DNA of 64,000 bases from Blasia pusilla. Taxonomy: Eukaryota. The first letter of the stretch is position 1. The number at the start of each line of letters is the position of its first letter. Positions 1-64,000 of the stretch are shown piece by piece. The position numbers and the translations under genes were made by a program. The notes beneath the pieces are model-generated. The model had not been told where the DNA came from. It ran no database searches and saw only the letters and a list, made by a program, of their open reading frames with translations. The stretch lies in the NCBI GenBank assembly GCA_050084515.1, contig CM114271.1, positions 9,610,001 through 9,674,000 of the forward strand, written 5' to 3'.

Positions 1-784
1 TAGCGAAGCATGGCGAAGCATGGGAAACGGGGCGATAGGGGCATATCTCGAGCATTACTCGGCGTTTTGAGGCTTCGAGGCAACTCGAGGCAACTCGTGG
101 TAGCTCGGGGCGAGTGGGCGTGAGAGGCGGAGTAAGGAGCAAGGAGAAAGCAAGCAAGCTTGCTTGCTTGGGCGTGAGGCAATTTTTGCAGGATTTGTGA
201 TTTGAGTGTTGCATAACTGGTCACCCATCTTTGGGCTATTCTGCCTGGAGGAGGCTTAATTGCTGAGTTCTTAACTATGCAAGTGTACACACTGTTGTAG
301 CTCATTTGGTGCTATTCGGAGATATGTTAGGCGCTTTATGCATCTTAGGTTTTTGGTCCGTGTACCTCTAGCGCATAGTACGGTGTAGCCTCTCCATGCA
401 GGTGATATTTTCAGGTGCTGCGAGTTTGACTAGCACGTCATCGACCCGCGGCGGAGTAGCTATTGCGTTAGAATTGTGTGGTGGGTTTTGTGGATTCAGG
501 GGGCACTACGTTTGGTAGATTGTGTTACCTTGATTTCCATTTGCGATTGGAGGGTTGTGGTTGGACTTCCTGTGTTTGAATCCCCTCCATCGTTGCTTCT
601 TGCTTGCGCGCCCATTGTTAGGGTTGACGCTGATTTCCAGAGTAGTGTTACTCCTGTGTGCTACCGATAGTGAGGCTGGAGTGATGATAAGTAGACCGTG
701 GGAGGCTTCTCGTGGTGATGACAGGTTAGGTTGCCTACACCCATAGCTAGTAGAGCTAGAATAGTATAGCGATATCGACGTCAC

Positions 785-2377
785 TTGGTTATTTGGTGGT
801 GGTTATTTGGTGGTGGTGCGGCATCGGCGTTGGTCATCACGGAGCTGTCGGGTGGTCTGGTTGGAGACCGTGGTGCGGATAGTGGTGGTTTCACACGGAG
901 TGGATTTAGGTATCGGCTACCTTTTCCACTTCCGACGGTTGATGAAGAGGAGGACGAGGGTGTTCCAAACATCGAGTCTTCTACGTTGTTATCGAGTGTT
1001 GCAGCTCCATTGATTTGGGACATGGACGGGATATATGGGGCCATGAAGGGCCCACGATGATACTCAGGTGCAGTGGGCACCATTGAGTTGGAGGACTTCA
1101 TGCAAGAGTTTGATACATGGTGTGATATGCAGATGTTGCGGAACGCCACGTTGTTTACACCCTTCTTGGCTTGGAAGGGGTTGTTTCAACACTTGGAAGG
1201 ACCACCCATGGATGATTACCATGAGTTTAGGAAGGACCATGTTGCTGAGATTGAGGCGTGGAGACAATATTGGTCTCCAGGCTATGTGTCTATCACCCAT
1301 GGAGGTATTGGTAGTAGTGCTCCTACTATGCCAGCCAGCTTGACGTTGAGTGGTACGAGTACGAGCCGGAGTGGGGGTACGAGTGGAGGTACCCATGGAG
1401 GTACTAGTGGGGGTACTAGTAGAGGTACTAGTGCCCCACCATCGTTCAGCCCGGTTGCAGAGTTCTTCAAGAGGTTGAAGAAGAACTATGAGGGAGTGAA
1501 GACAGAGAAGTTGAGGAGTCTTCAGGAGTTTGAGCGAAAGACTGGTGAGAGTCTTCGTGAGGCATACACTCGTATGTGACGCTTGATTTCAGTTACCCAA
1601 GGTGTGACTGAGGCTCACGCAGTCCAGTTTTGGTATGGGATCTTGGACAGAGACTTGCGCCGTAGGGTACGTGATGCTACTCTTATGAGTGATGATTCAC
1701 CCACATTGACCCATGTGTTTGCTCTATCTGAGAAGATTGAGCTTAACATGATGAAGGAGAGAGTGGTGACATCCGCATTCAGTAGGGATACAACTACTAC
1801 TTCTCATGTTCAGTAGCCCACCTCACAGTCTCGTAGTAGTGGTGGTGGTAGTAGTAGTGGGAGTCGTGGGGGGTACACACGACCTCAGTTAGGTCGTAGA
1901 GGGACACTTGCGCAGAGACCATTGCCTTCATTTGCTGCCCCGCAGCAAGGACAATCATGTTGGATATGTGGAGGTGCTCATGTTAGGAAGTTTTGTCCCC
2001 AAGAGGATGGGAGACGGACTTTGGAGGATGGGCCTCAGTCGGCCCCAACTCAGTGTGATCATTGCGGGAGACCAGGTCATCCTCGAGAGCGTTGCTTTGA
2101 TCTTCATCCAGAGTTGAGATCAGGCCACGGCCGTGGTGGAGTAGCTCCGAGAGGCCGAGGTGGTAGAGGTGGTAGGGGTGGACCAGTGGTTAGAGAGCCT
2201 ACGGTGGCTACCCCTACCACTACGACAGAGTCAGCTATGGCTGCCAGGATTGAGAAATTGGAGCAGAAGTTGGCTACTATGGCTGGTATCCAGCATAGAT
2301 TAGGTTCGGGAGCAAGGGCTTCCACCTCTTATGGAGGGATGATCTCTCTTATATGGCGAGTGCAAAGACGAGGTTGA
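785..2377 (+). pseudogene. gag: gag of family A (interrupted)
   Basis: ORFs 785-1060, 1073-1579, 1583-1816 are one frame broken by stops; FERKTGESLREAYTRM is a retrotransposon-gag-like motif; zinc knuckles CWICGGAHVRKFC and CDHCGRPGHPRERC in 1922-2377. Confidence 0.85.
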
Positions 2378-2859
2378 GGCATCACCGGCAGCGATTTGAG
2401 AGGAGCCACTCGAGCGTCGAGCCACGTGGTGCTACTTGTGGAGTTGGATCCACAGAGGGGTGAGGTCGGGAGGCAAAGCTAGGCTTCCCGGTCATTCTTG
2501 TTGTCCGAGGTGCTTAGGACTCTATCCATGGTTCTTACGCAGCCTATTGAGCCGACAATGGGGATCGAGGCATCTACATCGCGTGTAGTAGACACGGATG
2601 CAAACATCCGAAAGGCAAAGATACGGATGGCAACTTCATTTTTGGGATCCCCATTGTTTTCGGCCACGGAGCTCATGGCTTTAGGAGTTGACTTAGCTCA
2701 TGTATTTCAGCTAGCAGCCATGTTGTGTGAACGTGGGGGTGTTACTGCTACACGTGCTGAGGTGGATGAGGGTGTTGCGGTGGAGCGACCCTCTATGTCG
2801 TGTAGCATTGAGTACGAGTGCTACTTGGCGGCAAAGCAAGATGGCAAAGATGGATGCAT

Positions 2860-3010
2860 TACCAGCCCGGCCAGCCATTGATCGTGAGGGGCTTACACCT
2901 GGTGTATGTATGTTGGACAACCGGAGTGGGATATTCCGATTGGTGAGTCCTACAGGACAGGTGTATAGACCAGATAGAGTCTTGTTAGACTCTGGCAGTC
3001 CAGGGATGGA
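2860..3010 (+). pseudogene. aspartic protease remnant, apparently truncated just after the active site
   Basis: RVLLDSG motif at ~2977-2997 in ORF 2727-3017; ORF ends a few codons later. Confidence 0.6.
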
Positions 3011-3406
3011 CGTATGAGCCAAGTTCCTGTGAGATTTATTTATGGGGCTCGACCAGGAGGGTCTTCCCCAACAGTGTTAGTATCTGTGGCTGGTTTTAGC
3101 AGAGTAGTCACTTGGCCAGGAGACTTTTTGGAGGGTAATGTTTCTGCTATGGATTCTCCTGCGCATGAGGAGGTAGAGGAGGTCCCTATTTTTGCAGCAG
3201 TAGCATCCTCATCGTTGGATGTGCCACTTTGGAGTTCAGGCGATGCACTACGGTAGGTGGCTGATCGCCTAGTGCAGGAGGCTTGGTGTGAGGCTCTTAT
3301 ACCTCACGAGGAAAAGGAGGCCCCACGGCGGACTCCTACTTCTGATCCAGTTGGGTTATCCCCTTTGGATACTACACCCATTATATGGCAGTATCCGCCG
3401 GAGGGC

Positions 3407-4370
3407 ATTTGTGTGTTAGATCTCTTTGGTGGGATTAGCACTGGTTTGGCTGCAGTGTTGCAGGCCGGTATTCCTGTGCGGAGATACGTGTATGTGGAGT
3501 GAGATGAGACGGCCCAGGTAGTCTCATCCCGACATATTGGTCAGTTGATGCGGAGATATCCTGAGTTGTTGCCGCCATCAGCTATTCGTGGGTACCAGCG
3601 TGCTTTGCCGTCACACATTGCATTGTTGGGGGCGCAGGACCTTGAGAGGATTGGTCCTGTGGATTTGGTGATTGTTGGATGGCCATGTCAGGGTCATACA
3701 CGTGCTGGTCGTTGTGAGGGATTACACGACCCTAGGTCTCGATTGTTTTGGGAGATGTTACGGGTGTTACGACATCTTCAGGTTCATCAGGCATATGCTC
3801 TAGCTTACATTCTGGAGAATGTTCCATTGTTGGGTGACACTCGGACCCGGATGATGGCGAGTGTTCATGAGGTGCGGTCTTGGATTGGACCAGCGGTGTT
3901 GTTGGATGCACATGAGTTGGCTCAGCGTGCACATCGTCCACGCTTGTGGTGGAAAAACTTGTTGCCTAGGGAGGTTCTACGTCAAGCATATGATGTAGTG
4001 CAGCGGGATCCTTGCTTTACAGTGGATAGTATCTTGGATACTGGGCGACTTTCTCAGGTGGTGAGGGTTATTGATCGGTCACCCATGGCAATGGTGAACC
4101 GTGTGGGCCATCCTAGGATGGCACTACCCACATTTGTGAGTTTTCCCTCGTCACATGCGTACAGGGAAGGTGGTTCCGGGCTTGTATGGGATTCTCATGT
4201 GCGACAGTTGGTAGAGCCTAACGCTGATGAGAGAGAGCGTGCAGTGGGATTTTCTACTGGTGTGACAGCGGTTGCTTCCATTTCTGAGGCTTCACGACGT
4301 CATGTGTTGGGTCAGACCATGGACCTGAATTGTTTGACTTGGATTTTGAGTCTTGGTATGGCCGAGCGTC
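3407..4370 (+). pseudogene. DNMT3-like C5-cytosine DNA methyltransferase domain within pol
   Basis: Motif I VLDLFGGISTGL (3413), motif IV GPVDLVIVGWPCQG (PC at 3683-3688), motif VI YILENV (3815), motif VIII AHRPRLWWKNL, motif IX ERERAVGF, motif X RRHVLGQTMD; single in-frame TGA at 3500-3502. Confidence 0.92.
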
Positions 4371-4602
4371 GACTTGGACTATGTGCGTGGGTCTTCCACC
4401 CCTTGTAATGAGCTCCATGACTACCGGGACGGTAGAGGCATCGGCTGGGGGCGAGGAGAGTAGTATTTTGCATCCTTGGAGTAAATGGGATGTAATGGCT
4501 GGGCATGTGGAGTTGGTTGCTCATGCTGGTGGAGGAGTTATTTGGTTAGATGATGGTGTAGCTAAGGGTGTACCATCTTGTGAGGGAGTTGCATAGCAGC
4601 CA

Positions 4603-6018
4603 ATGGCATCGTCCTCTCCCTCTAGTGTGCCAGTGGAGGAGACTTGGGAGCCATTACTTGGGCCCAAGCTTATGGGAGGTGAGAAACGACGCTTGACACA
4701 GTTCCTACGTGCTTATGGGAGTTGTTTTGCCTTTAGCATGAAGGAGTTGGGTTCTCTGGTTGGACCCGGTATACGGATTGATTTGGCTAGTGATACGCCA
4801 ATCTTCCGTCGTCCCTACCGATATAGTGATATGGAGAGGGACCTGATTCAGAGTAGGACGTTGGACCTTTTGGAGGCTGGATTAGTGGAGTTGTCGCATG
4901 GAGAGTATGCATCAGCCAATGTCATGCCTGCTAAAAAAGATATGCATGGCAACTACACAGATAGGCGGATGTGTGGAGATTATCGTCCTATCAATCGGCA
5001 AACCAAGGCTAATAGGTATGCCAGGCCTACACCTGAGGAGATCTTTGATGTGGTGGGATAGGCAAAGATTTTCAATACTTTGGATCTCCGGGTAGGATAC
5101 CATCAATTTCCGATTCGGGAGAGTGACAAGGCCAAGACAACATTTTGGGGTGTCAACTCTCATGGCAAGGATTGTTTGTACCAGTGGAAATTCTTACCCT
5201 TTGGGTTGAAGAATGCACCTGCCGGGTTTCAGAGAGTGATGGACAGGATCCTAGCAGGGTTGGATTTTGTTCGGTGTTACATTGATGATATCTTGGTGTT
5301 TGAGAACACGGTGGAGGAGCATCAGATACATTTGCAGATGGTGTTTGAGCGGTTGAAAGCTCATGGTCTACGTTTGCATCCAGGAAAGTGTAAGTTCTTC
5401 CATGAGGATGTTGAGTACTTGGGTCATGTGATCTATCCATGAGGTTTGGGAGTTCAGCAAGCAAAGGTGGAGGCTATTGCACTTATTCCGCGTCTGATAG
5501 ATGTGAGTAGAGTTCGAGCATTCATGGGATTGGCGAACTACTATCGGAGGTATGTGAAGGGATTTAGTGCTATGGCAAAGCCTTTGAACCAATTTCTGAA
5601 ATCAAATCAAGAGTGGCATTGGGGAGATTATCAGGAGAGAGCTTTTGTGGAGCTTAAGGCCCAGTTGGTGGCAGCGCCTATCTTGAGGAGACCTATCAGA
5701 GGGCGCCCATTTCAGTTACACACTGATTGGAGTAGGTTAGGACTTGGAGCGGTCTTGACACAAGATGATGATGAGCACATGGAGTTTGTGGTGGCCTATG
5801 CAAGTCGTTCGAATAATGCAGCGGAGTCGCGCTATAGTTCATATGAGGGAGAGTGCTTGGCAGTAGTGTGGGCTGTGGCACACTTTAGGTGTTACTTGTT
5901 TGGCACACAGTTTACCCTTGTTACTGATCACGAGCCGCTCTAGTGGTTGATGGAGTCTGACAAGCTTACATGGAAGCTTGCACGGTGGGCTCTTATCTGA
6001 CAGGAGTATGACTTCCAG
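4603..6018 (+). pseudogene. pol: reverse transcriptase and RNase H of family A
   Basis: RMCGDYRPIN, LDLRVGYHQ, LPFGLKNAP, YIDDILVF, FQLHTDWS, YSSYEGECLAVVWAV, TDHEPL; same frame with premature stops at 5059, 5440, 5941, 5998. Confidence 0.95.
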
Positions 6019-7724
6019 GTGGTACATAGACCTGGAGTTGCCAACCTTGATGCTGATGGGTTGAGTAGGAACCCATGTACTAGCCAAGAGGATATAACTG
6101 GGGCTAGATGGCATGGCGAGGTTGATGAGGAGATGGTGCCAGGTTGGCATGCATCCGCCCTTTTATGTTGGTTAGGGGTGGACTCTAGTATGGAGGACCA
6201 CATTATATCTTACTCTAGTCAGAGGGTAGATGGCCAGCCTTCAGATCCTAAGGTTGGAGATGGTGGTACGGATCAACGTGATATTCATGACGATGCGTTG
6301 GTATTGGAGTTCCTACGGACCAGTAGGGTGCCAAACATAGTGAGTGCCAAGGAGCGAGACCGTGCTCTTCAACGTGCTAAGAGGTATCGATTGGAGGGAA
6401 CACATATTCTCCGTGTGTGGGAGGATGGTAGAGTACGAGTAGTTCCGCATTTGGCTCAGAGAGAGCGCATTGTGCGACATGCCCATGAGGAGTTGGGACA
6501 TTTTGGGGTAAAGCGTACGTATAGCTTACTCCTTGGCCAGTATTGGTGGCGTGGCATGCATATTCAGGTGCAGCAGTTGGTGTCATGTTGTATGGTTTGT
6601 GACCGGGTGAGGGCATCATTCAATGCCCCTACACCATAATTACACCCCTTGCCTATTATGGGGTTGGGTTACCGTTGGAGTGTGGACTTTGCGGGACCGT
6701 TATCGTGGTTGGTATGCGATATCATCGATATGTGTTGGTGATGGTGGAGCACTTCTCCAAGTGGATTGAGTTGGTGGCATTACCGGACAAGGCAAGTGAG
6801 GGAACGGCGTATGCGTTTCTTGATAGAGTGCTTAGTCATTTTGGTGCACCAGCTCAAGTGCTAACCGACCAGGGTACAGAGTTTTAGGGTGAGTTTCTGG
6901 TCTTGTGTGACAAGGCGGTGATTGATCATCGGACCACCTCTCGAGATCATCTAGAGGCGGATGGTTTGGTTGAGCATGTGGTTCAGACGGTGAAGAGGGC
7001 ATTGCGCAAGTATGGCCTACAGAAGGGGCATCTTGGAGACTGGGATATTCAGTTGCCATGGTTAGCCATGGGGTATAAGTTCAGTCGCCAAGCATCCTTG
7101 ACTTCCTTCTCACCTTATTTTTTGTTATACGGCCGAGATCCAGACTTGCCAGCAACAATTTGTCGGGAGTCTAGTGAGGTGGTGAACCTTGATGACCCAA
7201 AGATGTGGATGAGAGTGTGTTCTCAGCGGGCAGAGCTCTTTCGGAGAGTTATGCCAACAGCCTTTGAGAATCTTGCCATTGCTCAACACAGGGATACGTT
7301 GTGGTATGCAACCATTCGGGGTGGAGGTTATCGACCATCGATTCGTAGGTTCCATGTGAAGGACTATGTCTATTTGCAGCAGATTGCACCGACAACGTTG
7401 GATGTGACGGAAGACTGCACTATTTTACGAGTGCGCGAGGTGTTAGCTTCTGGAGTTCTCATGTTGGAGGGTCGTGATGGAGTTGTTTGGAAGGACCATG
7501 TGCGTAATTGTGCGCCATGTCATCTTCCAAATGTGGATGGTACTGTTGACCCAAGCTTAGCCATGATACGTGCTAGCTTGAGGTGCAATTTGTGTGGGTC
7601 TGTTGTTAACGCAGCCCGTATGTTGGTGTGTGATCGGTGTTCTAGGGGTTGGCACATGATGTGTTTGACTCCACGTATGGATGTTGTTCCTACTAGAAGG
7701 TGGGTTTGTCCTCGATGTACTTAG
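6019..7724 (+). pseudogene. integrase (HHCC zinc finger + DDE core) with C-terminal PHD finger
   Basis: HEELGHFG...CMVC; VDFAGP, EHFSKWIE, LTDQGTEF, DGLVEH; SPYFLLYGRDP; C4HC3 PHD CNLC...CDRC...WHMMC...WVCPRC at 7584-7721. Confidence 0.93.
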
Positions 7725-7899
7725 GAGAGGTAGATGACTTGATCTTTGCATGATATGGATTACAAATGTGCGACTAACGATGGGGCAACCTAGCACCCGG
7801 CCTTCTGATTCGGGCATCCAAGAATGTGTATAGCATGTAGTAGATGTATAGGGCTACCTGGGAGTTATAGGGACCTAACCGCAAGTTAGGGGGGCGAGT

Positions 7900-8479
7900 T
7901 GTGGTACACTTGTGTTTGTGGATGCTCTCGTCTATGTTATGTATGTATGTGAGTATGGTATGTCAGCGATGTATGTTGTATGACAATGTGGATTCGCACG
8001 ACAACTGTCATGACCATACGGATTATGTCGTAGAGTATAGTGTGCTAGTAGAGGCCATTCCTTATGTAGGACCATAGTGGCTTGGTAGAGATGTGGTTTC
8101 ATACATAGGGTTGGGGGTTACTCAGTTGGGGGTGACTTTCTCAATAGGGCTCGCTCTTAGGTTGGAGGATATAAGGTGGACTGCACTCAAAGAACAGTCA
8201 GTTCTTTGAGTTGAGCATGTTGCGTTGGAAGGTAGCCTTGGTAGTGAGTAGAGCTCTTGGCTATGGTGTTTCCCGCAAGCTTCGACATAGATTCTCCCAT
8301 CATGGAGTGGGTTTGGCTCGATTGTATGTGATTCTATACGTGTTTTATGACAGTAGGTCTTTCACGGATTTCAGTTGTGGTACACTTGTGTTTGTGGATG
8401 CTCTCGTCTATGTTATGTATGTATGTGAGTATGGTATGTCAGCGATGTATGTTGTATGAGAATTTGGATTCGCACGACA
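7900..8479 (+). repeat. probable 3' LTR region of family A, beginning and ending with a 104-bp direct repeat (7900-8003 and 8376-8479)
   Basis: Follows purine tract AGGGGGGCGAG (7888-7898); both repeats start TGTGGTACAC and end CGCACGACA. Confidence 0.65.
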
Positions 8480-8641
8480 TTGTGGACATCTGACTGGCAC
8501 TAAGGTATAGGAAACACAAACAAGAAATCATCTTCAATATTTGACCCGAGTTTTTTCTGCGCTGCTTTCATGTACGATAGCCTCTATAGAATTTGATCAC
8601 ACTTGTCATTGAATCTAAGTTATAAGCGCCAAGAGAAGTTC

Positions 8642-9700
8642 GGGGGTTGGTATTTTGGCATGAGAGAGTAAGAGAGGAGAGTCTCTCTTCAAAAAAAAAA
8701 CCCAAAATTCCTTACCTCTCTTCAAATTTAATCTTCTTCTGTATTTCAAATGCAAGAATTTTTTTGAAGAGAGTAAGAAGTGGACCATGTTGGGGCACAA
8801 ACTAACATCATTTTTAACACCAGGATGTGAGGATGGAAGAGTGGATACCACTTCAGATATGCTAAAAGTAGTATCTGTGTAGGCCAGTGTTGAAGGCAGG
8901 ACGGTATCCAAACAATGCAGATCGATCAGATGGGATTTGTTCACAACGAAACAAATTATATCCGTTCAAAATACACTCAGACTACCGGGTCTACTCCAAA
9001 ACGGTCACTGATGACAAATTGGAATTTGGTGAGTTTGGTACAAAGTGTAGGATTGCAATATTGCCAATAATGACTCAGAAGACCCGGAGTCCACGAATCA
9101 GTTAGAAATGTTGGCTAAAAAATGGGAACATGGAGTCTCCAGGAGGCTGATGGGAGTTTGGAAACTCTCTTTAAACACACCTATGAGAAGAAAAGGAAGC
9201 CAACAAGAAGGCCTAAAATAATTTCAAGACAGAGGAAAAGAGAAGCAATCAGCCAGCCAACCGGTCAGAATCTGATATGTTGCTAGACGTCAGAAGTCAA
9301 GAGATGCTAGGGACGTAACAAGTGAAGAGAGAGAATGAAATGAATTGAAGGCATCATCCTCACATGCAACCTGTCAAAATCCGACAGATTGCATGACAGA
9401 TGAAGGCTGGATGTAAGACGAAGGTCAGAATGAGACATGTTGTTAGGCATGACCACTGTAAGATTTGATAAATTTAGACAAGATGAAAAATGAAAAAACC
9501 TCATTTTAGTAGAAGGTCTGATGGTTCGGGTCCAAAAAGGAGTTAGAAATTTTTGAGCTTTTGCTCAAAACTTCATTTTTCCTAAAACTTAGCGAGAGTA
9601 CTAGATGCACATGGGGACCATGTTGGCCAAAATTCAACTCAAGATCACAAAGTTGGACAAGATGAATGTGCGCCCCTTCATAAGTGGCTCCCATGTGTGT
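8642..9700 (-). mobile_element. terminal fragment of a diverged member of the MULE family E (cargo-side end)
   Basis: GGGGGTTGGTATTTTGGCATGAGAGAGTAAGAGAGGAGAGTCTCTCTTC matches the termini at 45860 and (reverse complement) 33733; degenerate family palindromes at ~9257 and 9366; inner boundary approximate. Confidence 0.6.
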
Positions 9701-10195
9701 TAGATACTTTTGGGACTCTAGTTAGGTGAGTAGAAGGAGCTAGAACAACAATCTGCAATTTAAATGGGATCATTGGTGCTATTTTGACCAAGATGGTGGC
9801 AGCTCACAAATCAGATTGGGATAGGAAATTAGCTTCAGCTGTCCATGCTTACAACACAACTGAGAAGAGTACAACACGGAAAAGTCCCTACTTCTTGGTG
9901 TATGGGCAGAACCCTCTCTCGGTAGTAGAGTTGGAGTTGAAGACTGATCATACTCTAGAAGGGCACTTCCAACCTGAAGGTGGCATAGATAGCAGGCTGG
10001 ATATGATTGATGCCCTAGAGGAGGAGAGAAAGGCAGCATTGGAGAAGACCAAGGAAGTTCAGCAACAAAGGAAGATGAGGTTTGATAACCGAATAAAGCA
10101 TGATCCAGTGAAGGATGGGAACCGGGTGCTGATGTATGATAGTCGACACCAAAAGTTTCCAGGAAAGCTGCACATTCGACTGCTTGGGCCTTATA

Positions 10196-10339
10196 AGGTG
10201 GAGCTGAAGAGCATCCAAGGGAGTGATGAGAGCAGGTGGAGCTGAAGAGCATCCAAGGGAGTGACGAGAGCAGGTGGAGGTGAAGAGCATCCAAGGGAAG
10301 TGATGAGAGCAGGTGGAGCTGAAGAGCATCCAAGGGAAG
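10196..10339 (+). repeat. tandem repeat, ~38-bp unit, about 3.7 copies
   Basis: Unit GAGCAGGTGGAGCTGAAGAGCATCCAAGGGAGTGATGA directly after the integrase GPY motif. Confidence 0.9.
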
Positions 10340-10538
10340 CTCGAACCAGCTTGAGAAGAAGCAAGCATTGGAAGAATATAAAGGTAGGTCTTACCTTCAA
10401 GCATGTCCAAGAGACAAGTCGAGCCTATGCCATGAATGCTGCTCAAGAGACTTTAGTTAGGACAGGTTCAGAAGTATATGAGGTAGAAATTTCAGGCAGT
10501 AGATGCCTTGGAGTAGATGCTTAGGGGGGAGGTAGATT

Positions 10539-11650
10539 TGTAGGAAGGTAGGAACCCAGAATGCTAGAAAAGCCCAAGTGGGAAGAGGGCTCTCAGCTCC
10601 ACTTATAAATACTCAGTTGGGTTTGCTTGAAGGCGGGCATATACATGCTGTTGGCTAGTAGACACTCGATCTCTTGAGCCAAGAGAGTTATGTGCTCCCA
10701 GATCTAGGTTGTGTGTAGTGTGCTTGAAGGGGGCTGAGACTAAGAAGGTCTCCCATGTACTCAATGATTTTGTGATACACAGAAGGTAGCCCTGTGAAAT
10801 GAGTTCAATCCACTGCCCTGTATCTGAGTATGTGCATGATTGAGTGATGAGTTGGGAGGGCTTGATGAAGGGAGATTCTTGGAGCTGATTCAACTAATCA
10901 TTCAAAAGTGTAGTGAGTGGACAAGAGGCTATACCAGTAGAGGGGAGGCAAACTTGGGTTCCAAGATTGTGCTCCACCAAGGTGTGCTTGGAAAGCTTGT
11001 TTTCTGCCCACTTGAGCTTGGCCTTTGACACCAATCACTGATTACTTCCAGGGTGTGACAACCTGGACTTCCAGGTCTGGTAAGTGATAAGAGTAAGTGA
11101 CTGGAGAGAGAGAGAGAGAGAGGGTCATGCTTGAGCTCCCCTATAGGTAGAAGACCATGGGCTCAGCCTGTTGAGTCTCCTACTACCTGAACAAGAAGGG
11201 AGAACAAAGGATCAGCAAGGTAAGAGGAGAAGAAGAAGGTGATTGTACTACCTAATCGGTTAGGAGTTGGGTGTACTTTAGAGGATGTCCTTGGTACATT
11301 CAACTAGTCCAAGGCAGCAAATTGGAGGACCTTATGCTGTCCTAGTCATTCTTGATTGTGATTTCTAAGTAGAGTGTGCTTGTTGGGTTCCACTGGCCAC
11401 TCCACTCAAAGCACTCAAGAGAAAGGAAAGAGTTTTGGTTAGTAGGGTGAGGACAGGATTGTGATACTGAAGTGGAGAGAGTTTCTCCAGCCTCTTAAGG
11501 TAAAGAGGTGGGGTTTACTGCTGTTAAGGAGTACATCTTGTAGATCTGATCTTTTGATCTGGCCCTAAGCTCTTACATGGGACCGAACTGGTGGAACTAG
11601 CAACATTTTCACCTGGGTTGTGTGTTGGCCATGTATTACTTGGTGAGACA
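10539..11650 (+). repeat. LTR of family B, shared between two tandem internal regions
   Basis: Preceded by PPT, starts TG, ends CA, followed 3 nt later by an Athila-type (tRNA-Asp-like) PBS. Confidence 0.8.
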
Positions 11651-12388
11651 TTTTGGCACCACTTCCGGGGAGCTGTGGAGTCCAGACCAAAAGTGAAGGA
11701 GACTTATGAGTGAGCGGCATCAAAGACATTCAGCAAGGAGTGCACGGAAGGCTGCTGCATATCACCAAGAAGAGAGAGAAAGAGCTTCCATAGGAGACTC
11801 TTTAGTGGGGAGTTCAAGTTCAGCACATGCTATAACAGCCGGCTCAGTTCAAGTGGTTCCTGCTCAAGCTACCTCAGTCAAGATGCCTCCCTCATTTTGA
11901 ATCAAGTACACCAGATTTCGAGGGGATGGTAGTCAAGATGTGGATGACTGGATGGAACAATACCTAACAACTTTGGCAGCCAATGATGAAGGGGATGAAG
12001 ACACAACCAAGAGGTTTTTTCATGGGCTGATTGATGGAGAAGCCTTGCGTTGGTACAATGCCTTGGAGGTTGGACAGAAAGCTGATTGGCCAAGGCTGAA
12101 GTCAGCATTTGAGCAAGAGTTTAGGGAGATTGGGGCAGATTCAAGGGTGACGTCACGACTGAATTCTATCAAGATGAAGGCAAGTGACACACTAAGGAGC
12201 TACACCTAGCGTGTCCAGCAGCTGATAGGGAAGTTAGGACAGGTTCAGAAGTAGATGAGGTAGAAATTTCAGGCAGTAGATGCCTTGGAGTAGATGCTTA
12301 GGGGGGAGGTAGATTTGTAGGAAGGTAGGAACCCAGAATGCCAGAGAAGCCCAAGTGGGAAGAGGGCTCTCAGCTCCACTTATAAATA

Positions 12389-15300
12389 AGAATGGAAATG
12401 GGTATGAGAATGAGAATGAGAATGAGAATGTTCAATTTATAGTGAATAGGGACTCAGATTCTCTTGACAGAATTTGACTAACAAGATGAAGTTTGGTAGG
12501 TGAGATTGTCTGACATTATGGATTCAGTTGTGTTGCAACATGTCAAAGTCCGATACGTTGCAGAATTTGGGAATCAGAGACATGGGTTGCGAAGAACCTA
12601 GTTCCGTTTTTTGTTTCCCTGTCCCACTGCAAATTAGAAGCCGTTGGAGTCCGTTGGGTTGGTACCCCCTTCATGCCGACCAATGGTCTTTTGAGACGAT
12701 TTTGCTATTATCAAACACGAGACATCGCTTGCATTTGCTAAGGCATCTAATCACTGGGGACTGTTAGGAGATTGTCCAACTCAGGGTAGACCTTGTGACC
12801 CGTCAGATTGCAAGAGGTTGCCTCAGAACTATCCGTTGTCGCACTGTTACCCAAGGGATAGAAAAGAGTGCAACCTATCAATAACCGACGGGTTGCCTAG
12901 GTACCTTTCCTATTACCCCAAGATGAGGGAAGCGTACAACCCGTCGGCCTCCAACGGGTTGCGCAAGTGCCTCGCCTTGTAACGCTTACATGAAGGAAGT
13001 GTGCAACCTGTCGGCCTCCGAAGAGTTGCGTGGGTACCCTGCCTTGTTATCCCAAGACGAGGGAAGCGTGCAACCCCCCTGTCTCCGACGGGTTGCGTGG
13101 GTACCTCGCGTTCTTGCCCCAAGACGGCAAAGGCACCCAACCTGTCGGATTCCGACAGGGTGCCAAGATAGCTCAATTTTTTAACTCGAGGAGGACGGAT
13201 GCCTCCAACCGGTCGGAGACCGTCAGTTGGTGGTTTTCATGTGCAAACTTGCATAACGGCCGACACGTCACCGTTGAAATGACGATGCGATCCAACAGAC
13301 AACCCAACGTCTCAAAAAGTATAAATAGGCGAGGGTTCGCTCATTTCCGGTTTTTTGTTTTGCGATCTCGATTGGTCTTCAGCGCAGCAGCGGACCAGAT
13401 ACCAAGGGTGTCGTGCGCCTACTCTCCTTGAACGTTAATCTTGTTTGTTGCGGAAGCGTGCATTCAGTAGGTCACGCTCTCAACGCTGATCTGCATCCAA
13501 ACACGCACTTCGGTTAGTCGGGTCTTGGATCAATCAGCGGGATTACTTTTCGAGTTCTCGTCTCGGAATCTCTTCAAGCTCAACCTTCCTAGTTTCGCGG
13601 TTTCCAACACGTGCAAGTCTCGAAAGACTTGGGACAGACTTTCTGGTCGGTTCAAGAACCTGAAACGGCGTTTCGCGCCTAGCGGTTCCAACTATCCGAT
13701 GAACATCCAATGAGTTCCTCACCAAGACTCGCACGAAGTGAATCTCGGGTTGGAATCCAAGGGTGGCGTACAAAGTCCACTCCCTTGGATCAGGTTTGGG
13801 TTTCGGGTTTCCGTGCCAAACTCCCGTTCCATCCCGTGCCTCTGAAACGCCGTTTGGCGCCCAAAGTGGGGTTTTGTTTCCCGAGACATCTCAGAGAAGG
13901 TACTCCCCTTACTAGTACTTCTCGGGATCTCCGGGGGCCCCCTACATTTAGGGAAAGACACCCGGGCCTCTCCAATTGGCCCTCAACCCGATTGCTCTCT
14001 CAATCGTTTTTGGCCAATATCTCAGCTTGTACTTATGTGTTTGCTGAGATCTTTAGTGCGTTGGAAGCGTCTCAAAATCAGCTTTCCAACACGCTCTTAT
14101 TTATCCCAAACGCATCTTGGAGCTCAACGTTATGGTCCTAAACACAGACATATTCTCCCAAACGCTAGTCGTGTTCCAAACTGGTTCTCACCTCTTTGGC
14201 AACCAACCTCCCAAGACTCAACTCATCTCAAGTCTCGGCTCGCGTTTGGTCTAGGTTTCCTGGTCGCGACCACTAATGCATGAAACGCACAACTCTGTTC
14301 TACGTTTTGTCTCTTAGACTTTTCCAAGAGACTCTTCCAAACGCCTCTCCAAAGCGCAAACCTCGCAGCGTGAGTTCCTTTGAGTTCTGATGTTTCGCTT
14401 GGCGCGTATTTGGTGTTGTTTGGTTATGAGGGTCGCGACAAAGGGGCACTTTACACGGTGACTCATCGCGAGACGATTCGAGCGACTCATCGCAAAACGA
14501 TCCAAGCGACTCATCGTGCATAGAAAGTAATTTCGTTGTCGAGGAGGAGGCATTTTCGGGAACAATGACGAGGAAAAAATCTCAAGCAAGCAAGGCTGGG
14601 AGCTTCACTCTTAAGTCCATGACTCCTGCATCACCATCTCTAGGGCCTCGTTTGGCCAATTAGATAAGGCAGCAAGAGATAGAGGAGCGCGAAAGGGAAG
14701 CGGAAATGCACAGGCAAGAGCTTCTTGCAAAACATGTTAAGGAGGTGCTTGAAAAACAGGACGCAAAGGCTGAGGCATCGCAGGCCTTGAAGAAAAGGAT
14801 CGCCAAGGAGAAGCGTGAAAAGAAGCGTTTGGATGCGTCGATGAGGAGAGCAGAACTGGAAAAAGCTCGAAGGGAAAAAGCAATAGCCATTGAAGAAAGC
14901 CCGGCCCGTCCAACCAAAAGTGTTGAGATGCAGGAAATATCCCCGATGAAGTCTGGGGACACAATCAATATAAAATCAGTTGAGGAAACGACCGAAGTTC
15001 AAGTGACGGACGATGAGGTCATGAGGACCGCCAGCGTGGAGATGGTGGACATCTCTGAAGAAGCAGGAGAGCAGTTTTCCTCGTCTCTAAGCCCGGCGGA
15101 AGAAATCGACCTCTATCAGATTGACGAGTTTCTAGGGGACTTGCCAGCTACTGTCCTAGAGCAGTTGGCGGGCCAAGACACCGAACCAATTTTTGAGGAG
15201 GTAAGAAATGATCTTTGATCTTTGAGTTATGTGAAGGCCCATGTTGCAATTCATTGGCAATTCAGTGTAGTTTATTCACTTTGTCCCCGTTGTGACAGTT

Positions 15301-16080
15301 TGTAAAGCAGATGGCACTGATGGAGGGCCAGAACGCCACGAGAATTCCACTTTACCGATTGCGGACAATGGAGTACGTCCGTAAAATTCAGTCTGATGAG
15401 GATATTGTGAAGCTGAAACAGTCGACAATGACAGCATCCTACGTCGACAACTTCCCATGAGTTGCTTGACTGGCCGTTGTTTTTAGAATACGAGAGAGAG
15501 CGAGCGATGGGATTTCCCATAGGAGTGACGGCAGTACCATCTATGTTAGAGGCATCACGACGCCATGTCTTGGGTCAGGCGATGGACCTGAACTGCTTGA
15601 CATGGATCCTCAGCTTGGGAGTGGCTGAGCCGCGTTGTATGAGATTGCGATAGATCATAGCGGTTGCGTTGGTGAGCCCCATGCCTACCGAGACGGTGGA
15701 GGCAGTGGCTGGGGGCGAGACTGGAGGAGATCTACGCACCAGGGGAGATCGGGAGAGACATCCTTGGACTTCTTGGGATGTTTTGCAGGTACGCAAGGAG
15801 ATGATAGCCACAACATCGAGCGTGGTTTCGGGCACTGCACGTGGAGGAGATCAAAGTTTGCAGTTGGCTGTAGGAGAGCGGCCGATCGTTGTTGTTTGAG
15901 ACGGGGTTGCACCATAGCAACCACCGATATCCGCGCCGGAGAGTCCTACCGTAGTCATGATGGAGACTTGGGAGCCAGATATGGGCCCGACTAGTTGCTT
16001 TCGGCCAAAAACATCCTAAAAACAACGACCAATCAAGCAACTCGTTGAACTCCGACGAGTTTCTTTCGGCCAAAAAAAGC
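12389..16080 (+). mobile_element. MULE family E copy 1 (fragment: bidirectional promoter with palindromes, cargo exon 1 and start of exon 2, inverted intron repeats)
   Basis: 12389-12560 homologous to 25720-25890; palindromes 12870-13160; TATAAATA 13320; cargo MTRKKSQA.. from ~14564, intron GTAAG 15201, exon 2 to ~15456. Confidence 0.85.
15491..15990 (+). mobile_element. fragment of a second family-A DNMT-Gypsy (DNMT motifs IX-X to start of RT)
   Basis: ERERAMGFPIGVTAVPSMLEASRRHVLGQAMDLNCLTWILSLG and ETWEP match 4229-4370 and 4618-4645. Confidence 0.9.
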
Positions 16081-16342
16081 CACGACACCAGTACCTAGAA
16101 GACACAACAATGCAGCAACAATACTACAAACGGGACGAGCAATGAGCAAAAACTAGGATTCCAACCAAGGAATTAGCAATTCTACAACTCGAAACCAGGC
16201 CTTGGAGGTGACAACCCTCCCTTACAAGACCTCCCTATAGGGAATGGTGGATGGGAAGGATATTACCAACCCATCCATTCAGGCAGTTTTTCACAATTGT
16301 GGAGGACCATTATGGTCCAGAGGCAATGGCATTACATACCTA

Positions 16343-19300
16343 AGTAAGTCGTAGGCTTCCAAGACCAGAGGTGACGTCACGATGGCTTGTACTACCGGAG
16401 CCGTTCCGGTTCTCAAATTCTCTGTTGTCTGCCTCCCTTCTGGCCCTCGGTCTTGGCGAACTTGAGCCCAAACCTGGTCCTCGATATCCTGATGGAAGTA
16501 CTTAGGGTGACTTTGATCAAAGGCGGGTCAACATCGCCTTTTAGGATGGCCTTCCCGGCGCGGAAGGCATCGACACTTTTTGTCTTGGGGTCTTTAGCTT
16601 CGCGCGAAGACGAAGCACCTTTCCTTGCTTTCGGGGTCCCAACGGTCTAGTTTGTGGACCTCATGGTGACAGCAAGAACGGTGTTTTGGAGTTCCTTGGG
16701 CCAGTCCGATGATTCTTTGGCCGCCGTTCTGTCAGAGTGCTCCTCCCTGATAGTGACTCGCCTTGTCCTGGGGGACCCTAACTCCTCCACTCACACGAGT
16801 TGCACATTTACGTCATTCTTGGACTCTGTTTGGGCTGCGGGGGTGTTGACATACTTTACCAACAACTGTGGGACCTTGGGCTCTGGGCACTCCACTGCAG
16901 TGTGCCCGCCCTTCTTGCAATTTCCGCACAATGGATTGAGTCCTACTGGCCGCTTTGGATTTGGGCAATTATTAGCCCAATGGTCAGCTGCCCCGTAATT
17001 GTAACAACAATTCCTTTTCATGGGTGGCGTGAAGGCTGCCGGGCTCATAATCTGTCTCAGGGGTCTTTGTTCCCCGTATTCTGGAGGCACATATCTGGTG
17101 ATCCAACTTCGTCTGGGATAAGGCGGTGGCACAACTTGGATTGCTTAACACCCTTCCCACTGTTCAGGTTCATACCACCCATCTTCCGTAGTTGGATCTT
17201 CTTGGACCCAACGTAAATCTCTTTGGGTATGACATTCTTGAGCAGTATGCCCTTGGGTTCCGCAGGTACTGCACCAGATGTTGGGCTTCATTTCCCTGGA
17301 CAGTCCCGACACAAACCAATCTACCAATTATGAGGTAGTAGTGTGTTCAAGTTTATTTACAAGGCTACAAAACCTTCGGGTGAATTCCCTTAGAGTTTCC
17401 TTCTTTTTACATTTCAGGTCGCGAAGCTTCGTCAAAAGCCTGTCCTCGAACTCCAGGTCACGGAACTCATGAAGAAAGGCCTCCATTACCTTTTTCCAGG
17501 TTTCTGTGACATCCGCTCTGAGACCCTCATACCATTGGCTTGGTCACTTCTTAAGCAGGCCAGGAAAGACTCGCAACAAATCCTCCTCTGAGCCTTCCCC
17601 ATTAGCCTTAGCTACATGGGTAAATTCAAGCACAAAGTTGTCAACATCATCTCGTTGTCCCCCTACAAATATGGGGTATCTTAGCAACGTCTTTCTAGTG
17701 TTGGCCATTGGGAAATTTCTACTGCTGGGTCTCGGGCATGATGCTCGGGAGGGAGGAGGCAGCGGCTCTGATCTAGTTGATTTGGTTGGCTCATCGTCCC
17801 CCGAGTTCCCAAAGGGGTTCCAGGTTGACTCTTTGTCCGACTGCGAACTCGCAAGAGACTTGCTGGGGAGCGTATTCCTGTCCCTCTTCTTGTTCTTGGG
17901 CTTTGTGCGAGGCCGAATAATGGGAGACACCCCCGACAGTCTCCAAGACGGGTGATCTTCTTGTTGCTTATTGCATCGATAAAGCTCACTGATCCGCGAA
18001 GAGGGCTGGGAGACATCCATGAGTCCCTTATGGGGTTCGGGAGCTTGCTTCCGCACCCACGATCGCCACAAGGTAGGGGTCCATGGAGGGAAATTAGATC
18101 TTCCTAATTCCTAATTCCTAAAGCCTACAGGAGTGTGCACGTGCTCTTAATCTACCTGCCAGGTTTTCCTCCCATAAACAGAAGTACCGGGTCATCACCA
18201 AGTACAACTGACGTTCATGGGCGAAGCACCATCTGGCGATTGGTTCTTTGACAATACTAATTAATTGTTCTATCTTTTCTAGCACCAATGCAGCAAACCG
18301 GTTGTTATCTTCTTTCATCCATTTTCTTAGGGGGATAGCTAGAGATAGCAGATGGTATTCAGTAAGAACTAGATGGTTGGGTCTTCTAGGAGACGAGGCT
18401 TCTTTCCCCGCTCGTGGGTTCCCAATTTGTCTCTCTCCCTCTCCAGCAAAGCTTATCATCCCCGACAGCCGCACCAAAAATTTTTATTTCTATATCTAAT
18501 AAATAAGAGTTTCAATTTTATAATCATTTACTGAGTTCGATCCCCAAGAGGATCATTGTTTGATGAAAAGAGAGTTCCAATTTACAATTCTATTGTAATA
18601 GTTGTATTTAGGTGTGAATAATTTAGATTCAATGTCTTATCAATATCTTTGGATCTTTCTTAGTACCAAAGTTTCTTTTCTCAATTCTCTCTAGTGGAGT
18701 TGATAGCACGCTCAGGTAAATTTCCTCTCAACATCAAGAAACCTCACAGAGATCTCAACAAGAAAGTTGGCTTCTCCTGCTGTCGGAACTCAATCCGTCT
18801 CGGCAAGCTACTCTCTATCAAACAGATTTCCTACAACTCCATGTTGATTATTCCATTGATGAGAAAGGTTTGCCTGATTCACTCTACAGACCCAAAAAGA
18901 ATACTCAAACATAAGCACCGCACATTAGAATGAAGGAATGAGTGCTTTACTACTCCATCAAGAATGAGAAAGCTTCAAAGTGTATACAAGCACGAGAAGG
19001 TACTACTACCTTGCTCGGACCATTCCTACAGCATGAGGACTTTGTGAAAGAATGATGATGATAGCTACTTTCATGTTTCTTAAATACTCTCTGAAGTAGG
19101 AGTGTTCCAAAGATTTGAAGCGTTCTTGATGAAACTGATATCTCTTCAACATTTGTAACTACCTAGATTTATGGTGCTCTTCTCTTTTCCTAAGATCCCT
19201 ATGAATCCACAGAATAAAATTGTCATAACTACCTATCTGATACAAAGAGTTGCGCCTTTTCCTATTCTAACTGTTCTAACTATGTATCGCTTGAAATCAC

Positions 19301-19717
19301 TGTCAATCTTAGTTTCGCTTTGCTGCTAAGTCTGGACCTCTTTTGCTTCGTTTGGGGACAAAGCTCTTTCTCTTGATCTGAAGACAAAGTGCTCCATTCT
19401 TTGTTCTTGTTCCAGGTGCTTCGTTCTTCGAGCTTCGTTCAGGAGCAAAGCACTTCATAGACAGAGCTTAATAGAGCTTCGTTGTCCTTTTGAAGCTTCT
19501 TGCTGGCTCTTTAGACTTTGTTATTTTATTCTCTTCCCCTCTTAGGAAAATCCTTGATTTTCTATCTCTCTGCCTTGTCCTTGGAGCTTTGTGATTCACT
19601 TCAATCTCACTCAATCTTCTACTACGCAACCATACTATCAAAATCATAATATATATACAAGTCTTCTTTGAATAAAAACATGTAATTCTTCAAAAGTACA
19701 AAATTGTGGGTATCACA
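16343..19717 (-). mobile_element. Ty3/Gypsy family C, 5' portion (LTR 18495-19717, PBS 18459-18476, internally deleted gag)
   Basis: LTR similar to 59240-60486; PBS TGGTGCGGCTGTCGGGGA; gag ORFs 17544-18071 and 16791-17132 with CCHC knuckles nearly identical to 57010-58458. Confidence 0.9.
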
Positions 19718-20931
19718 GCTCTAAACTACTTAACCATTTAGCTTGTGAGGTCACATAATTTAATACACCAGAGTCAATATACCAATCTGATGTTGAGTCT
19801 TTTTTGACCATTGCTCCCATATGATGAGTCATGACCAAGAGTTGCTCCATTTGTGAATGTTGTTGTTCTTGGTACTGCTCTTGGTATTGTTGCTCCATAT
19901 AGTTTTTTTACTGTAAGGCTCTTGTTCTCATATATGCCTTCTTCTTGAAGCAAAACTTTGCATAGTGACCCTTTATCCCACAGTAATTGCAAGATCTAGG
20001 GACCCTCTGTTGCCGATCTCAACCCCAACGATTTCCACCATCACCACCTTGTGATTGTGTATGGTACTAGTTCATAGTTGATTAAATGACGTTATATTGA
20101 GTGCCTCTTCCTCCATATGCTTGATATCCACCACAACCATGCAAGCTTCTGCCACTACCTCTGCCTCTGTTTGATCCATAACCTGCCAATAGCGCACTCT
20201 CTTGCAGACTAGACGAGCTAAGGCTGCCTACTAGGCGCATCTCTTCACTAATTAACAATGGGACTAACTCACTCTTGAAAGGTTGGATACTTCTCTCTCA
20301 CAGAGATAGAGGTCTCAAAGTACTTGTAATCCTTTGAAAGGCCTTGAAGAGTGAACAAAATCAGATCATCATCTTCTACTTTCACTCCAATGCTATTCAA
20401 CTAATCAACAATATGTCTGATACTCAAAATATAATCATTGATGCTCTGCGATCCTTTCCTCACTTCGTTCAATTTTTGTTTCAATTGAAGCTTTATGGCC
20501 TTTATAGATGTATGGAATAGCTTTTCCAATGCATCCCAAGCCTACTTCGGAGTATCAACATCTTGAATGTGACCTATCATTGACACACTGATCGTTATTG
20601 AAATGTAGTGGATTACTTGCCTAGCTTGTTTGTTCCAAGCACGAACATTCAAGTCTGTTGAGTCACCTTCTGGCTTGGCCTCATTACCTTTGACAAGCTC
20701 CTATAGTTCTTGACCCATGAGAAATTATTTCATGCAAAACTTCTAGACATTGTAATTCTGCTTATTTAGCTTCTCGCCTGTGATTGCTGGTGAGGAATAC
20801 TTCATGACGAACAATTTCACTCATAAAAAACATAATTTCATGCTCTCTATTGCTCCAATTGAAGCATAGAGCACTCCTACACAAAAATTGACTTGAAATT
20901 TTCCAAAATTGATCAACTCTATGAAAGAAAT
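19718..20931 (-). mobile_element. Ty1/Copia fragment (gag and protease), decayed
   Basis: Minus strand: EKLNKQNYNV..FLMGQEL N-terminus, CNYCGIKGHYAKFC knuckle (~19950-19990), WYIDSG..YVT copia-type protease motif (ORF 19713-19898). Confidence 0.8.
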
Positions 20932-21345
20932 GAGGAGCGGTAACAAGAGAGGAAGAGAGGAAGAGAGTAGAGAGGAAACTACCTTCAGCTTGGTGAGTTT
21001 GGTGAAGAAGGACATTTTTCCTGCTGGTCATTTCCCTATGCCAGCCCAAGGATGGTGGAGTATATTCCACATCCTTATCTCCTCCCTCGGACGAACAAGC
21101 CACCTCCCGCTTTCGCTTCTCCCGAGTGTGTTGTCAGCTTGTTGGAGTCTGTGTTACCTTAAACTCCACATGAGTTTTCTTTGATGAGGACCTGGTCTAG
21201 CCCTCTTGCCCCTCTTTCCTAGAAAACTCCGCCTCTTGCCTTGAAGACTCAGCCTCTTTTCTCGAAGACTCGGCCTCAGAATTCCTGGACCCCCTCGCCT
21301 TTGCTTTCAAACCCGATGTGGATTTGTCCTTGGCGGTGATGATCT
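20932..21345. mobile_element. MULE family E rearranged fragment: transposase-side terminus (20932-~20990) fused to an inverted piece of cargo exon 3
   Basis: GAGGAGCGGTAACAAGAGAGGAAGAGAGG..AAACTACCTTCA matches 21346-21408; minus strand IITAKDKSTSGLKAKARG matches cargo protein. Confidence 0.8.
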
Positions 21346-21772
21346 GAGGTGCGGTAAGAGGAGAGGAAGAGAGGAAGAGAGGAGAGAGGAGAGAGGAAAC
21401 TACCTTCAACCGAAATAGATACTTTTTTTTGAAGAGAGTTTCCGTTGGGTTGAAGAGGGGAAAATTTTTGTTTGAATTTTTTTGCACTTTTTTGCTCATA
21501 TATTAAGCAGTCCCACAGTTTTTTTTTCCTCTTCCATATTTTGGCAACCCCTCTGAGTCCGACGAGTTGCAAATTGCACAAAATTTAGAAAACTAAAAAA
21601 TCAGTGGAATCATAAGTGTGGAACCAATCACTTTTTCCATCCAAGGTCTGGAAAAAATCTATCATTTGCCCCGGGCTGAATAGAGTTCAAGCTCAAAGTG
21701 AAGGTTCAGGAAAAATAAAAGTACAATCTAAAACCTCATTTTGCATCCTCAAAGTGGTTTGTTTAAAATACT

Positions 21773-24700
21773 TCACACTTCTTTGAGGGACAGAATTTGT
21801 TGGTGGATTCCTACTCCTACCTCGGACTCTCTTAAAACTACCAGCAACACATAGTACATGTGCTTACAAGGGAAATACCTTTTGCCACTTGTCTCTCTTT
21901 GGACAAAGTCATCACATGAACATGTGGGAAAGCAACATATGTGCACCACATACATCCCTGTGACACTTGAATTTACAGTGTTGTTCCTGACCCAATACAT
22001 CCTTCCTATTCCATTGCCACTCAAGACATCTTTCGTGGCGATGATCTCCATTTTTGCCTCCCGATCTAATGCAATTTGCTTTGCTCTCTCCACCGTTGGC
22101 CTACACATTCTGTTTCTCTTCACCCCATTTCTAGACTCAAACAGAAATAATGGACTGAGATCATCCACCTTCTCCGGGTACATGTTGACATCAATCTTGG
22201 GTTGAATACGAAATGCGAAGGTCTCTGTAATGCGAACATGCTCCGAACTTCCTCCGTCTACGAGTCTGAAACCGGCACTTGTAAGATTGTCCACTTTGTC
22301 TTGAGTACAGGTCGTACCTGCGGCGATGGGCCAAATCGTGGGGGTATTCCCCGGAGCTCCAATGGCAGCCAGATAAGACTTTCGGAAAGCGCAAGATTCA
22401 TTTGGGCAAAAGAAGTACTTCAATTGATCCCCGGTCCTTGTGAAATGATCAAAGGTTTTGAGTCCCCAAAACCCAGGCAGTGGTCATCTAATCCTTGTAT
22501 AGTTCTTATTTAGGAAAGTGCCGCATGCTCTCCTAATGCCATCTGATCCTGCCGTGCAGGTAAGTCCACGTCCTGGGTTGCTCCGAGATATATGCCACCG
22601 TTTTAGGTTGCAATCCACCTCCATTACCGGAATCCCATATTGTTGAACCACCCTAGTGATAGGATGTTGCGAACTTCCAGCAATGGAGGGCTTTTGAAAT
22701 AAAACATTCAGTGATTTTGGAGAAGTAACTCCATCACGGATTTGGGACGGGTCCGGGGTCCCCGAATACCTGGGCGGCGTAATTTCCTCATCCAAATCAA
22801 TCATCGGATTTGTTCCTCGATGTTTCCTCTTCACCTGCTTGAAGTCAAGATACTTATCTGGTCTCCACGAGTCTCGCTCGGACTGCTCTACCACCATCTG
22901 TATGGGACGTCTTGAAACCCGCCCACGAATATCCCCACCAATGTGTAAGTCTTGCTCGAGTGGAGTTCGAGCTACGCACTGGTTGAAGGCTTCCACATAC
23001 ATTTTTTCATCACCAGATCTCACAGCCGCCCTCACATAGAGCTCGTAGATCGACGGCCCCTTTCCTTTTGTTATGCCTTTTGTGAGGAAGATATGGGATG
23101 CTGCAGACTCTAGCATTGCTCTTGCCTGGTCTTGTTGGCATGCCTCCACAAGTGAAATTTGTTGGCATGCTTGTGACGACCTCCAAGAGGAATGAACACT
23201 TTCTACTCCACTTGTGTTGGGGCAGAGGGTATTTTCATGAACGTTCAATCCCTGCAACGACGGCAAAGTTAGAAGGGAACGAAAATAACTCAGGAGTCAA
23301 AAAAATAAGCGACATGTCGGAACCAGACGGGTTGCAGGCCCGAGATACCCCATGAACGACTCTGCGACCCGTCAGGTCCAGACGTGTTGTAACCTTAAAC
23401 CCGCCTACTGCAACCCGTCGGAACCAGACGGGTTGCAAGGCCGAGGCATCCCATGAACAAATCCTGTGACCCATCGGGTCCCAACGGGTTGCACACTCGG
23501 GTTGCACGAAAAATCTGGATGCAACCTGTCGGTTTCCGTCGGGTTGCACACTCGGGCAACTCGTCGCATCCGAGAGCTTGCTTGGTTTCTTCAGTTTGAA
23601 ATCCCTATAGTTCCCACGCTTCTCACCCTGAGCTACAACTTTACAAACAATTCTCAGCGTGAGCTTGACAAGACAAAATAGTGAACTCACATGCCGCATG
23701 AAGTTTCCCCATTGTCTCATACATACAGTCCACCAACTCAACCAAGAGCACAACTCTTTGTACTTCCCCTCAATCGCATGCTTCCTCCACCACCCATGAA
23801 GTTCTTCCTGACATTCCATGGCCTGCTTCAAGGTTTTGCTGTCCTTGCAGCGTTGGAGTAGAGTGACATGCTCTGTCCTCTTATTCTCCTTGATGCAAGA
23901 TTTGGAGTACCGGGTCTGTTGTTGCCAATGGAAAGCATCCGACCTTTCCCTCTCCGGTTGAACCTCTCCACCCCAGAACACTTCCCGGATAGCAATCCAC
24001 CTAGGTTGTGCATTGTCTGCCATGAACCCATAAATTTCCGGAGGTGGCCTTTTGTTTTCCTTCACCACCTCCAATAAGAGTAACCAGCACATCTTCAAAC
24101 TGCCAACGTCTTCTCCTTTACTTCACAGACAAATATAGTTTTGAGGCCCTTCTCCACATGGTCATAAACATGAGCACCCATCGTCAACCATCCGTTTAGC
24201 ACTCTGTAGCAAATATCAAAGCTTACCCAGCTGCCGTAAAGATTTTCCCCTTCCCCTCATTCGATCTATAAGATCGAGGCCACTCGACGGACCTGGGGTT
24301 GACATTTTGAAGACATAGGCCCTGGATCCCTCGCCTCCTTGGCCCATGAACTGCCATATTTGAATGAATGGAAATCTAGAGTTGGCCTTGATTCTGGCAA
24401 TGGCATCCATTTCGGCCGTCTTTCCATCCAGAACTCGTATTTGGCGCAGCAAATTCTGGAAGCATTCAGGATCAGCGAGAAATGTGAGATTTTCCCAGAA
24501 ATGTTTCTCCTCAGCCGCCGTGATCTTGCCCTGTCCACGGATTCCAAGCGATTGTTCGCAAATTTGTGATGCCGTTGTGAGCTTGATCACTCCGGGCTTT
24601 GAACCCGGAGAGTTTCTGTAGACCTTGGCAACTTTCTTCGTCACATCCTCCTTGTCTCTGAATTGCATCGGTCACAGGATGAGTGTGGGAGCCAACATGA

Positions 24701-25695
24701 ACTGCTTGCCATGTGTACTCTGACGTGGAGCCCAAGTCGTGGACAATGAAAAATATGTATGCAGGACATGCTCCAAAGTAGAAGGGCAATGCCTGACAAT
24801 GAGGACATCGATGGCCTCCCGGCGGTATGGTGTCACCGACCTCATATGGAGTTTCTGCATTCTTGGGGGGGAATTGCGACGTATTGACTCGCCCGTTGCA
24901 CTCTAGATACGGGCATGCTGGACTTCTACACTCCAAGGTTCCGACGCATTGGCAGCGGGAGACAATCCAAGGACCATCTGGAATTGAAGCACTAGTCCGT
25001 TGAAGCCTGCACCATTGATGACAATGAGACTTTATGTCCATACCCTTCAGGCGTCCTCCATCTTTCTTTTGAGCAGGAGCAGCAAGTGGAGGCAACTCAA
25101 AAATGCAAATACCATCGTACGTGGGCGGCAGCTTGTCGACAAGAATGTGCTTGAACATTTTCAAGGCCAGAGACGAAAGCAAACTATTGCCTGATACTCG
25201 CAAGAGGAATGAATAGGCGGATAGAGGGCTCGGTTGGTGTCCGACAGATCCACTGAGGTTGATAACATCCGGAATCTCTTCAGGAAGAACAACATTAATA
25301 CGAGCATGTGAAGTTGGAGTCGAAGCCGGATCTGCAGAGCTTGGAGTTGCAAACGTAGAGCTCGGAGCACTAGGAAATTCTAGACCGTCTACTTGGGAAA
25401 CAAAAGAATTCAGGGGCAGGTCGTAAACTCTGTATTGACCATTTGCTAGAGGTAGGAGATTCCATACGTTACGGTCTGAGGTCACTGGCTGGACCGTCTC
25501 ACCTATTATGTCTTCCGTACCGTCCACCCTAACATCTTTGGATACAAAGATGGTTCCAATTTGGAGAAGAAATCGAACAAAGAGAAAATTTTCATCCACT
25601 GCTATGAAAGACTCACGAGCTTGGGGTTGAATGATTTCTGATTGAGGAAGGGCCGCGAGATGAGTGCCACAAGTGAGCTTAACATAATTATCCAT
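21773..25695 (-). pseudogene. Mutator-type DDE transposase with N-terminal Cys/His domain and C-terminal SWIM finger; one intron 23252-23690; frameshifted
   Basis: VSFDICY (D), GFMADNA (D), SDAFHW (CxxH position), NTSGVESVH (E), SWIM CSCDDF..FPCKH; GT-AG intron conserved in copy 3. Confidence 0.85.
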
Positions 25696-25753
25696 TCCCA
25701 GAAATTTCGTACGGGAGGAGGGTGAGAATGAGAAAAAGAATGAGAATTTTTAA

Positions 25754-26642
25754 TTTATAGTGAATAGGAAAACAAATACTCATGATAGATTTTTACTGAC
25801 AAGATGAATTCGGTAGGTGACATTGTCTGACACAATGGATCCAATTCTGTTGCAACACATTCAATTCTGTTGCAATGTGTTACCGGATTTGGGAAGCAGA
25901 GACGTGAGTTGCGAAGCACACTTCATTTTGTTGGAACCCGTCGAAGTCCTGGTAACTCAACAATTAACCCAAGCTAAGCAAAGACTGCAACCCGTCGGCT
26001 TCGGATGGGTTGCACGCTTCTGCCTTACCTTCAAACGCAAACATGGTCAAAGCTGGCAACCCGTCGCTCTCCGACGAGTTTGCTCGGATACCGCTCCTTC
26101 TTGCCCGAAGATTCCGGAGGCGTGCAAACCGTCTGTTCCCGATGAGTTCCACGGGTGCTGCACCTATTTGCCCAAAGACGGCGAGGTGTGCAACCCGTCG
26201 CCCTCCGACGGGTTGCACAAGGGCCTCGCCTTGTGGTGCTTACATGAAGGAAGCGTGCAACCTGTCAGACTCCGACGAGTTGCGTGGGAAACCCGCGTTG
26301 TTAACCCTTGACGAGGGAAGCGTGCAACCCAACGGTCTCCGACGGATTGCGCGGGTACGTCCCGTTCTTGTCCGAAGACGCTGGAGGCGCGGAACATGTC
26401 GGTCTCCGACGGGTTGCGCGGGTACCTCGCGTTCTTGTCTGAAGACGGCGAAGGCGCTCAACGCGTCGGTCTCCGACGGGTTGCTCGCGCACGTGGCAAC
26501 GTACCCAGGACGGCGGAGGCGCGCAACGGACTCCGACAGGTTGCCACTTTTTCACGTCCGGACTTCCATAACCTCCGGCACGTCACCATCGAAAGGACGA
26601 CGGGACCCAACGGTCAGCCCAACGGCTAGAAAAGTATAAATA
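25754..26642. promoter_or_regulatory. bidirectional promoter of element E with a ~67-bp-period palindrome array between two outward-facing TATA boxes
   Basis: Minus-strand TATAAA 25754-25759, ~60 bp before transposase ATG; plus-strand TATAAATA 26635-26642 conserved at 13320 and 38340; palindromes start at 25987, 26056, 26124, 26190, 26257, 26324, 26391, 26458, 26523. Confidence 0.7.
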
Positions 26643-26911
26643 GGGCAGAAATCGCTCATTTCCGGTTTCTCATTTTGCGATCTCCATTGCTCTCTCCCCG
26701 TGAGTTGATCGATACCAGGGGCGTTTCACACGGCGAGTCATCGCGAGTCGATCGAGGGAACAGAGCGAGGCGATTCGCCGAACGAGGCGAGCGGTTTGTG
26801 AACGATCGCGAGACGATTCGAGCTACCCATCAAGGCGACTCATCTCGACATCAGCAAGGCGACTGATCAAGCGATTCATCGTGGACACAGGTGGAGGCAT
26901 TTCCGGAAAAA

Positions 26912-29900
26912 ATGACGAGGAAAAAATCACAAGCAAAGAAGTCCGGGAGCTTCACTCCGAAGTCCATTAGGATTCCTGCGTCTGCATCTCCAGGGCCTCG
27001 TTCGGCAAATGAAATTAGGCAGCAGGAAATCGAGGAGCGGGAAAGGGAAGCGAAGATGCACAACGAAGAGCTTCTTGCGAGACGTGTTCAGGAAGCGCTC
27101 GATAGATAGAACGCAGAGGCTAAGATGTCGCAGGCCTTGAAGAAAAGGATCGCCGACGAAAAGAGAGAAAAGAAGCGTCTGGACGCGTCGGTGAGGAGAG
27201 CAGAATTGGCTAAAGCGAGGAGGGAAAAAGCGATAGCCATTGACGACAGCCGAAAGTGTTGAGATGCGGGAAATTTCCCTGATGAAGTCTGGGGACACAA
27301 TCAACATAGCGGAAACGCCAGAAGTTCAAATCACGGACGACGAGGTCATGAGGACCGCCAGCGTGGAGATGGTGGACATTGCCGAAGAAGCCAGAGAGCG
27401 GTCATTCTCGTCTCCAAGCCCGGCGGAAGACATTGACCTCTATCGAATCGACGAGTTCCCAATTGATTTGCCAGCTTCTGTCTCAGACAAGTTGGCTGGT
27501 CAAGAAACCGACCCAATTTTCGAGCGGGTAAGAGAGGATCTGGGTTTTTTGAATTATGTGAATTGCAATTCATTGGGAATTCAGTGTAGCTTATTGATCT
27601 TGTCCCAGTTCTGACAGGTGGTAAATCAGATGGCACTCATGGAGGGCCACAATGCCCCGAGGATTCCACTCTGCCGATTGCAGACAATGGTATACGTCAG
27701 CAAAATTCAGTCCAACGAGGACATCACGAAGCTTAAAAAATCGGCGGCAATAGCATCCTACGTCGACAACTTTCCTCCCTTCTATGTTCAGCCATACGAC
27801 AAGCACGGAACCCAAGCCTTGGTTAAGGAGGAGGACTTGGATAAGCTCGACACATTCTAGAGGATGAGAGACCAGGATTTTAGAAGGCAAGTAGAGGGCA
27901 CGGAATTCAGCTGGATGAGGAATCTGTATTTCTTCATCTGGGATGGAAATCACATGTTCATGGCGTGGACCAAGTTTGCAGAGGAGCGGCCCAACTCCTT
28001 GGAGGCACATTTTTGCGTGAAGGCAGTGGTCCTCCATTCCCTCATCACATGGCGACGGTGGAGATGGCAACGCATGCCATAAACATGTGAGTATCTTCTT
28101 GCTGCAAACCGTTAGACTCCGACAAGTTGTTTGGGTCGGCACTATTGTTGGGATGCTTTTGGCCAAACGCAACTCGTCGGACTCCGAAGAGTTGCTCGAT
28201 TGATGAATGGGTTAGGTTTTTTTTTTCCAAAAGCAACTCGTCGGACTCCGACGAGTTGCTCGACTCGACGCTTTTTCATGATGTTTTTTGAAGAAAGCAA
28301 CTCGTCGGACTCTGACGAGTTGTGCGACTGACCACAGGTTTAATAAGTTTTTGGCCCAAAGCAACCCGTCGGAGTCCGACGGGTTGCTCGACTCGCCGCC
28401 TTTTCATGATGTTTTTTGAAGAAAGCAACTCGTCAGACTCTGACGAGTTGTTCGACTGACCGTAGGTTTAGTATGTTTTTTGCCCAAAGCAACCCGTCGG
28501 AGTCCAACGGGTTGCTTGACTCGAAACTATTTTTGGCCAAAATCAACTCGTCGGAGTCCGACGGGTTGCATTCGGAAGTTGGTTTAGCAAATTTTGCGTC
28601 AAATTGCAAGTTTCCATTCAATTGCGCAACCTGTCGGACTCCGACGGGTTGCTATGTTCACGTTAGTATGTTCAATTGCACAACCCGTCAGAGTCCGACG
28701 GGTTGAAACCAGGCATTAGCAAATCTGAATGCAACCCGTCGGACTCCGACGGGTTGCATCATTTAGCTCGTTTCTAGAATCCGACCTTGAGCTGTGACGA
28801 CCCGTCGGAGTCCGACAGGTTGCAGGAATCCATGTAACTTACAAATTTTTTGACGGGTTGAGTTTGGATGTGCAGGATTGTGTCGGAGGGGAATGTCACC
28901 CACCAATAGATCCAGGACTGCGATCAGGTGAAGAAGGTGCTTACGACGCACCCGAGAGAGTACAAGGGGTTCTTGGGCGACGCCCTGGTAAATCAGATGC
29001 TTGCAAAGGGTGCTCAGATAAAAAAGAAAACTTGGGCAAATAAGTTTATTTCCCAAGATGCAGCCATAACCATCCTTTGCTGGTCGAAGATATAGGCCAC
29101 GAAGAAGAGCGCTGCAGTGGAGTTGGAGTGGAGGGAGAAAGTATCTGGGTCTGAGCGCGCGAAATTCATCCAAGCTACAGTATTTGCAGCCACGAAATAC
29201 ACGGCGAGCAAGATGCAGCGATACATGAGCATTCTCAACCCCGAACTTGGTTCGGAGTTTTACAAGGAGCTGAAGGCGATTATCAAGTGCCAACGGAAAA
29301 GGGATGAAGATCCGCAAGGTCGGATTGGGGAGAAAGTGTCCCTGGATCGCGTGCATCGGTTTGCGTTGTCCAGCATAAGCGAGTTTAGGAGGATCCGACT
29401 GATGAAAATCACTCTCAAGGGCACAGAGGCCCAGAAGTGGGCGGCACACCATCCTCCGAGTGTGTCCGATCCAGTGATCTCCCACTGGCTACGCGAATGG
29501 TCATTCTGGGACGCGTTGCGGGTTATCGGGAAGTCTGTGCTAGACGGTCTGCAAGCGGAGCTGAAAAGATTACAGCCCATTCCGGATGAAGCAAACCTGG
29601 AAAGTTCTGTAGATTTCGAGGTTTGGCTCGACAACATTTGGGACAAGACAATAAAAAACCCAGGATTCAAGACAATGTTCAAGGTTTGCGTCCTCCCTCA
29701 GGCAGAGCTTGACGAAGAAATGGAGGGGAACAAACGGGATCAAGCAAAGAAGAAGCGAGATCTACAGGACCAGATGGCCGATTCCGTTCGAGTAAAAGCT
29801 GCCAAACGGATGGTCTTCAGGTACCTCGTCCAGTGTAAGAATACAGGTACATGGGGAAAATTACCGGCAGCCTTGAAATTGTGGGCTTCGCCGCCTGATG

Positions 29901-31888
29901 GAGAGACATTCTCCATATACGACATGGAGATGGGGCAGCACATGTTTGATTGGGAGGTGGAGAATTGCCCCATTTGGCTTGACTTCAACGACCCTGAAGA
30001 CATCATCGATAAGGATTTACGAGTTCTTCATGATGCAATGGCCTCAGGACAAGACGACATCCCCAATTTTGTGCAGCCTGAAGACTTCTTCGGAGGAGAT
30101 GCAGAAGAGCAAGCCCACAAGACAGCTGAGTTGGCTTCCAAGGTCCACATAGCCAAAGACAAATCCACTGCGGGTCTCAAAGGCAAGGCGAGGGGAGGGA
30201 AAAATTCCAAGGACGAGTCTTCCCAAAGAGAGGCTGAAGATTCAAGGCCAGAGGCGGAATCGTCTGGGCGAGCGGGGAGAGAGGGTCGAACCAGGTCCTT
30301 GGCGAAAAAAACCCCACCAGTCTGAGGTCATAGAGACACCGACAAGCTGTCCGCAGACTCGGGAGAAGCGGAAGCGAGAGGTGCCAGGGTTGTCCCAAGG
30401 AGAATACAGTCCATCATCCTTGGGAAGACACAGACAAACAACGACCCGGACAAGTGTCCTCCTTCATTCACTCCTTTCTTGGATGAGTGAAAAGCTTCGA
30501 TTCTCAAGCGTCCACACCAGCCATCGATAAATTGACAACGCTGGGACGGAAGCTCCAACGAAACGGGCACGCTGCCTCGACGGTGAATGGAGTGGTCGAA
30601 GAGGTTGCGGTGGATCTCTTGATCGCTGATCTGCCCTTGAGGTTGCGACTGTGGGGCGAGAATCCGTCGTACGGGGTACCTGAGTGGAATGTGCCGCTCT
30701 CTTATGACCAAATCGCGCTATTGTTCTCCTTTGCAGATGCCTATCTGAGTGACAGGGGTTGATTCTTGGTGTTGATAGGAGGGAGCGAGGACGAGCTCTT
30801 CAACCTCCAGTGCGTCAAGAGGTCGCTAAAGTGGAGGACAGTGGAATCGTGGATCATAAAAAACGAGTATCCACTCCGATCCGTGACAAGTCAGATTCGG
30901 GTAAGGCTCAATGAGTGTTAATTTCAGATAGTATATCTCCGTTGTTCTTGTCCGTGAGCAACCCGTCGCTTTCCGACGGGTTGCATCTTTCCTAGAAACA
31001 CAGGGAAAACCGTGGTGTACCTGCAACCCGTCGGAACCAGACGGGTTGCACTTGCTTTTGGTTTTTCCCTGTGTTTCCGGAAAGCTGCAACCCGTCAGCG
31101 ACGGTTTCTCGGCCGAGCATGGGTCGCTCTAGGCCAAACAACCCGCCGCCTTCCGACAAAGTTGCTCACGGACAAAAACAACGGAGAGCCCGACGGGTTG
31201 TTTTGTCCCTGACCAACCTGTCGGAAGGCGACGGGTTGGTCAGGGACAAAACAACCCGATGGTTAGCCAAAGTTAGTAATTGAAAAAGTTCTCTAGGGTC
31301 AAGCCGACTTCTTTGGTGACGTGTTGCACATTATGCCAAGTTTCTGACATTGTTTCCAACGTGCTTCTTTCTGAGATGGACCGCTCCCACGTACGCTTCG
31401 CCGTTCGCCCGAGCACAATTTCCAGGTGTTCAAGATCCAGGATCTTGTGGATCCATGCTCAGATGGATACAACTTAGATAGTTTGTATAATTCCCCCCCG
31501 GGAATTTACATGCAAGATAGTACCCCACTTCTAGGAGGAAGGGAAAAATTGCCAGCCTTGATGCAAACGCTCATCGAGCTCTGCTCAAGGCGGGGTGACT
31601 TGGTGTTCGGCTTAGTGGGACTTTCACGGGCAAGTATCAAAGGCGCCTGGTAGAGTGGCAGGAACATTCTCTGCCTCGAGGGAAGGCAAGAACTGTTTGA
31701 CCTTTGCAAGGAGGCAAAGGCAGAATACAAAAGGCTCATTGGGGCGTACAACTCTCCACCGAATCCGAGAGCTCCGGTTCCAGACCCACCATTGGTAGTG
31801 ACTCCATCGTCACTTCCAACGATTCCAAAAATCGGGAGGGCAAGGCCGAAAGTAATTTTTGCAAGAGCTCTCGGACGATGACGAGTGA
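26912..31888 (+). pseudogene. 4-exon cargo gene: charged N-terminus, ParB/Srx-like domain, helical middle region, beta-class N4/N6 DNA methyltransferase-like domain
   Basis: Exons ~26912-27527, 27618-28086, 28876-30900, 31426-31888 with GT-AG sites conserved among copies; WDGNH(R) in exon 2; VDLLIADLP in exon 3; REKLPALMQTLIELCSRxGDLVF..SGRNILCLE in exon 4; several stops and frameshifts. Confidence 0.75.
28104..28825. repeat. intronic array of 27-bp palindromes, 64-bp period with alternating A/B spacers
   Basis: Starts at 28169, 28233, 28297, 28361, 28425, 28489; perfect copies 28361-28387 and 28731-28757. Confidence 0.95.
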
Positions 31889-33739
31889 GTTCAAAGAACT
31901 CAACGACCCAGCTTGACTGCAACGTTTGGAGTAGGGAGTTTTTTGATGATGAGGCAAAAGATTTTATAGAATAGATCAAATGTACAGTTCCAAGCTTTTT
32001 TCGGATGATATAAAGGAGAAGATTTTTTCGAACGATGGTGGTGCTTGTAAAAGTTTGCTGAACATTTTTTATGTCTTTTCGAATGTGATCGTCTATGAAC
32101 TCCGCGGACTTCTATTTTGCAACCCGTCGGATTTCTCCTGCTTGCAACTTTTCACTTTTTGACGACAACACCTTTTTACCACTTGCAGGCAACCTGTCGG
32201 ATTCCGACAAGTTGCCTGATCGGACTCTTTCCCTGTTGGTCCAACTTAAGAGGCAGTCCGGCGGGCTTCTTCCCTTGGCACCTTCCCCTCAACTCGTAAA
32301 GGCAGGCGTAGGCTTCTTTTCTTCTCTCAGACGTGTTGGATTCCTACTACTTGTGCGATTGCCATAATGGTATTACCAAGGACGGAGCACATGTTGATAC
32401 TGGATGGGTGTCACATTGCAGAGCCTACAAGGTAAACTGCCGAGGAAGGCGGTGGGACTCAAATCAGGTTACATGGGACCGTTATGGCATACCTAGGGGG
32501 CCAAGGCTCTCGAATTCGCCAAAATTCTCGATCCCCGTCTACAATCGGCAAGAGGAGCCACTTGTATCCCAGGACATTCCTTTGGTACTGTCACCGAGGA
32601 GAGTTAGGAGTAAATTTTTAGATGACGAGGCTGAAGAAATCATAGACTAGGTCAAATGTACATTTCCGAGGTTCCTTCGGAGGTAATAAAGGACGAGATT
32701 TTTTCAACCGATAATGGTGTTTGTAAAAGTTTGCTGGAATATTTTTTTGGACTTGTGGATTGTGTTCTTTTAGCTACTCAGAATTGCAATTTTGCAACCC
32801 GTATGATTCCGACGTGTTGCAACTTTTTGCTTTTCGCCCACTGCAACTTTTTAACCATTTCCAGGCAAGCTGTCGGATTATGACAGATTGGCTGCTTGAG
32901 TGATCGGACTCTTTCCCTCTGAGACCAACTTCTAACGCATTGTGGCGGGATTCTTAGCGTTTGGCTCGTCCCCCTACATTCGTCAAACCAGTTGTAGGCT
33001 TCTTTTCTTGTCTAAGATGTGCAGGATTCCTACTACCTGTCGGATTGCCATTTTGGATTCCCAACCTGTTAGATCGTTGTGGGTGCAGGGTGGCAGAACA
33101 TCACTTCTAAAAATCTTTCCTTATGGTGAGCTTTCTTACGGGTTGGGAGGGGTGCAGCTTCTCGGTTTCTCAGCCTTAGGATCTGAATGAAGGGACATCA
33201 TTTCCTCTTTACTCCAAACAGCTAACAATCTTTTGGTTCAATTATCCTCTCATGTGTTCACATTTCACAAAGTTGGTCTTGAGCAGACACTATTTATAAC
33301 CAACTGAAAGTTGGTTATGGGGCAATTCAGGGGAGGCCATGATGCAAGCAAGAATCCCTGCAAAAAGAGAGGTTGGCATCCTGGTGGTCCTCCAATAAAA
33401 ATAACCATGGGCACTACTTTTTGTAGACCGAGATAGGTAATGTTAAGAAACTTAGGCTCACATGGAGAGTGATGGAAAAATGTTTGTAGTGGTCTTATGA
33501 TGTCTACTTTTTTTTTGCCCCGAGGAAACAAGAGGTTTTTTTAGGCCCAAATGTGGACCACTACCTACTCTCTTCTAAAGATTTCATGAATTTGAAAGCA
33601 AACAAAAATTTCAAATATGTCAAAAAGTTTTGAAGAGAGGAGGAGGATTTGGCCCTTTTTTTTGAAGAGAGACTCTCCTCTCTTCCTCTCTTCCTCTCCT
33701 CTCTTACTCTCTCCTGCCAGAATACGAGCCCCCCCAAAA

Positions 33740-36700
33740 TCTAGGCAGTGGTCGTCTAGTCCTTGTACAATTCTTATTTAGGAAAGTGCCGCATGCTCTC
33801 CTAATGCCATTAGATCCTGCCCTGCAAGTGGGGCCACATCCAGCATTGTTCTTCAATACTGCCTCTTCACTTGCCTGAAGTCAAGATACTTATCTGGTCT
33901 CCACGAGTCTTGCTCGGACTGCTCTACCACCATCTGTATGGGACATCTTGAAACACGCTCACGAATATCCCCACCAATGTGGACATCTTGGTCGAGGGGA
34001 GTTCTTGCTACGCACCGATTGAAGGCTTCCCCAGAGAGCTTCTCATCAATAGATCTCACAGCCGCCCTTACATAGAGCTCGTAAATCGAAGGCCCCTTTC
34101 CTTTTGTTATGCCTTTTGTGAGGAAGATATGGGATGCTACAGACTGTAGCATTGCTCTTGCCTGGTCTTGTTGGCATGCCTCCACAAGTGAAATTCTTTG
34201 GCATGCTTGTGACAACCTCCAAGAGGAATGAACACTTTTTGCTCCACTTGTGTTGGGGCAGAGGGCATTTTCATGAATGTTCAATCCCTGCAACAACGGC
34301 AATGTGAGAAGGGAACAAAAATAGCTCTATGAGCAAAGAAAAAAGCTACCTATCAAAACCAAACGGGTTGTAAGTCAAAGGAATCCCATGAATGACTCTA
34401 CGATACATCGATTTTTGATGTGTTGCAACACCCAGGAACCACCTAGTGCAACCCGTCGGATTCAGACGGGTTGCAAGTAACTTTGGTCACTCCGGGCTGG
34501 AAGAACCAAGTGCAAGTCATCAGATCTGACGGGTCGCACATGGATTTTCCAGCCTCCGACTTGAAACGGGTTGCAAGGCAGAGGCATCCCTGGAATGTCC
34601 TTGTAACCTTTTACAGTAACCTAGCACCTTGGAACTTGCTGCTGCAACCCGTCGGAATCAAACAGGTTGTGAGAAGCAGGCCGGCGTGGTCTCGAAAATC
34701 CTTGTGCAACTTGTCCGATTCCGTTGGCTTGTAAGAAGTGTCCACACACGAAGCTTTGCAACTATTGGAATTGGACGGGTTCCAGTTAACTTGCACTGAT
34801 GCAACTTGTCTCGATGCGAGCACTTGGAGACAGCCGCAACCTGTCTGAATGCGAGGAGTCGCATACAAACGCAACTAGTCGGAATCCGACGGGTTGCAGA
34901 TCAAGTTAACTTCCAGCCTTGCTGCTTACAACCCATCGAGGTCAAACTATTTGCAGGCCTTGTATACATGCAACTTGCAACCCATTGGGATTCGACAAGT
35001 TGCACACTCATGCAACCACTCGGGTTCCGACTGGTTGCACAAAAATTCCTTGTGCATCATGTCACAAAAATTCTTGATGCAACCCGTCGGTTTCCGACAG
35101 GTTGCACACTCAGGAAACCCGTCGCATCTGAAGGATTGCTTGGTTTCTTGAGTTTGAAATCCCTATAGTGCCCACGCTTCTCAACTTGAGCTGCAACTTT
35201 TCAAACACTTCTCAGCATGAGCTCGACAGGATGAAATACTGAACTCACCTGCCGCATGAAATTTCCCCATTGTCTCATTAGTACAGTCCACCAACTGAGC
35301 CAAGAGCATAACTCTTTGTACTTCCCCTCAATCGCATGCTTCCTCCACCACCCATCAAGTTCTTCTTGGCACTCCATGGCATGTTTCAAGATTTTTTTGT
35401 CCTTGCAGCATTGGAGTATAGTGACATGCTTTGTCCTCTTATTCTCCTTGATGCAAGATTTGGTGTACTGGGTCACTCACTGTTGCCAATGGAAAGCATT
35501 TGACCTTTCCCTCTCTGGTTGAACCTCTCCATCCCATAACACTTCCCTGATAGCAATCCATCCATGTTGTGCATTGTCCACCATGAATCCATAAATTTCC
35601 GAAAGTGGCCTTTTGTTTTCCTTCACCACCTCCAATAAGAGTAACCAACACATCTTCAAATTCCCAACGTCTTCTACTTTTACCTCACACAAAAATATAG
35701 TTTTGAGTCCCTTTTCCACATGTTCGTACAGATGAGCACCCATGGTCAACCATCCATTCAACACTTTGTAGCAAATATCAAAGCTTACCCTGTTTCCGTA
35801 GAGATCTTCCCCTTCCCTCATTCGATCTATAAGATCAAAGCCACTCGACGGCCTTGTAGTTGACATTTTGAAGACATAAGCCCTAGATCCTTTGCCTCTG
35901 AGGCCCATGAACTACCATCTTTGAATAAATGGAAATCTGGAGTTGGCCTTGATTCTAGAAATGGCATCCATTTTGCTCGTCTTTCCATCAAGTACCCATA
36001 TTTGACGCAGCAAATTCCGGAAGCATTCAAGATCATTGAGGAATGCGAGATTTTCCCAGAGTTGTTTCTCCTCAACAGCCGTGATCTTGCCCTGCCCAGG
36101 GATTCCAAGCAATTGTTCACAAATTTGTGATGTTGTTGTTAACTTGATCACTCCCAACTTTGATCCCGGAGAGTTTCTACATACCTCGGCCACTTTCTTT
36201 GCCACATCCTCCTTGATGTGTCTCTGAATTGCACCGATAACAGGATGAATGTGGGAGCCAACATGAACTACCACCCTGGTGTACTTGGACGTAGAACTAA
36301 AGTCGTGCACAATGGAAAATATGTATCCAAGACACGCTCCAATGCAGAAAGGGTATGCTTGACAAAGAGGACATCGATGGCCTCCTGGCGGTATGGTCGC
36401 ATCGACCTCATATGGAGTTTCTGCACTCTTTGGGGGGAATTGCAAGGTATTGACTCGCCCATTGCACTCTAGATACGGGCAATCTGGACTTCTACACTGT
36501 AGGACTCCAACGCATTGGCGGTGAGAAACAATCCAAGGACCATCTGGAATTGAAGCACTAGTCCGTTGAAGCCTGCACCATCAATGACAATCAGACTTTC
36601 TGTCCATACCCTTCAAGCATCCTTCATCTTTCTTTTGAGCAGGACCAGCAAGTGGAGGCAACTCAAAAATGCAATTACCATCGTACGTGGGTGGCAGCTC

Positions 36701-37261
36701 ATCGACAAGAATGTGCTTGAACATTTTAAAGGGGACAGACGACAACAAACTATTGCCCAATACTCGCAAGAGGAACGAGTAGGCAGACACAGGGCCTGCT
36801 TGGTGTCCGACTAATCCATTGAGGTTGACGACATCCGGAATGTCTTCAGGAAGTACAACATTGGTGCGAATGTGTGAAGTTGGAGTCGATGCCGGATCTA
36901 TTGAGCTGGGAGTGGCAAACGTAGAGCTCGGTGCATTAGGAAATTCCGGACCGTCTACTTGGGAAATAGAGGAACTAGGAGGCAAGCCATAAACTCTGTA
37001 TTGAGCATTTTTTAGAGGTAGGAGATTCCATACTTTACAGTCTGCTATCACTGGTTGGACTGTCTCACCTACAACGTCCTCCATACCGTCCACCCTAACA
37101 TCCTTGGAAACAAAGATTGTTCCAATTTGGAGAAGAAATCGCACTGAGAGGAAATTTTCATCCACTGGTATGTAAGACACACGAGCTTGCGGTCGAAATA
37201 TTTCTGATTGAGGAAGGGCCGCTAAATGACTGCCACAAGTGAGTTTTACATAATTATCCAT
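33740..37261 (-). pseudogene. MULE transposase, copy 3 (lacks SWIM end; intron 34288-35248)
   Basis: ORFs 36581-37261, 35912-36445, 35477-35908, 35201-35476, 33853-34302 are colinear homologs of 21773-25695. Confidence 0.88.
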
Positions 37262-38653
37262 TCCGAGATTATTCCATCAGGTGGAGAATGAGAATAACAA
37301 TAACAATAACAATGGGAATGAGAATGAGAATGCTTAATTGATAGTGAATAGTGACCGTTATTCTTTTGACATAATATGACTGACAAGATGCTTTTTGGTG
37401 GGTGAGATTGTCTGACGAAATGGATTCAATCGTGTTGCAACCTGTCGGAGTCCGAAGGGTTGCAAATTTTGGGACTCAAACACGCGGGTTGCAAAGCCAT
37501 GGAGTATCATCTTCCAAGTGCAGCTTGCAACCCGTCGGAGTCAATTGGGTTGGACGTAGTTGTCAGTAGGTATCCCCTGCCTGTGTGACATGTCTGATTG
37601 GAGTTGGGATCCATGAGACCTTGCATGGATTTCCTACGGCAACCCATTGGGGACTGCGATGGGTTGGAAAGGCACCTCACCTTGCTTTCCCTTTTTGAGG
37701 TAATCGAGTTGCGGGGGGATCTCGCGTCAATTTCTCTTGTCCAATGTACCGTGCAAACCGTGAGGGAAATTTTTTCGTCTGGTGGGAAGTGTCCAACCCA
37801 TGGTAGACCTTGTAACCCATCGGAGTTCAACGGGTTGCCTTGGGACTCTGCTTTGTTGCCTTGTTACCTGAGGATGAGGGAAGCGTGCAACCCGTCGGTC
37901 TCCGAGGGGTTGCCACGGGTACCTCACCTTGTTACCCCTTCAATGAGGGAAGCGTGCAACCCGTCGGTCTCCAAGGAGTTGCCCAGGTACCTCACCTTGT
38001 TACCCCTTTGATGAGGGAAGCGTGCAACCCCTCGGTCTCCGATGGGTTTCTTGGGTACCTCGCCTTGTTACCCGAGGACAAGAGCGTGCAACCCGTTAGC
38101 CTCCAACGGGTTGCGTGGGTACCTCGCCTTGTTACCCCAAGACGAGGGCAGCGTGGAACCCATCGGTCTCGGACAGGTTTCTTGGGTACCTCGCCTCCCA
38201 CCCCCAAGACGAGGGCAGCGTGCAACCCGTCGGTCTCCAACGGGTTGCGCAGGTTCCCACGTGCAAAGTTCCATAACGGCCGACACGTCGCCGTCGGTTC
38301 CACCCAACAACCCAATGGTAAGCTAAACGGCTCGAAAAGTATAAAAGGCTGAGATTTTGCTCATTCCCATTTTTCATTTCTCGATTTCATGTGGTCTTCA
38401 TTGCAGCAGCTGACGTTACCTTTCCGCTGCCAAAGTTAGTTACATTCACCCCTTTGCTGGAAGGTTACGACAATCCACCACCCGACGCTTCGAGGGTTCG
38501 ATTTTGGCAAGCCCATCCGCTCGAGGGTCACGAAGCTTCATCACGAAATGCTTCAAGAGTTGGGTTTAGGCACTCCATCAAAGCTTCGAGGGATTTGTTG
38601 TGCACAGGAGCAGATTAGACTATTGAGGAGGAAAAACTGACCCAACGTGCACC

Positions 38654-41600
38654 ATGACAAGAAAGAAAACACAAGCAACCAAGGTAGGGAGCATCACTCC
38701 CAAGTCCATCAAGACTCTTGCGTCACCATCTCTAGGTCCTCGTTTGGCGAATGAGATAAGGCAACAAGAAATAGAGGAGCGGGAAAGGGAAGCAGATATG
38801 CACATGCAGGAGGTTCTAGCAAAACGTGCTCTGGAGGAGCTCATAAAGCAAAACGCCTAGGCTGAGGCATCGAAGGCCTTGAAGAAAAGAGTCACAGACT
38901 CAGAACGCGAGAAGAAACGTCTTGACGCCTCCGTCGGGAGAGCAGAATTGGCAAAAGCTTGAAGAGATAAAGCAATCGCCGTTGAAGAAATCCTTGCCCG
39001 TCCAACAGAGAGTGTTGAGATGCAGGAAATGTCTCCCATGAGGTCTGGGGAATCTAAAATCGGTTGAGGAAATAGCCAAAGTTCAAGTGACAAACGATGA
39101 GGTAATGAGGACAGCAAGTGTGGAGATGGTGGACATCTCTGAAGAAGTAGGAGAAGAGTCTTCGTCGTCTTTGAGCCCGGTAGAAGAAAAAATTATCGCA
39201 TCGATGAGTTTCTCGTGGACTTGCCTTGCCAGCTATTGTACAATAGCAATTGGTGGGCCTGGACACCGACCCAATATTTGAGCGGGTAAGAAAAATTCGG
39301 GTTATGGGTTGGTATTTTATTGACTTTGTCCCCATTGTGGCAGGTTGTTAAGCATATGGCACTAAATGGAGGGCCAGAAGGCCCCAAGAATTCCACTCTG
39401 TTGATTGCGGACAATGGAGTATCTCCGCGAAATTCAGTCGGAGGAGGACATTGCAAAGCTCAAACAGTCGGCAACGATTGCATCCTACGTCGACACCTTC
39501 CATCCGTTCTATGTTCAGCTTTACGTTGAACATGGAACCCAAGCTTTGGTGACGGAAGAGGACTTGGAGGCGTTGGATACATTCTCGAGGATGAGAGATC
39601 AGGAGCTCAGAAGAGCGATTGAAGGAACCCAATTTAGCTGGACGCGGAACCTCTAATTCTTCATTTGGGATGGGAACCACAAGTACATGGCCTGGACGTA
39701 GTTTGCAGAGGAGCATCCAAATCCATTGGAGTTGCATTTCTACTTGAGGTCAGTCGTGCTCCATCCATTTCCTTATCACATGGCAATGGTGGAAATGGCA
39801 ATGCATGCCATGAATACGTAAGTTTCCTCATCCTTAAGTTTGATTGCTTCAACCAGTCAGAGTCCGACGGGTTGCATAATTGGAAAGCCTAAAGCTGGGC
39901 ATGAATGATTTGAGTCTCTTGCCACCATCCTCTTTGTGGTCTAGGTCATAGTCAAGCAAACCGTCAGAGTCCGACAGGTTTCCTGGTGGCCAAGCACACC
40001 AGATTAATCCGGGATACTTAAACCAATCGAACATCGACGGGTGGAAAAATGTCTACATGATTTATTTTTTCTTCAATCCGTTGGACTCCAACAAGTTGCA
40101 CAATGAGGGGTAACAAATCATCGGATGCCTAAAAGCAACTTGTTAGAGTCCGACAAGTTGTTGGACTATTCACTATTTTTTGGATACTTTTGGCCGAAAG
40201 CAACTCAACGGACTCATATGGGTTGTATTTTCCCCCAAGGATACATGGTCGGAGTCCCACAGCTTGATTTTAGGCATCCAATTCCAGCTTTACAGGGCCA
40301 TTCCGCAATCCATTGGACTCCGACGAGTTGATATGGGCAATTTTTATCCGTTTACCTGTGAGAGAGTGCAACCCATCGGACTCCGATGGGTTGCAATTCT
40401 CTCTAAAAATTTAAAGAGTGTTGCAATAAGTGTAATACAAAGATAAGTGTTGCGACCTGTCGGACTCCCATGGGTTGCAACATTTATCTCTGTGTTACGA
40501 TTTGGACCTCGATGGGTTGACAGAATTGCGACCCGTCAGAATTCGACGGGTTGAAGGAACCCGATAGGTTGCAATATTCTTACCTTGTGTTTGGATTTGT
40601 AGGATTGTATCTGAGGTGAACGTCACCCACCACTGGATCTAGGATTGCGACAGAGTCAAGGAGGTACTTACGACGCACCGGACATAGTACAAGGGATTCT
40701 TGGGTAGCGATTTGGTAAATAAAATGCTGGCAAAAGAAGCTCAAATGAAAAAGAAGACCTGGAAAATACCTTCATTTCCCAAGATGCAGCAATCACAATC
40801 CTATGTTGGTTCAAGATCCTGGCCGCCAATAAGAGTGTTACGTTTGAACTAGAGCAAAGGGAGAACGTGTCCGGGCTGGAACATGCAAAGTTTATTCAAG
40901 TTGCCGTATCTGCAGCTACAAAGTACACTGCAAGCAAGATGCAATATTACATTACAATTCTCAACCCCGAACTTGGCCCAGAATTTTATGAGGAGCTCAA
41001 GGCGATAATCAAGCATCGGCGGAAGAGAGATGAAGATCCATAGGGTCGGATCGGAGAGGAAGTGTCTTTGGACCGCATGCACAGGTTTGCGCTGTCTGGG
41101 ATATCTGAGTTTAGGCAAATTCGATTGATGAAAATCAGTCTCAAGGCCACTAAGGCCCAAAAGCGGATGGCACACCACCCTCCGAGAGTTTCAGGTCCAT
41201 TGATCTCTCATTGGCTACAGGAATGGTTCTTCTGGGACGCGTTGCGCCTTCTTGGGAAGTCCATGATCGTGGGTCTACAAGAGGAGCTGAAGAAGATTGA
41301 GCCAGTTTGAGAGGAAGCAAACCTAGAGGCTGTAGAAGATTTTGAACTATGGCTTGATGACATCAGAGATAAGCCGACAAAAAACCCATGATTCATAATG
41401 ATGTTCAAGAAACACATTCTCCCTCAAGCAGACCTGGATGAGGAAATAGACGCTAGAAAAAAGGGATTCTGCAAAGAACAAGCGGGATCCTCAAGACCAC
41501 GCGGCTGAGTCATCTTGACAAAGAGCTGCCCAACAGATGGTGTATGAATACCTCATCAATTGTCTGAATGCAGGTGAATGGCAAAAATTTCCGACAGCCT

Positions 41601-41752
41601 GATTTGTGGGCTTCTCTACCTGATGGAGAAGGATTCTCCATGTACAACATGGAGATGGGACATGGCACGTCCGATTGGGAGGTTATGAATCGTCCAAACT
41701 GGTTGGACTTCAACGACCCAGAGGACATTACAGAAAAAAAATGTACGCGTGG
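38654..41752 (+). pseudogene. cargo gene, copy 3 (exons 1-2 and part of exon 3)
   Basis: MTRKKTQATKVGSITPKSI.., WDGNHKYMAW at ~39666-39695, WLDFNDPEDIT at ~41700. Confidence 0.8.
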
Positions 41753-44700
41753 TGTAATGTACAGGAGTTTGTATTTTACTGTCGTTTACTAAGTTCAATC
41801 CTCAAGAGGATCCTTGTTTGATGAAAAGAGAGTTTGAAATTACAATTTTGTTGTAATAGTTATATTTAAATGTGTATGATTTATATTCAATGTCTTATCA
41901 ATATCTTCAGATCTTTCTTAGTTCCAAATTTTCTTTTCTCAATTCTCTCTAGTAGAGTTGACAACATGCTCAGGTAGATTTCCTTTTGATATCAAGAAAC
42001 CTCACAGAGACCTCAACATGAAAGTTGGCTTCTCCTACTTTCAGAACTCAATCCGTCTCGGCAGGCTACTCTCTGTCAAACAGATTTCCTACAACTTTAT
42101 GTTGATTATTCCATTGATGAGAAAGGTTCGCCTGATTCACTCTTCACTCTGCAGACCCAAAAAGAATACTCAGACATAGGTATCGCACATCAAAATGAAT
42201 GAATGATTGCTTTACTACTCCATCAATAATGAGAAAGCTTCAAAAGTGTATACAAGCTCGAGAGGGTACTACTCCCTTGCTCGGACCATTCCTACAACAT
42301 GAGGACTTCGTAAGAGAATGATGATGATAGCTATTTCTATGCTTCTTAAATACTCTCTAAAGGAGGAGTGATCCAAAGATTCAAAGCATTTTTTATGAAG
42401 TTGGTGTCTCTTCAACATTTGTAACTACCTAGATCTATGGTGCTCTATTCTTTTCCTATGAATCCGCAGAACAAAACTGTCATAACAACTAATTTGATAC
42501 AAAGGGTTGCGTCCTTACCTATTCTAACTGTTCTAACTATGTGTCGCTTGAAATCACTGTCAATCTTAGCTTCGCTTCGCTGCTAAGTCTGGACCTCTTT
42601 TGCTTCGCTTGAGGACGAAGCTCTTTCTCCTGATCTGAAGACAAAGCGCTCCATTCTTTGTTCTTGTTCCAGGTGCTTCGTTCTTCGTGCTTCGTTCAAG
42701 AGCGAAGTACTTATTTCTCTTACGCTTTGTTATGCTTCGTTATACTTCGTTATAGAGCAAAGCACTTCATAGCCAGAGCTTCACAGAGCTTTGTTGTCGT
42801 TCCGAAGCTTCTTTCTGGGTCTTGAGACTTCGTTATTTTATTCTCCTCTCCTCTTAGGCAAATCCTTGATTTTCTATCTCTCTGCCTTATCCTTGGAGCT
42901 TCGTGATTCACTTTAATCTTACTCATTCCTCCCCATAATAATATATAATAATCAAAATCATAATGTATATACAAGTATTCATTGAATAAAAAGATGTATT
43001 TCTTCAAAAGTACAAAATTGTGGGTATCACATACCCCCTCCCTCAAATGTGAGCCGCTTAAGGATGTTAACACTTAAGGATGTTTCTTCTAACTCCATAA
43101 AAGTATCATCTTAACTATCAAACTCAGGTGTAGGCGCAAAACGACCGTGAATAGTAGAAGGTTTGTTGATAATTTTGGGGGTGTGATTTTGCATTCTTTC
43201 TCGCCATTTGTTAACAACTAGCGAACTTCCTAATACTTTGTTCTGGACTAAGACATCGGATGGAGTAAATAGTGGTATTTCTTCAAGAGTAATCGAGAGG
43301 TTGGGAACAACTTCCGGAAGAGACTTCGTATGGTTGTCAAATTGGCGCTTCCAATATTGTTGACATAGTCGATCTCCTCGCTCATGTGATGATCAAAATT
43401 CTTTCCTGCTTTGTCGCCTAACTCCTTGACATCTTTCGGGTCTAACTGCACTTCGTTGAGTAGCTTCTATTCTGCCTCCAAGACAACGATCCTCCCTGTA
43501 GCCTCCGACCACTGTGCCACTAAGTCTTTGTTTGTTTCTTGATGTTCTTGAAGCAACTTCGAAGACTGAGCATGTTGTGTGGCCAATTTCTTGAATTCGT
43601 TGTTAATACGATGCATTTGGTGTCGATATTGTTGAATGAGTTGCGAAGCTTCCTTGAGGCGTCTCGTCGGAGTCCTCCTAAGTTGCGGGCTCTGGTTCCA
43701 AGGGTGTTTCGAAATTAACTCTACGGTGCTTTGGTCTTGGCAATTCGGTGAAATCCTCGGCCTTCCCTGAAGCTGAAGTATGCGGATGTTTCTTTGGGGC
43801 TGCTTTGCATGGCGGGGTGACTTCGCGGCTCCCACCAATGACCATTCCGCTCTTTCTTGGCAAGCGGATGGGAGTGACTTGCAACCAATCTAGCGCCTTG
43901 TCCGCCGTCAATTCCTGCTTATGAATATACAGATGGATTAAAAAAGGAGACAGGAATGACTTCGTGCTCGGATGAAGTGCTTCTAGCATTGTGCATACGT
44001 GCCTATCCACAAAAGAAGCGAAGTCGAGTCCAAGTGCTTCGGGGTCCAGTGCTGATTCCAAAGGATATAGCACATCTTGACGAGCTTATTCGTGAGGTAG
44101 TAAGAACGAGCAGGATAAAACAAAGTCATCACATGCTTGCTAAACTGTCCAAACAATGGCGGTGACAGAAAAGTAGCCTTGTAGCCATTCGTGCCAAGGC
44201 GATCAGACGTTACACAACCGAGTGCCAACAAATCTTCGCGCTTTACCAGCAATTCGGTGTCATACTCGTACTCTAGAGTGGTCGGGAGCATATAAGTTGC
44301 TCGCCAGTCATGTGACGTCCATTGTTGTGGCTGAGCTCGATACCGAAGACCCTTTCTTCGAAACTTGGTTGCTGCAGTTGAGGAACGAAGCTCCCTGAGG
44401 AGTTCCCCGGACGTCAAGGTCCAATTTGCTTGAAAGAAAGTCGCCAAAGACCGTTCCTCAAGCGCTTCGACCAACTCTGGTGACAGCTTGACCATAGGCA
44501 TGGCCGCACTTCGCAGAATGGGCGTGGAGTCTTCATGAGGCATGCTGGTAGGTCAATCTCGGTGAACGCCCCGCTTTGGTCTGCTACCCAACTTTGTGGT
44601 GACTCCGTCCATGAAAATACCCGTCTGGTTAAGTAGGGACGCTTATATAGTCCCAGCGTTATGCGGGCTCTTGGCCTTGGCGCCGGGACTGCAACAGTCA

Positions 44701-45859
44701 GTTTGGCGCTCCGCTCTTTTGCAAAGCTCAAAAACTCTCGCGCTTCTTGCTTCTTTGAAGTTCCAGTATCCTCGCGCTTCGCCCTTTTGCAAAGCTTCAG
44801 GCAGTCGCTCACCCCCTTCCCTGCGGTTTCAGTCCGGGTAGGGTTGAGGCTCATGATACTGCCGAACATGCATCCCATTGACACGAGTGGGCAGGGATTT
44901 GCCCTGTAAGGTCCCCATCTGCAAGGATCCGTTATCATAGATGGCCAATACCCGGTAGGGTCCCATCTAGTTTAATTTTAACTTTCCGGGGAACTTTAGC
45001 CGACAGTTATCATACAACAGCACCAGGTCTCCAACTCTTATAGATTGCGGCCGGAAATATTGATCGTATCGTTGCTTGCGTTTGTTTTGCACATGTTTGG
45101 TCTGGCGTAAAGCCAACGTGCGTGCTTCCTCCAATGCAACTAAGGTCTCATTCCTTCTTTGGAAAACCTCACTGACTGCCTCCGTTCTCGTTCCTTCCAA
45201 CACTCAATAAGTGGGCAAAGCCCATTCAATAGGTGTTGAGGGATGAACGCCATAAGTCAGGAAGAATGGGGTATACTTTGTAGTAACCTTCTCGGCTGTT
45301 CAGTATGCCCACAATGCCACGGCGATTTTCATGTCCCAATCATAGGAATACGTTACCGTCAATCGATTCAATATCCGGCAGATGAGGCCGTTATATTTTT
45401 CAGTCAAACTTTTGGCTTTAGGGTTGTAGGGCGTGGTATTCCGATGCTTAATGATAAAGTGTGACGTTAAAGACTGAATAGTCTGGTTCAGAAAATGGGT
45501 GCCTCGATCGCTCACTAATTCCAACGGGTAGCCATACCGGGTGATAATCATTTTGTATAAAAATTTGGCCACAGCCTCACTATCATCTTTGCGCGTGGCC
45601 ACCGCCTCCACCATCTTGGTACAATAGTCGGTAGCTATCAAAATATATTTTCGCCTTGTGTGGCGAGTAGCGGGGGAAATGAGGCCCACAAAGTCAATAC
45701 CTCATTTTTCAAACGGCGCTAGCGGCATGATGGGTATCAAAGGTCGCCTTGAGGTAGCCGTTGGTCGACCTGCTCTTTGGCATGCATCACAACTTTGGAT
45801 AAAGTTACCTACATCATTGTACATAGTTGGCCACCAATAACGTGCGGCCAAGATTTTTT
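41753..45859 (-). mobile_element. Ty3/Gypsy family C, 3' portion (LTR 41753-43031, PPT, extra ORF, integrase C-half), cut by a MULE terminus
   Basis: LTR TGTAATGT..GGGTATCACA, then TACCCCCTCCC (PPT on minus strand); ORFs 43248-44543 match the extra ORF; integrase LVSDRGTHF in 45300-45689. Confidence 0.92.
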
Positions 45860-47723
45860 GGGGGCTGGTATTCTGGCAGGAGAGAGGAAGAGAGGAAAGG
45901 GAGAGAGGAAGAGAGGAGAGTCTCTCTTCAAAAAAAAGGGCCAAATCCGCCTCCTCTCTTCAAAAAAATTTGACAAATTTGAAAATTTTGTTTGCTTTCA
46001 AATTCATGAAATCTTTAGAAGAGAATAGGTAGTGGTCCACATTCGGGCCTTAAGAAACCTCCTTTTTTCAGGGGGTGAAAAATAAGTAGACATCAGAAGA
46101 CCACTACAAACATTTTTCCATCACTCTCCATGTGAGCCTAAGTTCCTTCACATTGCCTGTCTCAGTCTACAGTAAGTTGTGCCCATGGCTATTTTTTTTG
46201 GAGGACCATTGGCAAATAATGTGACCCGAAGTAGCAATCTCATCTCAATGAAAGGTTCAAATAAAGACCAACGTTGTGAAATGTGAACACAGGAGACAAT
46301 AATTAAACCAAAAGATTGTTAGCTGTCTGGAGTGAAGAGAAATTGATGTCCTTCATTCAGATCCTAAATTTGATAAACCGAGAAGCTGCACCCCTCCCAA
46401 CCTGTCGAAATTTTACAGGTTCCAACTCTTGCCAGCCGTTGGAATCAGATGGCTTGCATCCCTTGCAACCAAGCTCACCATAACAAAGGAAATATTTTGA
46501 GAAATGATTCCATTCCACCCTGCACCCATGAAAATTCAACTATTTGGGAATCCGAAATGGCAATCCGACAGGTTATAGGAATCCAGCATGTCTTAGAGAA
46601 GAAAAGAAGCCTAAGAATGGTTTAACGATACTAGGGGAACGAGCCAAAAGTGAAGAAGCCCGTCACAATGCCTTAGAATTTGGTCTCCCAGGGAAAGAGT
46701 CTGATCACTCAAGCAGCCAATCTGTTGGAATCCGACAGATTGCCTGGAAATGGTTGAAAAGTTGCATTGGTCAAAAAGTGAAAAGTTGCAATCCGTCGGA
46801 ATCCGACGGGTTGCAAAATCGTAATTCTGAGTAGCTAGACAAACACAATCCACAAGTCCCAAAAAAATATTCAACAAACTTTTACAAACACCATTATCGG
46901 TTGAAAAAATCTCGTCCTTTATTACATTCAAAGGAATCTCGAAAATGTAAATTTGATCTAGTCTATGATTTCTTCAGCCTCGTCATCTACAAATTTGCTC
47001 CTAACTCTCCTAGGTTCCTGTACAAAAGGAATGTCCTGTAATACAAGTGGCTCCTCTGGCCGATTGTAGACGGGGATAAAAAATGTTGGCGAATTCGAGA
47101 GCCTTGGCCCCCCCTAGGTACACCATAACAGTCCCATGTAATCTGATTTGAGTCCCATCGCCTTCCTCGGCATTATATCTTGTACGCTGTGCAATGTGAC
47201 ACCCATCCAGTATCGATATGTGCTCCGTCCTTGGAAATACCATGATGGCAATTCCATAGGTAGTAGGAATCCAACATGTCTTAGAGAAGAGAAGAAGCCT
47301 ACGCCTTGTTTGACGATACTAAGGGAAGGTGCCAAAGTGAAGAAGCCCGCTAGAATGCCTCTAAAGAGTCCGAAAGAGTCCGATCACTCACGCAGCCAAC
47401 CTGTCGGAATCCGACAGGTTGCCTGGAAGTGGTAAAAAAGGTGCAGTGGTCAAAAAGTGAAAAGTTACAAGCCGTGGAAATCCGGCAGGTTGCAAAATAG
47501 AAGTCCTCGGAGTACATAGACGAGCACATTCGACAAGACCAAAAAAGATATTCATCAAACTTTTACAAACACCATCATCGTTTGAGAAATCTTGTCCTTT
47601 ATTCCATCCGAAAGAAGCTCGGAAATGTACATTTGCTCTATTCTATGAAATCTTTTGCCTCATCATCAAATAAATCCCTACTCCAAACGCTGGAGTCAAG
47701 CTGGGTCCTTGAGTTCTTTGAAC

Positions 47724-48184
47724 TCACTCGTCATCGTCCGAGAGCTCTTCCATGATTACTGTCGGCCTTGCCCTCCCAATTTTTGGAATCGTGGGAAGTG
47801 ACGATAGTGTCACTATCAATGGTGGATCTGGAACCGGAGCTCTCGGCTTCAGATGAGAGTTGTACGCCCCAACTAGCCTGTCGTAATCTGCCTTTGCCTC
47901 CTTGCAAAGGTCAAATAGTTGCTGCCTTCCCTCAAGGCAGAGAATGTTCCTACCACTTTGCCAGGCGCCTCTGATACTCGCCCTTGAAAGGCCCACTAAG
48001 TCGAACACCAAGTCACCCGGCCTTGAGCAGAGCTCCATGAGCGTTTGCATCAGGGCTGCAACTTTTCCCTTCCTCCAAGTAAGGGGGTACTGTCTTGCAT
48101 GTAAATTCCCGGGGGGGGATTGTATAAACTATCTTAGCTATACCCATCGGAGCATGGATCCACAGGATCCAGGGTCTTAAACAC
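47724..48184 (-). pseudogene. cargo exon 4 of copy 4 (MTase-like motifs X/I/II)
   Basis: MQTLMELCSRPGDLVFDLVGLSRASIRGAWQSGRNILCLEG, open across the position that is a stop in copy 2. Confidence 0.75.
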
Positions 48185-48186
48185 CT

Positions 48187-49477
48187 TGTAATGTCTAAGT
48201 GTTTCTTATTTACAGTCAATTGTAGAGTTCGATCCCCAAGAGGATCATTGTTGGATGAAAAGAGAGTATAAAGTGATGATTATGTTGTAAAAGTGTAATT
48301 GATTATGTAATTCAAATGTAGTATTCCAGTAATATCTTCCGATCCTTTTTAGTACCTATGTTTTCTTCTTCAATTCTCTCAAGTGGAGTTTAAAGTACGC
48401 TCCGACAATTTGTTCTCTCGACATCTCGGAACCTCACAGAGACCTCAAGAATAAAGCTGGCTTCTCCTACTTTCGGAACTCAATCCGTCGGGGCAGGTTA
48501 CTCTCTGTCAAACATATTTCATACAACTTTATATTGATTATTCCATTGATGAGAAAGGTTTGCCTGATTCACTCTTCACTCGGCAGACCCAAAAAGAATA
48601 TTCAGACATAAGCATCGCACATCAGAATGAATGAATGAATGCTTTACTACTCCATCAAGAATTGGAAGACTTCAAAGTATATACAAGCTCGAGAGGGTAC
48701 AACTCTCTTGCTCGGACCATTCCTACAGCATAAGGACTTCATGAGCGAATGAGGATAATAGCTTCTGTCCTGTTTCTTAAATATTCTCGAGAGTAGGATC
48801 GTTTCTATGATCCAAAGCGTTCTTGATGAAGTTGGTGTCTCTTCAACATCTGTAACTACCTAGATCTATGGTTCTCTTAGCTTTTCCTACGATCCCTGTG
48901 AATCCGCTGATCGTAACTGTACCAACTGCCTATTTGATACAAAAAGTTGCGCCTCTTCCTAGTCTAACTGTTCTAACGATGTGCCGCTTGAAATCACTTC
49001 GGGTCTGAGCTTCGCTTCGCTGCGAAGTCTGGACTTCTTCTTCTTCCCTTCAGGACGAAGCTCTTCTTCTTGGTCTGAGGATGAAGCTCTTCCTCTTGGT
49101 TTGAGGACGAAGCTCTTCCTCTTCATTCTCTTCTTGCTTCGCTATTCGTGCTTCGCTCTTCGTGCTTTGCTATTCGTGCTTCGCTATTCGTGCTTCGCTA
49201 TTCGTGCTTCGCTCTTCGTGCTTCGCTTAAGAGCGAAGTACTTCGTATACAGAGCTTTGTTGAGCTTCGCGTTGATCCTTTATACTTCGTTACAGCTTTT
49301 GATTCTCCTCTAAGGCAAATCCTTGATCTTCCATCTCTCTGCCTTGTCTTAGGAGCTTGGTGATTCACTTATTCTTCTTCATAATAATCAATAATCATAA
49401 TCAAAATCATAATATACAAGAGTCTTTGTTGAATAAAAAGATATATTCTTCAAGAGTACAAAATTGTGGGTAACACA
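48187..49477 (-). mobile_element. probable solo LTR of family C
   Basis: Same start TGTAATGTCTAAG and near-same end as LTRs of 49617-60486; flanks rejoin MULE sequence; imperfect TSD CACCT/CATCT. Confidence 0.85.
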
Positions 49478-50858
49478 TCTCGAAGTTGTGCTCGGGCCGA
49501 ACAAAGCAATAAACATAGGAGTGGTCCATCTGTAAAGAAGCACGTTGGAAACAATTTCAGCAACAACAAAGAGCTACTTGACCACTGGTCTACTCTCAGT
49601 ATGGTGACATAATATGTGTAATGTCTAAGTGTTTCTTATTTACAGTCAATTGTAGAGTTCGATCCCCAAGAGGATCATTGTTGGATGAAAAGAGAGTATA
49701 AAGTGATGATTATGTTGTAAAAGTGTAATTGATTATGTAATTCAAATGTAATATTCCAGTAACATCTTTCGATCCTTTTTAGTACCTATGTTTTCTTCTT
49801 CAATTCTCTCGAGTGGAATTTAAGGTATGCTCAGGCAATTTGTTCTCTCGACACCTCGGAACCTCACAGAGACCTCAAGAATAAAGCTGGCTTCTCCTAC
49901 TTTTGGAACTCAATCCGTCGGGGCAGGTTACTCTCTGTCAAACAGATTTTATACAACTTTATGTTGATTATTCCATTGATGAGAAAGGTTTGCCTGATCC
50001 ACTCTTCACTCGGCAGACCCAAAAAGAATATTCAGACATAAGCATCGCACATCAGAATGAATGAATGAATGCTTTACTACTCCATCAAGAATTGGAAGAC
50101 TTCAAAGTATATACAAGCTCGAGAGGGTACAACTCTCTTGCTCGGACCATTCCTACAGCATAAGGACTTCATGAGCAAATGATAATGATAGCTTCTCTCA
50201 TGTTTCTTAAATATTCTCGAGAGTAGGAGCATTTCTATGATCCGAAGCGTTCTTGATGAAGTTGGTGTCTCTTCAATATCTGTAACTACCTAGATCTATG
50301 GTTCTTTAGCTTTTCCTCGATCCTGTGAATCCAGCGGTACAAAACAGTTCTAACTACCAATTTGATACAAAGGGTCGCGCCCTTTCCTAGTCTGATTGTT
50401 TAAACTATGTGTCCATTCGAATCACAATCATGCTGAGCTTTGCTGCGCTAAATTTCCGGAGGACGAAGTTCTTCATTCTTCTTCGTGCTTCGTGCTTCGC
50501 GCTTCGCTCTTCGTGCTTCGTGCTTTGGTCAAGAGCAAGGTACTTCGTATATAGAGCTTCGTTGAACTTCGTTAGACTTTGTTAAGCTTCGCTGAGCTTT
50601 GCTGAGCTTCGCGTTGATCCTTTATACTTTGTTACAGCTTTTGATTCTCCTCTAAGGCAAATCCTTGATCTTCCATCTCTCTGCCTTGTCTTAGGAGCTT
50701 GGTGATTCACTTATTCTTCTTCATAATAATAAATAATCATAATCAAAATCATAATATACAAGAGTCTTCGTTGAATAAAAAGATATATTCTTCAAGATTA
50801 GAAAATTGTGGGTATCACATACCCCCTCCCTCAAATGTGAGCCGCCCCGGCGAACACT

Positions 50859-52706
50859 TCATGATGTGTCTCCTATCTCCATAAAAGTGTCGTCTAAACT
50901 ATCAAATTCAGGGGTAGGCACAAATCGGCCGTGAATCGTAGAAGGTTTGTTGATAATGTTAGGGGTATGATTGCGCATTCTTTTTCGCGACTTGTTAACC
51001 ACTAAGTGACTCCCTAGGACTTCTTTCTGGACTAAGACATCAGATGGAGTGAATGCTGGTAATTCGTCAAGAGTAAGTGAAAGAGTGGGTACTACTTCTG
51101 GAAGAGACTTAGTATGATTGTCGAATTGGCGCTTCCAATGTTTGTTGATGTAGTCGATTTCCTCGTTCATCTGCTCTTCGAAGTTCTTGCTTGCTTTGTC
51201 GACGAGCTCTTTGACATCTTCCGGGTCAATATGGGCTTTGTTGAGTAGCTTCTGCTCTGCCTCCAAGAGTGCGATCCTTCCGGTAGCCTCCGCCCACTGC
51301 GCCAGTAAGTCTTTGTTCGCTTCTTGATGTTCTTGAAGCAACTTCGAAGACTCAGCATGTTGGATCGACAACTTCTTGAATTCGGTGTGAACCCGCCGTA
51401 TTTGATGTTGATACTTGTCAATGAGGTGCGAAGCTTCCTTGATCTGCGAAACTAACTGATCCGCCCCACATTCGAGGTTAATCGCCAAACTTTCCCATTG
51501 GCGTGCGTTCCGTGCTTCGTACTGACATTGGACCAAGTCGCTTTGAGCTTTGCGAAGCGTGGTCTTTGTGTCCTCGAGTTCCTGATCCCGTGATTTCAGA
51601 TTCATTTCTGCTACTTGACGCTGTGCTTTGTGGTCGGACGAATCTTGGGCTCTGCAGTTGAGGTCGTGCAGGCCTTCTAAATAATCATCCACGGACGCTG
51701 TATCCTCGAGGTGAAGAACCCGCTGGAGTTGGTTAATGACGGGAACTGCCAATTGCAAGAACCATATCATGTCGTCTCGCCGTAAATGCGACATGAGACG
51801 GCGCGAGTTGATGATCCCTTGCCCGCGGGGTCTCGTCGGAATCCTCCTGCATGACAGGCTCTGGGGCCGGGGGTGTTTCAAAATTGACCCGGCCTCGCTT
51901 TGGCCGAGGCATTTCGTTGGTATCTTCGTCTTTCTTCAAAGTCGAAGCATGAGGATGTTGCTGAGGTGCTTCGGAGGGCGGGATGACTTCGCGGCTACCC
52001 ATGGTACTAGTTGCGCCTCTCCGTGGGAGTCGGACGGGGGTCACTTGCGACCAATCTAACGCCTCCTCTGCGGTTAATTCCTGCTTGTGAATATAAAGAT
52101 GGATCAAGAAAGGAGATAGGAAGGACTTTGTGCTAGGATGAAGCACGTCCACCATTCCTCGTACGTGCCCGTCCACAAAAGCAGCAAAGTCGACTCCTGG
52201 GACTTCGGGGTCAAGGTGCTGATTCCAGATGATGTAGCACATCTTCAAGAGCTTGTTCGTCAGATAGTAAGAACGAGCGGGATAAAACAGGGTCATCAAA
52301 TGTTTGCAAAACTGACCAAAGACGGGCGGAGAGAGTGACAAAGCCTTGTAGCCGTTCTCGCCAGCGCTCGAGGCGTGACACGGCCGAAGTGCTAAAAGAT
52401 CTTCATGTTTTACTAGAAACTCCGTGTCATACTCGTACTCTAGCGCAGCCGGGAGCAGATAAGTTGCTCGCCAGTCGTCCGCCGTCCAATGTTGGGGCTG
52501 AGCTCGATACCGAAGACCCTTCTTTCAAAACTTGGCGACGGAAAACGCAGAGCGAAGCTCGCCCAGGAGTTCTCCGGATGTTAAGGTCCAGTTGGCTTGA
52601 AAGAAAGTTGCCAACGATCGCTCCTCGAGCGCCGATCGACTCGTGATGACTTGACCATCGGCATCGCCGCGCTTTGCAGAATGGGTGTGGAGTCTTCGCG
52701 AGGCAT
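50859..52706 (-). pseudogene. extra 3' ORF of family C (globular N-part plus coiled-coil C-part), function unknown
   Basis: ORFs 50859-51881 and 51733-52341 plus upstream MPREDSTPIL; protein-level homolog at 43070-44543. Confidence 0.7.
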
Positions 52707-53087
52707 GTTGCTAGGTCGATCTCGATGGACACCCGGCTTTGGCCTGCTACGCAACTTTGTGGTGATCCCGTCCATGAAAATACCCGCTTGGTTACGCCGG
52801 ACTGCTCTTATAGTCCGCTCCCCCCGTGTCCGTTCTTGGTCGTGGCGCCGAGGCTGTAACAAGAAGGTGGGCGCTTTGCGTCTTTGCCACGCTCCCCCTT
52901 CCTCACTTCCTACGCTTCGCTGCTTCGCGAAGCATGGGATGTCTGGAACCTCGGTGCTTCGCTGCTTCGCGAAGCACGGTATATCTTGAACTTAGCGTTT
53001 TCGCGACTTTTGCGGCTCGGTATGTCTGAACCGTGCTTTGCTACTTTTTGCGGAAGCACGGGCGTTGCCTACCCCCTTCCTCATGTT

Positions 53088-56000
53088 TCAGTTATCCTCA
53101 GGTTCGGGCTCATAATACCGGCGCACATGCATTCCATTGACTCGCGTGGGCAGGGATTCTCCTTGTAAGGTTTCTAATTGGAGGGATCCATTATCATAGA
53201 TGGCCAATACCCGGTAGGGTCCCATCCAATTTAATTTTAATTTTCCGGGGAACTTTAGTCGCCGGTTATCATACAATAGCACTAAGTTGCCAACATTGAT
53301 AGATTGTGGCCAGAGATGTCGATCGTAACGTTTCTTACGTTCTTGTTGCACTTGGGCTGTCCGGCGTAACGCGAGCATGCGTGCTTCTTCCAAATCCACT
53401 AGGGTCTCATTCCTGTGTTCGATAACTTCGCCCTCAGCTTCCGTTCTTGTGCCCTCCAATACCCGATAAGTGGGCAACGCCCATTGAATAGGTGTTAAGG
53501 GATGTACGCCATAAGTCAGGAAGAACGTGGTGTATTTTGTCGTCACCTTCTCGGTGTTGACGCCCATAATCTTTGGGGCAATTTTGTGTCCCAATCATAG
53601 GAATATGTTACCGTTAATCGATTCAATATATTCGCAAATGAGGCCGTTCGATTTTTCCGTCAACCCGTTGGCTTTAGGGTTGTAGGGAGTGGTTTTCCGA
53701 TGCTTAATGAGAAAGTGGGAAGTGAGAGACTCAATAGTCTGGTTCGGGAAGTGCGCACCCGGTCACTTACTAGTTCCAACGGATGACCATAACGCAGTGA
53801 TAATCATCTCGTATAAAAACTTAGCCATCGCTTCTTTGTCATCTTTCCGTGTGGCTCGCTTCAACCATCTTAGTACTGATGAGTCCGTGGCGATAAGAAT
53901 ATACTTCCGCCGGGTTTGGCGAGTGGCCGGGGAGATAGGGCCCACAAATTCAATGCCCCATTTTTCAAAAGGAGCTAGGGGCATGATGGGGACCAAAGGC
54001 CACCGCGTAGTCGCCGTGGGTCGACCTGCCCTTTGACAGGCATCACAACTCCGAATAAAATTACCTACGTCTTTGTACATAGTCGGACACCAATAACGTG
54101 CGGCCAAAATTTTCTTAACGGTATATTTTACCGCATAGTGTCCACCGGAATCAGCCATATGCAGGGCTCTGATGACCTGGGGAACCTCTTCAGCTTCTAA
54201 GCATCTTTGATGCTCTTCATCAGCACCTAATTTGAATAAGACCCCTTGACAGATCTCATAAGGGCCTATCCGATGTAAAAAAATTGCGCGTTCTTCCGCT
54301 GTCATCGGGGTAGGAAGTCGCAGAGTCATTAGAAACCATAGAATATCCTCATAAAACGACTGGCTCAACCGTTCCTCTGTTACCTGGAACAGATCTTCAT
54401 CGGGAAAGGTACCATCGACAGATTGGGTGAGGTCCGCGTTTGTCATCCTCAACCGGGAAAGAAAATCGGCATTGGTATGCACCTTGCCGGCACGGGTCAC
54501 AACATCGAATGTGAATTCTTGTAGCAACAAGATCCACCGTGCAATGCGTCCTGACAGGTCGGCTTTCACCATTAAGGGTCTGAGTGCAGAATGATCCACA
54601 TGAAAGACAAATTTGTACGTCGGAACTTTTTACACGAGAAGACCATGCCTAACGCCTCTCGTTCGGTGGTTGTATATTTCTGCTCTGCCGCCGATAGTTG
54701 TCGGCCGGCGTAGTAAATTGGAAAATCATGTTTGTGCTCATCCAATTGGCTGAGCACTACTCCAATGGCAAATGAGGATGTGTCCACATATACGTGGAAG
54801 GGTTTGGTCCAATCGGGGACCGGCACGAGAGCCTTTTGCAATGCGTCTTTTAAGGTGTCGAATGCCACTTGGCACGCTGGTGTCCACTCCCATTCGGTGG
54901 TCTTCTTAAGTAATGCAGTAAGAGCGCGCGCTTTTACCGCGTAATCTCTAATAAATCGTCGATAGTACCCGACATGTCCCAAGAATCCTCTCAATTCCCG
55001 GTGATTAGTGGGTGGTTCCAATGCGACGATAATATCCACCTTGGCCTTGTCGACCTCAATTCCTTGCGCCGGCACTCGGTGTCCCAACAGAATTCCTTGT
55101 TTCATAGCGATATATGATTTGTCCGGATGAAGGGACAAATGCACTTCACGACAGCGTGCGAGTGCTAACTCTAACTTTTCCAGATGTTCGGCCTCCGTGC
55201 TAAAGATACAAAAATCGTCTAAAAAGATTTCCACGAACTTCCGAAGATACTCCTGGAAGATGGAGATCATCATCCGTTGGAAAGTAGCTGGGGCATTGCA
55301 CAACCCAAAAGGCATTACGCGATATGCAAAAGTTCCCCAGTCCGTCATGAACGTTGTGAGGGGACGATCCTTTTCTCGTATGGATACCTGGTTGTACCCC
55401 GAATATCCGTCCAAGAAAGTATAACGCTCGTGCCCGGCCACTTTATCCAAAATATTGTCAGTGAAAGGTAGAGGATGGTGGTCTTTTAAGGTGGCCGCAT
55501 TTAATTTCCGATAGTCCTGGCACACTCGGATTTTGCCCGTTTGTTTTTTAGGCACAATTACGATGGGCGACACCCACTCGCTGCTTAACACCGGATAGAT
55601 TATTCCTGCCTCGAGACGCTGATCGATCTCGTCCTTGACTAACAATGAGAACTTCGGATTCAGTAGATATTGTCGCATTCGCACCGGAACCGCCCCTTCT
55701 TTAAGATCAATTCGGTGTTCACCATATTGTGCGGGAATGCCTGTCATTTCATCCATGGAGTATGCAAAGACATCCAAATACTCAAACAGTAGTCTTTTAT
55801 ATTTTATAAGTGTGGTGGGAGACAAATCCAAAAAGGCGTAGAGACTTTGATGCAATATTGACCTGGGCGTAGTCCCGCTCCCGAACCATGTTTTTCAGAA
55901 GCGGAAGGTGCTATGACCTAGCTTCTCTTCCTTCTCAAAGTCGACCTTGGCTTGGAGGGTACCGCCTTCTCGTCTATTTCATAACATTCTAAATAATATA

Positions 56001-56528
56001 CATTGGGCGAGGACTCGATGAGCGGTGGTGTTGTCTTGATCGACGTATAGCCGCCGTCGGTCGGTGGCGTCTCTCCTTGGGGTGGTCGAGATTTCCACGA
56101 CGACTTGATGAGCCGCTTCGAGTCCTGATTCGGCGCTTGAACGTGAAACGTCGCCTTCCCAATCTGTAGTCACCCTCGCGCCATACAGCCAGGGTCTTCC
56201 GATGAGCAAAGGATAGCCCGTCGCGGTCAGGGGTTGCAAGACTAAGTAGTCCAATAGAAACAACACCCCCCCGAGCATGGTCGGAATTTGCGTGAGTCGT
56301 CAAGGGTCTCTTCGGGATTGATCCCAAAACCGCAAGTACTTGTCTCGTGGGCTCGTACACCGTGTACCCTAGGGCCCGAGTTGTTTGCTCCGTCATAATA
56401 TTGTTTCCGCTTCCGGAATCAATGGGGACCTTCTTAATAGTATGGCCCTCAATCTCCACCTCCACTTCTGGGGCTCCCAAGTCTTCTACTTCGATGCGGA
56501 ACAAATCCACCATTGGCAGATGCTTCAT
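53088..56528 (-). pseudogene. pol: pol of family C (PR, RT, RNase H, integrase with GPY motif), frameshifted
   Basis: VPIDSGSG; RVCQDYRKLN, LDGYSGYNQ, MPFGLCNAPATFQR, FLDDFC; VYVDTSS, YTTTEREALG; H..GGH..CDAC; LNWMGPY. Confidence 0.95.
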
Positions 56529-56667
56529 GACTTTCTGGGTCTTTTTGCGGCTGATTTTCCCTTTCTTTGCAAGATTTTTTTCAGATATCTTGGGTTATCC
56601 ATTAGCAATCAGAAAGGGGTTATGTTGGCCGGGGTTGACGCCAAGTTCCTCAGTAAATCGTAAGCTT

Positions 56668-58460
56668 CTAGGACAAGGGTGATGTCGCCATGGCTTGGAC
56701 TCTCGTACTTGGTTTGGCCTTTATCTTCTCTGGGGTCTGTTTCCCCTCTAGTTCCTGGGCCTCCCAAACTTGAGCACGGACCTGGTCCTCCACATCTTGA
56801 TGGAAGTATTTCGGATGACTTCGGTCAAAGGCCGGGTCCACATCGCCTTTGAGGATGGCCTTCCCAGCACGTAAGGTGTTCACATCTTTGTTCTTGGGCT
56901 CCCTAGCTTCGCGCGAAGACGAAGCACCCTTCTTTACCTTTGGGGTCCCCGCGGTCTAACTCTTTGATCTCGTGGTGACCGCCAACACAGTTTCTTGAAA
57001 TTCTTTGGGCTAGTCCGATGATTCCTCGTTGGTCCCTTCGGTCGAGTCTTCCTCACTGATGGTGACTCGCTTTGGTCTCGGGGACACTACTTCTTCCACC
57101 CGGACCAGTTGTACATTTACATCGTTCTTGGGCTCTGGTTGAGCCGCGGGAGTATTTACATATCTGACCAACAAACGCGGGACCTTGGGCTCCGGGCATT
57201 CCACGGCAGTGTGCCCGCCCTTCTTGCAGTTCCCGCATAAGGGATTGAGTCCCACTGGTCGCTTTGGGTTTGGGCAATTATTGGCCCAATGGTCTGCTGC
57301 GCCGTAGTTATAACAACAATTTCTTTTGATGGGTGGTGTGAAGGCCGCCGCACCCATAATCTGTCTCAGGGGTCTCTGTTCTCCGTATTCCGGAGGTACA
57401 TACCGCGTGATCCAGCTTCTCCCAGGGTTTGGGGGTGGCACCGCTTGAACGGCGTAGCACCCTTCCCACTATTCTGGTTCATACCATCCTTCTTCAATAG
57501 GGGCCTCTTCCTGGACCCACCGCAGATCCCTCTGAGTAGGGCATTCTTGTATAGTATGCCCCTGGGTTCCACAACTACTACCCCAAATGTTGGGCCTCAT
57601 CAGCCCGGGTCGTCTTCTGGGGTCCTTCTGGGCCGCCAGATGTACCTTCAACTCAGCCATTTGTTTACTGAGTTCCTCCATGGCCGACTTGCCGGCCTTC
57701 CTTGCCGTCCCTCTTACTGGACTCTCCGACCGCTGAGGACGACGCTTGGTACTTGGTCGGGTTTTGGTCTGGTGCTTGGGGAGTGATGACGCCTGCTCTT
57801 CCCTTTCCTTTTAGCTTTTACCTCCTGCTCGAGTCCGAGGACTCGGACAAATCCTCTGTAGAGGATTCCGTGTCGGTGGAGGACGCTTCGTCTTCGGACG
57901 AAGCACTAGTCTGCAACGCCCCTCTTCGTTGATGACGCCGTCTTCTTGTTCGGTGGGACTTTTCTGAGGCTTCGTACGCCTCAGCAGAGGCTATGACTGC
58001 CTCCAGGGAATCCCGTTGGCCTCTCGAGCAATACCAATCCATTTCTTTGGACAAGCCGGACACAAACCAATCTACCAATTGGGAGGTAGTCGTGTGTTCT
58101 AGCTTATTCACAAGGATCCAGAACCGTTGGGTATATTCCCGGAGGGTCTCCTTCTTTCTACGCTTCAAGTTGCGAAGCTTGTAAGAAGCCTTTCCTCGAA
58201 CTCCAAGTCGCGGAACTCATGTAGGAAGGATTCCAAGACCCTTTTCCAGGTTTCCGTGACTTCTGCTCCAAGACCTCTATACCACTGGCTTGCTCGCTTC
58301 TTGAGCAGGCCCGGAAAGACTCGTAACAAATCCTCCTCTGCCCCTTCCCCGTTGGCTTTTGCGACATGGGTGAATTCAAGAACAAAGTTATCCACATCGT
58401 CTCGTCGGCCTCCAGCAAAGGTGGGGTACCTTAGCAGAGTTTTTCTAGTGTTGGCCATGG
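56668..58460 (-). pseudogene. gag: gag of family C, frameshifted
   Basis: YPTFAGGRRDDVDNFV..ASQWY, KETLREYTQRF, knuckles including CGNCKKGGHTAVEC. Confidence 0.88.
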
Positions 58461-60893
58461 GAACTGCTCTCCTGCTGGCTCCCGGGCTTGATGCTCGAGA
58501 GGGAGGAAGTAAAGGTGTTTCCCGAGGTGCTCTGATCGGCTCCTCGCTCCCTGACTCCCCAAAGGGGTCCCAGGACGACTCTTCGTCCGACTGCGAACTT
58601 GCAGGGGGCGTAGTGGAGAATTTGTCCCTTTCTTTCTTCTTGCTCTTCGCCGCCGGACGAGGATTTAAGACTCGGAGACGAACCCGACGGTCTCAAGCCG
58701 GTTCTTTGTTCCCTCGCTATCTGCGCCCGATCGGCTCATTTGCTCTCGCGAAGAGGGTTGAGAGCCTTCCATAAGTCTCTTGGGGGATTTGGCAACTTGC
58801 GTTCACCCCCAGGGTGGCGATAGGGTAAGGGTCCATGGATGGAGGTTAACTAATGATTCTTTTTACACCTACAGGAGGGTGCCTGGTGCTCCTACGCTTC
58901 CTGCCAGGTTTTCCTCCCATAGACAGAAGTATCGGGTTTTCACCAAGTACAACTATCGTCCATGGGCGAAGCACCGTCCGTTCATTGGTTCTTTGACCAT
59001 TCTAATTAGTTGGTCTATCTTCTCTAGCACCAATGCAGCAACTGTATTGTTATCTTCAAGCATACATTGTCTTACGGGGGTCGCTAGAGCTAGCTGATGG
59101 TCTTTAGTAAGAACTAGAATGTGGGGTTTTCTAGGAGCGAAGCTTCTTTCTCCGTTCCCTGCTTCCCCATGGGTCTTTCTCTCCCTTCTCAGCCAAGGGT
59201 ATGATCCCCGGTAGCGGCGCCAAAAAGTCTTCGACTATATGTAATGTCTAAGTGTTTCTTATTTACAGTCAATTGTAGAGTTCGATCCCCAAGAGGATCA
59301 TTGTTGGATGAAAAGAGAGCATAAAGTGATGATTATGTTGTAAAAGTGTAATTGATTATGTAATTCAAATGTAATATTCCAGTAACATCTTCCGATCCTT
59401 TTTAGTACCTATGTTTTCTTCTTCAATTCTCTCGAGTGGAATTTAAGGTATGCTCAGGCAATTTGTTCTCTCGACACCTCGGAACCTCGCAGAGACCTCA
59501 AGAATAAAGCTGGCTTCTCCTACTTTTGGAACTCAATCCGTCGGGGCAGGTTACTCTCTGTCAAACAGATTTCATACAACTTTATGTTGATTATTCCATT
59601 GATGAGAAAGGTTTTCCTGATCCACTCTTCACTCGGCAGACCCAAAAAGAATATTCAGACATAAGCATCGCACATCAGAATGAATGAATGAATGCTTTAC
59701 TACTCCATCAAGAATTGGAAGACTTCAAAGTATATACAAGCTCGAGAGGGTACAACTCTCTTGCTCGGACCATTCCTACAGCATAAGGACTTCATGAGCA
59801 AATGATAATGATAGCTTCTCTCATGTTTCTTAAATATTCTCGAGAGTAGGAGCATTTCTATGATCCGAAGCGTTCTTGATGAAGTTGGTGTCTCTTCAAT
59901 ATCTGTAACTACCTAGATCTATGGTTCTGTTAGCTTTTCCTACGATCCCTGTGAATCCGCGGTACAAAACAGTTCTAACTACCAATTTGATACAAAGGGT
60001 CGCGCCCTTTCCTAGTCTGATTGTTTAAACTATGTGTCCATTCGAATCACAATCATGCTGAGCTTTGCTGCGCTAAATTTCCGGAGGACGGAGTTCTTCA
60101 TTCTTCGTGCCGTTAGCCGCTCCGCTCCGCTCGCGCCGCTCTTTCGCCAAGCTGGCCAGCTCTTCGCGCTTCGCTCTTCGTGCTTCGTGCTTTGGTCAAG
60201 AGCGAGGTACTTCGTATATAGAGCTTCGTTGAACTTCGTTAGACTTTGTTAAGCTTCGCTGAGCTTTGCTGAGCTTCGCGTTGATCCTTTATACTTTGTT
60301 ACAACTTTTGATTCTCCTCTAAGGCAAATCCTTGATCTTCCATCTCTCTGCCTTGTCTTAGGAGCTTGGTGATTCACTTATTCTTCTTCATAATAATAAA
60401 TAATCAAAATCAAAATCATAATATACAAGAGTCTTTGTTGAATAAAAAGATATATTCTTCAAGATTACAAAATTGTGGGTATCACAATATGCAACACGTC
60501 CGCAAAGAACTTCGCATTATAATCCTAACATGGGAGCAACTTGTCGGAGTCCGAGGGGTTGTTTTACAAGTGTTAGTGAATTTTTTGTCCATGAGCAACC
60601 CGTCAGAAGGCAACACGTTGCTGGCTTAGAGCAGCCCATGGTTGGCTAAGAGCAACCCGTCGCTTTCAGACGGGTTGCATCATTCCAAAAAATTGCAAAA
60701 GCATTAGCACTTGCAACCCGTCGGGTTCCGACGGGTTGCATTCACCCAATGGAGACTTGTAGTAAATTTGCAACCCGTCGATTCCAGACGGATTGCACCA
60801 CCAAAGTCTCTAGCTCAAACAATCCGACGGGTTGCATGCAGAGATGCAACCCGTCAGAGAAAGACAATTTGGATACAAATTTAGAGCCCTTAC

Positions 60894-63800
60894 CTCAATT
60901 TGACTCGTCGCGGATCGGAGTGGATACTTGTTCTTGATGACCCACGATTGCGCCGTCCTCCACTTGAGCGACCTCTTGACGCACTGGAGGTTGAAGAGCT
61001 CCTCCTCGCTCCCTCCAGTCAAAACTAAGAAACAGCCCCTGTCACTGAGATAAGCGTCTGCAAAGGAAAACAAGAGCGTGATCTGGTCATAAGAAGAGGG
61101 ACATTCCAGTCTGGGACCCCGTCGGATGGATTCTCGTCCCACAAGCGCAACCCCGAGGGCAAATCAGCGACGAGGAGATCCACCGCCACCTCTTCGACCT
61201 CCCCATGGACCGTCTAGGGAGCGTGCATGTTTCGTTGAAGCTTCCATCCCAGCGTTGTCAAATTTTTGATGGCTGGTGTCGACGCTTGGGAACTGAAACT
61301 TTTCAGCTCATCCTGAAGATTTGTGCAGTGAAGGATGACGCTTGTCCGGGTCATTGTTTCTCTATGTCTTCCCAAAGATGATGGAGTGTATTCCACATTC
61401 TGGTATGCTCCCTAGGACAACCCTGGCGCCTCTCGCTTCCGCTTCTCCCGAGTCTGCGGTCGGCTTGTTGGGGTCTCTATGACCTCAGAATCTGGTGGAG
61501 TGTTTTTTTGCGAAGGACCTGGTCCGACCATCTCTCCCAACTCACCCGGACGATTCCAAATCTCACCTTGAATTTTCAACCTCTCTTTGGGAAGACTCAG
61601 CCTCGGAATTCTTCCATCCCCTCGCCTTGGCTTTGAGACCCGCTGTAGATTTGTCCTTGGCGATGACGACCTTGGACACCAACTCCGCTGTCTCGAGGGC
61701 TTGCTCCTCCGCATCTCCTTTAAAAAAGTCTTCAGGTTGCACAAAATTGGGGATGTCGTCCCTACCTGCGGCCACTGCATCATAGAGCAGGCGTAGATCT
61801 TTCTCGGTTATGTCCTCAGGGTCGTTGAAGTCCAACCAAATCGTGCAATTCTCCACCTCCCAATCGGCCATGCTTTGAGCCATCTCCATGTCGTACATGG
61901 AAAATGTCTCTCCATCAGGCAGAGAAGCCCACAATTTGCAGGCTGCCGCTATTTTTTGCCATGTACCTGCATTCTTACAATAGACGAGGTACTTGAACAC
62001 CATGCGTTGGGCAGCTCTTAGTCGAGATGCATCAGACGCCTGCTCCTGAAGATCTCGCTTCTTCTTTGCAAAATCCTTTTTTTTTGCCTCTATTTCTTCG
62101 TCAAGTTCTGCCTGAGGGAGGATGCGATCCTTGAACATTATTCTGAAACCTGGGTTTTTTATGGGCTTGTCCCGCATGTCATCAAGCCAAAGTTCAAAAT
62201 CTTCAGCACTCTTCATGTTTGCTTCCTCCGGAACTGGCTCTATTCTTTTCAGCTCCGCTTGGAGACCCACGAGCATGGACTTCCCGAGAAGCCGCAACGC
62301 GTCCCAAAATGACCATTCACGGAGCAAATGGGAGATCACTAGATCAGAGACACCCGAAGGATGGTGTGCCACCCTCTTTTGGGCCTCTATGCCCTCGAGA
62401 CTGATTTTCATCAGTCAGATTCTCCTAAATTTGCTAATTCGAGACAAGGCAAATCAATATACGCGATTGAGAGACACTTTCTCCCCAATCCAACCTTGCG
62501 GATCTTCATCCCTCTTCCGCTGGCGCTTGATTATCGCCTTCAGCTCCTTGTAGAAATCGGGGCCAAGTTCGGGGTTGAGAATGGCGATGTAGCGCTGCAT
62601 CTTGCTTGCCGTGTACTTTGTAGCTGCAGATACTGTAGCATGGATGAACTTTGCACGCTCAGAGACAGATACTTTCTCCCTCCGCTCCAGCTCCAATGCA
62701 ACGCTCTTCTTGGCGGCCTGTATCTTCGACCAGCAAAGGATTATCACGGCTGCATCTTGGGAAATAAACTTATTTGCCCAAGTCTTTTTTTATTTATTTG
62801 AGCACCCTTTGCCAGCATCTCATTTTCAAGGGCGTCGCCCAAGAACCCCTTGTACTCTGCCGAGTGCGTCGTTTGCACTTTCTTCACCCGATCGCAATCT
62901 TGGATCCAGTGATGGGTGACATTCCCCTCCGATACAATCTTGCACATCCAAACTCAATATTAGAATTTTTGCAAGGTACATGGGTTCCTCCAACCCGTCG
63001 GACTCCTACAGGTCGTCACAGCTCATGGTCGGAATGGAAGCAACGAGCTAAATTTTCCAACCCATCGGAGTCCGACGGATTGCATTGAGATTTGTGATTG
63101 CCCGATTTCAACCCATTGGAGTCCGACGGGTTGTCAGATAATCCGTATTTAGAGAGTGGTTTCGGAGAGAAAAGTGAACATATCAACCCGTCGGAGTCCG
63201 ACAAGTTGCGCAATTTCAATTAAAGCTGCAATTTGACGCCAAAAATATAGCTCCCCTACTTTTGAATGTAACCTGTCGGACTCCGACAAGTTGCTTTCAG
63301 CAAAAAACATCAAAAAACATCCAAAAATAGCTTCGAGTCAAGCAACCCGTCGTTCTCCGATGAGTTGCTTTCTTCAAAAAACATCCAAAAACAACGATGA
63401 GTCGAGCAACTCGTCGGACTCCGACGAGTTGCTTTTGGCCAAAAACATCCTTAACCTATGGTCAGTCGAACAACTTGTCGGACTCCGACGAGTTGCTTCC
63501 GGCCAAAAATATCCTAAACCAGTGATCAATCGAGCAACTTGTCGGAGTCCCACGAGTTGCTTTCGGCCAAAAACATCCTAAACATCCTAAAATGTGCCTC
63601 CAATGAGTTTGGGCACTCCTCTGCAAACTGGTCCACGCCATGAACCTGTGGTTTCCATCCCAGATGAAGAAATACAGGTTCCGCATCCAGCTGAATTCCG
63701 TCCCCTCTATCGCCCTTCTGAATTCCTGATCTCTCATCCTCCAGAATGTGTCGAGCGCTTCCAAGTCCTCCTCCGTAACCAACGCTTGGGTTCCATGGTC

Positions 63801-63990
63801 ATCGTAAGGCTGAACATAAAACGGAGGGAAGTTGTCGATGTAGGATGCTGTCGTTGCCGATTGTTTCAGCTTCGCAATATCCTTGTCAGACTAAATTTCG
63901 CGGAGTTACTCCGTAGTTTGCAATCGGAAAAGTGGAATTCTCAGGGCGTTCTGGCCCTCCATTAGTGCCATCTTCTTTACCACTTGTCAC
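60894..63990 (-). pseudogene. cargo gene of copy 4, exon 3 (60894-62939) and exon 2 (~63590-63990)
   Basis: ORFs 61563-62411 and 62454-62747 match 29117-30325; VDLLVADLPSG at ~61150-61183; intact FFIWDGNHRFMAW (DGNHR at 63645-63659). Confidence 0.82.
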
Positions 63991-64000
63991 AACAGGGACA

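What the first reader, a model, noticed from the sequence alone, without database searches (positions are those of the whole stretch)
3407..4370. Gypsy retrotransposon encoding a DNMT3-like cytosine methyltransferase inside pol
Seen: all main C5-MTase motifs, including catalytic PC and ENV, lie between protease and RT with one nonsense codon. The sister fragment at 15491-15990 shows the DNMT frame running into the RT frame, so it is part of the polyprotein and a family trait. Motifs resemble DNMT3 (LFGGISTGL vs LFDGIATGL; AHRPRLWWKNL vs AHRARYFWGNL). Known: DNMT-bearing retrotransposons were reported in dinoflagellates and charophyte algae (de Mendoza et al. 2018). Inference: if the host is a land plant this extends that range; the enzyme may methylate the cDNA or the insertion site.
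Basis: partly seen in the sequence, partly recalled or inferred. Interest (0 to 1): 0.8.

Follow-up and report, generated by a model that had tools for sequence, protein, structure and literature searches.

The report
Retrotransposon carrying a DNMT3-like methyltransferase
This is a decayed copy of a jumping gene (a Gypsy-type retrotransposon) whose family carries its own DNA-methylating enzyme domain, a kind first described in a freshwater alga and here shown to be common, conserved and transcribed in mosses and liverworts as well.

Summary
Confirmed. Window 3257-4372 (+) encodes a C5 cytosine methyltransferase domain (PF00145, E 7.6e-9). All six motifs stand in canonical order, and the nearest solved relatives are DNMT3A/B by sequence and by fold. 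It sits in a decayed Ty3/Gypsy-type element: gag-CCHC, protease, DNMT, RT, RNase H, integrase, C-terminal PHD finger.

It is a family trait. The same gag-PR-DNMT-RT order occurs in 15 Marchantia polymorpha gene models, in Calypogeia, Sphagnum and Closterium records, and in 80 metagenome loci. DNMT and RT trees agree, and dN/dS between lineages is 0.13-0.25. So the Gypsy-DNMT3 kind described in Klebsormidium (de Mendoza 2018) occurs in land plants. I found no paper saying so.

- The DNMT ends ORF1. A conserved in-frame stop, UAG/UAA followed by CAR-YYN, separates it from RT in 60 of 66 copies. The sister fragment has it, and three Marchantia models end there. RT-integrase therefore seems to need readthrough.
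- The 3' repeats are B-A-B, as reported for Klebsormidium.
- RNA-seq under the same species label shows sense transcripts from 90-99% similar copies.
- A larger sister clade carries the DNMT between RNase H and integrase.

Enzyme activity is untested; the Klebsormidium domain gave no methylation in yeast.

The parts
1..1020 (+). Leader (5' untranslated part) of the element. The 5' terminal repeat (A1) is not in the window.
   Evidence: Window 832-1100 aligns with the leader of locus L070, 7315-7577, at 73%. In L049, L070 and L071 the A1 repeat lies about 1.1-1.2 kb upstream of gag. That puts it before base 1 here. Nothing in 1-1100 matches 7600-9200. RNA reads already cover base 700.
1021..2377 (+). 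gag remnant with CCHC zinc knuckles, broken by stops and a frameshift
   Evidence: ORFs 1061-1579 and 1817-2377. They are 56-69% identical to the N-terminal parts of Marchantia models P0122 and P0126. A CCHC knuckle lies at 2054-2095. zf-CCHC was found by Pfam in the L043 ORF1.
2483..3256 (+). Aspartic protease region, split over three frames
   Evidence: ORFs 2483-2881, 2715-3017 and 2978-3256. LLDSGS lies at 2982-2999. The intact relative L074 ORF1 gives weak Asp_protease_2 and gag-asp_proteas hits, E 2e-4 and 1.5e-3, both below the Pfam cut-off. Closterium relatives carry PF13975/PF13650 as precomputed domains.
3257..4372 (+). DNMT3-like C5 cytosine methyltransferase domain, motifs I-X in canonical order
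   Evidence: PF00145 at E 7.6e-9. Best PDB sequence matches are DNMT3A at 2.1e-13 and DNMT3B at 1.2e-10, then DRM at 1.6e-6 and HaeIII at 1.8e-4. Family alignment A1 shows the catalytic PC and ENV invariant or nearly so.
3500..3502 (+). Premature TGA, private to this copy
   Evidence: Close family members carry R at this column; the ~45-50% subfamily carries T or V. Of the reads covering it, 81 of 81 (X22), 53 of 53 (X23) and 59 of 60 (X24) show another letter there, as does nearly all DNA contig depth.
4360..4400 (+). Frameshift, frame 2 to frame 1, at the C-terminal edge of the DNMT domain
   Evidence: ORFs 3503-4408 (frame 2) and 4288-4596 (frame 1) overlap. RNA reads leave the window sequence at 4367/4376 as loose ends.
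4373..4593 (+). Linker that ends ORF1 (…HPWSKWDV…EGVA)
   Evidence: It aligns with the C-termini of Marchantia models P0122, P0123 and P0131 and of the unnamed JGI protein P0127, which end at the same column.
4594..4602 (+). Conserved in-frame stop with leaky-type context, TAG CAG CCA, at the ORF1/ORF2 boundary
   Evidence: Of 66 copies, 60 have a stop at this column (40 TAG, 20 TAA). In 57 it is followed by CAR YYN, and in 5 by CAR YYA. It is invariant in the 10-sequence DNA alignment.
4597..5943 (+). Reverse transcriptase and RNase H, with three in-frame stops
   Evidence: RVT_1 at 3.9e-29, RT_RNaseH_2 at 6.3e-32, RT_RNaseH at 1.8e-27. YIDD at 5278-5289. 82-88% identical to Marchantia P0130.
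6001..7583 (+). Integrase: H2C2 zinc-binding domain, rve core and C-terminal region, with one frameshift and stops
   Evidence: Integrase_H2C2 at 1e-15. rve at 7.7e-10.
7584..7724 (+). PHD finger at the integrase C-terminus, and the pol stop codon
   Evidence: PF00628 at 1.4e-9. Coordinates. The nearest solved PHD fingers are DPF2/DPF3 PHD2, MLL3, CHD4, ATXR5, PHF21A, KDM5B and UHRF1. No chromodomain was found.
7897..8003 (+). Repeat B1
   Evidence: 98% identical to 8373-8479. It also aligns with L070 15098-15212, which is that locus's B2.
8004..8372 (+). Repeat A2, the 3' LTR-like repeat
   Evidence: It lies within the 74% alignment of window 7615-8479 to L070 14361-15212. L070 14762-15098 in turn repeats L070 6009-6345 (A1) at 91%. 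RNA coverage and family similarity stop at about 8372.
8373..8479 (+). Repeat B2
   Evidence: The same B-A-B layout occurs in L049, L051, L070 and L071.
15492..15975 (+). Sister fragment: DNMT motifs IX-X, the linker, the same stop (TAG CAA CCA, TAG at 15915) and the first residues of ORF2. Truncated on both sides.

Best explanation
The window holds a dead, 5'-truncated (by the window edge) copy of a Ty3/Gypsy-type LTR retrotransposon. It belongs to a lineage that carries a DNMT3-like cytosine-5 methyltransferase domain and a PHD finger in place of a chromodomain.

Shown:
- The domain order is gag(CCHC)-protease-DNMT | stop | RT-RNase H-integrase-PHD.
- The DNMT is inherited with the element. 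The DNMT tree and the RT tree give the same split and the same inner groupings.
- The DNMT has been under purifying selection between lineages.
- The same order occurs in liverworts, mosses and the alga Closterium.
- Close relatives of this copy are transcribed on the sense strand in the species label that holds the window.
- The 3' end has the B-A-B repeat layout that de Mendoza et al. described for the Klebsormidium element.

Inferred:
- ORF1 makes Gag-protease-DNMT in bulk.
- A leaky UAG in a tobacco-mosaic-virus-like context (UAG CAR YYN) lets a minority of ribosomes continue into RT-RNase H-integrase-PHD.
- The methyltransferase would therefore be made in Gag-like amounts and would probably be assembled into the particle.
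- There it, or its protease-released form, would methylate the newly made cDNA, or DNA around the insertion site.
- The integrase PHD finger would tether integration to a histone H3 tail state.

The window copy itself is non-functional.
For: Identity of the domains:
- Pfam hits.
- DNMT3A/B are the best solved relatives by sequence. The top 29 of 57 PDB sequences are DNMT3A/B/C.
- The same holds by fold. Every Foldseek row shown, down to rank 48, is DNMT3A/B/C, with target-normalised TM of 0.51-0.58 for the catalytic-domain chains and 0.32-0.41 for longer chains. The Atlas structure search gives DNMT3A clusters first.

Family trait:
- 15 Marchantia polymorpha models, 1 Calypogeia and 1 Sphagnum fallax model among 33 long hits.
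- Most show gag-PR-DNMT, some continuing into RT, as mapped by blastp.
- 120 of 278 metagenome candidate stretches encode relatives, and 80 loci were fetched.
- Closterium models show zf-CCHC/PR-DNMT-RT-RH-INT.

Co-inheritance:
- DNMT tree of 63 rows and RT-RH tree of 64 rows. Both separate the 9 DNMT-before-RT rows from the 54 DNMT-after-RNase-H rows on one branch, SH-aLRT 99 and 100.
- Both contain (window, P0130), then L074, and (P0312, P0322).

Selection:
- dN/dS is 0.19-0.25 for window against metagenome copies, at dS about 0.75.
- It is 0.13 for L074 against L078.
- It is 0.40-0.93 among decaying close copies.

Stop codon:
- 60 of 66 copies have it.
- Three Marchantia models (P0122, P0123, P0131) and the unnamed JGI protein P0127 end at that column.
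- All 5 gene models that join DNMT to RT (P0126, P0130, P0132, P0136, P0142) lack the stretch that holds it.
- L074 has intact ORFs of 1369 and 1047 aa in one frame, separated only by TAG CAG TTA.

Transcription:
- Three RNA runs gave 4117, 4005 and 4424 reads laid.
- Depth is about 10-200 from 700 to about 8355.
- Reads with the first mate on the minus strand far outnumber those on the plus strand in nearly every bin. This fits sense RNA if the library is of the usual stranded kind.
- Only 55, 44 and 58 reads are 99% or more alike, so sister copies are the source.

Repeats.

Published parallel.
Against: - No activity is shown for any Gypsy-borne DNMT3. The Klebsormidium domain gave no methylation in yeast.
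- Readthrough is inferred from conservation and context only.
  - Most copies have CAA CCC rather than the full CAR YYA; only 5 of 60 have the full motif.
  - No conserved downstream RNA structure was found: -3 kcal/mol, covariation term -0.33.
- Sister lineages P0188 and P0306 have DNMT and RT in one uninterrupted ORF. The stop is therefore not needed for the design.
- Classical LTR features (PBS, PPT) were not identified. The B-A-B layout has no worked-out replication logic for an integrase-bearing element.
- Nearly all copies seen, 78 of 80 loci and the window, are decayed.
- I never obtained Klebsormidium sequences, host DNMT3 or DRM sequences. Placement inside the DNMT3 clade rests on similarity ranks, not a rooted tree.
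- The AlphaFold model is mediocre: mean pLDDT 54, core 70-90.
- The trees used the quick method.
Confidence: 0.8

Rival explanations
1. One-off capture. A host DNMT3 gene or pseudogene fragment landed inside an ordinary Gypsy element in this genome, with its own boundaries, and is not part of the element's design.
For: The domain has no Pfam-detectable partner domains of its own. The window copy is decayed, so a chance mosaic could look like this.
Against: - The same position, flanks and frame recur in Marchantia, Calypogeia, Sphagnum and Closterium, and in 80 metagenome loci.
- DNMT and RT phylogenies agree.
- dN/dS between lineages is 0.13-0.25.
- A second fragment in the window has the same junction.
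Confidence: 0.02
2. The DNMT domain is conserved, but not as a DNA methyltransferase. It may act on RNA, such as the element's genomic RNA or the tRNA primer. It may instead serve as a DNA- or nucleosome-binding or multimerising module of the Gag-PR precursor.
For: - The Klebsormidium Gypsy DNMT domain produced no DNA methylation in yeast although it was translated. The authors raise RNA methylation for the LINE-borne DNMT.
- Here the domain sits in the Gag-protease ORF, next to nucleic-acid-binding zinc knuckles, rather than with RT.
Against: - The catalytic Cys of motif IV, ENV and the SAM-binding motif I are invariant or nearly so across the family. A pure scaffold would not need that.
- The closest solved relatives are DNA enzymes, DNMT3A/B. 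The tRNA enzyme DNMT2 matches at only E 0.011.
- Human DNMT3B also failed in the same yeast assay.
Confidence: 0.2
3. The in-frame stop between DNMT and RT is not a recoding signal. ORF2 would be expressed in some other way (spliced or subgenomic RNA, reinitiation), or the stop would be an old shared defect of a dead lineage.
For: - No conserved RNA structure follows the stop.
- Only 5 of 60 copies carry the full CAR YYA hexamer.
- Gene predictors bridge the site with introns.
- Sister lineages do without a stop.
Against: - The stop column is kept between subfamilies whose DNMT is only 48% identical and whose synonymous sites are saturated, yet ORF2 stays open (1047 aa in L074) and in the same frame.
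- The next codon is CAR in 57 of 60 copies.
- RNA reads cross the site at even depth. No joint is among the 15 best-supported joints listed; 6 more were not shown.
- A shared defect would not leave RT-INT under constraint: RT is 56-88% identical across these lineages.
Confidence: 0.2

Closest known systems
KnitGypsy-Dnmt3 of Klebsormidium nitens (de Mendoza et al. 2018, PMC5890265; sections 9, 10, 11 and figure legends read)
   Same: - It is a Gypsy-type element with an unrearranged DNMT3-like domain in its coding region.
- It has conserved catalytic residues.
- Its Ka/Ks is below 0.2, against 0.13-0.25 between lineages here.
- Its repeat layout is described as 'that of a DIRS retrotransposon', that is A-coding-B-A-B. 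The window's 3' end and loci L049, L070 and L071 show this layout.
   Different: - The hosts differ. The family here is found in land plants (liverworts, mosses) and in Closterium.
- The paper says Klebsormidium has few copies. Here the scan of metagenome contigs alone gave 120 relatives.
- The paper places the DNMT 'in the Pol polyprotein ORF'. Here it ends ORF1, before a conserved stop.
- I could not see Fig. 4c or the supplements, and I retrieved no Klebsormidium sequence. Direct kinship and domain order remain untested.
RT-RNase H-DNMT-integrase-PHD elements (for example Chromochloris zofingiensis Cz02g39130, P0150, and many metagenome polyproteins)
   Same: - The Gypsy backbone is the same, with a PHD finger at the integrase C-terminus. 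The integrase C-terminal query matches at 34-47% over its full length.
- The DNMT is related, at 30-38% identity.
   Different: - The DNMT sits after RNase H, not before RT: 69 of the 147 proteins examined, against 5.
- The two layouts fall on opposite sides of one well-supported branch in both the DNMT and the RT trees.
- Which layout is older is not resolved. The outgroup joins with support of only 24.
SymbioDIRS-Dnmt3 of Symbiodinium (same paper)
   Same: A DNMT3-like domain in a retrotransposon polyprotein, with A-coding-B-A-B repeats. Two domain orders coexist.
   Different: It is a DIRS element with a tyrosine recombinase, not a DDE integrase. Its DNMT methylated CG de novo in yeast. Nothing comparable is known for the Gypsy-borne enzyme.
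Cellular DNMT3 (DNMT3A/B) and plant DRM
   Same: The catalytic domain is most similar to DNMT3A/B by sequence (E 2e-13) and by fold. The motif order I-IV-VI-VIII-IX-X is unrearranged.
   Different: - There is no PWWP or ADD domain.
- Identity to DNMT3A is only about 20%.
- DRM aligns only over motifs I-IV, to its C-terminal half. This fits DRM's rearrangement, which this domain lacks.
Chromoviruses (Gypsy elements with a chromodomain on integrase)
   Same: A histone-tail reader module is fused to the integrase C-terminus.
   Different: The module here is a PHD finger (PF00628), not a chromodomain. The nearest solved PHD fingers are, from my recall, mostly readers of the unmodified H3 tail (for the list). 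Binding specificity is untested.
Leaky UAG readthrough of tobacco mosaic virus type (UAG CAR YYA) and gag-pol readthrough of murine leukaemia virus (both recalled, no call)
   Same: An in-frame UAG between an abundant upstream product and the polymerase. In the window, the sister fragment, L043, L074 and L078 the next six bases fit CAR YYA.
   Different: Most copies read CAA CCC. No downstream pseudoknot-like structure was found. Readthrough is not measured.

Membership tests
C5 cytosine methyltransferase (PF00145) | Profile match above the curated cut-off | tested here: met
   35.9 bits against a cut-off of 22, E 7.6e-9. The intact relative L074 scores 51.1 bits.
C5 cytosine methyltransferase (PF00145) | Motifs I (FxGxG), IV (PC), VI (ENV), VIII, IX and X present, in that order | tested here: met
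   Coordinates. Conservation across 15 family members.
DNMT3 family | Catalytic domain closest to DNMT3 rather than DNMT1, DNMT2, DRM or bacterial enzymes | tested here: met
   PDB sequence ranks: DNMT3A 2.1e-13, DNMT3B 1.2e-10, DRM 1.6e-6, HaeIII 1.8e-4, DNMT2 0.011. All Foldseek rows shown are DNMT3A/B/C. The Atlas structure rows are led by DNMT3A clusters.
DNMT3 family | Placement inside the DNMT3 clade in a tree with host DNMT3, DRM, CMT/MET1 and bacterial outgroups | not tested
   No named host DNMT3, DRM or Klebsormidium sequence could be fetched with the three protein searches.
DNMT3 family | N-terminal chromatin reader domains (PWWP, ADD) | tested here: not met
   Pfam finds none in ORF1 of the window or of L074. 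A PHD finger exists, but on the integrase.
Ty3/Gypsy (Metaviridae-type) LTR retrotransposon | Order PR-RT-RNase H-integrase with gag upstream | tested here: met
Ty3/Gypsy (Metaviridae-type) LTR retrotransposon | Flanking direct long terminal repeats | tested here: inconclusive
   In the window only the 3' repeat A2 is present. Related loci L049, L070 and L071 have A1 and A2 at 86-91% identity. The extra B copies are atypical. PBS and PPT were not identified.
Gypsy-DNMT3 elements (KnitGypsy-Dnmt3) | DNMT3-like domain encoded within the element's gag-pol coding region, as a family trait | tested here: met
Gypsy-DNMT3 elements (KnitGypsy-Dnmt3) | A-coding-B-A-B repeat layout | tested here: met
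   Window B1 7897-8003, A2 8004-8372, B2 8373-8479. The full layout occurs in L049, L070 and L071. In all, 5 of 20 rows examined show B-A-B.
Gypsy-DNMT3 elements (KnitGypsy-Dnmt3) | Sequence kinship with the Klebsormidium copies | not tested
   No Klebsormidium protein appeared. The supplements were not available.
Chromovirus | Chromodomain at the integrase C-terminus | tested here: not met
   Only PHD (PF00628, 1.4e-9) is found there.
Programmed stop-codon readthrough, TMV type | Conserved in-frame UAG followed by CAR YYA | tested here: inconclusive
   The stop is conserved in 60 of 66 copies and CAR follows in 57. The full hexamer occurs in only 5, the window among them.
Programmed stop-codon readthrough, TMV type | Measured readthrough product | not testable with these tools
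   It needs a reporter assay or proteomics.

The most novel reading that the evidence does not exclude
In bryophytes, a high-copy and transcribed Gypsy lineage makes a DNMT3-type de novo methyltransferase as the tail of its Gag-protease protein. A leaky UAG holds it upstream of RT, so the enzyme is produced in capsid-like excess.

It would be packaged and would methylate the element's own cDNA before or at integration. That would be a self-marking or stealth strategy. It would also be a transposon-borne source of de novo cytosine methylation in land-plant genomes, acting beside the host DNMT3, DRM and CMT pathways.

Probability: 0.3. Interest if true: 0.8.

Novelty: new member of a known kind. 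Interest (0 to 1): 0.6.

Why it matters
What transposon-encoded DNA methyltransferases do is an open question. The only Gypsy example in print comes from Klebsormidium, and its assay was inconclusive.

The same kind of element turns out to be abundant, conserved and transcribed in bryophytes. One of them is the genetically tractable model Marchantia polymorpha, with 15 annotated gene models. That gives a system in which the question can be tested.

The result also warns annotators. Many 'DNA (cytosine-5)-methyltransferase', 'CCHC-type domain' and 'PHD-type domain' proteins in liverwort, moss and Closterium proteomes are pieces of this element, not host methylation genes.

The conserved stop before RT, and the two alternative positions of the DNMT within one element lineage, are concrete and testable features of how such elements are built.

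Tried and rejected
- **Whole-genome search.** No genome is held for this window, so no copy census was possible.
- **Rfam scan of the window.** No match at gathering scores.
- **LTR search in the window.** Nothing in 1-1100 matches 7600-9200. The rest of the window holds only the sister fragment.
- **Conserved RNA structure after the stop.** None: -3 kcal/mol.
- **Klebsormidium and host DNMT3 sequences.** None was retrieved.
  - The third protein search, with alignment A3, returned only Closterium, 51 of 52 hits named so.
  - Two cluster look-ups named only Closterium, for 2 of the 20 proteins asked.
- **Literature.** Seven searches were run, and passages were read in five further papers.
  - None gave a statement that bryophytes carry DNMT-bearing retrotransposons.
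  - The 2025 MBE paper and the 2026 preprint say only 'streptophytes'.
  - Supplements were not available and may list such copies.
- **Marchantia gene identifiers.** Searching for them found no paper.
- **'Chlamyvir' with PHD.** This gave two unrelated papers.
- **Sequencing runs.** No RNA holder was listed by the word index. The RNA evidence comes from laying raw-read runs of the same species label.
- **Host identity.** Organism names were coded. I did not try to decode them.
- **Structure model.** Mean pLDDT is 54. I used it only for fold ranking, not for residue-level claims.
- **Readings rejected.**
  - DRM-type enzyme: the motif order is unrearranged.
  - Chromovirus: no chromodomain.
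  - Splicing as the source of the 6241>7252 and 1102>7333 joints: their ends are CA..TA and CA..TC with extra letters between, so they look like deletion derivatives.
Full report
**1. The observation**

Window 3257-4408 (+, frame 2) is open apart from one TGA at 3500-3502. Read with X at that codon, it matches Pfam PF00145 (C-5 cytosine DNA methylase) at E 7.6e-9, 35.9 bits, against a cut-off of 22.

The six motifs of C5 methyltransferases stand in the unrearranged order:
- I, LFGGISTGL, 3422-3448
- IV, GWPCQG, 3677-3694
- VI, ENV, 3815-3823
- VIII, AHRPRLWW, 3929-3952
- IX, ADERERAVGF, 4223-4252
- X, LGQTMDLN, 4307-4330

HMMER against all PDB chains puts DNMT3A first at E 2.1e-13, then DNMT3B at 1.2e-10 and DNMT3C. 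Plant DRM follows at 1.6e-6, HaeIII at 1.8e-4, HhaI at about 8e-3 and DNMT2 at 0.011.

I made an AlphaFold model of the 71%-identical relative P0003. Its mean pLDDT is 54, with the core at 70-90. Every Foldseek row shown for it, down to rank 48, is DNMT3A/B/C. The ESM Atlas structure search for the Calypogeia relative also lists DNMT3A clusters first.

I could not root a tree with host DNMT3 and DRM sequences.

**2. The element around it**

On the same strand lie:
- gag remnants, 1021-2377, with a CCHC knuckle at 2054-2095
- a protease remnant, with LLDSGS at 2982-2999
- the DNMT
- RT (RVT_1 at 3.9e-29, YIDD at 5278-5289)
- RNase H
- integrase (H2C2 zinc domain at 1e-15, rve at 7.7e-10)
- a PHD finger at the very C-terminus, 7584-7718 (PF00628 at 1.4e-9)

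There is no chromodomain.

The copy is dead.

**3. The sister fragment**

Window 15492-15719 matches 4229-4455 at 73% in DNA and 81% in protein. Its frame runs on, with three stops, to ETWEP, the first conserved residues of the RT ORF, and then ends. It therefore documents the junction, not an RT domain.

**4. A family trait, and in land plants**

*Near-length search.* It gave 147 relatives, the best 77% identical. Named ones come from:
- Marchantia polymorpha
- Calypogeia fissa
- Riccia sorocarpa
- Sphagnum troendelagicum, S. tenellum and S. jensenii

*Search for longer proteins.* It gave 33:
- 15 Marchantia polymorpha models
- one Calypogeia model
- one Sphagnum fallax model
- one Chromochloris zofingiensis model
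- the rest unnamed

I mapped the window's segments onto them. The Marchantia models read gag-PR-DNMT, some continuing into RT-RNase H-integrase. Identity is 60-71% in the DNMT and 82-88% in RT.

*Scan of metagenome contigs.* It found 278 candidate stretches. Of these, 120 encode relatives, and 80 loci were fetched. Only L074 and L043 keep ORFs longer than 600 aa.

*Closterium.* Cluster look-ups and a third search named many Closterium strains with zf-CCHC/PR-DNMT-RT-RNase H-integrase models.

*Selection on the DNMT*:
- dN/dS is 0.19-0.25 for window against metagenome copies, at dS about 0.75.
- dN/dS is 0.13 for L074 against L078.
- dN/dS is 0.40-0.93 among close, decaying copies.

**5. The wider lineage and two layouts**

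A profile search of 1.84 billion representatives found 495 clusters at E ≤ 1e-30. I mapped the layouts of the 150 best, as 147 proteins:

| Layout | Proteins |
|---|---|
| DNMT after RT/RNase H and before integrase-PHD | 69 |
| DNMT followed by integrase, nothing upstream | 20 |
| DNMT alone | 52 |
| Only a short integrase-query match before the DNMT | 1 |
| DNMT before RT, or after gag | 5 |

For the trees I kept sequences with at least 250 profile positions of both DNMT and RT-RNase H. That was 61 of the 113 that have both. I added the window and L074, and used the window's other Gypsy element as the RT outgroup.

The DNMT tree (63 rows) and the RT-RNase H tree (64 rows) each put the 9 DNMT-before-RT rows and the 54 DNMT-after-RNase-H rows on opposite sides of one branch, with SH-aLRT 99 and 100. 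The inner groupings match: (window, Marchantia P0130), then L074; (Closterium P0312, P0322); (P0306, P0188 group).

Caveats:
- The quick method was used.
- Three of the nine rows are identical.
- There is no DNMT outgroup.
- The RT outgroup joins with support of only 24, so the older layout is unknown.

The agreement means the DNMT has travelled with the element for a long time, and that its position changed once, or that it was captured twice from close sources.

**6. The stop before RT**

In the window the linker after the DNMT ends at TAG (4594-4596). CAG CCA follows, and the RT ORF continues in the same frame.

I walked upstream from the start of the RT ORF in every copy. Of 66 copies, 60 have a stop at that very column (40 TAG, 20 TAA). 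In 57 it is followed by CAR YYN, most often CAA CCC. In 5 the full CAR YYA is present. The sister fragment has TAG CAA CCA, with the TAG at 15915.

The near-intact L074 has ORF1 of 1369 aa (gag, weak protease hit, DNMT at 51 bits) and ORF2 of 1047 aa (RT, RNase H, integrase, PHD). They are in one frame and are separated only by TAG CAG TTA.

Marchantia models P0122, P0123 and P0131, and the unnamed JGI protein P0127, end at the aligned column. The five models that join DNMT to RT (P0126, P0130, P0132, P0136, P0142) all lack the stretch that holds the stop. This is what a gene predictor does with an 'intron'.

The subfamilies that share the stop are only 48% identical in the DNMT and are saturated at synonymous sites, yet ORF2 stays constrained. 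I therefore read the stop as a working feature, most likely a leaky stop. The CAR YYA rule and the retroviral parallel are recalled, not tested.

Against this reading:
- No conserved structure follows the stop.
- The lineages of P0188 and P0306 have one uninterrupted ORF.

**7. The ends**

After pol, the window has:
- B1, 7897-8003
- A2, 8004-8372
- B2, 8373-8479; B1 and B2 are 98% identical

Locus L070 shows the full layout: A1 6009-6345, coding, B1 14643-14757, A2 14762-15098 (91% to A1), B2 15098-15212. The window's 3' end aligns with it at 74%.

Of 20 rows with enough flank, 5 show B-A-B: the window, L049, L051, L070 and L071. In three of them, A1 lies about 1.1-1.2 kb upstream of gag. The window's A1 must therefore lie before base 1.

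This A-coding-B-A-B layout is what de Mendoza et al. describe for SymbioDIRS and, in the legend of Fig. 4c, for KnitGypsy-Dnmt3. It is the strongest link to the published element that I could test. How an integrase-bearing element replicates such ends is unexplained.

**8. Expression**

The word index found 20 runs holding part of 3257-5061. The best holds a 0.57 share. Organisms are coded.

I laid three raw-read RNA runs of the same species label on 700-8600 at 90% or more likeness:
- 4117, 4005 and 4424 reads were laid.
- Depth is about 10-200 from 700 to about 8355 and drops to about 2-4 beyond.
- Reads with the first mate on the minus strand far outnumber those on the plus strand in nearly every bin. 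This means sense RNA if the library is of the usual stranded kind.
- Only 55, 44 and 58 reads are 99% or more alike. The RNA therefore comes from sister copies 90-99% alike, not from this copy.
- At the window's TGA (3500), 81 of 81, 53 of 53 and 59 of 60 reads show another letter. That stop is private to this copy.
- Joints 6241>7252 and 1102>7333 look like deletion derivatives.

**9. How it most likely works**

Shown: the anatomy, inheritance, constraint and transcription described above.

Inferred:
- Gag-PR-DNMT is the main translation product, and readthrough adds RT-RNase H-integrase-PHD.
- The DNMT, which keeps its SAM-binding and catalytic motifs across the family, methylates the element's cDNA or the DNA at the insertion site.
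- The PHD finger guides integration. Its nearest solved relatives are DPF2/3 PHD2, MLL3, CHD4, ATXR5, PHF21A, KDM5B and UHRF1. By my recall these mostly read unmodified H3.

The published hypotheses for such enzymes are self-methylation of cDNA, protection from editing, and slowing of transposition. No Gypsy-borne DNMT3 has shown activity; the Klebsormidium domain was negative in yeast, as was human DNMT3B.

**10. Novelty**

The kind is known (de Mendoza 2018). Later texts speak of 'streptophytes (Gypsy-DNMT3)'.

In seven searches and the passages read, I found no statement that bryophytes carry such elements, that the DNMT ends a gag-PR ORF before a conserved stop, or that two DNMT positions exist in one Gypsy-PHD lineage (passages). 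Supplements were closed and may hold part of this.

I file it as a new member of a known kind, with variant features that need the Klebsormidium sequences for comparison.

Noticed in passing
window 53088-58700 (-): A second Gypsy-type element without a DNMT, less decayed. It has ORFs of 440 aa (RT-RNase H region), 288 aa and 168 aa, a protease-like ORF, and gag with zinc knuckles. Its RT is 34-36% identical to that of the DNMT element. I used it as the RT outgroup.
   Followed up: partly
window 21773-25749 (-) and 33853-37276 (-): Two diverged copies of a long repeat that encodes cysteine-rich ORFs of up to 412 aa. They look transposon-derived. They were not searched against any library.
   Followed up: no
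window 12923-13123, 25817-26639, 37816-38352: Arrays of a 67-nt unit that reads as repeats of '...GSVQPVGLRRVA...'. They occur three times in the window, each next to other repeats.
   Followed up: no
window 29096-30325 (+) and 61563-62414 (-); 43983-44971 (-) and 51733-52524 (-): Further pairs of diverged repeat copies with long ORFs. No host gene was recognised anywhere in the 64 kb, and Rfam found nothing. The window looks like a transposon-only region.
   Followed up: partly
window 8035-8323 (within repeat A2): RNA reads in all three runs join 8323 back to 8035 (3, 5 and 4 reads; 'goes back 289'). This could be a tandem duplication inside the terminal repeat in expressed copies. It is unexplained.
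   Followed up: no
window 4597-5943 compared with P0130 (Marchantia) and P0142 (Sphagnum fallax): The window's RT region is 82-88% identical to a liverwort model and 83% to a moss model. The DNMT is only 51-71% identical and gag 53-69%. That is high RT conservation for elements of hosts so far apart. I did not test strong constraint against transfer between hosts.
   Followed up: no
window 1577, 1814, 3254, 3500: At these four premature stops, nearly all RNA reads and most DNA contig depth show another first letter than the window's T. This fits decay of this copy by C-to-T transitions, as expected for methylated DNA.
   Followed up: partly
P0150 (Chromochloris zofingiensis model), residues 737-780: This RT-RNase H-DNMT-integrase-PHD polyprotein also carries a G-patch domain between the DNMT and integrase (PF01585 at 5.1e-5).
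   Followed up: no

Follow-up and report, generated by a model that had tools for sequence, protein, structure and literature searches.

What is encoded between positions 30430 and 31700 of this 64,000-nucleotide stretch of Blasia pusilla DNA (hereafter the window), and could its product still methylate DNA? The original prediction, made from the sequence alone, proposed a beta-class N4/N6 DNA methyltransferase-like domain with altered catalytic and SAM motifs that is either a divergent writer or a catalytically dead reader. The question has a wider bearing, as transposons with chromatin- or DNA-modification enzymes reveal how mobile DNA manipulates host silencing. The known carriers are retrotransposons with cytosine or adenine methyltransferases and the Mutator-like elements of Arabidopsis with their unrelated VANC proteins.

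In the present locus, a PF01555-type domain with a catalytic loop rewritten throughout its family sits in an apparent DNA transposon. A literature search, with supplementary domain tables (PMC12973397 Table S6, DAM preprint) outside its scope, listed no paper describing a gene of this kind in a Mutator-like element. The explanation that we favour as probable is an accessory gene of a bryophyte Mutator-like transposon, encoding a non-canonical, probably non-catalytic methyltransferase fold that possibly binds palindromes.

Results

A long gene in three decayed copies

The motif strings quoted in the original prediction are present in the 30430-31700 region. Two plus-strand segments of the window, 30487-30900 and about 31375-31881, each encode one half of an amino-methyltransferase-like domain of the beta class (PF01555-type) and belong to copy A of a much longer gene (Table 1). 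Riccia proteins of 1,048-1,244 aa are collinear with 27645-31827 by tblastn, and likewise with copies B and C, giving a full gene of ~1,100-1,250 codons in which the methyltransferase domain is fused behind ~800 residues of unrecognised domains. The exon-1-like part of copy A matches aa 153-300 of the Riccia long proteins P0025 and P0040 and aa 28-136 of P0032 (E 1e-13 to 6e-16). The exon-2-like part contains an open frame of 409 codons (29096-30325), and its tblastn matches run in order along P0019 (aa 178-653) and P0040 (aa 303-646). Exon 3 matches P0003 (E 2.1e-10) and P0004, and exon 4 matches P0005 (3.4e-8), P0007 and P0009.

Table 1. Positions of the methyltransferase-like gene copies, transposase-like genes, palindrome arrays and nested elements in the window.
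Feature	Position	Strand	Basis
Palindrome arrays equivalent to that at 25933..26544	12864-13216 and 37812-38248		
Second MULE transposase-like copy; four frames of 236-412 codons, C-terminal SWIM zinc finger candidate	21773..25749	-	
67-bp tandem array of the shared 27-bp palindrome, upstream of the methyltransferase-like gene	25933..26544	.	
Copy A, exon-1-like part; N-terminal domain of no recognised fold	27645..28034	+	tblastn
Tandem array of ~64-bp units between exons 1 and 2	28104..28823	.	self-BLAST; palindrome motif hits 28169-28823
Copy A, exon-2-like part; helical middle domain	28868..30325	+	ORF, tblastn
Copy A, exon-3-like part; N-terminal half of methyltransferase-like domain	30487..30900	+	homology to P0003, P0004; alignment
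Copy A, putative intron with palindrome units (30958-31239)	30901..31374	+	motif hits, read depth
Copy A, exon-4-like part; C-terminal half of methyltransferase-like domain	31375..31881	+	homology, tblastn, reads
MULE transposase-like gene, decayed; non-coding part holds palindromes 34448-35125	33846..37276	-	ESM Atlas, palindrome hits
Copy C, exons 1-2 only; ended by another LTR element at 41752	39372..41751	+	tblastn
Copy B, exon 4; open 134-codon frame	47727..48128	-	frame reading, PDB match, tblastn
LTR-retrotransposon sequence nested between exons 3 and 4 of copy B; not part of the gene	48187..60486	-	
Copy B, exons 1-3; 79% identical to copy A, stop and frameshift in exon 3	60888..63956	-	self-BLAST, tblastn

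Exon 3 of copy A reads, in frame from 30487, ...VDLLIADLPLRLRLWGENPSYGVPEWN...AYLSDRG(TGA)FLVLIGG..., with the motif IV equivalent D-L-P-L at 30628-30639, VPEWN at 30673-30687, an in-frame TGA at 30760-30762 and a GT donor at 30901. Exon 4 reads, from 31375, ...REKLPALMQTLIELCSRRGDLVFGLVGLSRASIKGAW(TAG)SGRNILCLEG... and contains the motif X/I region REKLP...GDLVF(G) at ~31540-31635, LVGLSRAS at 31612-31635, the TAG at 31651-31653 and ILCLE at 31666-31680. The exon-4 string quoted originally is a blend of two copies, SRPGD and VFD coming from copy B and SRRGD and VFG from copy A. NSPPG at 31489-31503, considered as an alternative motif IV, was ruled out since it is not conserved across the family.

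The putative intron between the two halves differs in length and content among genomic copies. Over it the DNA depth drops to 61-790, compared with ~1,190 on the exons, and DNA joints skip or repeat units; RNA depth is zero across 31076-31393. The proposed gene model joining exon 3 to exon 4 agrees with the collinear homology, but no exon 3-exon 4 splice junction appears among the 15 joints listed of 73, all 15 of which come from DNA.

All three copies of the methyltransferase-like gene within the window are broken. Exon 3 of copy B (~61305-60888, minus strand) reads VDLLVADLPSGLRLW...AYLSDRGCFLVLTGG, with a stop and a frameshift. Exon 4 of the same copy (48128-47727, minus strand) reads AALMQTLMELCSRPGDLVFDLVGLSRASIRGAWQSGRNILCLEG, with a frameshift immediately upstream; by itself, its best PDB match is M.RsrI (E 0.051), in an alignment that covers the motif X/I region. 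In the nested retrotransposon sequence, the LTRs at 49613-50819 and 59236-60486 share 95% identity, and a further LTR lies at 48187-49477. Because both are interrupted by stops or frameshifts, copies A and B at the window coordinates are pseudogenes and cannot encode a working protein.

Homology and predicted fold

No Pfam model matched the window pieces at E<=10, and the six frames of 26000-37500 had no Pfam match at E<=0.1 and contained neither a reverse transcriptase nor a tyrosine recombinase. Word-indexed searches found no homologue of copy B exon 4 or of the 409-codon frame, and exon 3 alone gave chance-level matches in the PDB, none of them a methyltransferase. The missing Pfam matches would fit a chance resemblance of motifs in junk DNA, an explanation that is already refuted and retains a negligible probability. 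From a library of 1.84 billion proteins the read-through of 30487-31881 retrieved seven at E<=1e-3, the strongest at 2.1e-10, and the profile and fold matches described below fall on PF01555-type enzymes alone.

Five of the seven representatives are named and come from Riccia sorocarpa, R. fluitans or Ceratodon purpureus, all of them bryophytes. PF01555 is the top family in five of the seven (E 3.1e-5 to 0.21). It is also the sole Pfam family matched at E<=0.01, in 15 of 29 relatives (best 1.9e-7); relatives listed in the Pfam scans score 8.9-25.9 bits, most relatives falling short of the 26.7-bit gathering cut-off of PF01555. A precomputed PF01555 label is carried by 5 of 39 relatives, and the labels now in use are 'hypothetical', 'DNA methylase N-4/N-6 domain-containing' and 'Trimethylguanosine synthase'. 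At least 38 paralogues are spread across R. sorocarpa contigs.

A family profile including the window sequences was compared with the PDB, and all ten hits at E<=1 are PF01555-type DNA methyltransferases. They include DpnA (2.6e-7) and CcrM (2.9e-6), and the alignment with CcrM extends from motif IV as far as the C-terminus; a profile without the window sequences gave 2.4e-5 and 2.2e-4, respectively. The alignment pairs 'DllilDlPeg' of the family with 'DLIFADPPY' of CcrM and continues to the C-terminal motif X/I/II region. The AlphaFold2 model of the relative P0007 (pLDDT 79.1, pTM 0.80) matched CcrM (9.5e-13) and M1.HpyAVI (1.2e-11) in Foldseek, followed by M.BceJIV, RsrI, MboIIA, rotifer N4CMT and PvuII. 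The profile alignment and the top Foldseek hits place the family in the permuted class I methyltransferase order (IV ... X-I-II). The beta-class N6/N4 homology and the motif order IV-X-I in the original prediction are supported by the PDB profile, the PF01555 matches and the fold.

AlphaFold modelled the N-terminal part of the protein with pLDDT mostly below 50 (60.0 for the whole model, pTM 0.51), and the confidently predicted helical middle domain matched no known fold or Pfam family. A ParB/Srx-like N-terminal domain, considered from 'IPLxRL' and 'W[ED]GNH', is unsupported, with no Pfam hit at E<=10 and a best Foldseek E of 0.18.

Two P0007 chains (residues 1-285) are predicted to form a homodimer with a score of 0.44, the best of three controls scoring 0.00; at least 42% of the contacts agree between runs and the partner pLDDT is at least 53. 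In calibration, 21 of 30 proteins with structures of same-chain pairs attained this mark, as against none of 23 with single-chain structures; among eukaryotic proteins 17 of 29 attained it, but only one of the seven that lack an older solved relative. Several beta-class methyltransferases have been solved as dimers, and the P0007 score may for that reason reflect mere likeness.

Copy number, transcripts and selection

At >=80% likeness, 25,703 DNA reads gave a mean depth of ~1,190 on the exons, and 74 DNA reads at >=99% likeness gave ~3.7x. The genome contains roughly 300 copy-equivalents, mostly 80-95% alike. Most copies differ from copy A at two codons: 31651 T>C, which puts Gln in place of the TAG stop, was found in 1,158/1,258 DNA reads and 88/106 RNA reads, and 31627 C>G, which turns Arg into Gly in motif I, in 1,016/1,210 DNA reads (84%) and 102/106 RNA reads. 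The RNA reads are from runs bearing the same species label. Exon 4 is covered by RNA at a depth of 17-43 per run, and exons 2-3 at a low depth of 0-10. Nearly all the exon 4 RNA has its first mate on the minus strand, which is plus sense in most stranded libraries. Other copies yield RNA of the sense strand.

Copies A and B differ at codon positions 1/2/3 by 65/39/102 in exon 2, 16/9/36 in exon 3 and 9/9/22 in exon 4, against 34/28/34 in a non-coding control (chi-square p 5e-7, 6e-5, 0.015 and 0.69, respectively). The methyltransferase-like gene has been under purifying selection in the past. The third-position excess in exons 2-4, absent from the control, makes it very unlikely that the gene is a functionless, decaying captured fragment of the Pack-MULE passenger type. 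Such a passenger would be compatible with the broken state of all three window copies, and capture of host fragments by Mutator-like elements is described in the available text of PMC6446971. The absence of the window's stop from most genomic and expressed copies argues against it, as does domain-wide conservation from liverworts to moss (D, D.P, WN, D.G).

The catalytic and cofactor motifs

Amino-methyltransferases grip the flipped base with the aromatic residue and the first Pro of their motif IV. The motif reads DLPL in copy A and DLPS in copy B. The absence of the aromatic residue from both window copies, as originally noted, recurs throughout the family, in which the region was found in 44 of 52 proteins and reads D-[LMIA]-[PS]-x. 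In this tally, made by regex and with a few of the 44 matches probably spurious, position 2 is Leu in 26, Met in 10, Ile in four, Ala in two and another residue in two, never Pro; position 4 is Ser in 20, Thr in 11, Glu in seven and another residue in six, never Tyr, Phe or Trp. The tally covers family proteins; codons 30628-30639 are not among the 40 listed of 653 read differences.

Motif I behaves differently. Both window copies read LVGLSR, with both Gly gone, in keeping with the LVGLS originally noted for the FxGxG motif, but this state is partly private to them. The 1,016 of 1,210 DNA reads above show that most genomic copies carry LVGLSG, and the Riccia members retain GxG in F(A/V)GGWG, reading GDIVID-FAGGWGAT and then an acidic residue. 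The moss members read SANTG or LASTG, and the first Gly is lost in them and in the subfamily of this genome. The survey of relatives finds motif IV altered family-wide and motif I eroded in part of the family. D, D.P, WN and D.G are invariant from liverwort to moss. On the cofactor side much of the sequence persists: GD.V.D, GxG in complete or incomplete form, and the acidic residue that follows strand 2. W(D/N) behind motif IV, the motif X K and GD.V.D are named here after the usual beta-class motifs.

Judged from these motifs, catalysis has probably been lost. An unusual active enzyme is possible, because the Asp and one Pro of motif IV, the conserved WN and the full GxG of Riccia are retained. 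Intact copies would then be active non-canonical DNA (or RNA) amino-methyltransferases writing 6mA or 4mC, for example in palindromes, and hindering host 5mC silencing. We regard this as unlikely, given that all 44 family sequences lack both base-holding residues of motif IV, the aromatic one and the first Pro, and that the first Gly of motif I is lost in moss members and in this genome's subfamily. In favour of a writer are the preserved fold and cofactor-side sequence, with Riccia GxG followed by an acidic residue, the second Gly of motif I in most copies of this genome, the Asp and Pro of motif IV and the WN shared by liverworts and moss, and purifying selection on the domain. Retrotransposon-borne adenine methyltransferases with preserved pockets also exist, according to the available text of 10.64898/2026.05.21.726589.

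A probable Mutator-like neighbour and shared palindromes

Two transposase-like genes lie on the minus strand of the window. For 35480-35911 in the first, all ten of the best named ESM Atlas clusters are MULE or ZSWIM RNaseH-like (scores 0.93-0.90); the read-through of 35201-36580 had no match to the Pfam MULE model (PF10551) at E<=10. The frame shows a D...D...FHW layout that, by eye, resembles the MULE pattern. The second copy (21773..25749) is 85-86% identical to 33846-37441. Its candidate SWIM zinc finger is the sole hit for that frame (PF04434, E 0.015, 15.3 bits versus a cut-off of 19.6), and its 412-codon N-terminal frame gave no usable ESM Atlas match. The only reverse transcriptase in the window is that of a nested LTR element.

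Each ~64-bp unit of the 28104..28823 array carries a 27-bp CG-rich palindrome, GCAACCCGTCGG-nnn-CCGACGGGTTGC. Palindrome half-sites number 152 matches against 3.3 expected and occur in the non-coding parts of both the methyltransferase-like and the transposase-like gene, and the order array, methyltransferase-like gene, transposase recurs in repeated units. We infer that the two genes belong to one element. The repeat and self-BLAST listings of the window hold no inverted pair framing a unit, and neither the terminal inverted repeats nor the 9-11-bp target-site duplications of a Mutator-like element came to light; the copies are nested, truncated and 73-86% alike. The transposase's own zinc-finger domain would be an equally natural binder of the palindromes.

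It is quite improbable that the methyltransferase-like gene lies outside the Mutator-like element, as part of another unclassified repeat or as a dispersed host gene family beside MULE fragments. That arrangement would account for the missing termini in a heavily rearranged, nested region, for a gene fragment at 21003-21334 whose orientation towards a transposase copy differs, and for Riccia models of 1,048-1,244 aa that contain no transposase domain. A single 27-bp palindrome common to the non-coding parts of both genes and to the arrays between them, together with the recurrent gene order, points the other way, and ~300 copy-equivalents plus at least 38 R. sorocarpa paralogues speak against an ordinary host gene.

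Discussion

The preferred reading, an accessory gene of a bryophyte Mutator-like transposon, can be set out as follows. The locus would represent a long gene of a high-copy bryophyte DNA transposon family, of which the window holds three decayed copies. The C-terminal third of the protein descends, with much divergence, from beta-class DNA amino-methyltransferases of the bacterial type, and in it the catalytic (D/N/S)PP(Y/F/W) loop was replaced family-wide by D-[LMIA]-[PS]-[S/T/E..]. Such a protein would act as a transposon accessory factor rather than as a canonical N6A/N4C writer, and would use the methyltransferase fold as a DNA-binding, perhaps SAM-binding module, probably in a symmetric dimer. 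Its most plausible targets would be the element's own palindrome arrays, and binding there could aid transposition or protect the element against silencing by the host.

A bolder version is a doubtful proposition at present: a bryophyte MULE lineage may have recruited a bacterial-type beta-class enzyme as a dimeric, sequence-specific reader, or non-canonical writer, of its own palindromes, escaping host cytosine methylation by a VANC-like anti-silencing system, invented independently on a methyltransferase fold and maintained since before the liverwort-moss split. If intact copies bind or modify the palindromes, they would constitute a directly testable transposon counter-defence system in early land plants, as well as a natural case in which the amino-methyltransferase fold has been put to new use in reading DNA. 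The family also carries a warning for annotation, given the labels that its relatives now bear.

Comparison with known systems

The bacterial beta-class enzymes (CcrM, M1.HpyAVI/DpnA, M.RsrI, M.MboIIA, M.PvuII) share with the present family the fold and the permuted order IV, X, I, II, as well as W(D/N), the motif X K, GD.V.D and the acidic residue that follows strand 2; a homodimer is predicted here. Their motif IV is (D/N/S)PP(Y/F/W), whereas all family members examined have D-[LMIA]-[PS]-[STE..]. In contrast to them, the family is eukaryotic, intron-bearing and transposon-borne, with motif I eroded in part.

METTL3/METTL14 chains are also among the Foldseek hits of the P0007 model (E ~3e-5). 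METTL14, the inactive partner of METTL3 (MT-A70), has lost the canonical residues of its catalytic loop and works as a scaffold that binds nucleic acid. It is encoded by a host gene, comes from another branch of the fold and has RNA as its target, and the resemblance is one of functional analogy, not membership.

Rotifer N4CMT (8s9m) is a PF01555-type enzyme in a eukaryote (profile E 0.025, Foldseek 4.4e-9), and the present family is no closer to it than to adenine enzymes in profile or fold searches. Marchantia MpDN4MT1a/b are described, in the available text of their report, as liverwort host genes with canonical TSPPY and demonstrated activity (10.1101/2021.02.12.428880). The family described here has no TSPPY and is multi-copy and transposon-like. 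No specific link to the Marchantia and rotifer 4mC writers mentioned in the original prediction emerged from these comparisons.

The DAM domains of DIRS and LTR retrotransposons are likewise prokaryote-type amino-methyltransferases in eukaryotic transposable elements. According to the available text, they keep an Asn-Pro-Pro pocket, and DAM-LTRs are reported absent from Streptophyta (10.64898/2026.05.21.726589). The carrier here, by contrast, resembles a bryophyte DNA transposon, and the pocket motif is lost (D-L-P-x). Identity as the 'MT domain' of a DIRS retrotransposon was considered and dropped, since the unit contains no reverse transcriptase or recombinase and DIRS domains keep Asn-Pro-Pro.

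VANC proteins are not known to have a methyltransferase fold, and the likeness to VANC anti-silencing is an analogy only. In the VANDAL (Mutator-like) elements of Arabidopsis, the non-coding regions are described, in the available text, as fast-varying tandem repeats of a short motif (PMC10398659). The layout found here is similar to that of VANC in VANDAL, with a putative accessory gene beside a MULE-like transposase and with repeat arrays, in this case variable arrays amid the 152 palindrome half-sites.

A beta-class amino-methyltransferase-like domain

The original prediction placed a beta-class N4/N6 DNA methyltransferase-like domain at 30430–31700 and quoted it as exons 3 and 4; this stretch lies within copy A of the gene, on the + strand. 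Its strings are present in the sequence at that place; the residues of the exon-4 string are real, and the string itself is a blend of copies A and B rather than one continuous copy. No Pfam model matched the window pieces at E≤10, and no Pfam family matched the six frames of 26000–37500 at E≤0.1. Word-indexed homologue searches with copy B exon 4 and the 409-codon frame returned no matches, and exon 3 by itself had only chance-level matches in the PDB. The best PDB match of copy B exon 4 was M.RsrI (E 0.051), aligned exactly on the motif X/I stretch, with DpnA also among the matches (E 0.8).

An exhaustive HMMER search with the read-through 30487–31881 (stops as X, intron retained) retrieved, out of 1.84 billion proteins, seven at E≤1e-3, the lowest E being 2.1e-10. 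Five of the seven representatives are named and belong to two liverworts, Riccia sorocarpa and R. fluitans, and a moss, Ceratodon purpureus; two are unnamed. The top Pfam family of five of the seven is PF01555 (N6_N4_Mtase; E 3.1e-5 to 0.21, each under the 26.7-bit cut-off), which is matched by 15 of 29 relatives (best 1.9e-7) as the sole family at E≤0.01. A profile of eight relatives and the window had ten PDB matches at E≤1, all of them PF01555-type DNA methyltransferases: DpnA/M1.HpyAVI (2.6e-7), CcrM (2.9e-6, aligned from DLIFADPPY to the C-terminus) and, ranked lower, enzymes including TTHA0409, RsrI, rotifer N4CMT, type III Mod and MboIIA. DpnA (2.4e-5) and CcrM (2.2e-4) were also matched by a 29-sequence profile without the window. 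An AlphaFold2 model of the related protein P0007 (32-row alignment, pLDDT 79.1, pTM 0.80) matched the folds of CcrM (9.5e-13), then M1.HpyAVI, M.BceJIV, RsrI, MboIIA, N4CMT and PvuII, with METTL3/METTL14 also among the matches at ∼3e-5. These PF01555, PDB profile and fold matches establish homology of the family to beta-class amino-methyltransferases; the predicted fold is borne out by the profile and the model, and, as to the METHYLTRANSFERASE domain, the window is a member of this beta-class amino-methyltransferase-like family. In UniRef, many Riccia sorocarpa relatives (P0009, P0014, P0024, P0025, P0027–P0029 and others) bear the name 'Trimethylguanosine synthase', and one relative is called 'Profilin'; both names appear to have been transferred in error, PF01555 being the sole Pfam family in scans of the relatives.

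Decayed copies of a larger gene

The window (GC 47%, no N) is made up of eukaryotic repeats nested within one another, and its gene copies are 73–86% identical. Copy B is interrupted by a stop and frameshifts of its own, and its exons 3 and 4 are split by ∼12 kb of nested LTR-retrotransposon sequence, including a Ty3/gypsy-type element whose LTRs (49613–50819 and 59236–60486) are 95% identical. No protein is possible from copy A or copy B; the copies here are defunct remnants of a larger family. An extra LTR lies at 48187–49477 and further partial LTR-element copies at 41752–45857 and 16339–19717. Elsewhere in the window, one open frame at 3503–4408 (+) encodes part of a DNMT3-like cytosine-C5 methyltransferase (PF00145 E 7.4e-9, with DNMT3A as the best PDB matches, 2.1e-8), and a PHD finger (PF00628 E 1.4e-9) ends a downstream frame at 6888–7724 (+); these frames may belong to a DNMT3-type gene of the host or to a further methyltransferase carried by a transposon.

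Features of the gene copies and surrounding elements
Feature	Position	Strand	Remarks
Relatives' aa ∼153–300	27645–28034	+	tblastn onto window
Relatives' aa ∼303–650	28868–30316	+	tblastn; covers open 409-codon frame 29096–30325
Methyltransferase N-half	30517–30918	+	tblastn of Riccia proteins
Methyltransferase C-half	31507–31827	+	tblastn of Riccia proteins
Copy A exon 3	30487 to GTAAGG donor at 30901	+	single frame ...VDLLIADLPLRLRLWGENPSYGVPEWN...AYLSDRG-TGA-FLVLIGGSEDELF...WIIKNEYPLRSVTSQIR
Copy A exon 4	frame resumes ∼31375	+	...EHNFQVFK...REKLPALMQTLIELCSRRGDLVFGLVGLSRASIKGAW-TAG-SGRNILCLEGRQELF..., same frame as exon 3
Copy B exon 3	∼61305–60888	-	second copy
Copy B exon 4	48128–47727	-	second copy
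Copy C	39372–41751	+	third copy, upstream exons only
LTR retrotransposon, Ty3/gypsy-type	49613–60486	-	RVT_1, RNase H and integrase zinc-binding domain frames; inside copy B exon 3/exon 4 interval
Second decayed gene of unit	21773–25749 and 33846–37276	-	transposase-like; opposite to methyltransferase-like gene
Palindrome arrays	12864–13216, 25933–26544, 28104–28823, 30958–31239, 34448–35125, 37437–38248, 60491–60857, 62990–63560, others		

Of the 39 relatives retrieved by a profile search, 38 belong to Riccia sorocarpa and are spread over its contigs. Some Riccia relatives are 1,048–1,244 aa long, with no Pfam domain other than PF01555 and no recognisable fold in their N-terminal parts. Their tblastn matches are collinear in copy A and lie in equal order in copies B and C, consistent with the exon numbering of the original prediction. 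By eye, 'IPLxRL' and 'W[ED]GNH[RM]' in the N-terminal domain (27645–28034 (+); relatives P0025, P0040 and P0052, the last with two copies of this domain) look ParB/Srx-like; this assignment was not supported, as Pfam gave no match, the model had low confidence and a fold search matched nothing.

At codon positions 1/2/3, the number of sites at which copies A and B differ was 65/39/102 in exon 2 (p = 5e-7), 16/9/36 in exon 3 (p = 6e-5) and 9/9/22 in exon 4 (p = 0.015), compared with 34/28/34 (p = 0.69) in a non-coding control from the same copies. Given this third-position excess, much of the divergence accrued under purifying selection, prior to the death of both copies.

Genomic copies, transcription and splicing

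Reads of one DNA run and three RNA runs with the same species label were mapped at a likeness of at least 80%. Only 74 of the 25,703 DNA reads placed were at least 99% alike; mean depth on the exons was ∼1,190 versus ∼3.7x for that class, a ratio that corresponds roughly to 300 copy-equivalents. The majority of genomic copies do not share the lesions of the window: 31651 T>C turns TAG into CAG (1,158/1,258 DNA and 88/106 RNA reads), 31627 C>G changes Arg to Gly and restores the second Gly of motif I (1,016/1,210 DNA and 102/106 RNA reads), 31610 G>A changes Gly to Asp, giving GDLVFD (1,179/1,190 DNA reads), and 31592 G>C changes Arg to Pro (1,087/1,191 DNA reads). Every RNA read derives from a copy other than this one, none being at least 99% alike; the first mate is on the minus strand in nearly all of them, which in most stranded libraries means + sense. 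RNA depth per run was 17–43 on exon 4 and 0–10 on exons 2–3, 0 over 31076–31393, and 0.49 over 30970–31075 in one run.

DNA depth in the intron falls to 61–790, and DNA joints skip or repeat palindrome units there; the intron arrays therefore vary among copies. No RNA splice joint was among the 15 of 73 joints listed, all of which were DNA joints. One spliced domain is favoured on two counts: the length between 'YPLRS' and 'HNF' fits the relatives only if SQIR leads directly into the beginning of the exon-4 frame, and RNA loose ends at 31407 continue collinearly into a strand that resembles '...EVFCKASHNF' of the relatives.

The catalytic loop is altered throughout the family

Invariant or nearly so in the family alignment are a D five residues ahead of motif IV (the catalytic loop), the loop's own D and P, a (V/I)PxWN ∼15 residues past it, D.G in the next strand, the motif X K, and GD.V.D. 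Of 52 family proteins, 44 gave a regular-expression match for the motif IV equivalent, and a few of these matches look spurious. Position 2 is L in 26, M in 10, I in 4, A in 2 and other in 2, never Pro; position 3 is P in 36; position 4 is S in 20, T in 11, E in 7 and other in 6, never Y, F or W. The aromatic noted as missing from the window copies is thus equally missing from the 44 relatives, and the altered loop is a family-wide trait rather than damage private to the window copy. Motif I, the SAM loop, varies between subfamilies: the window copies have LVGLSRAS, Riccia members F(A/V)GGWGAT with GxG intact, and moss members WSANTGAS or VLASTGAA. Its alteration in the window copies is partly their own, most genomic copies having Gly at 31627. 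'NSPPG' at 31489–31503 (+) ('NPPPG' in copy B) was considered as an SPPY-type catalytic motif and judged incidental, because relatives have non-conserved residues there (NYNHL, NFTDH).

A probable Mutator-like element with palindrome arrays

The gene is part of a ∼12 kb repeated unit. In the second gene of the unit, the last frame has a sub-threshold SWIM zinc finger (E 0.015), and the ten best named ESM Atlas clusters for the central frame are all MULE (Mutator-like element) or ZSWIM RNaseH-like (scores 0.93–0.90); the Pfam MULE model gave no match to this gene. With moderate confidence, its sequence suggests a diverged Mutator-like transposase. A 27-bp palindrome, GCAACCCGTCGG-nnn-CCGACGGGTTGC, has 152 half-sites against 3.3 expected (≤2 mismatches), in 64–67-bp tandem arrays whose length differs among genomic copies. 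The arrays lie upstream of the methyltransferase-like gene, between its exons and in the non-coding part of the transposase gene, which is the main argument for placing both genes in one element. Repeat and self-BLAST listings of the 64-kb window showed neither terminal repeats nor target duplications. A 70% identical fragment of gene exon 2/linker at 21003–21334 (-) has a transposase copy directly upstream, on its own strand; this orientation is unlike the convergent order of the 26–37 kb unit and may reflect nesting of an older copy or an arrangement specific to another subfamily.

The gene family is transposon-like, multi-copy and transcribed, and its C-terminal domain has a beta-class amino-methyltransferase fold with a motif IV that is non-canonical family-wide. 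In amino-methyltransferases the motif IV aromatic and Pro-Pro hold the flipped target base; canonical N6A/N4C methylation by the family is unlikely because these are absent. Conservation of cofactor-side residues and purifying selection point to a binding function kept in the domain. A two-copy model of the domain scored 0.44 against 0.00 for the best control and passes the dimer mark, with at least 42% of contacts agreeing between runs and pLDDT of at least 53. Among proteins of solved structure, 21 of 30 pairs of one chain and 0 of 23 single chains reach this mark; for eukaryotes the count was 17 of 29, with only 1 of the 7 that lack an older solved relative. Related beta-class enzymes have been solved as dimers, and the pass may be mere likeness to them. 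The model would fit a symmetric dimer of the methyltransferase-fold domain sitting on the palindrome; the palindromes could equally serve the zinc finger of the transposase itself. The gene is likely an accessory of a Mutator-like transposon, its methyltransferase domain being rewired and probably without catalytic activity. Whether the domain writes or reads is testable, as is its candidate action on the palindromes.

Comparison with known systems

Marchantia 4mC writers are described as host genes with TSPPY (10.1101/2021.02.12.428880). The DAM domains of DIRS and LTR retrotransposons are described as retaining Asn-Pro-Pro, and DAM-LTRs are reported missing in Streptophyta (10.64898/2026.05.21.726589). 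A survey of active plant TIR transposons reports diverse MULE accessory proteins and 335 singleton Pfam domains (PMC12973397). The literature searched contained no account of Mutator-like elements with a PF01555-like gene. In the Arabidopsis VANDAL/VANC system, the accessory protein of a Mutator-like element is reported to bind motifs repeated in tandem in the non-coding regions of the element and to remove silencing marks (PMC10398659); the layout of the window element appears parallel, by analogy. Transposons with DNA-modification modules are a known theme, to which this family would add a variant with a rewired methyltransferase domain.
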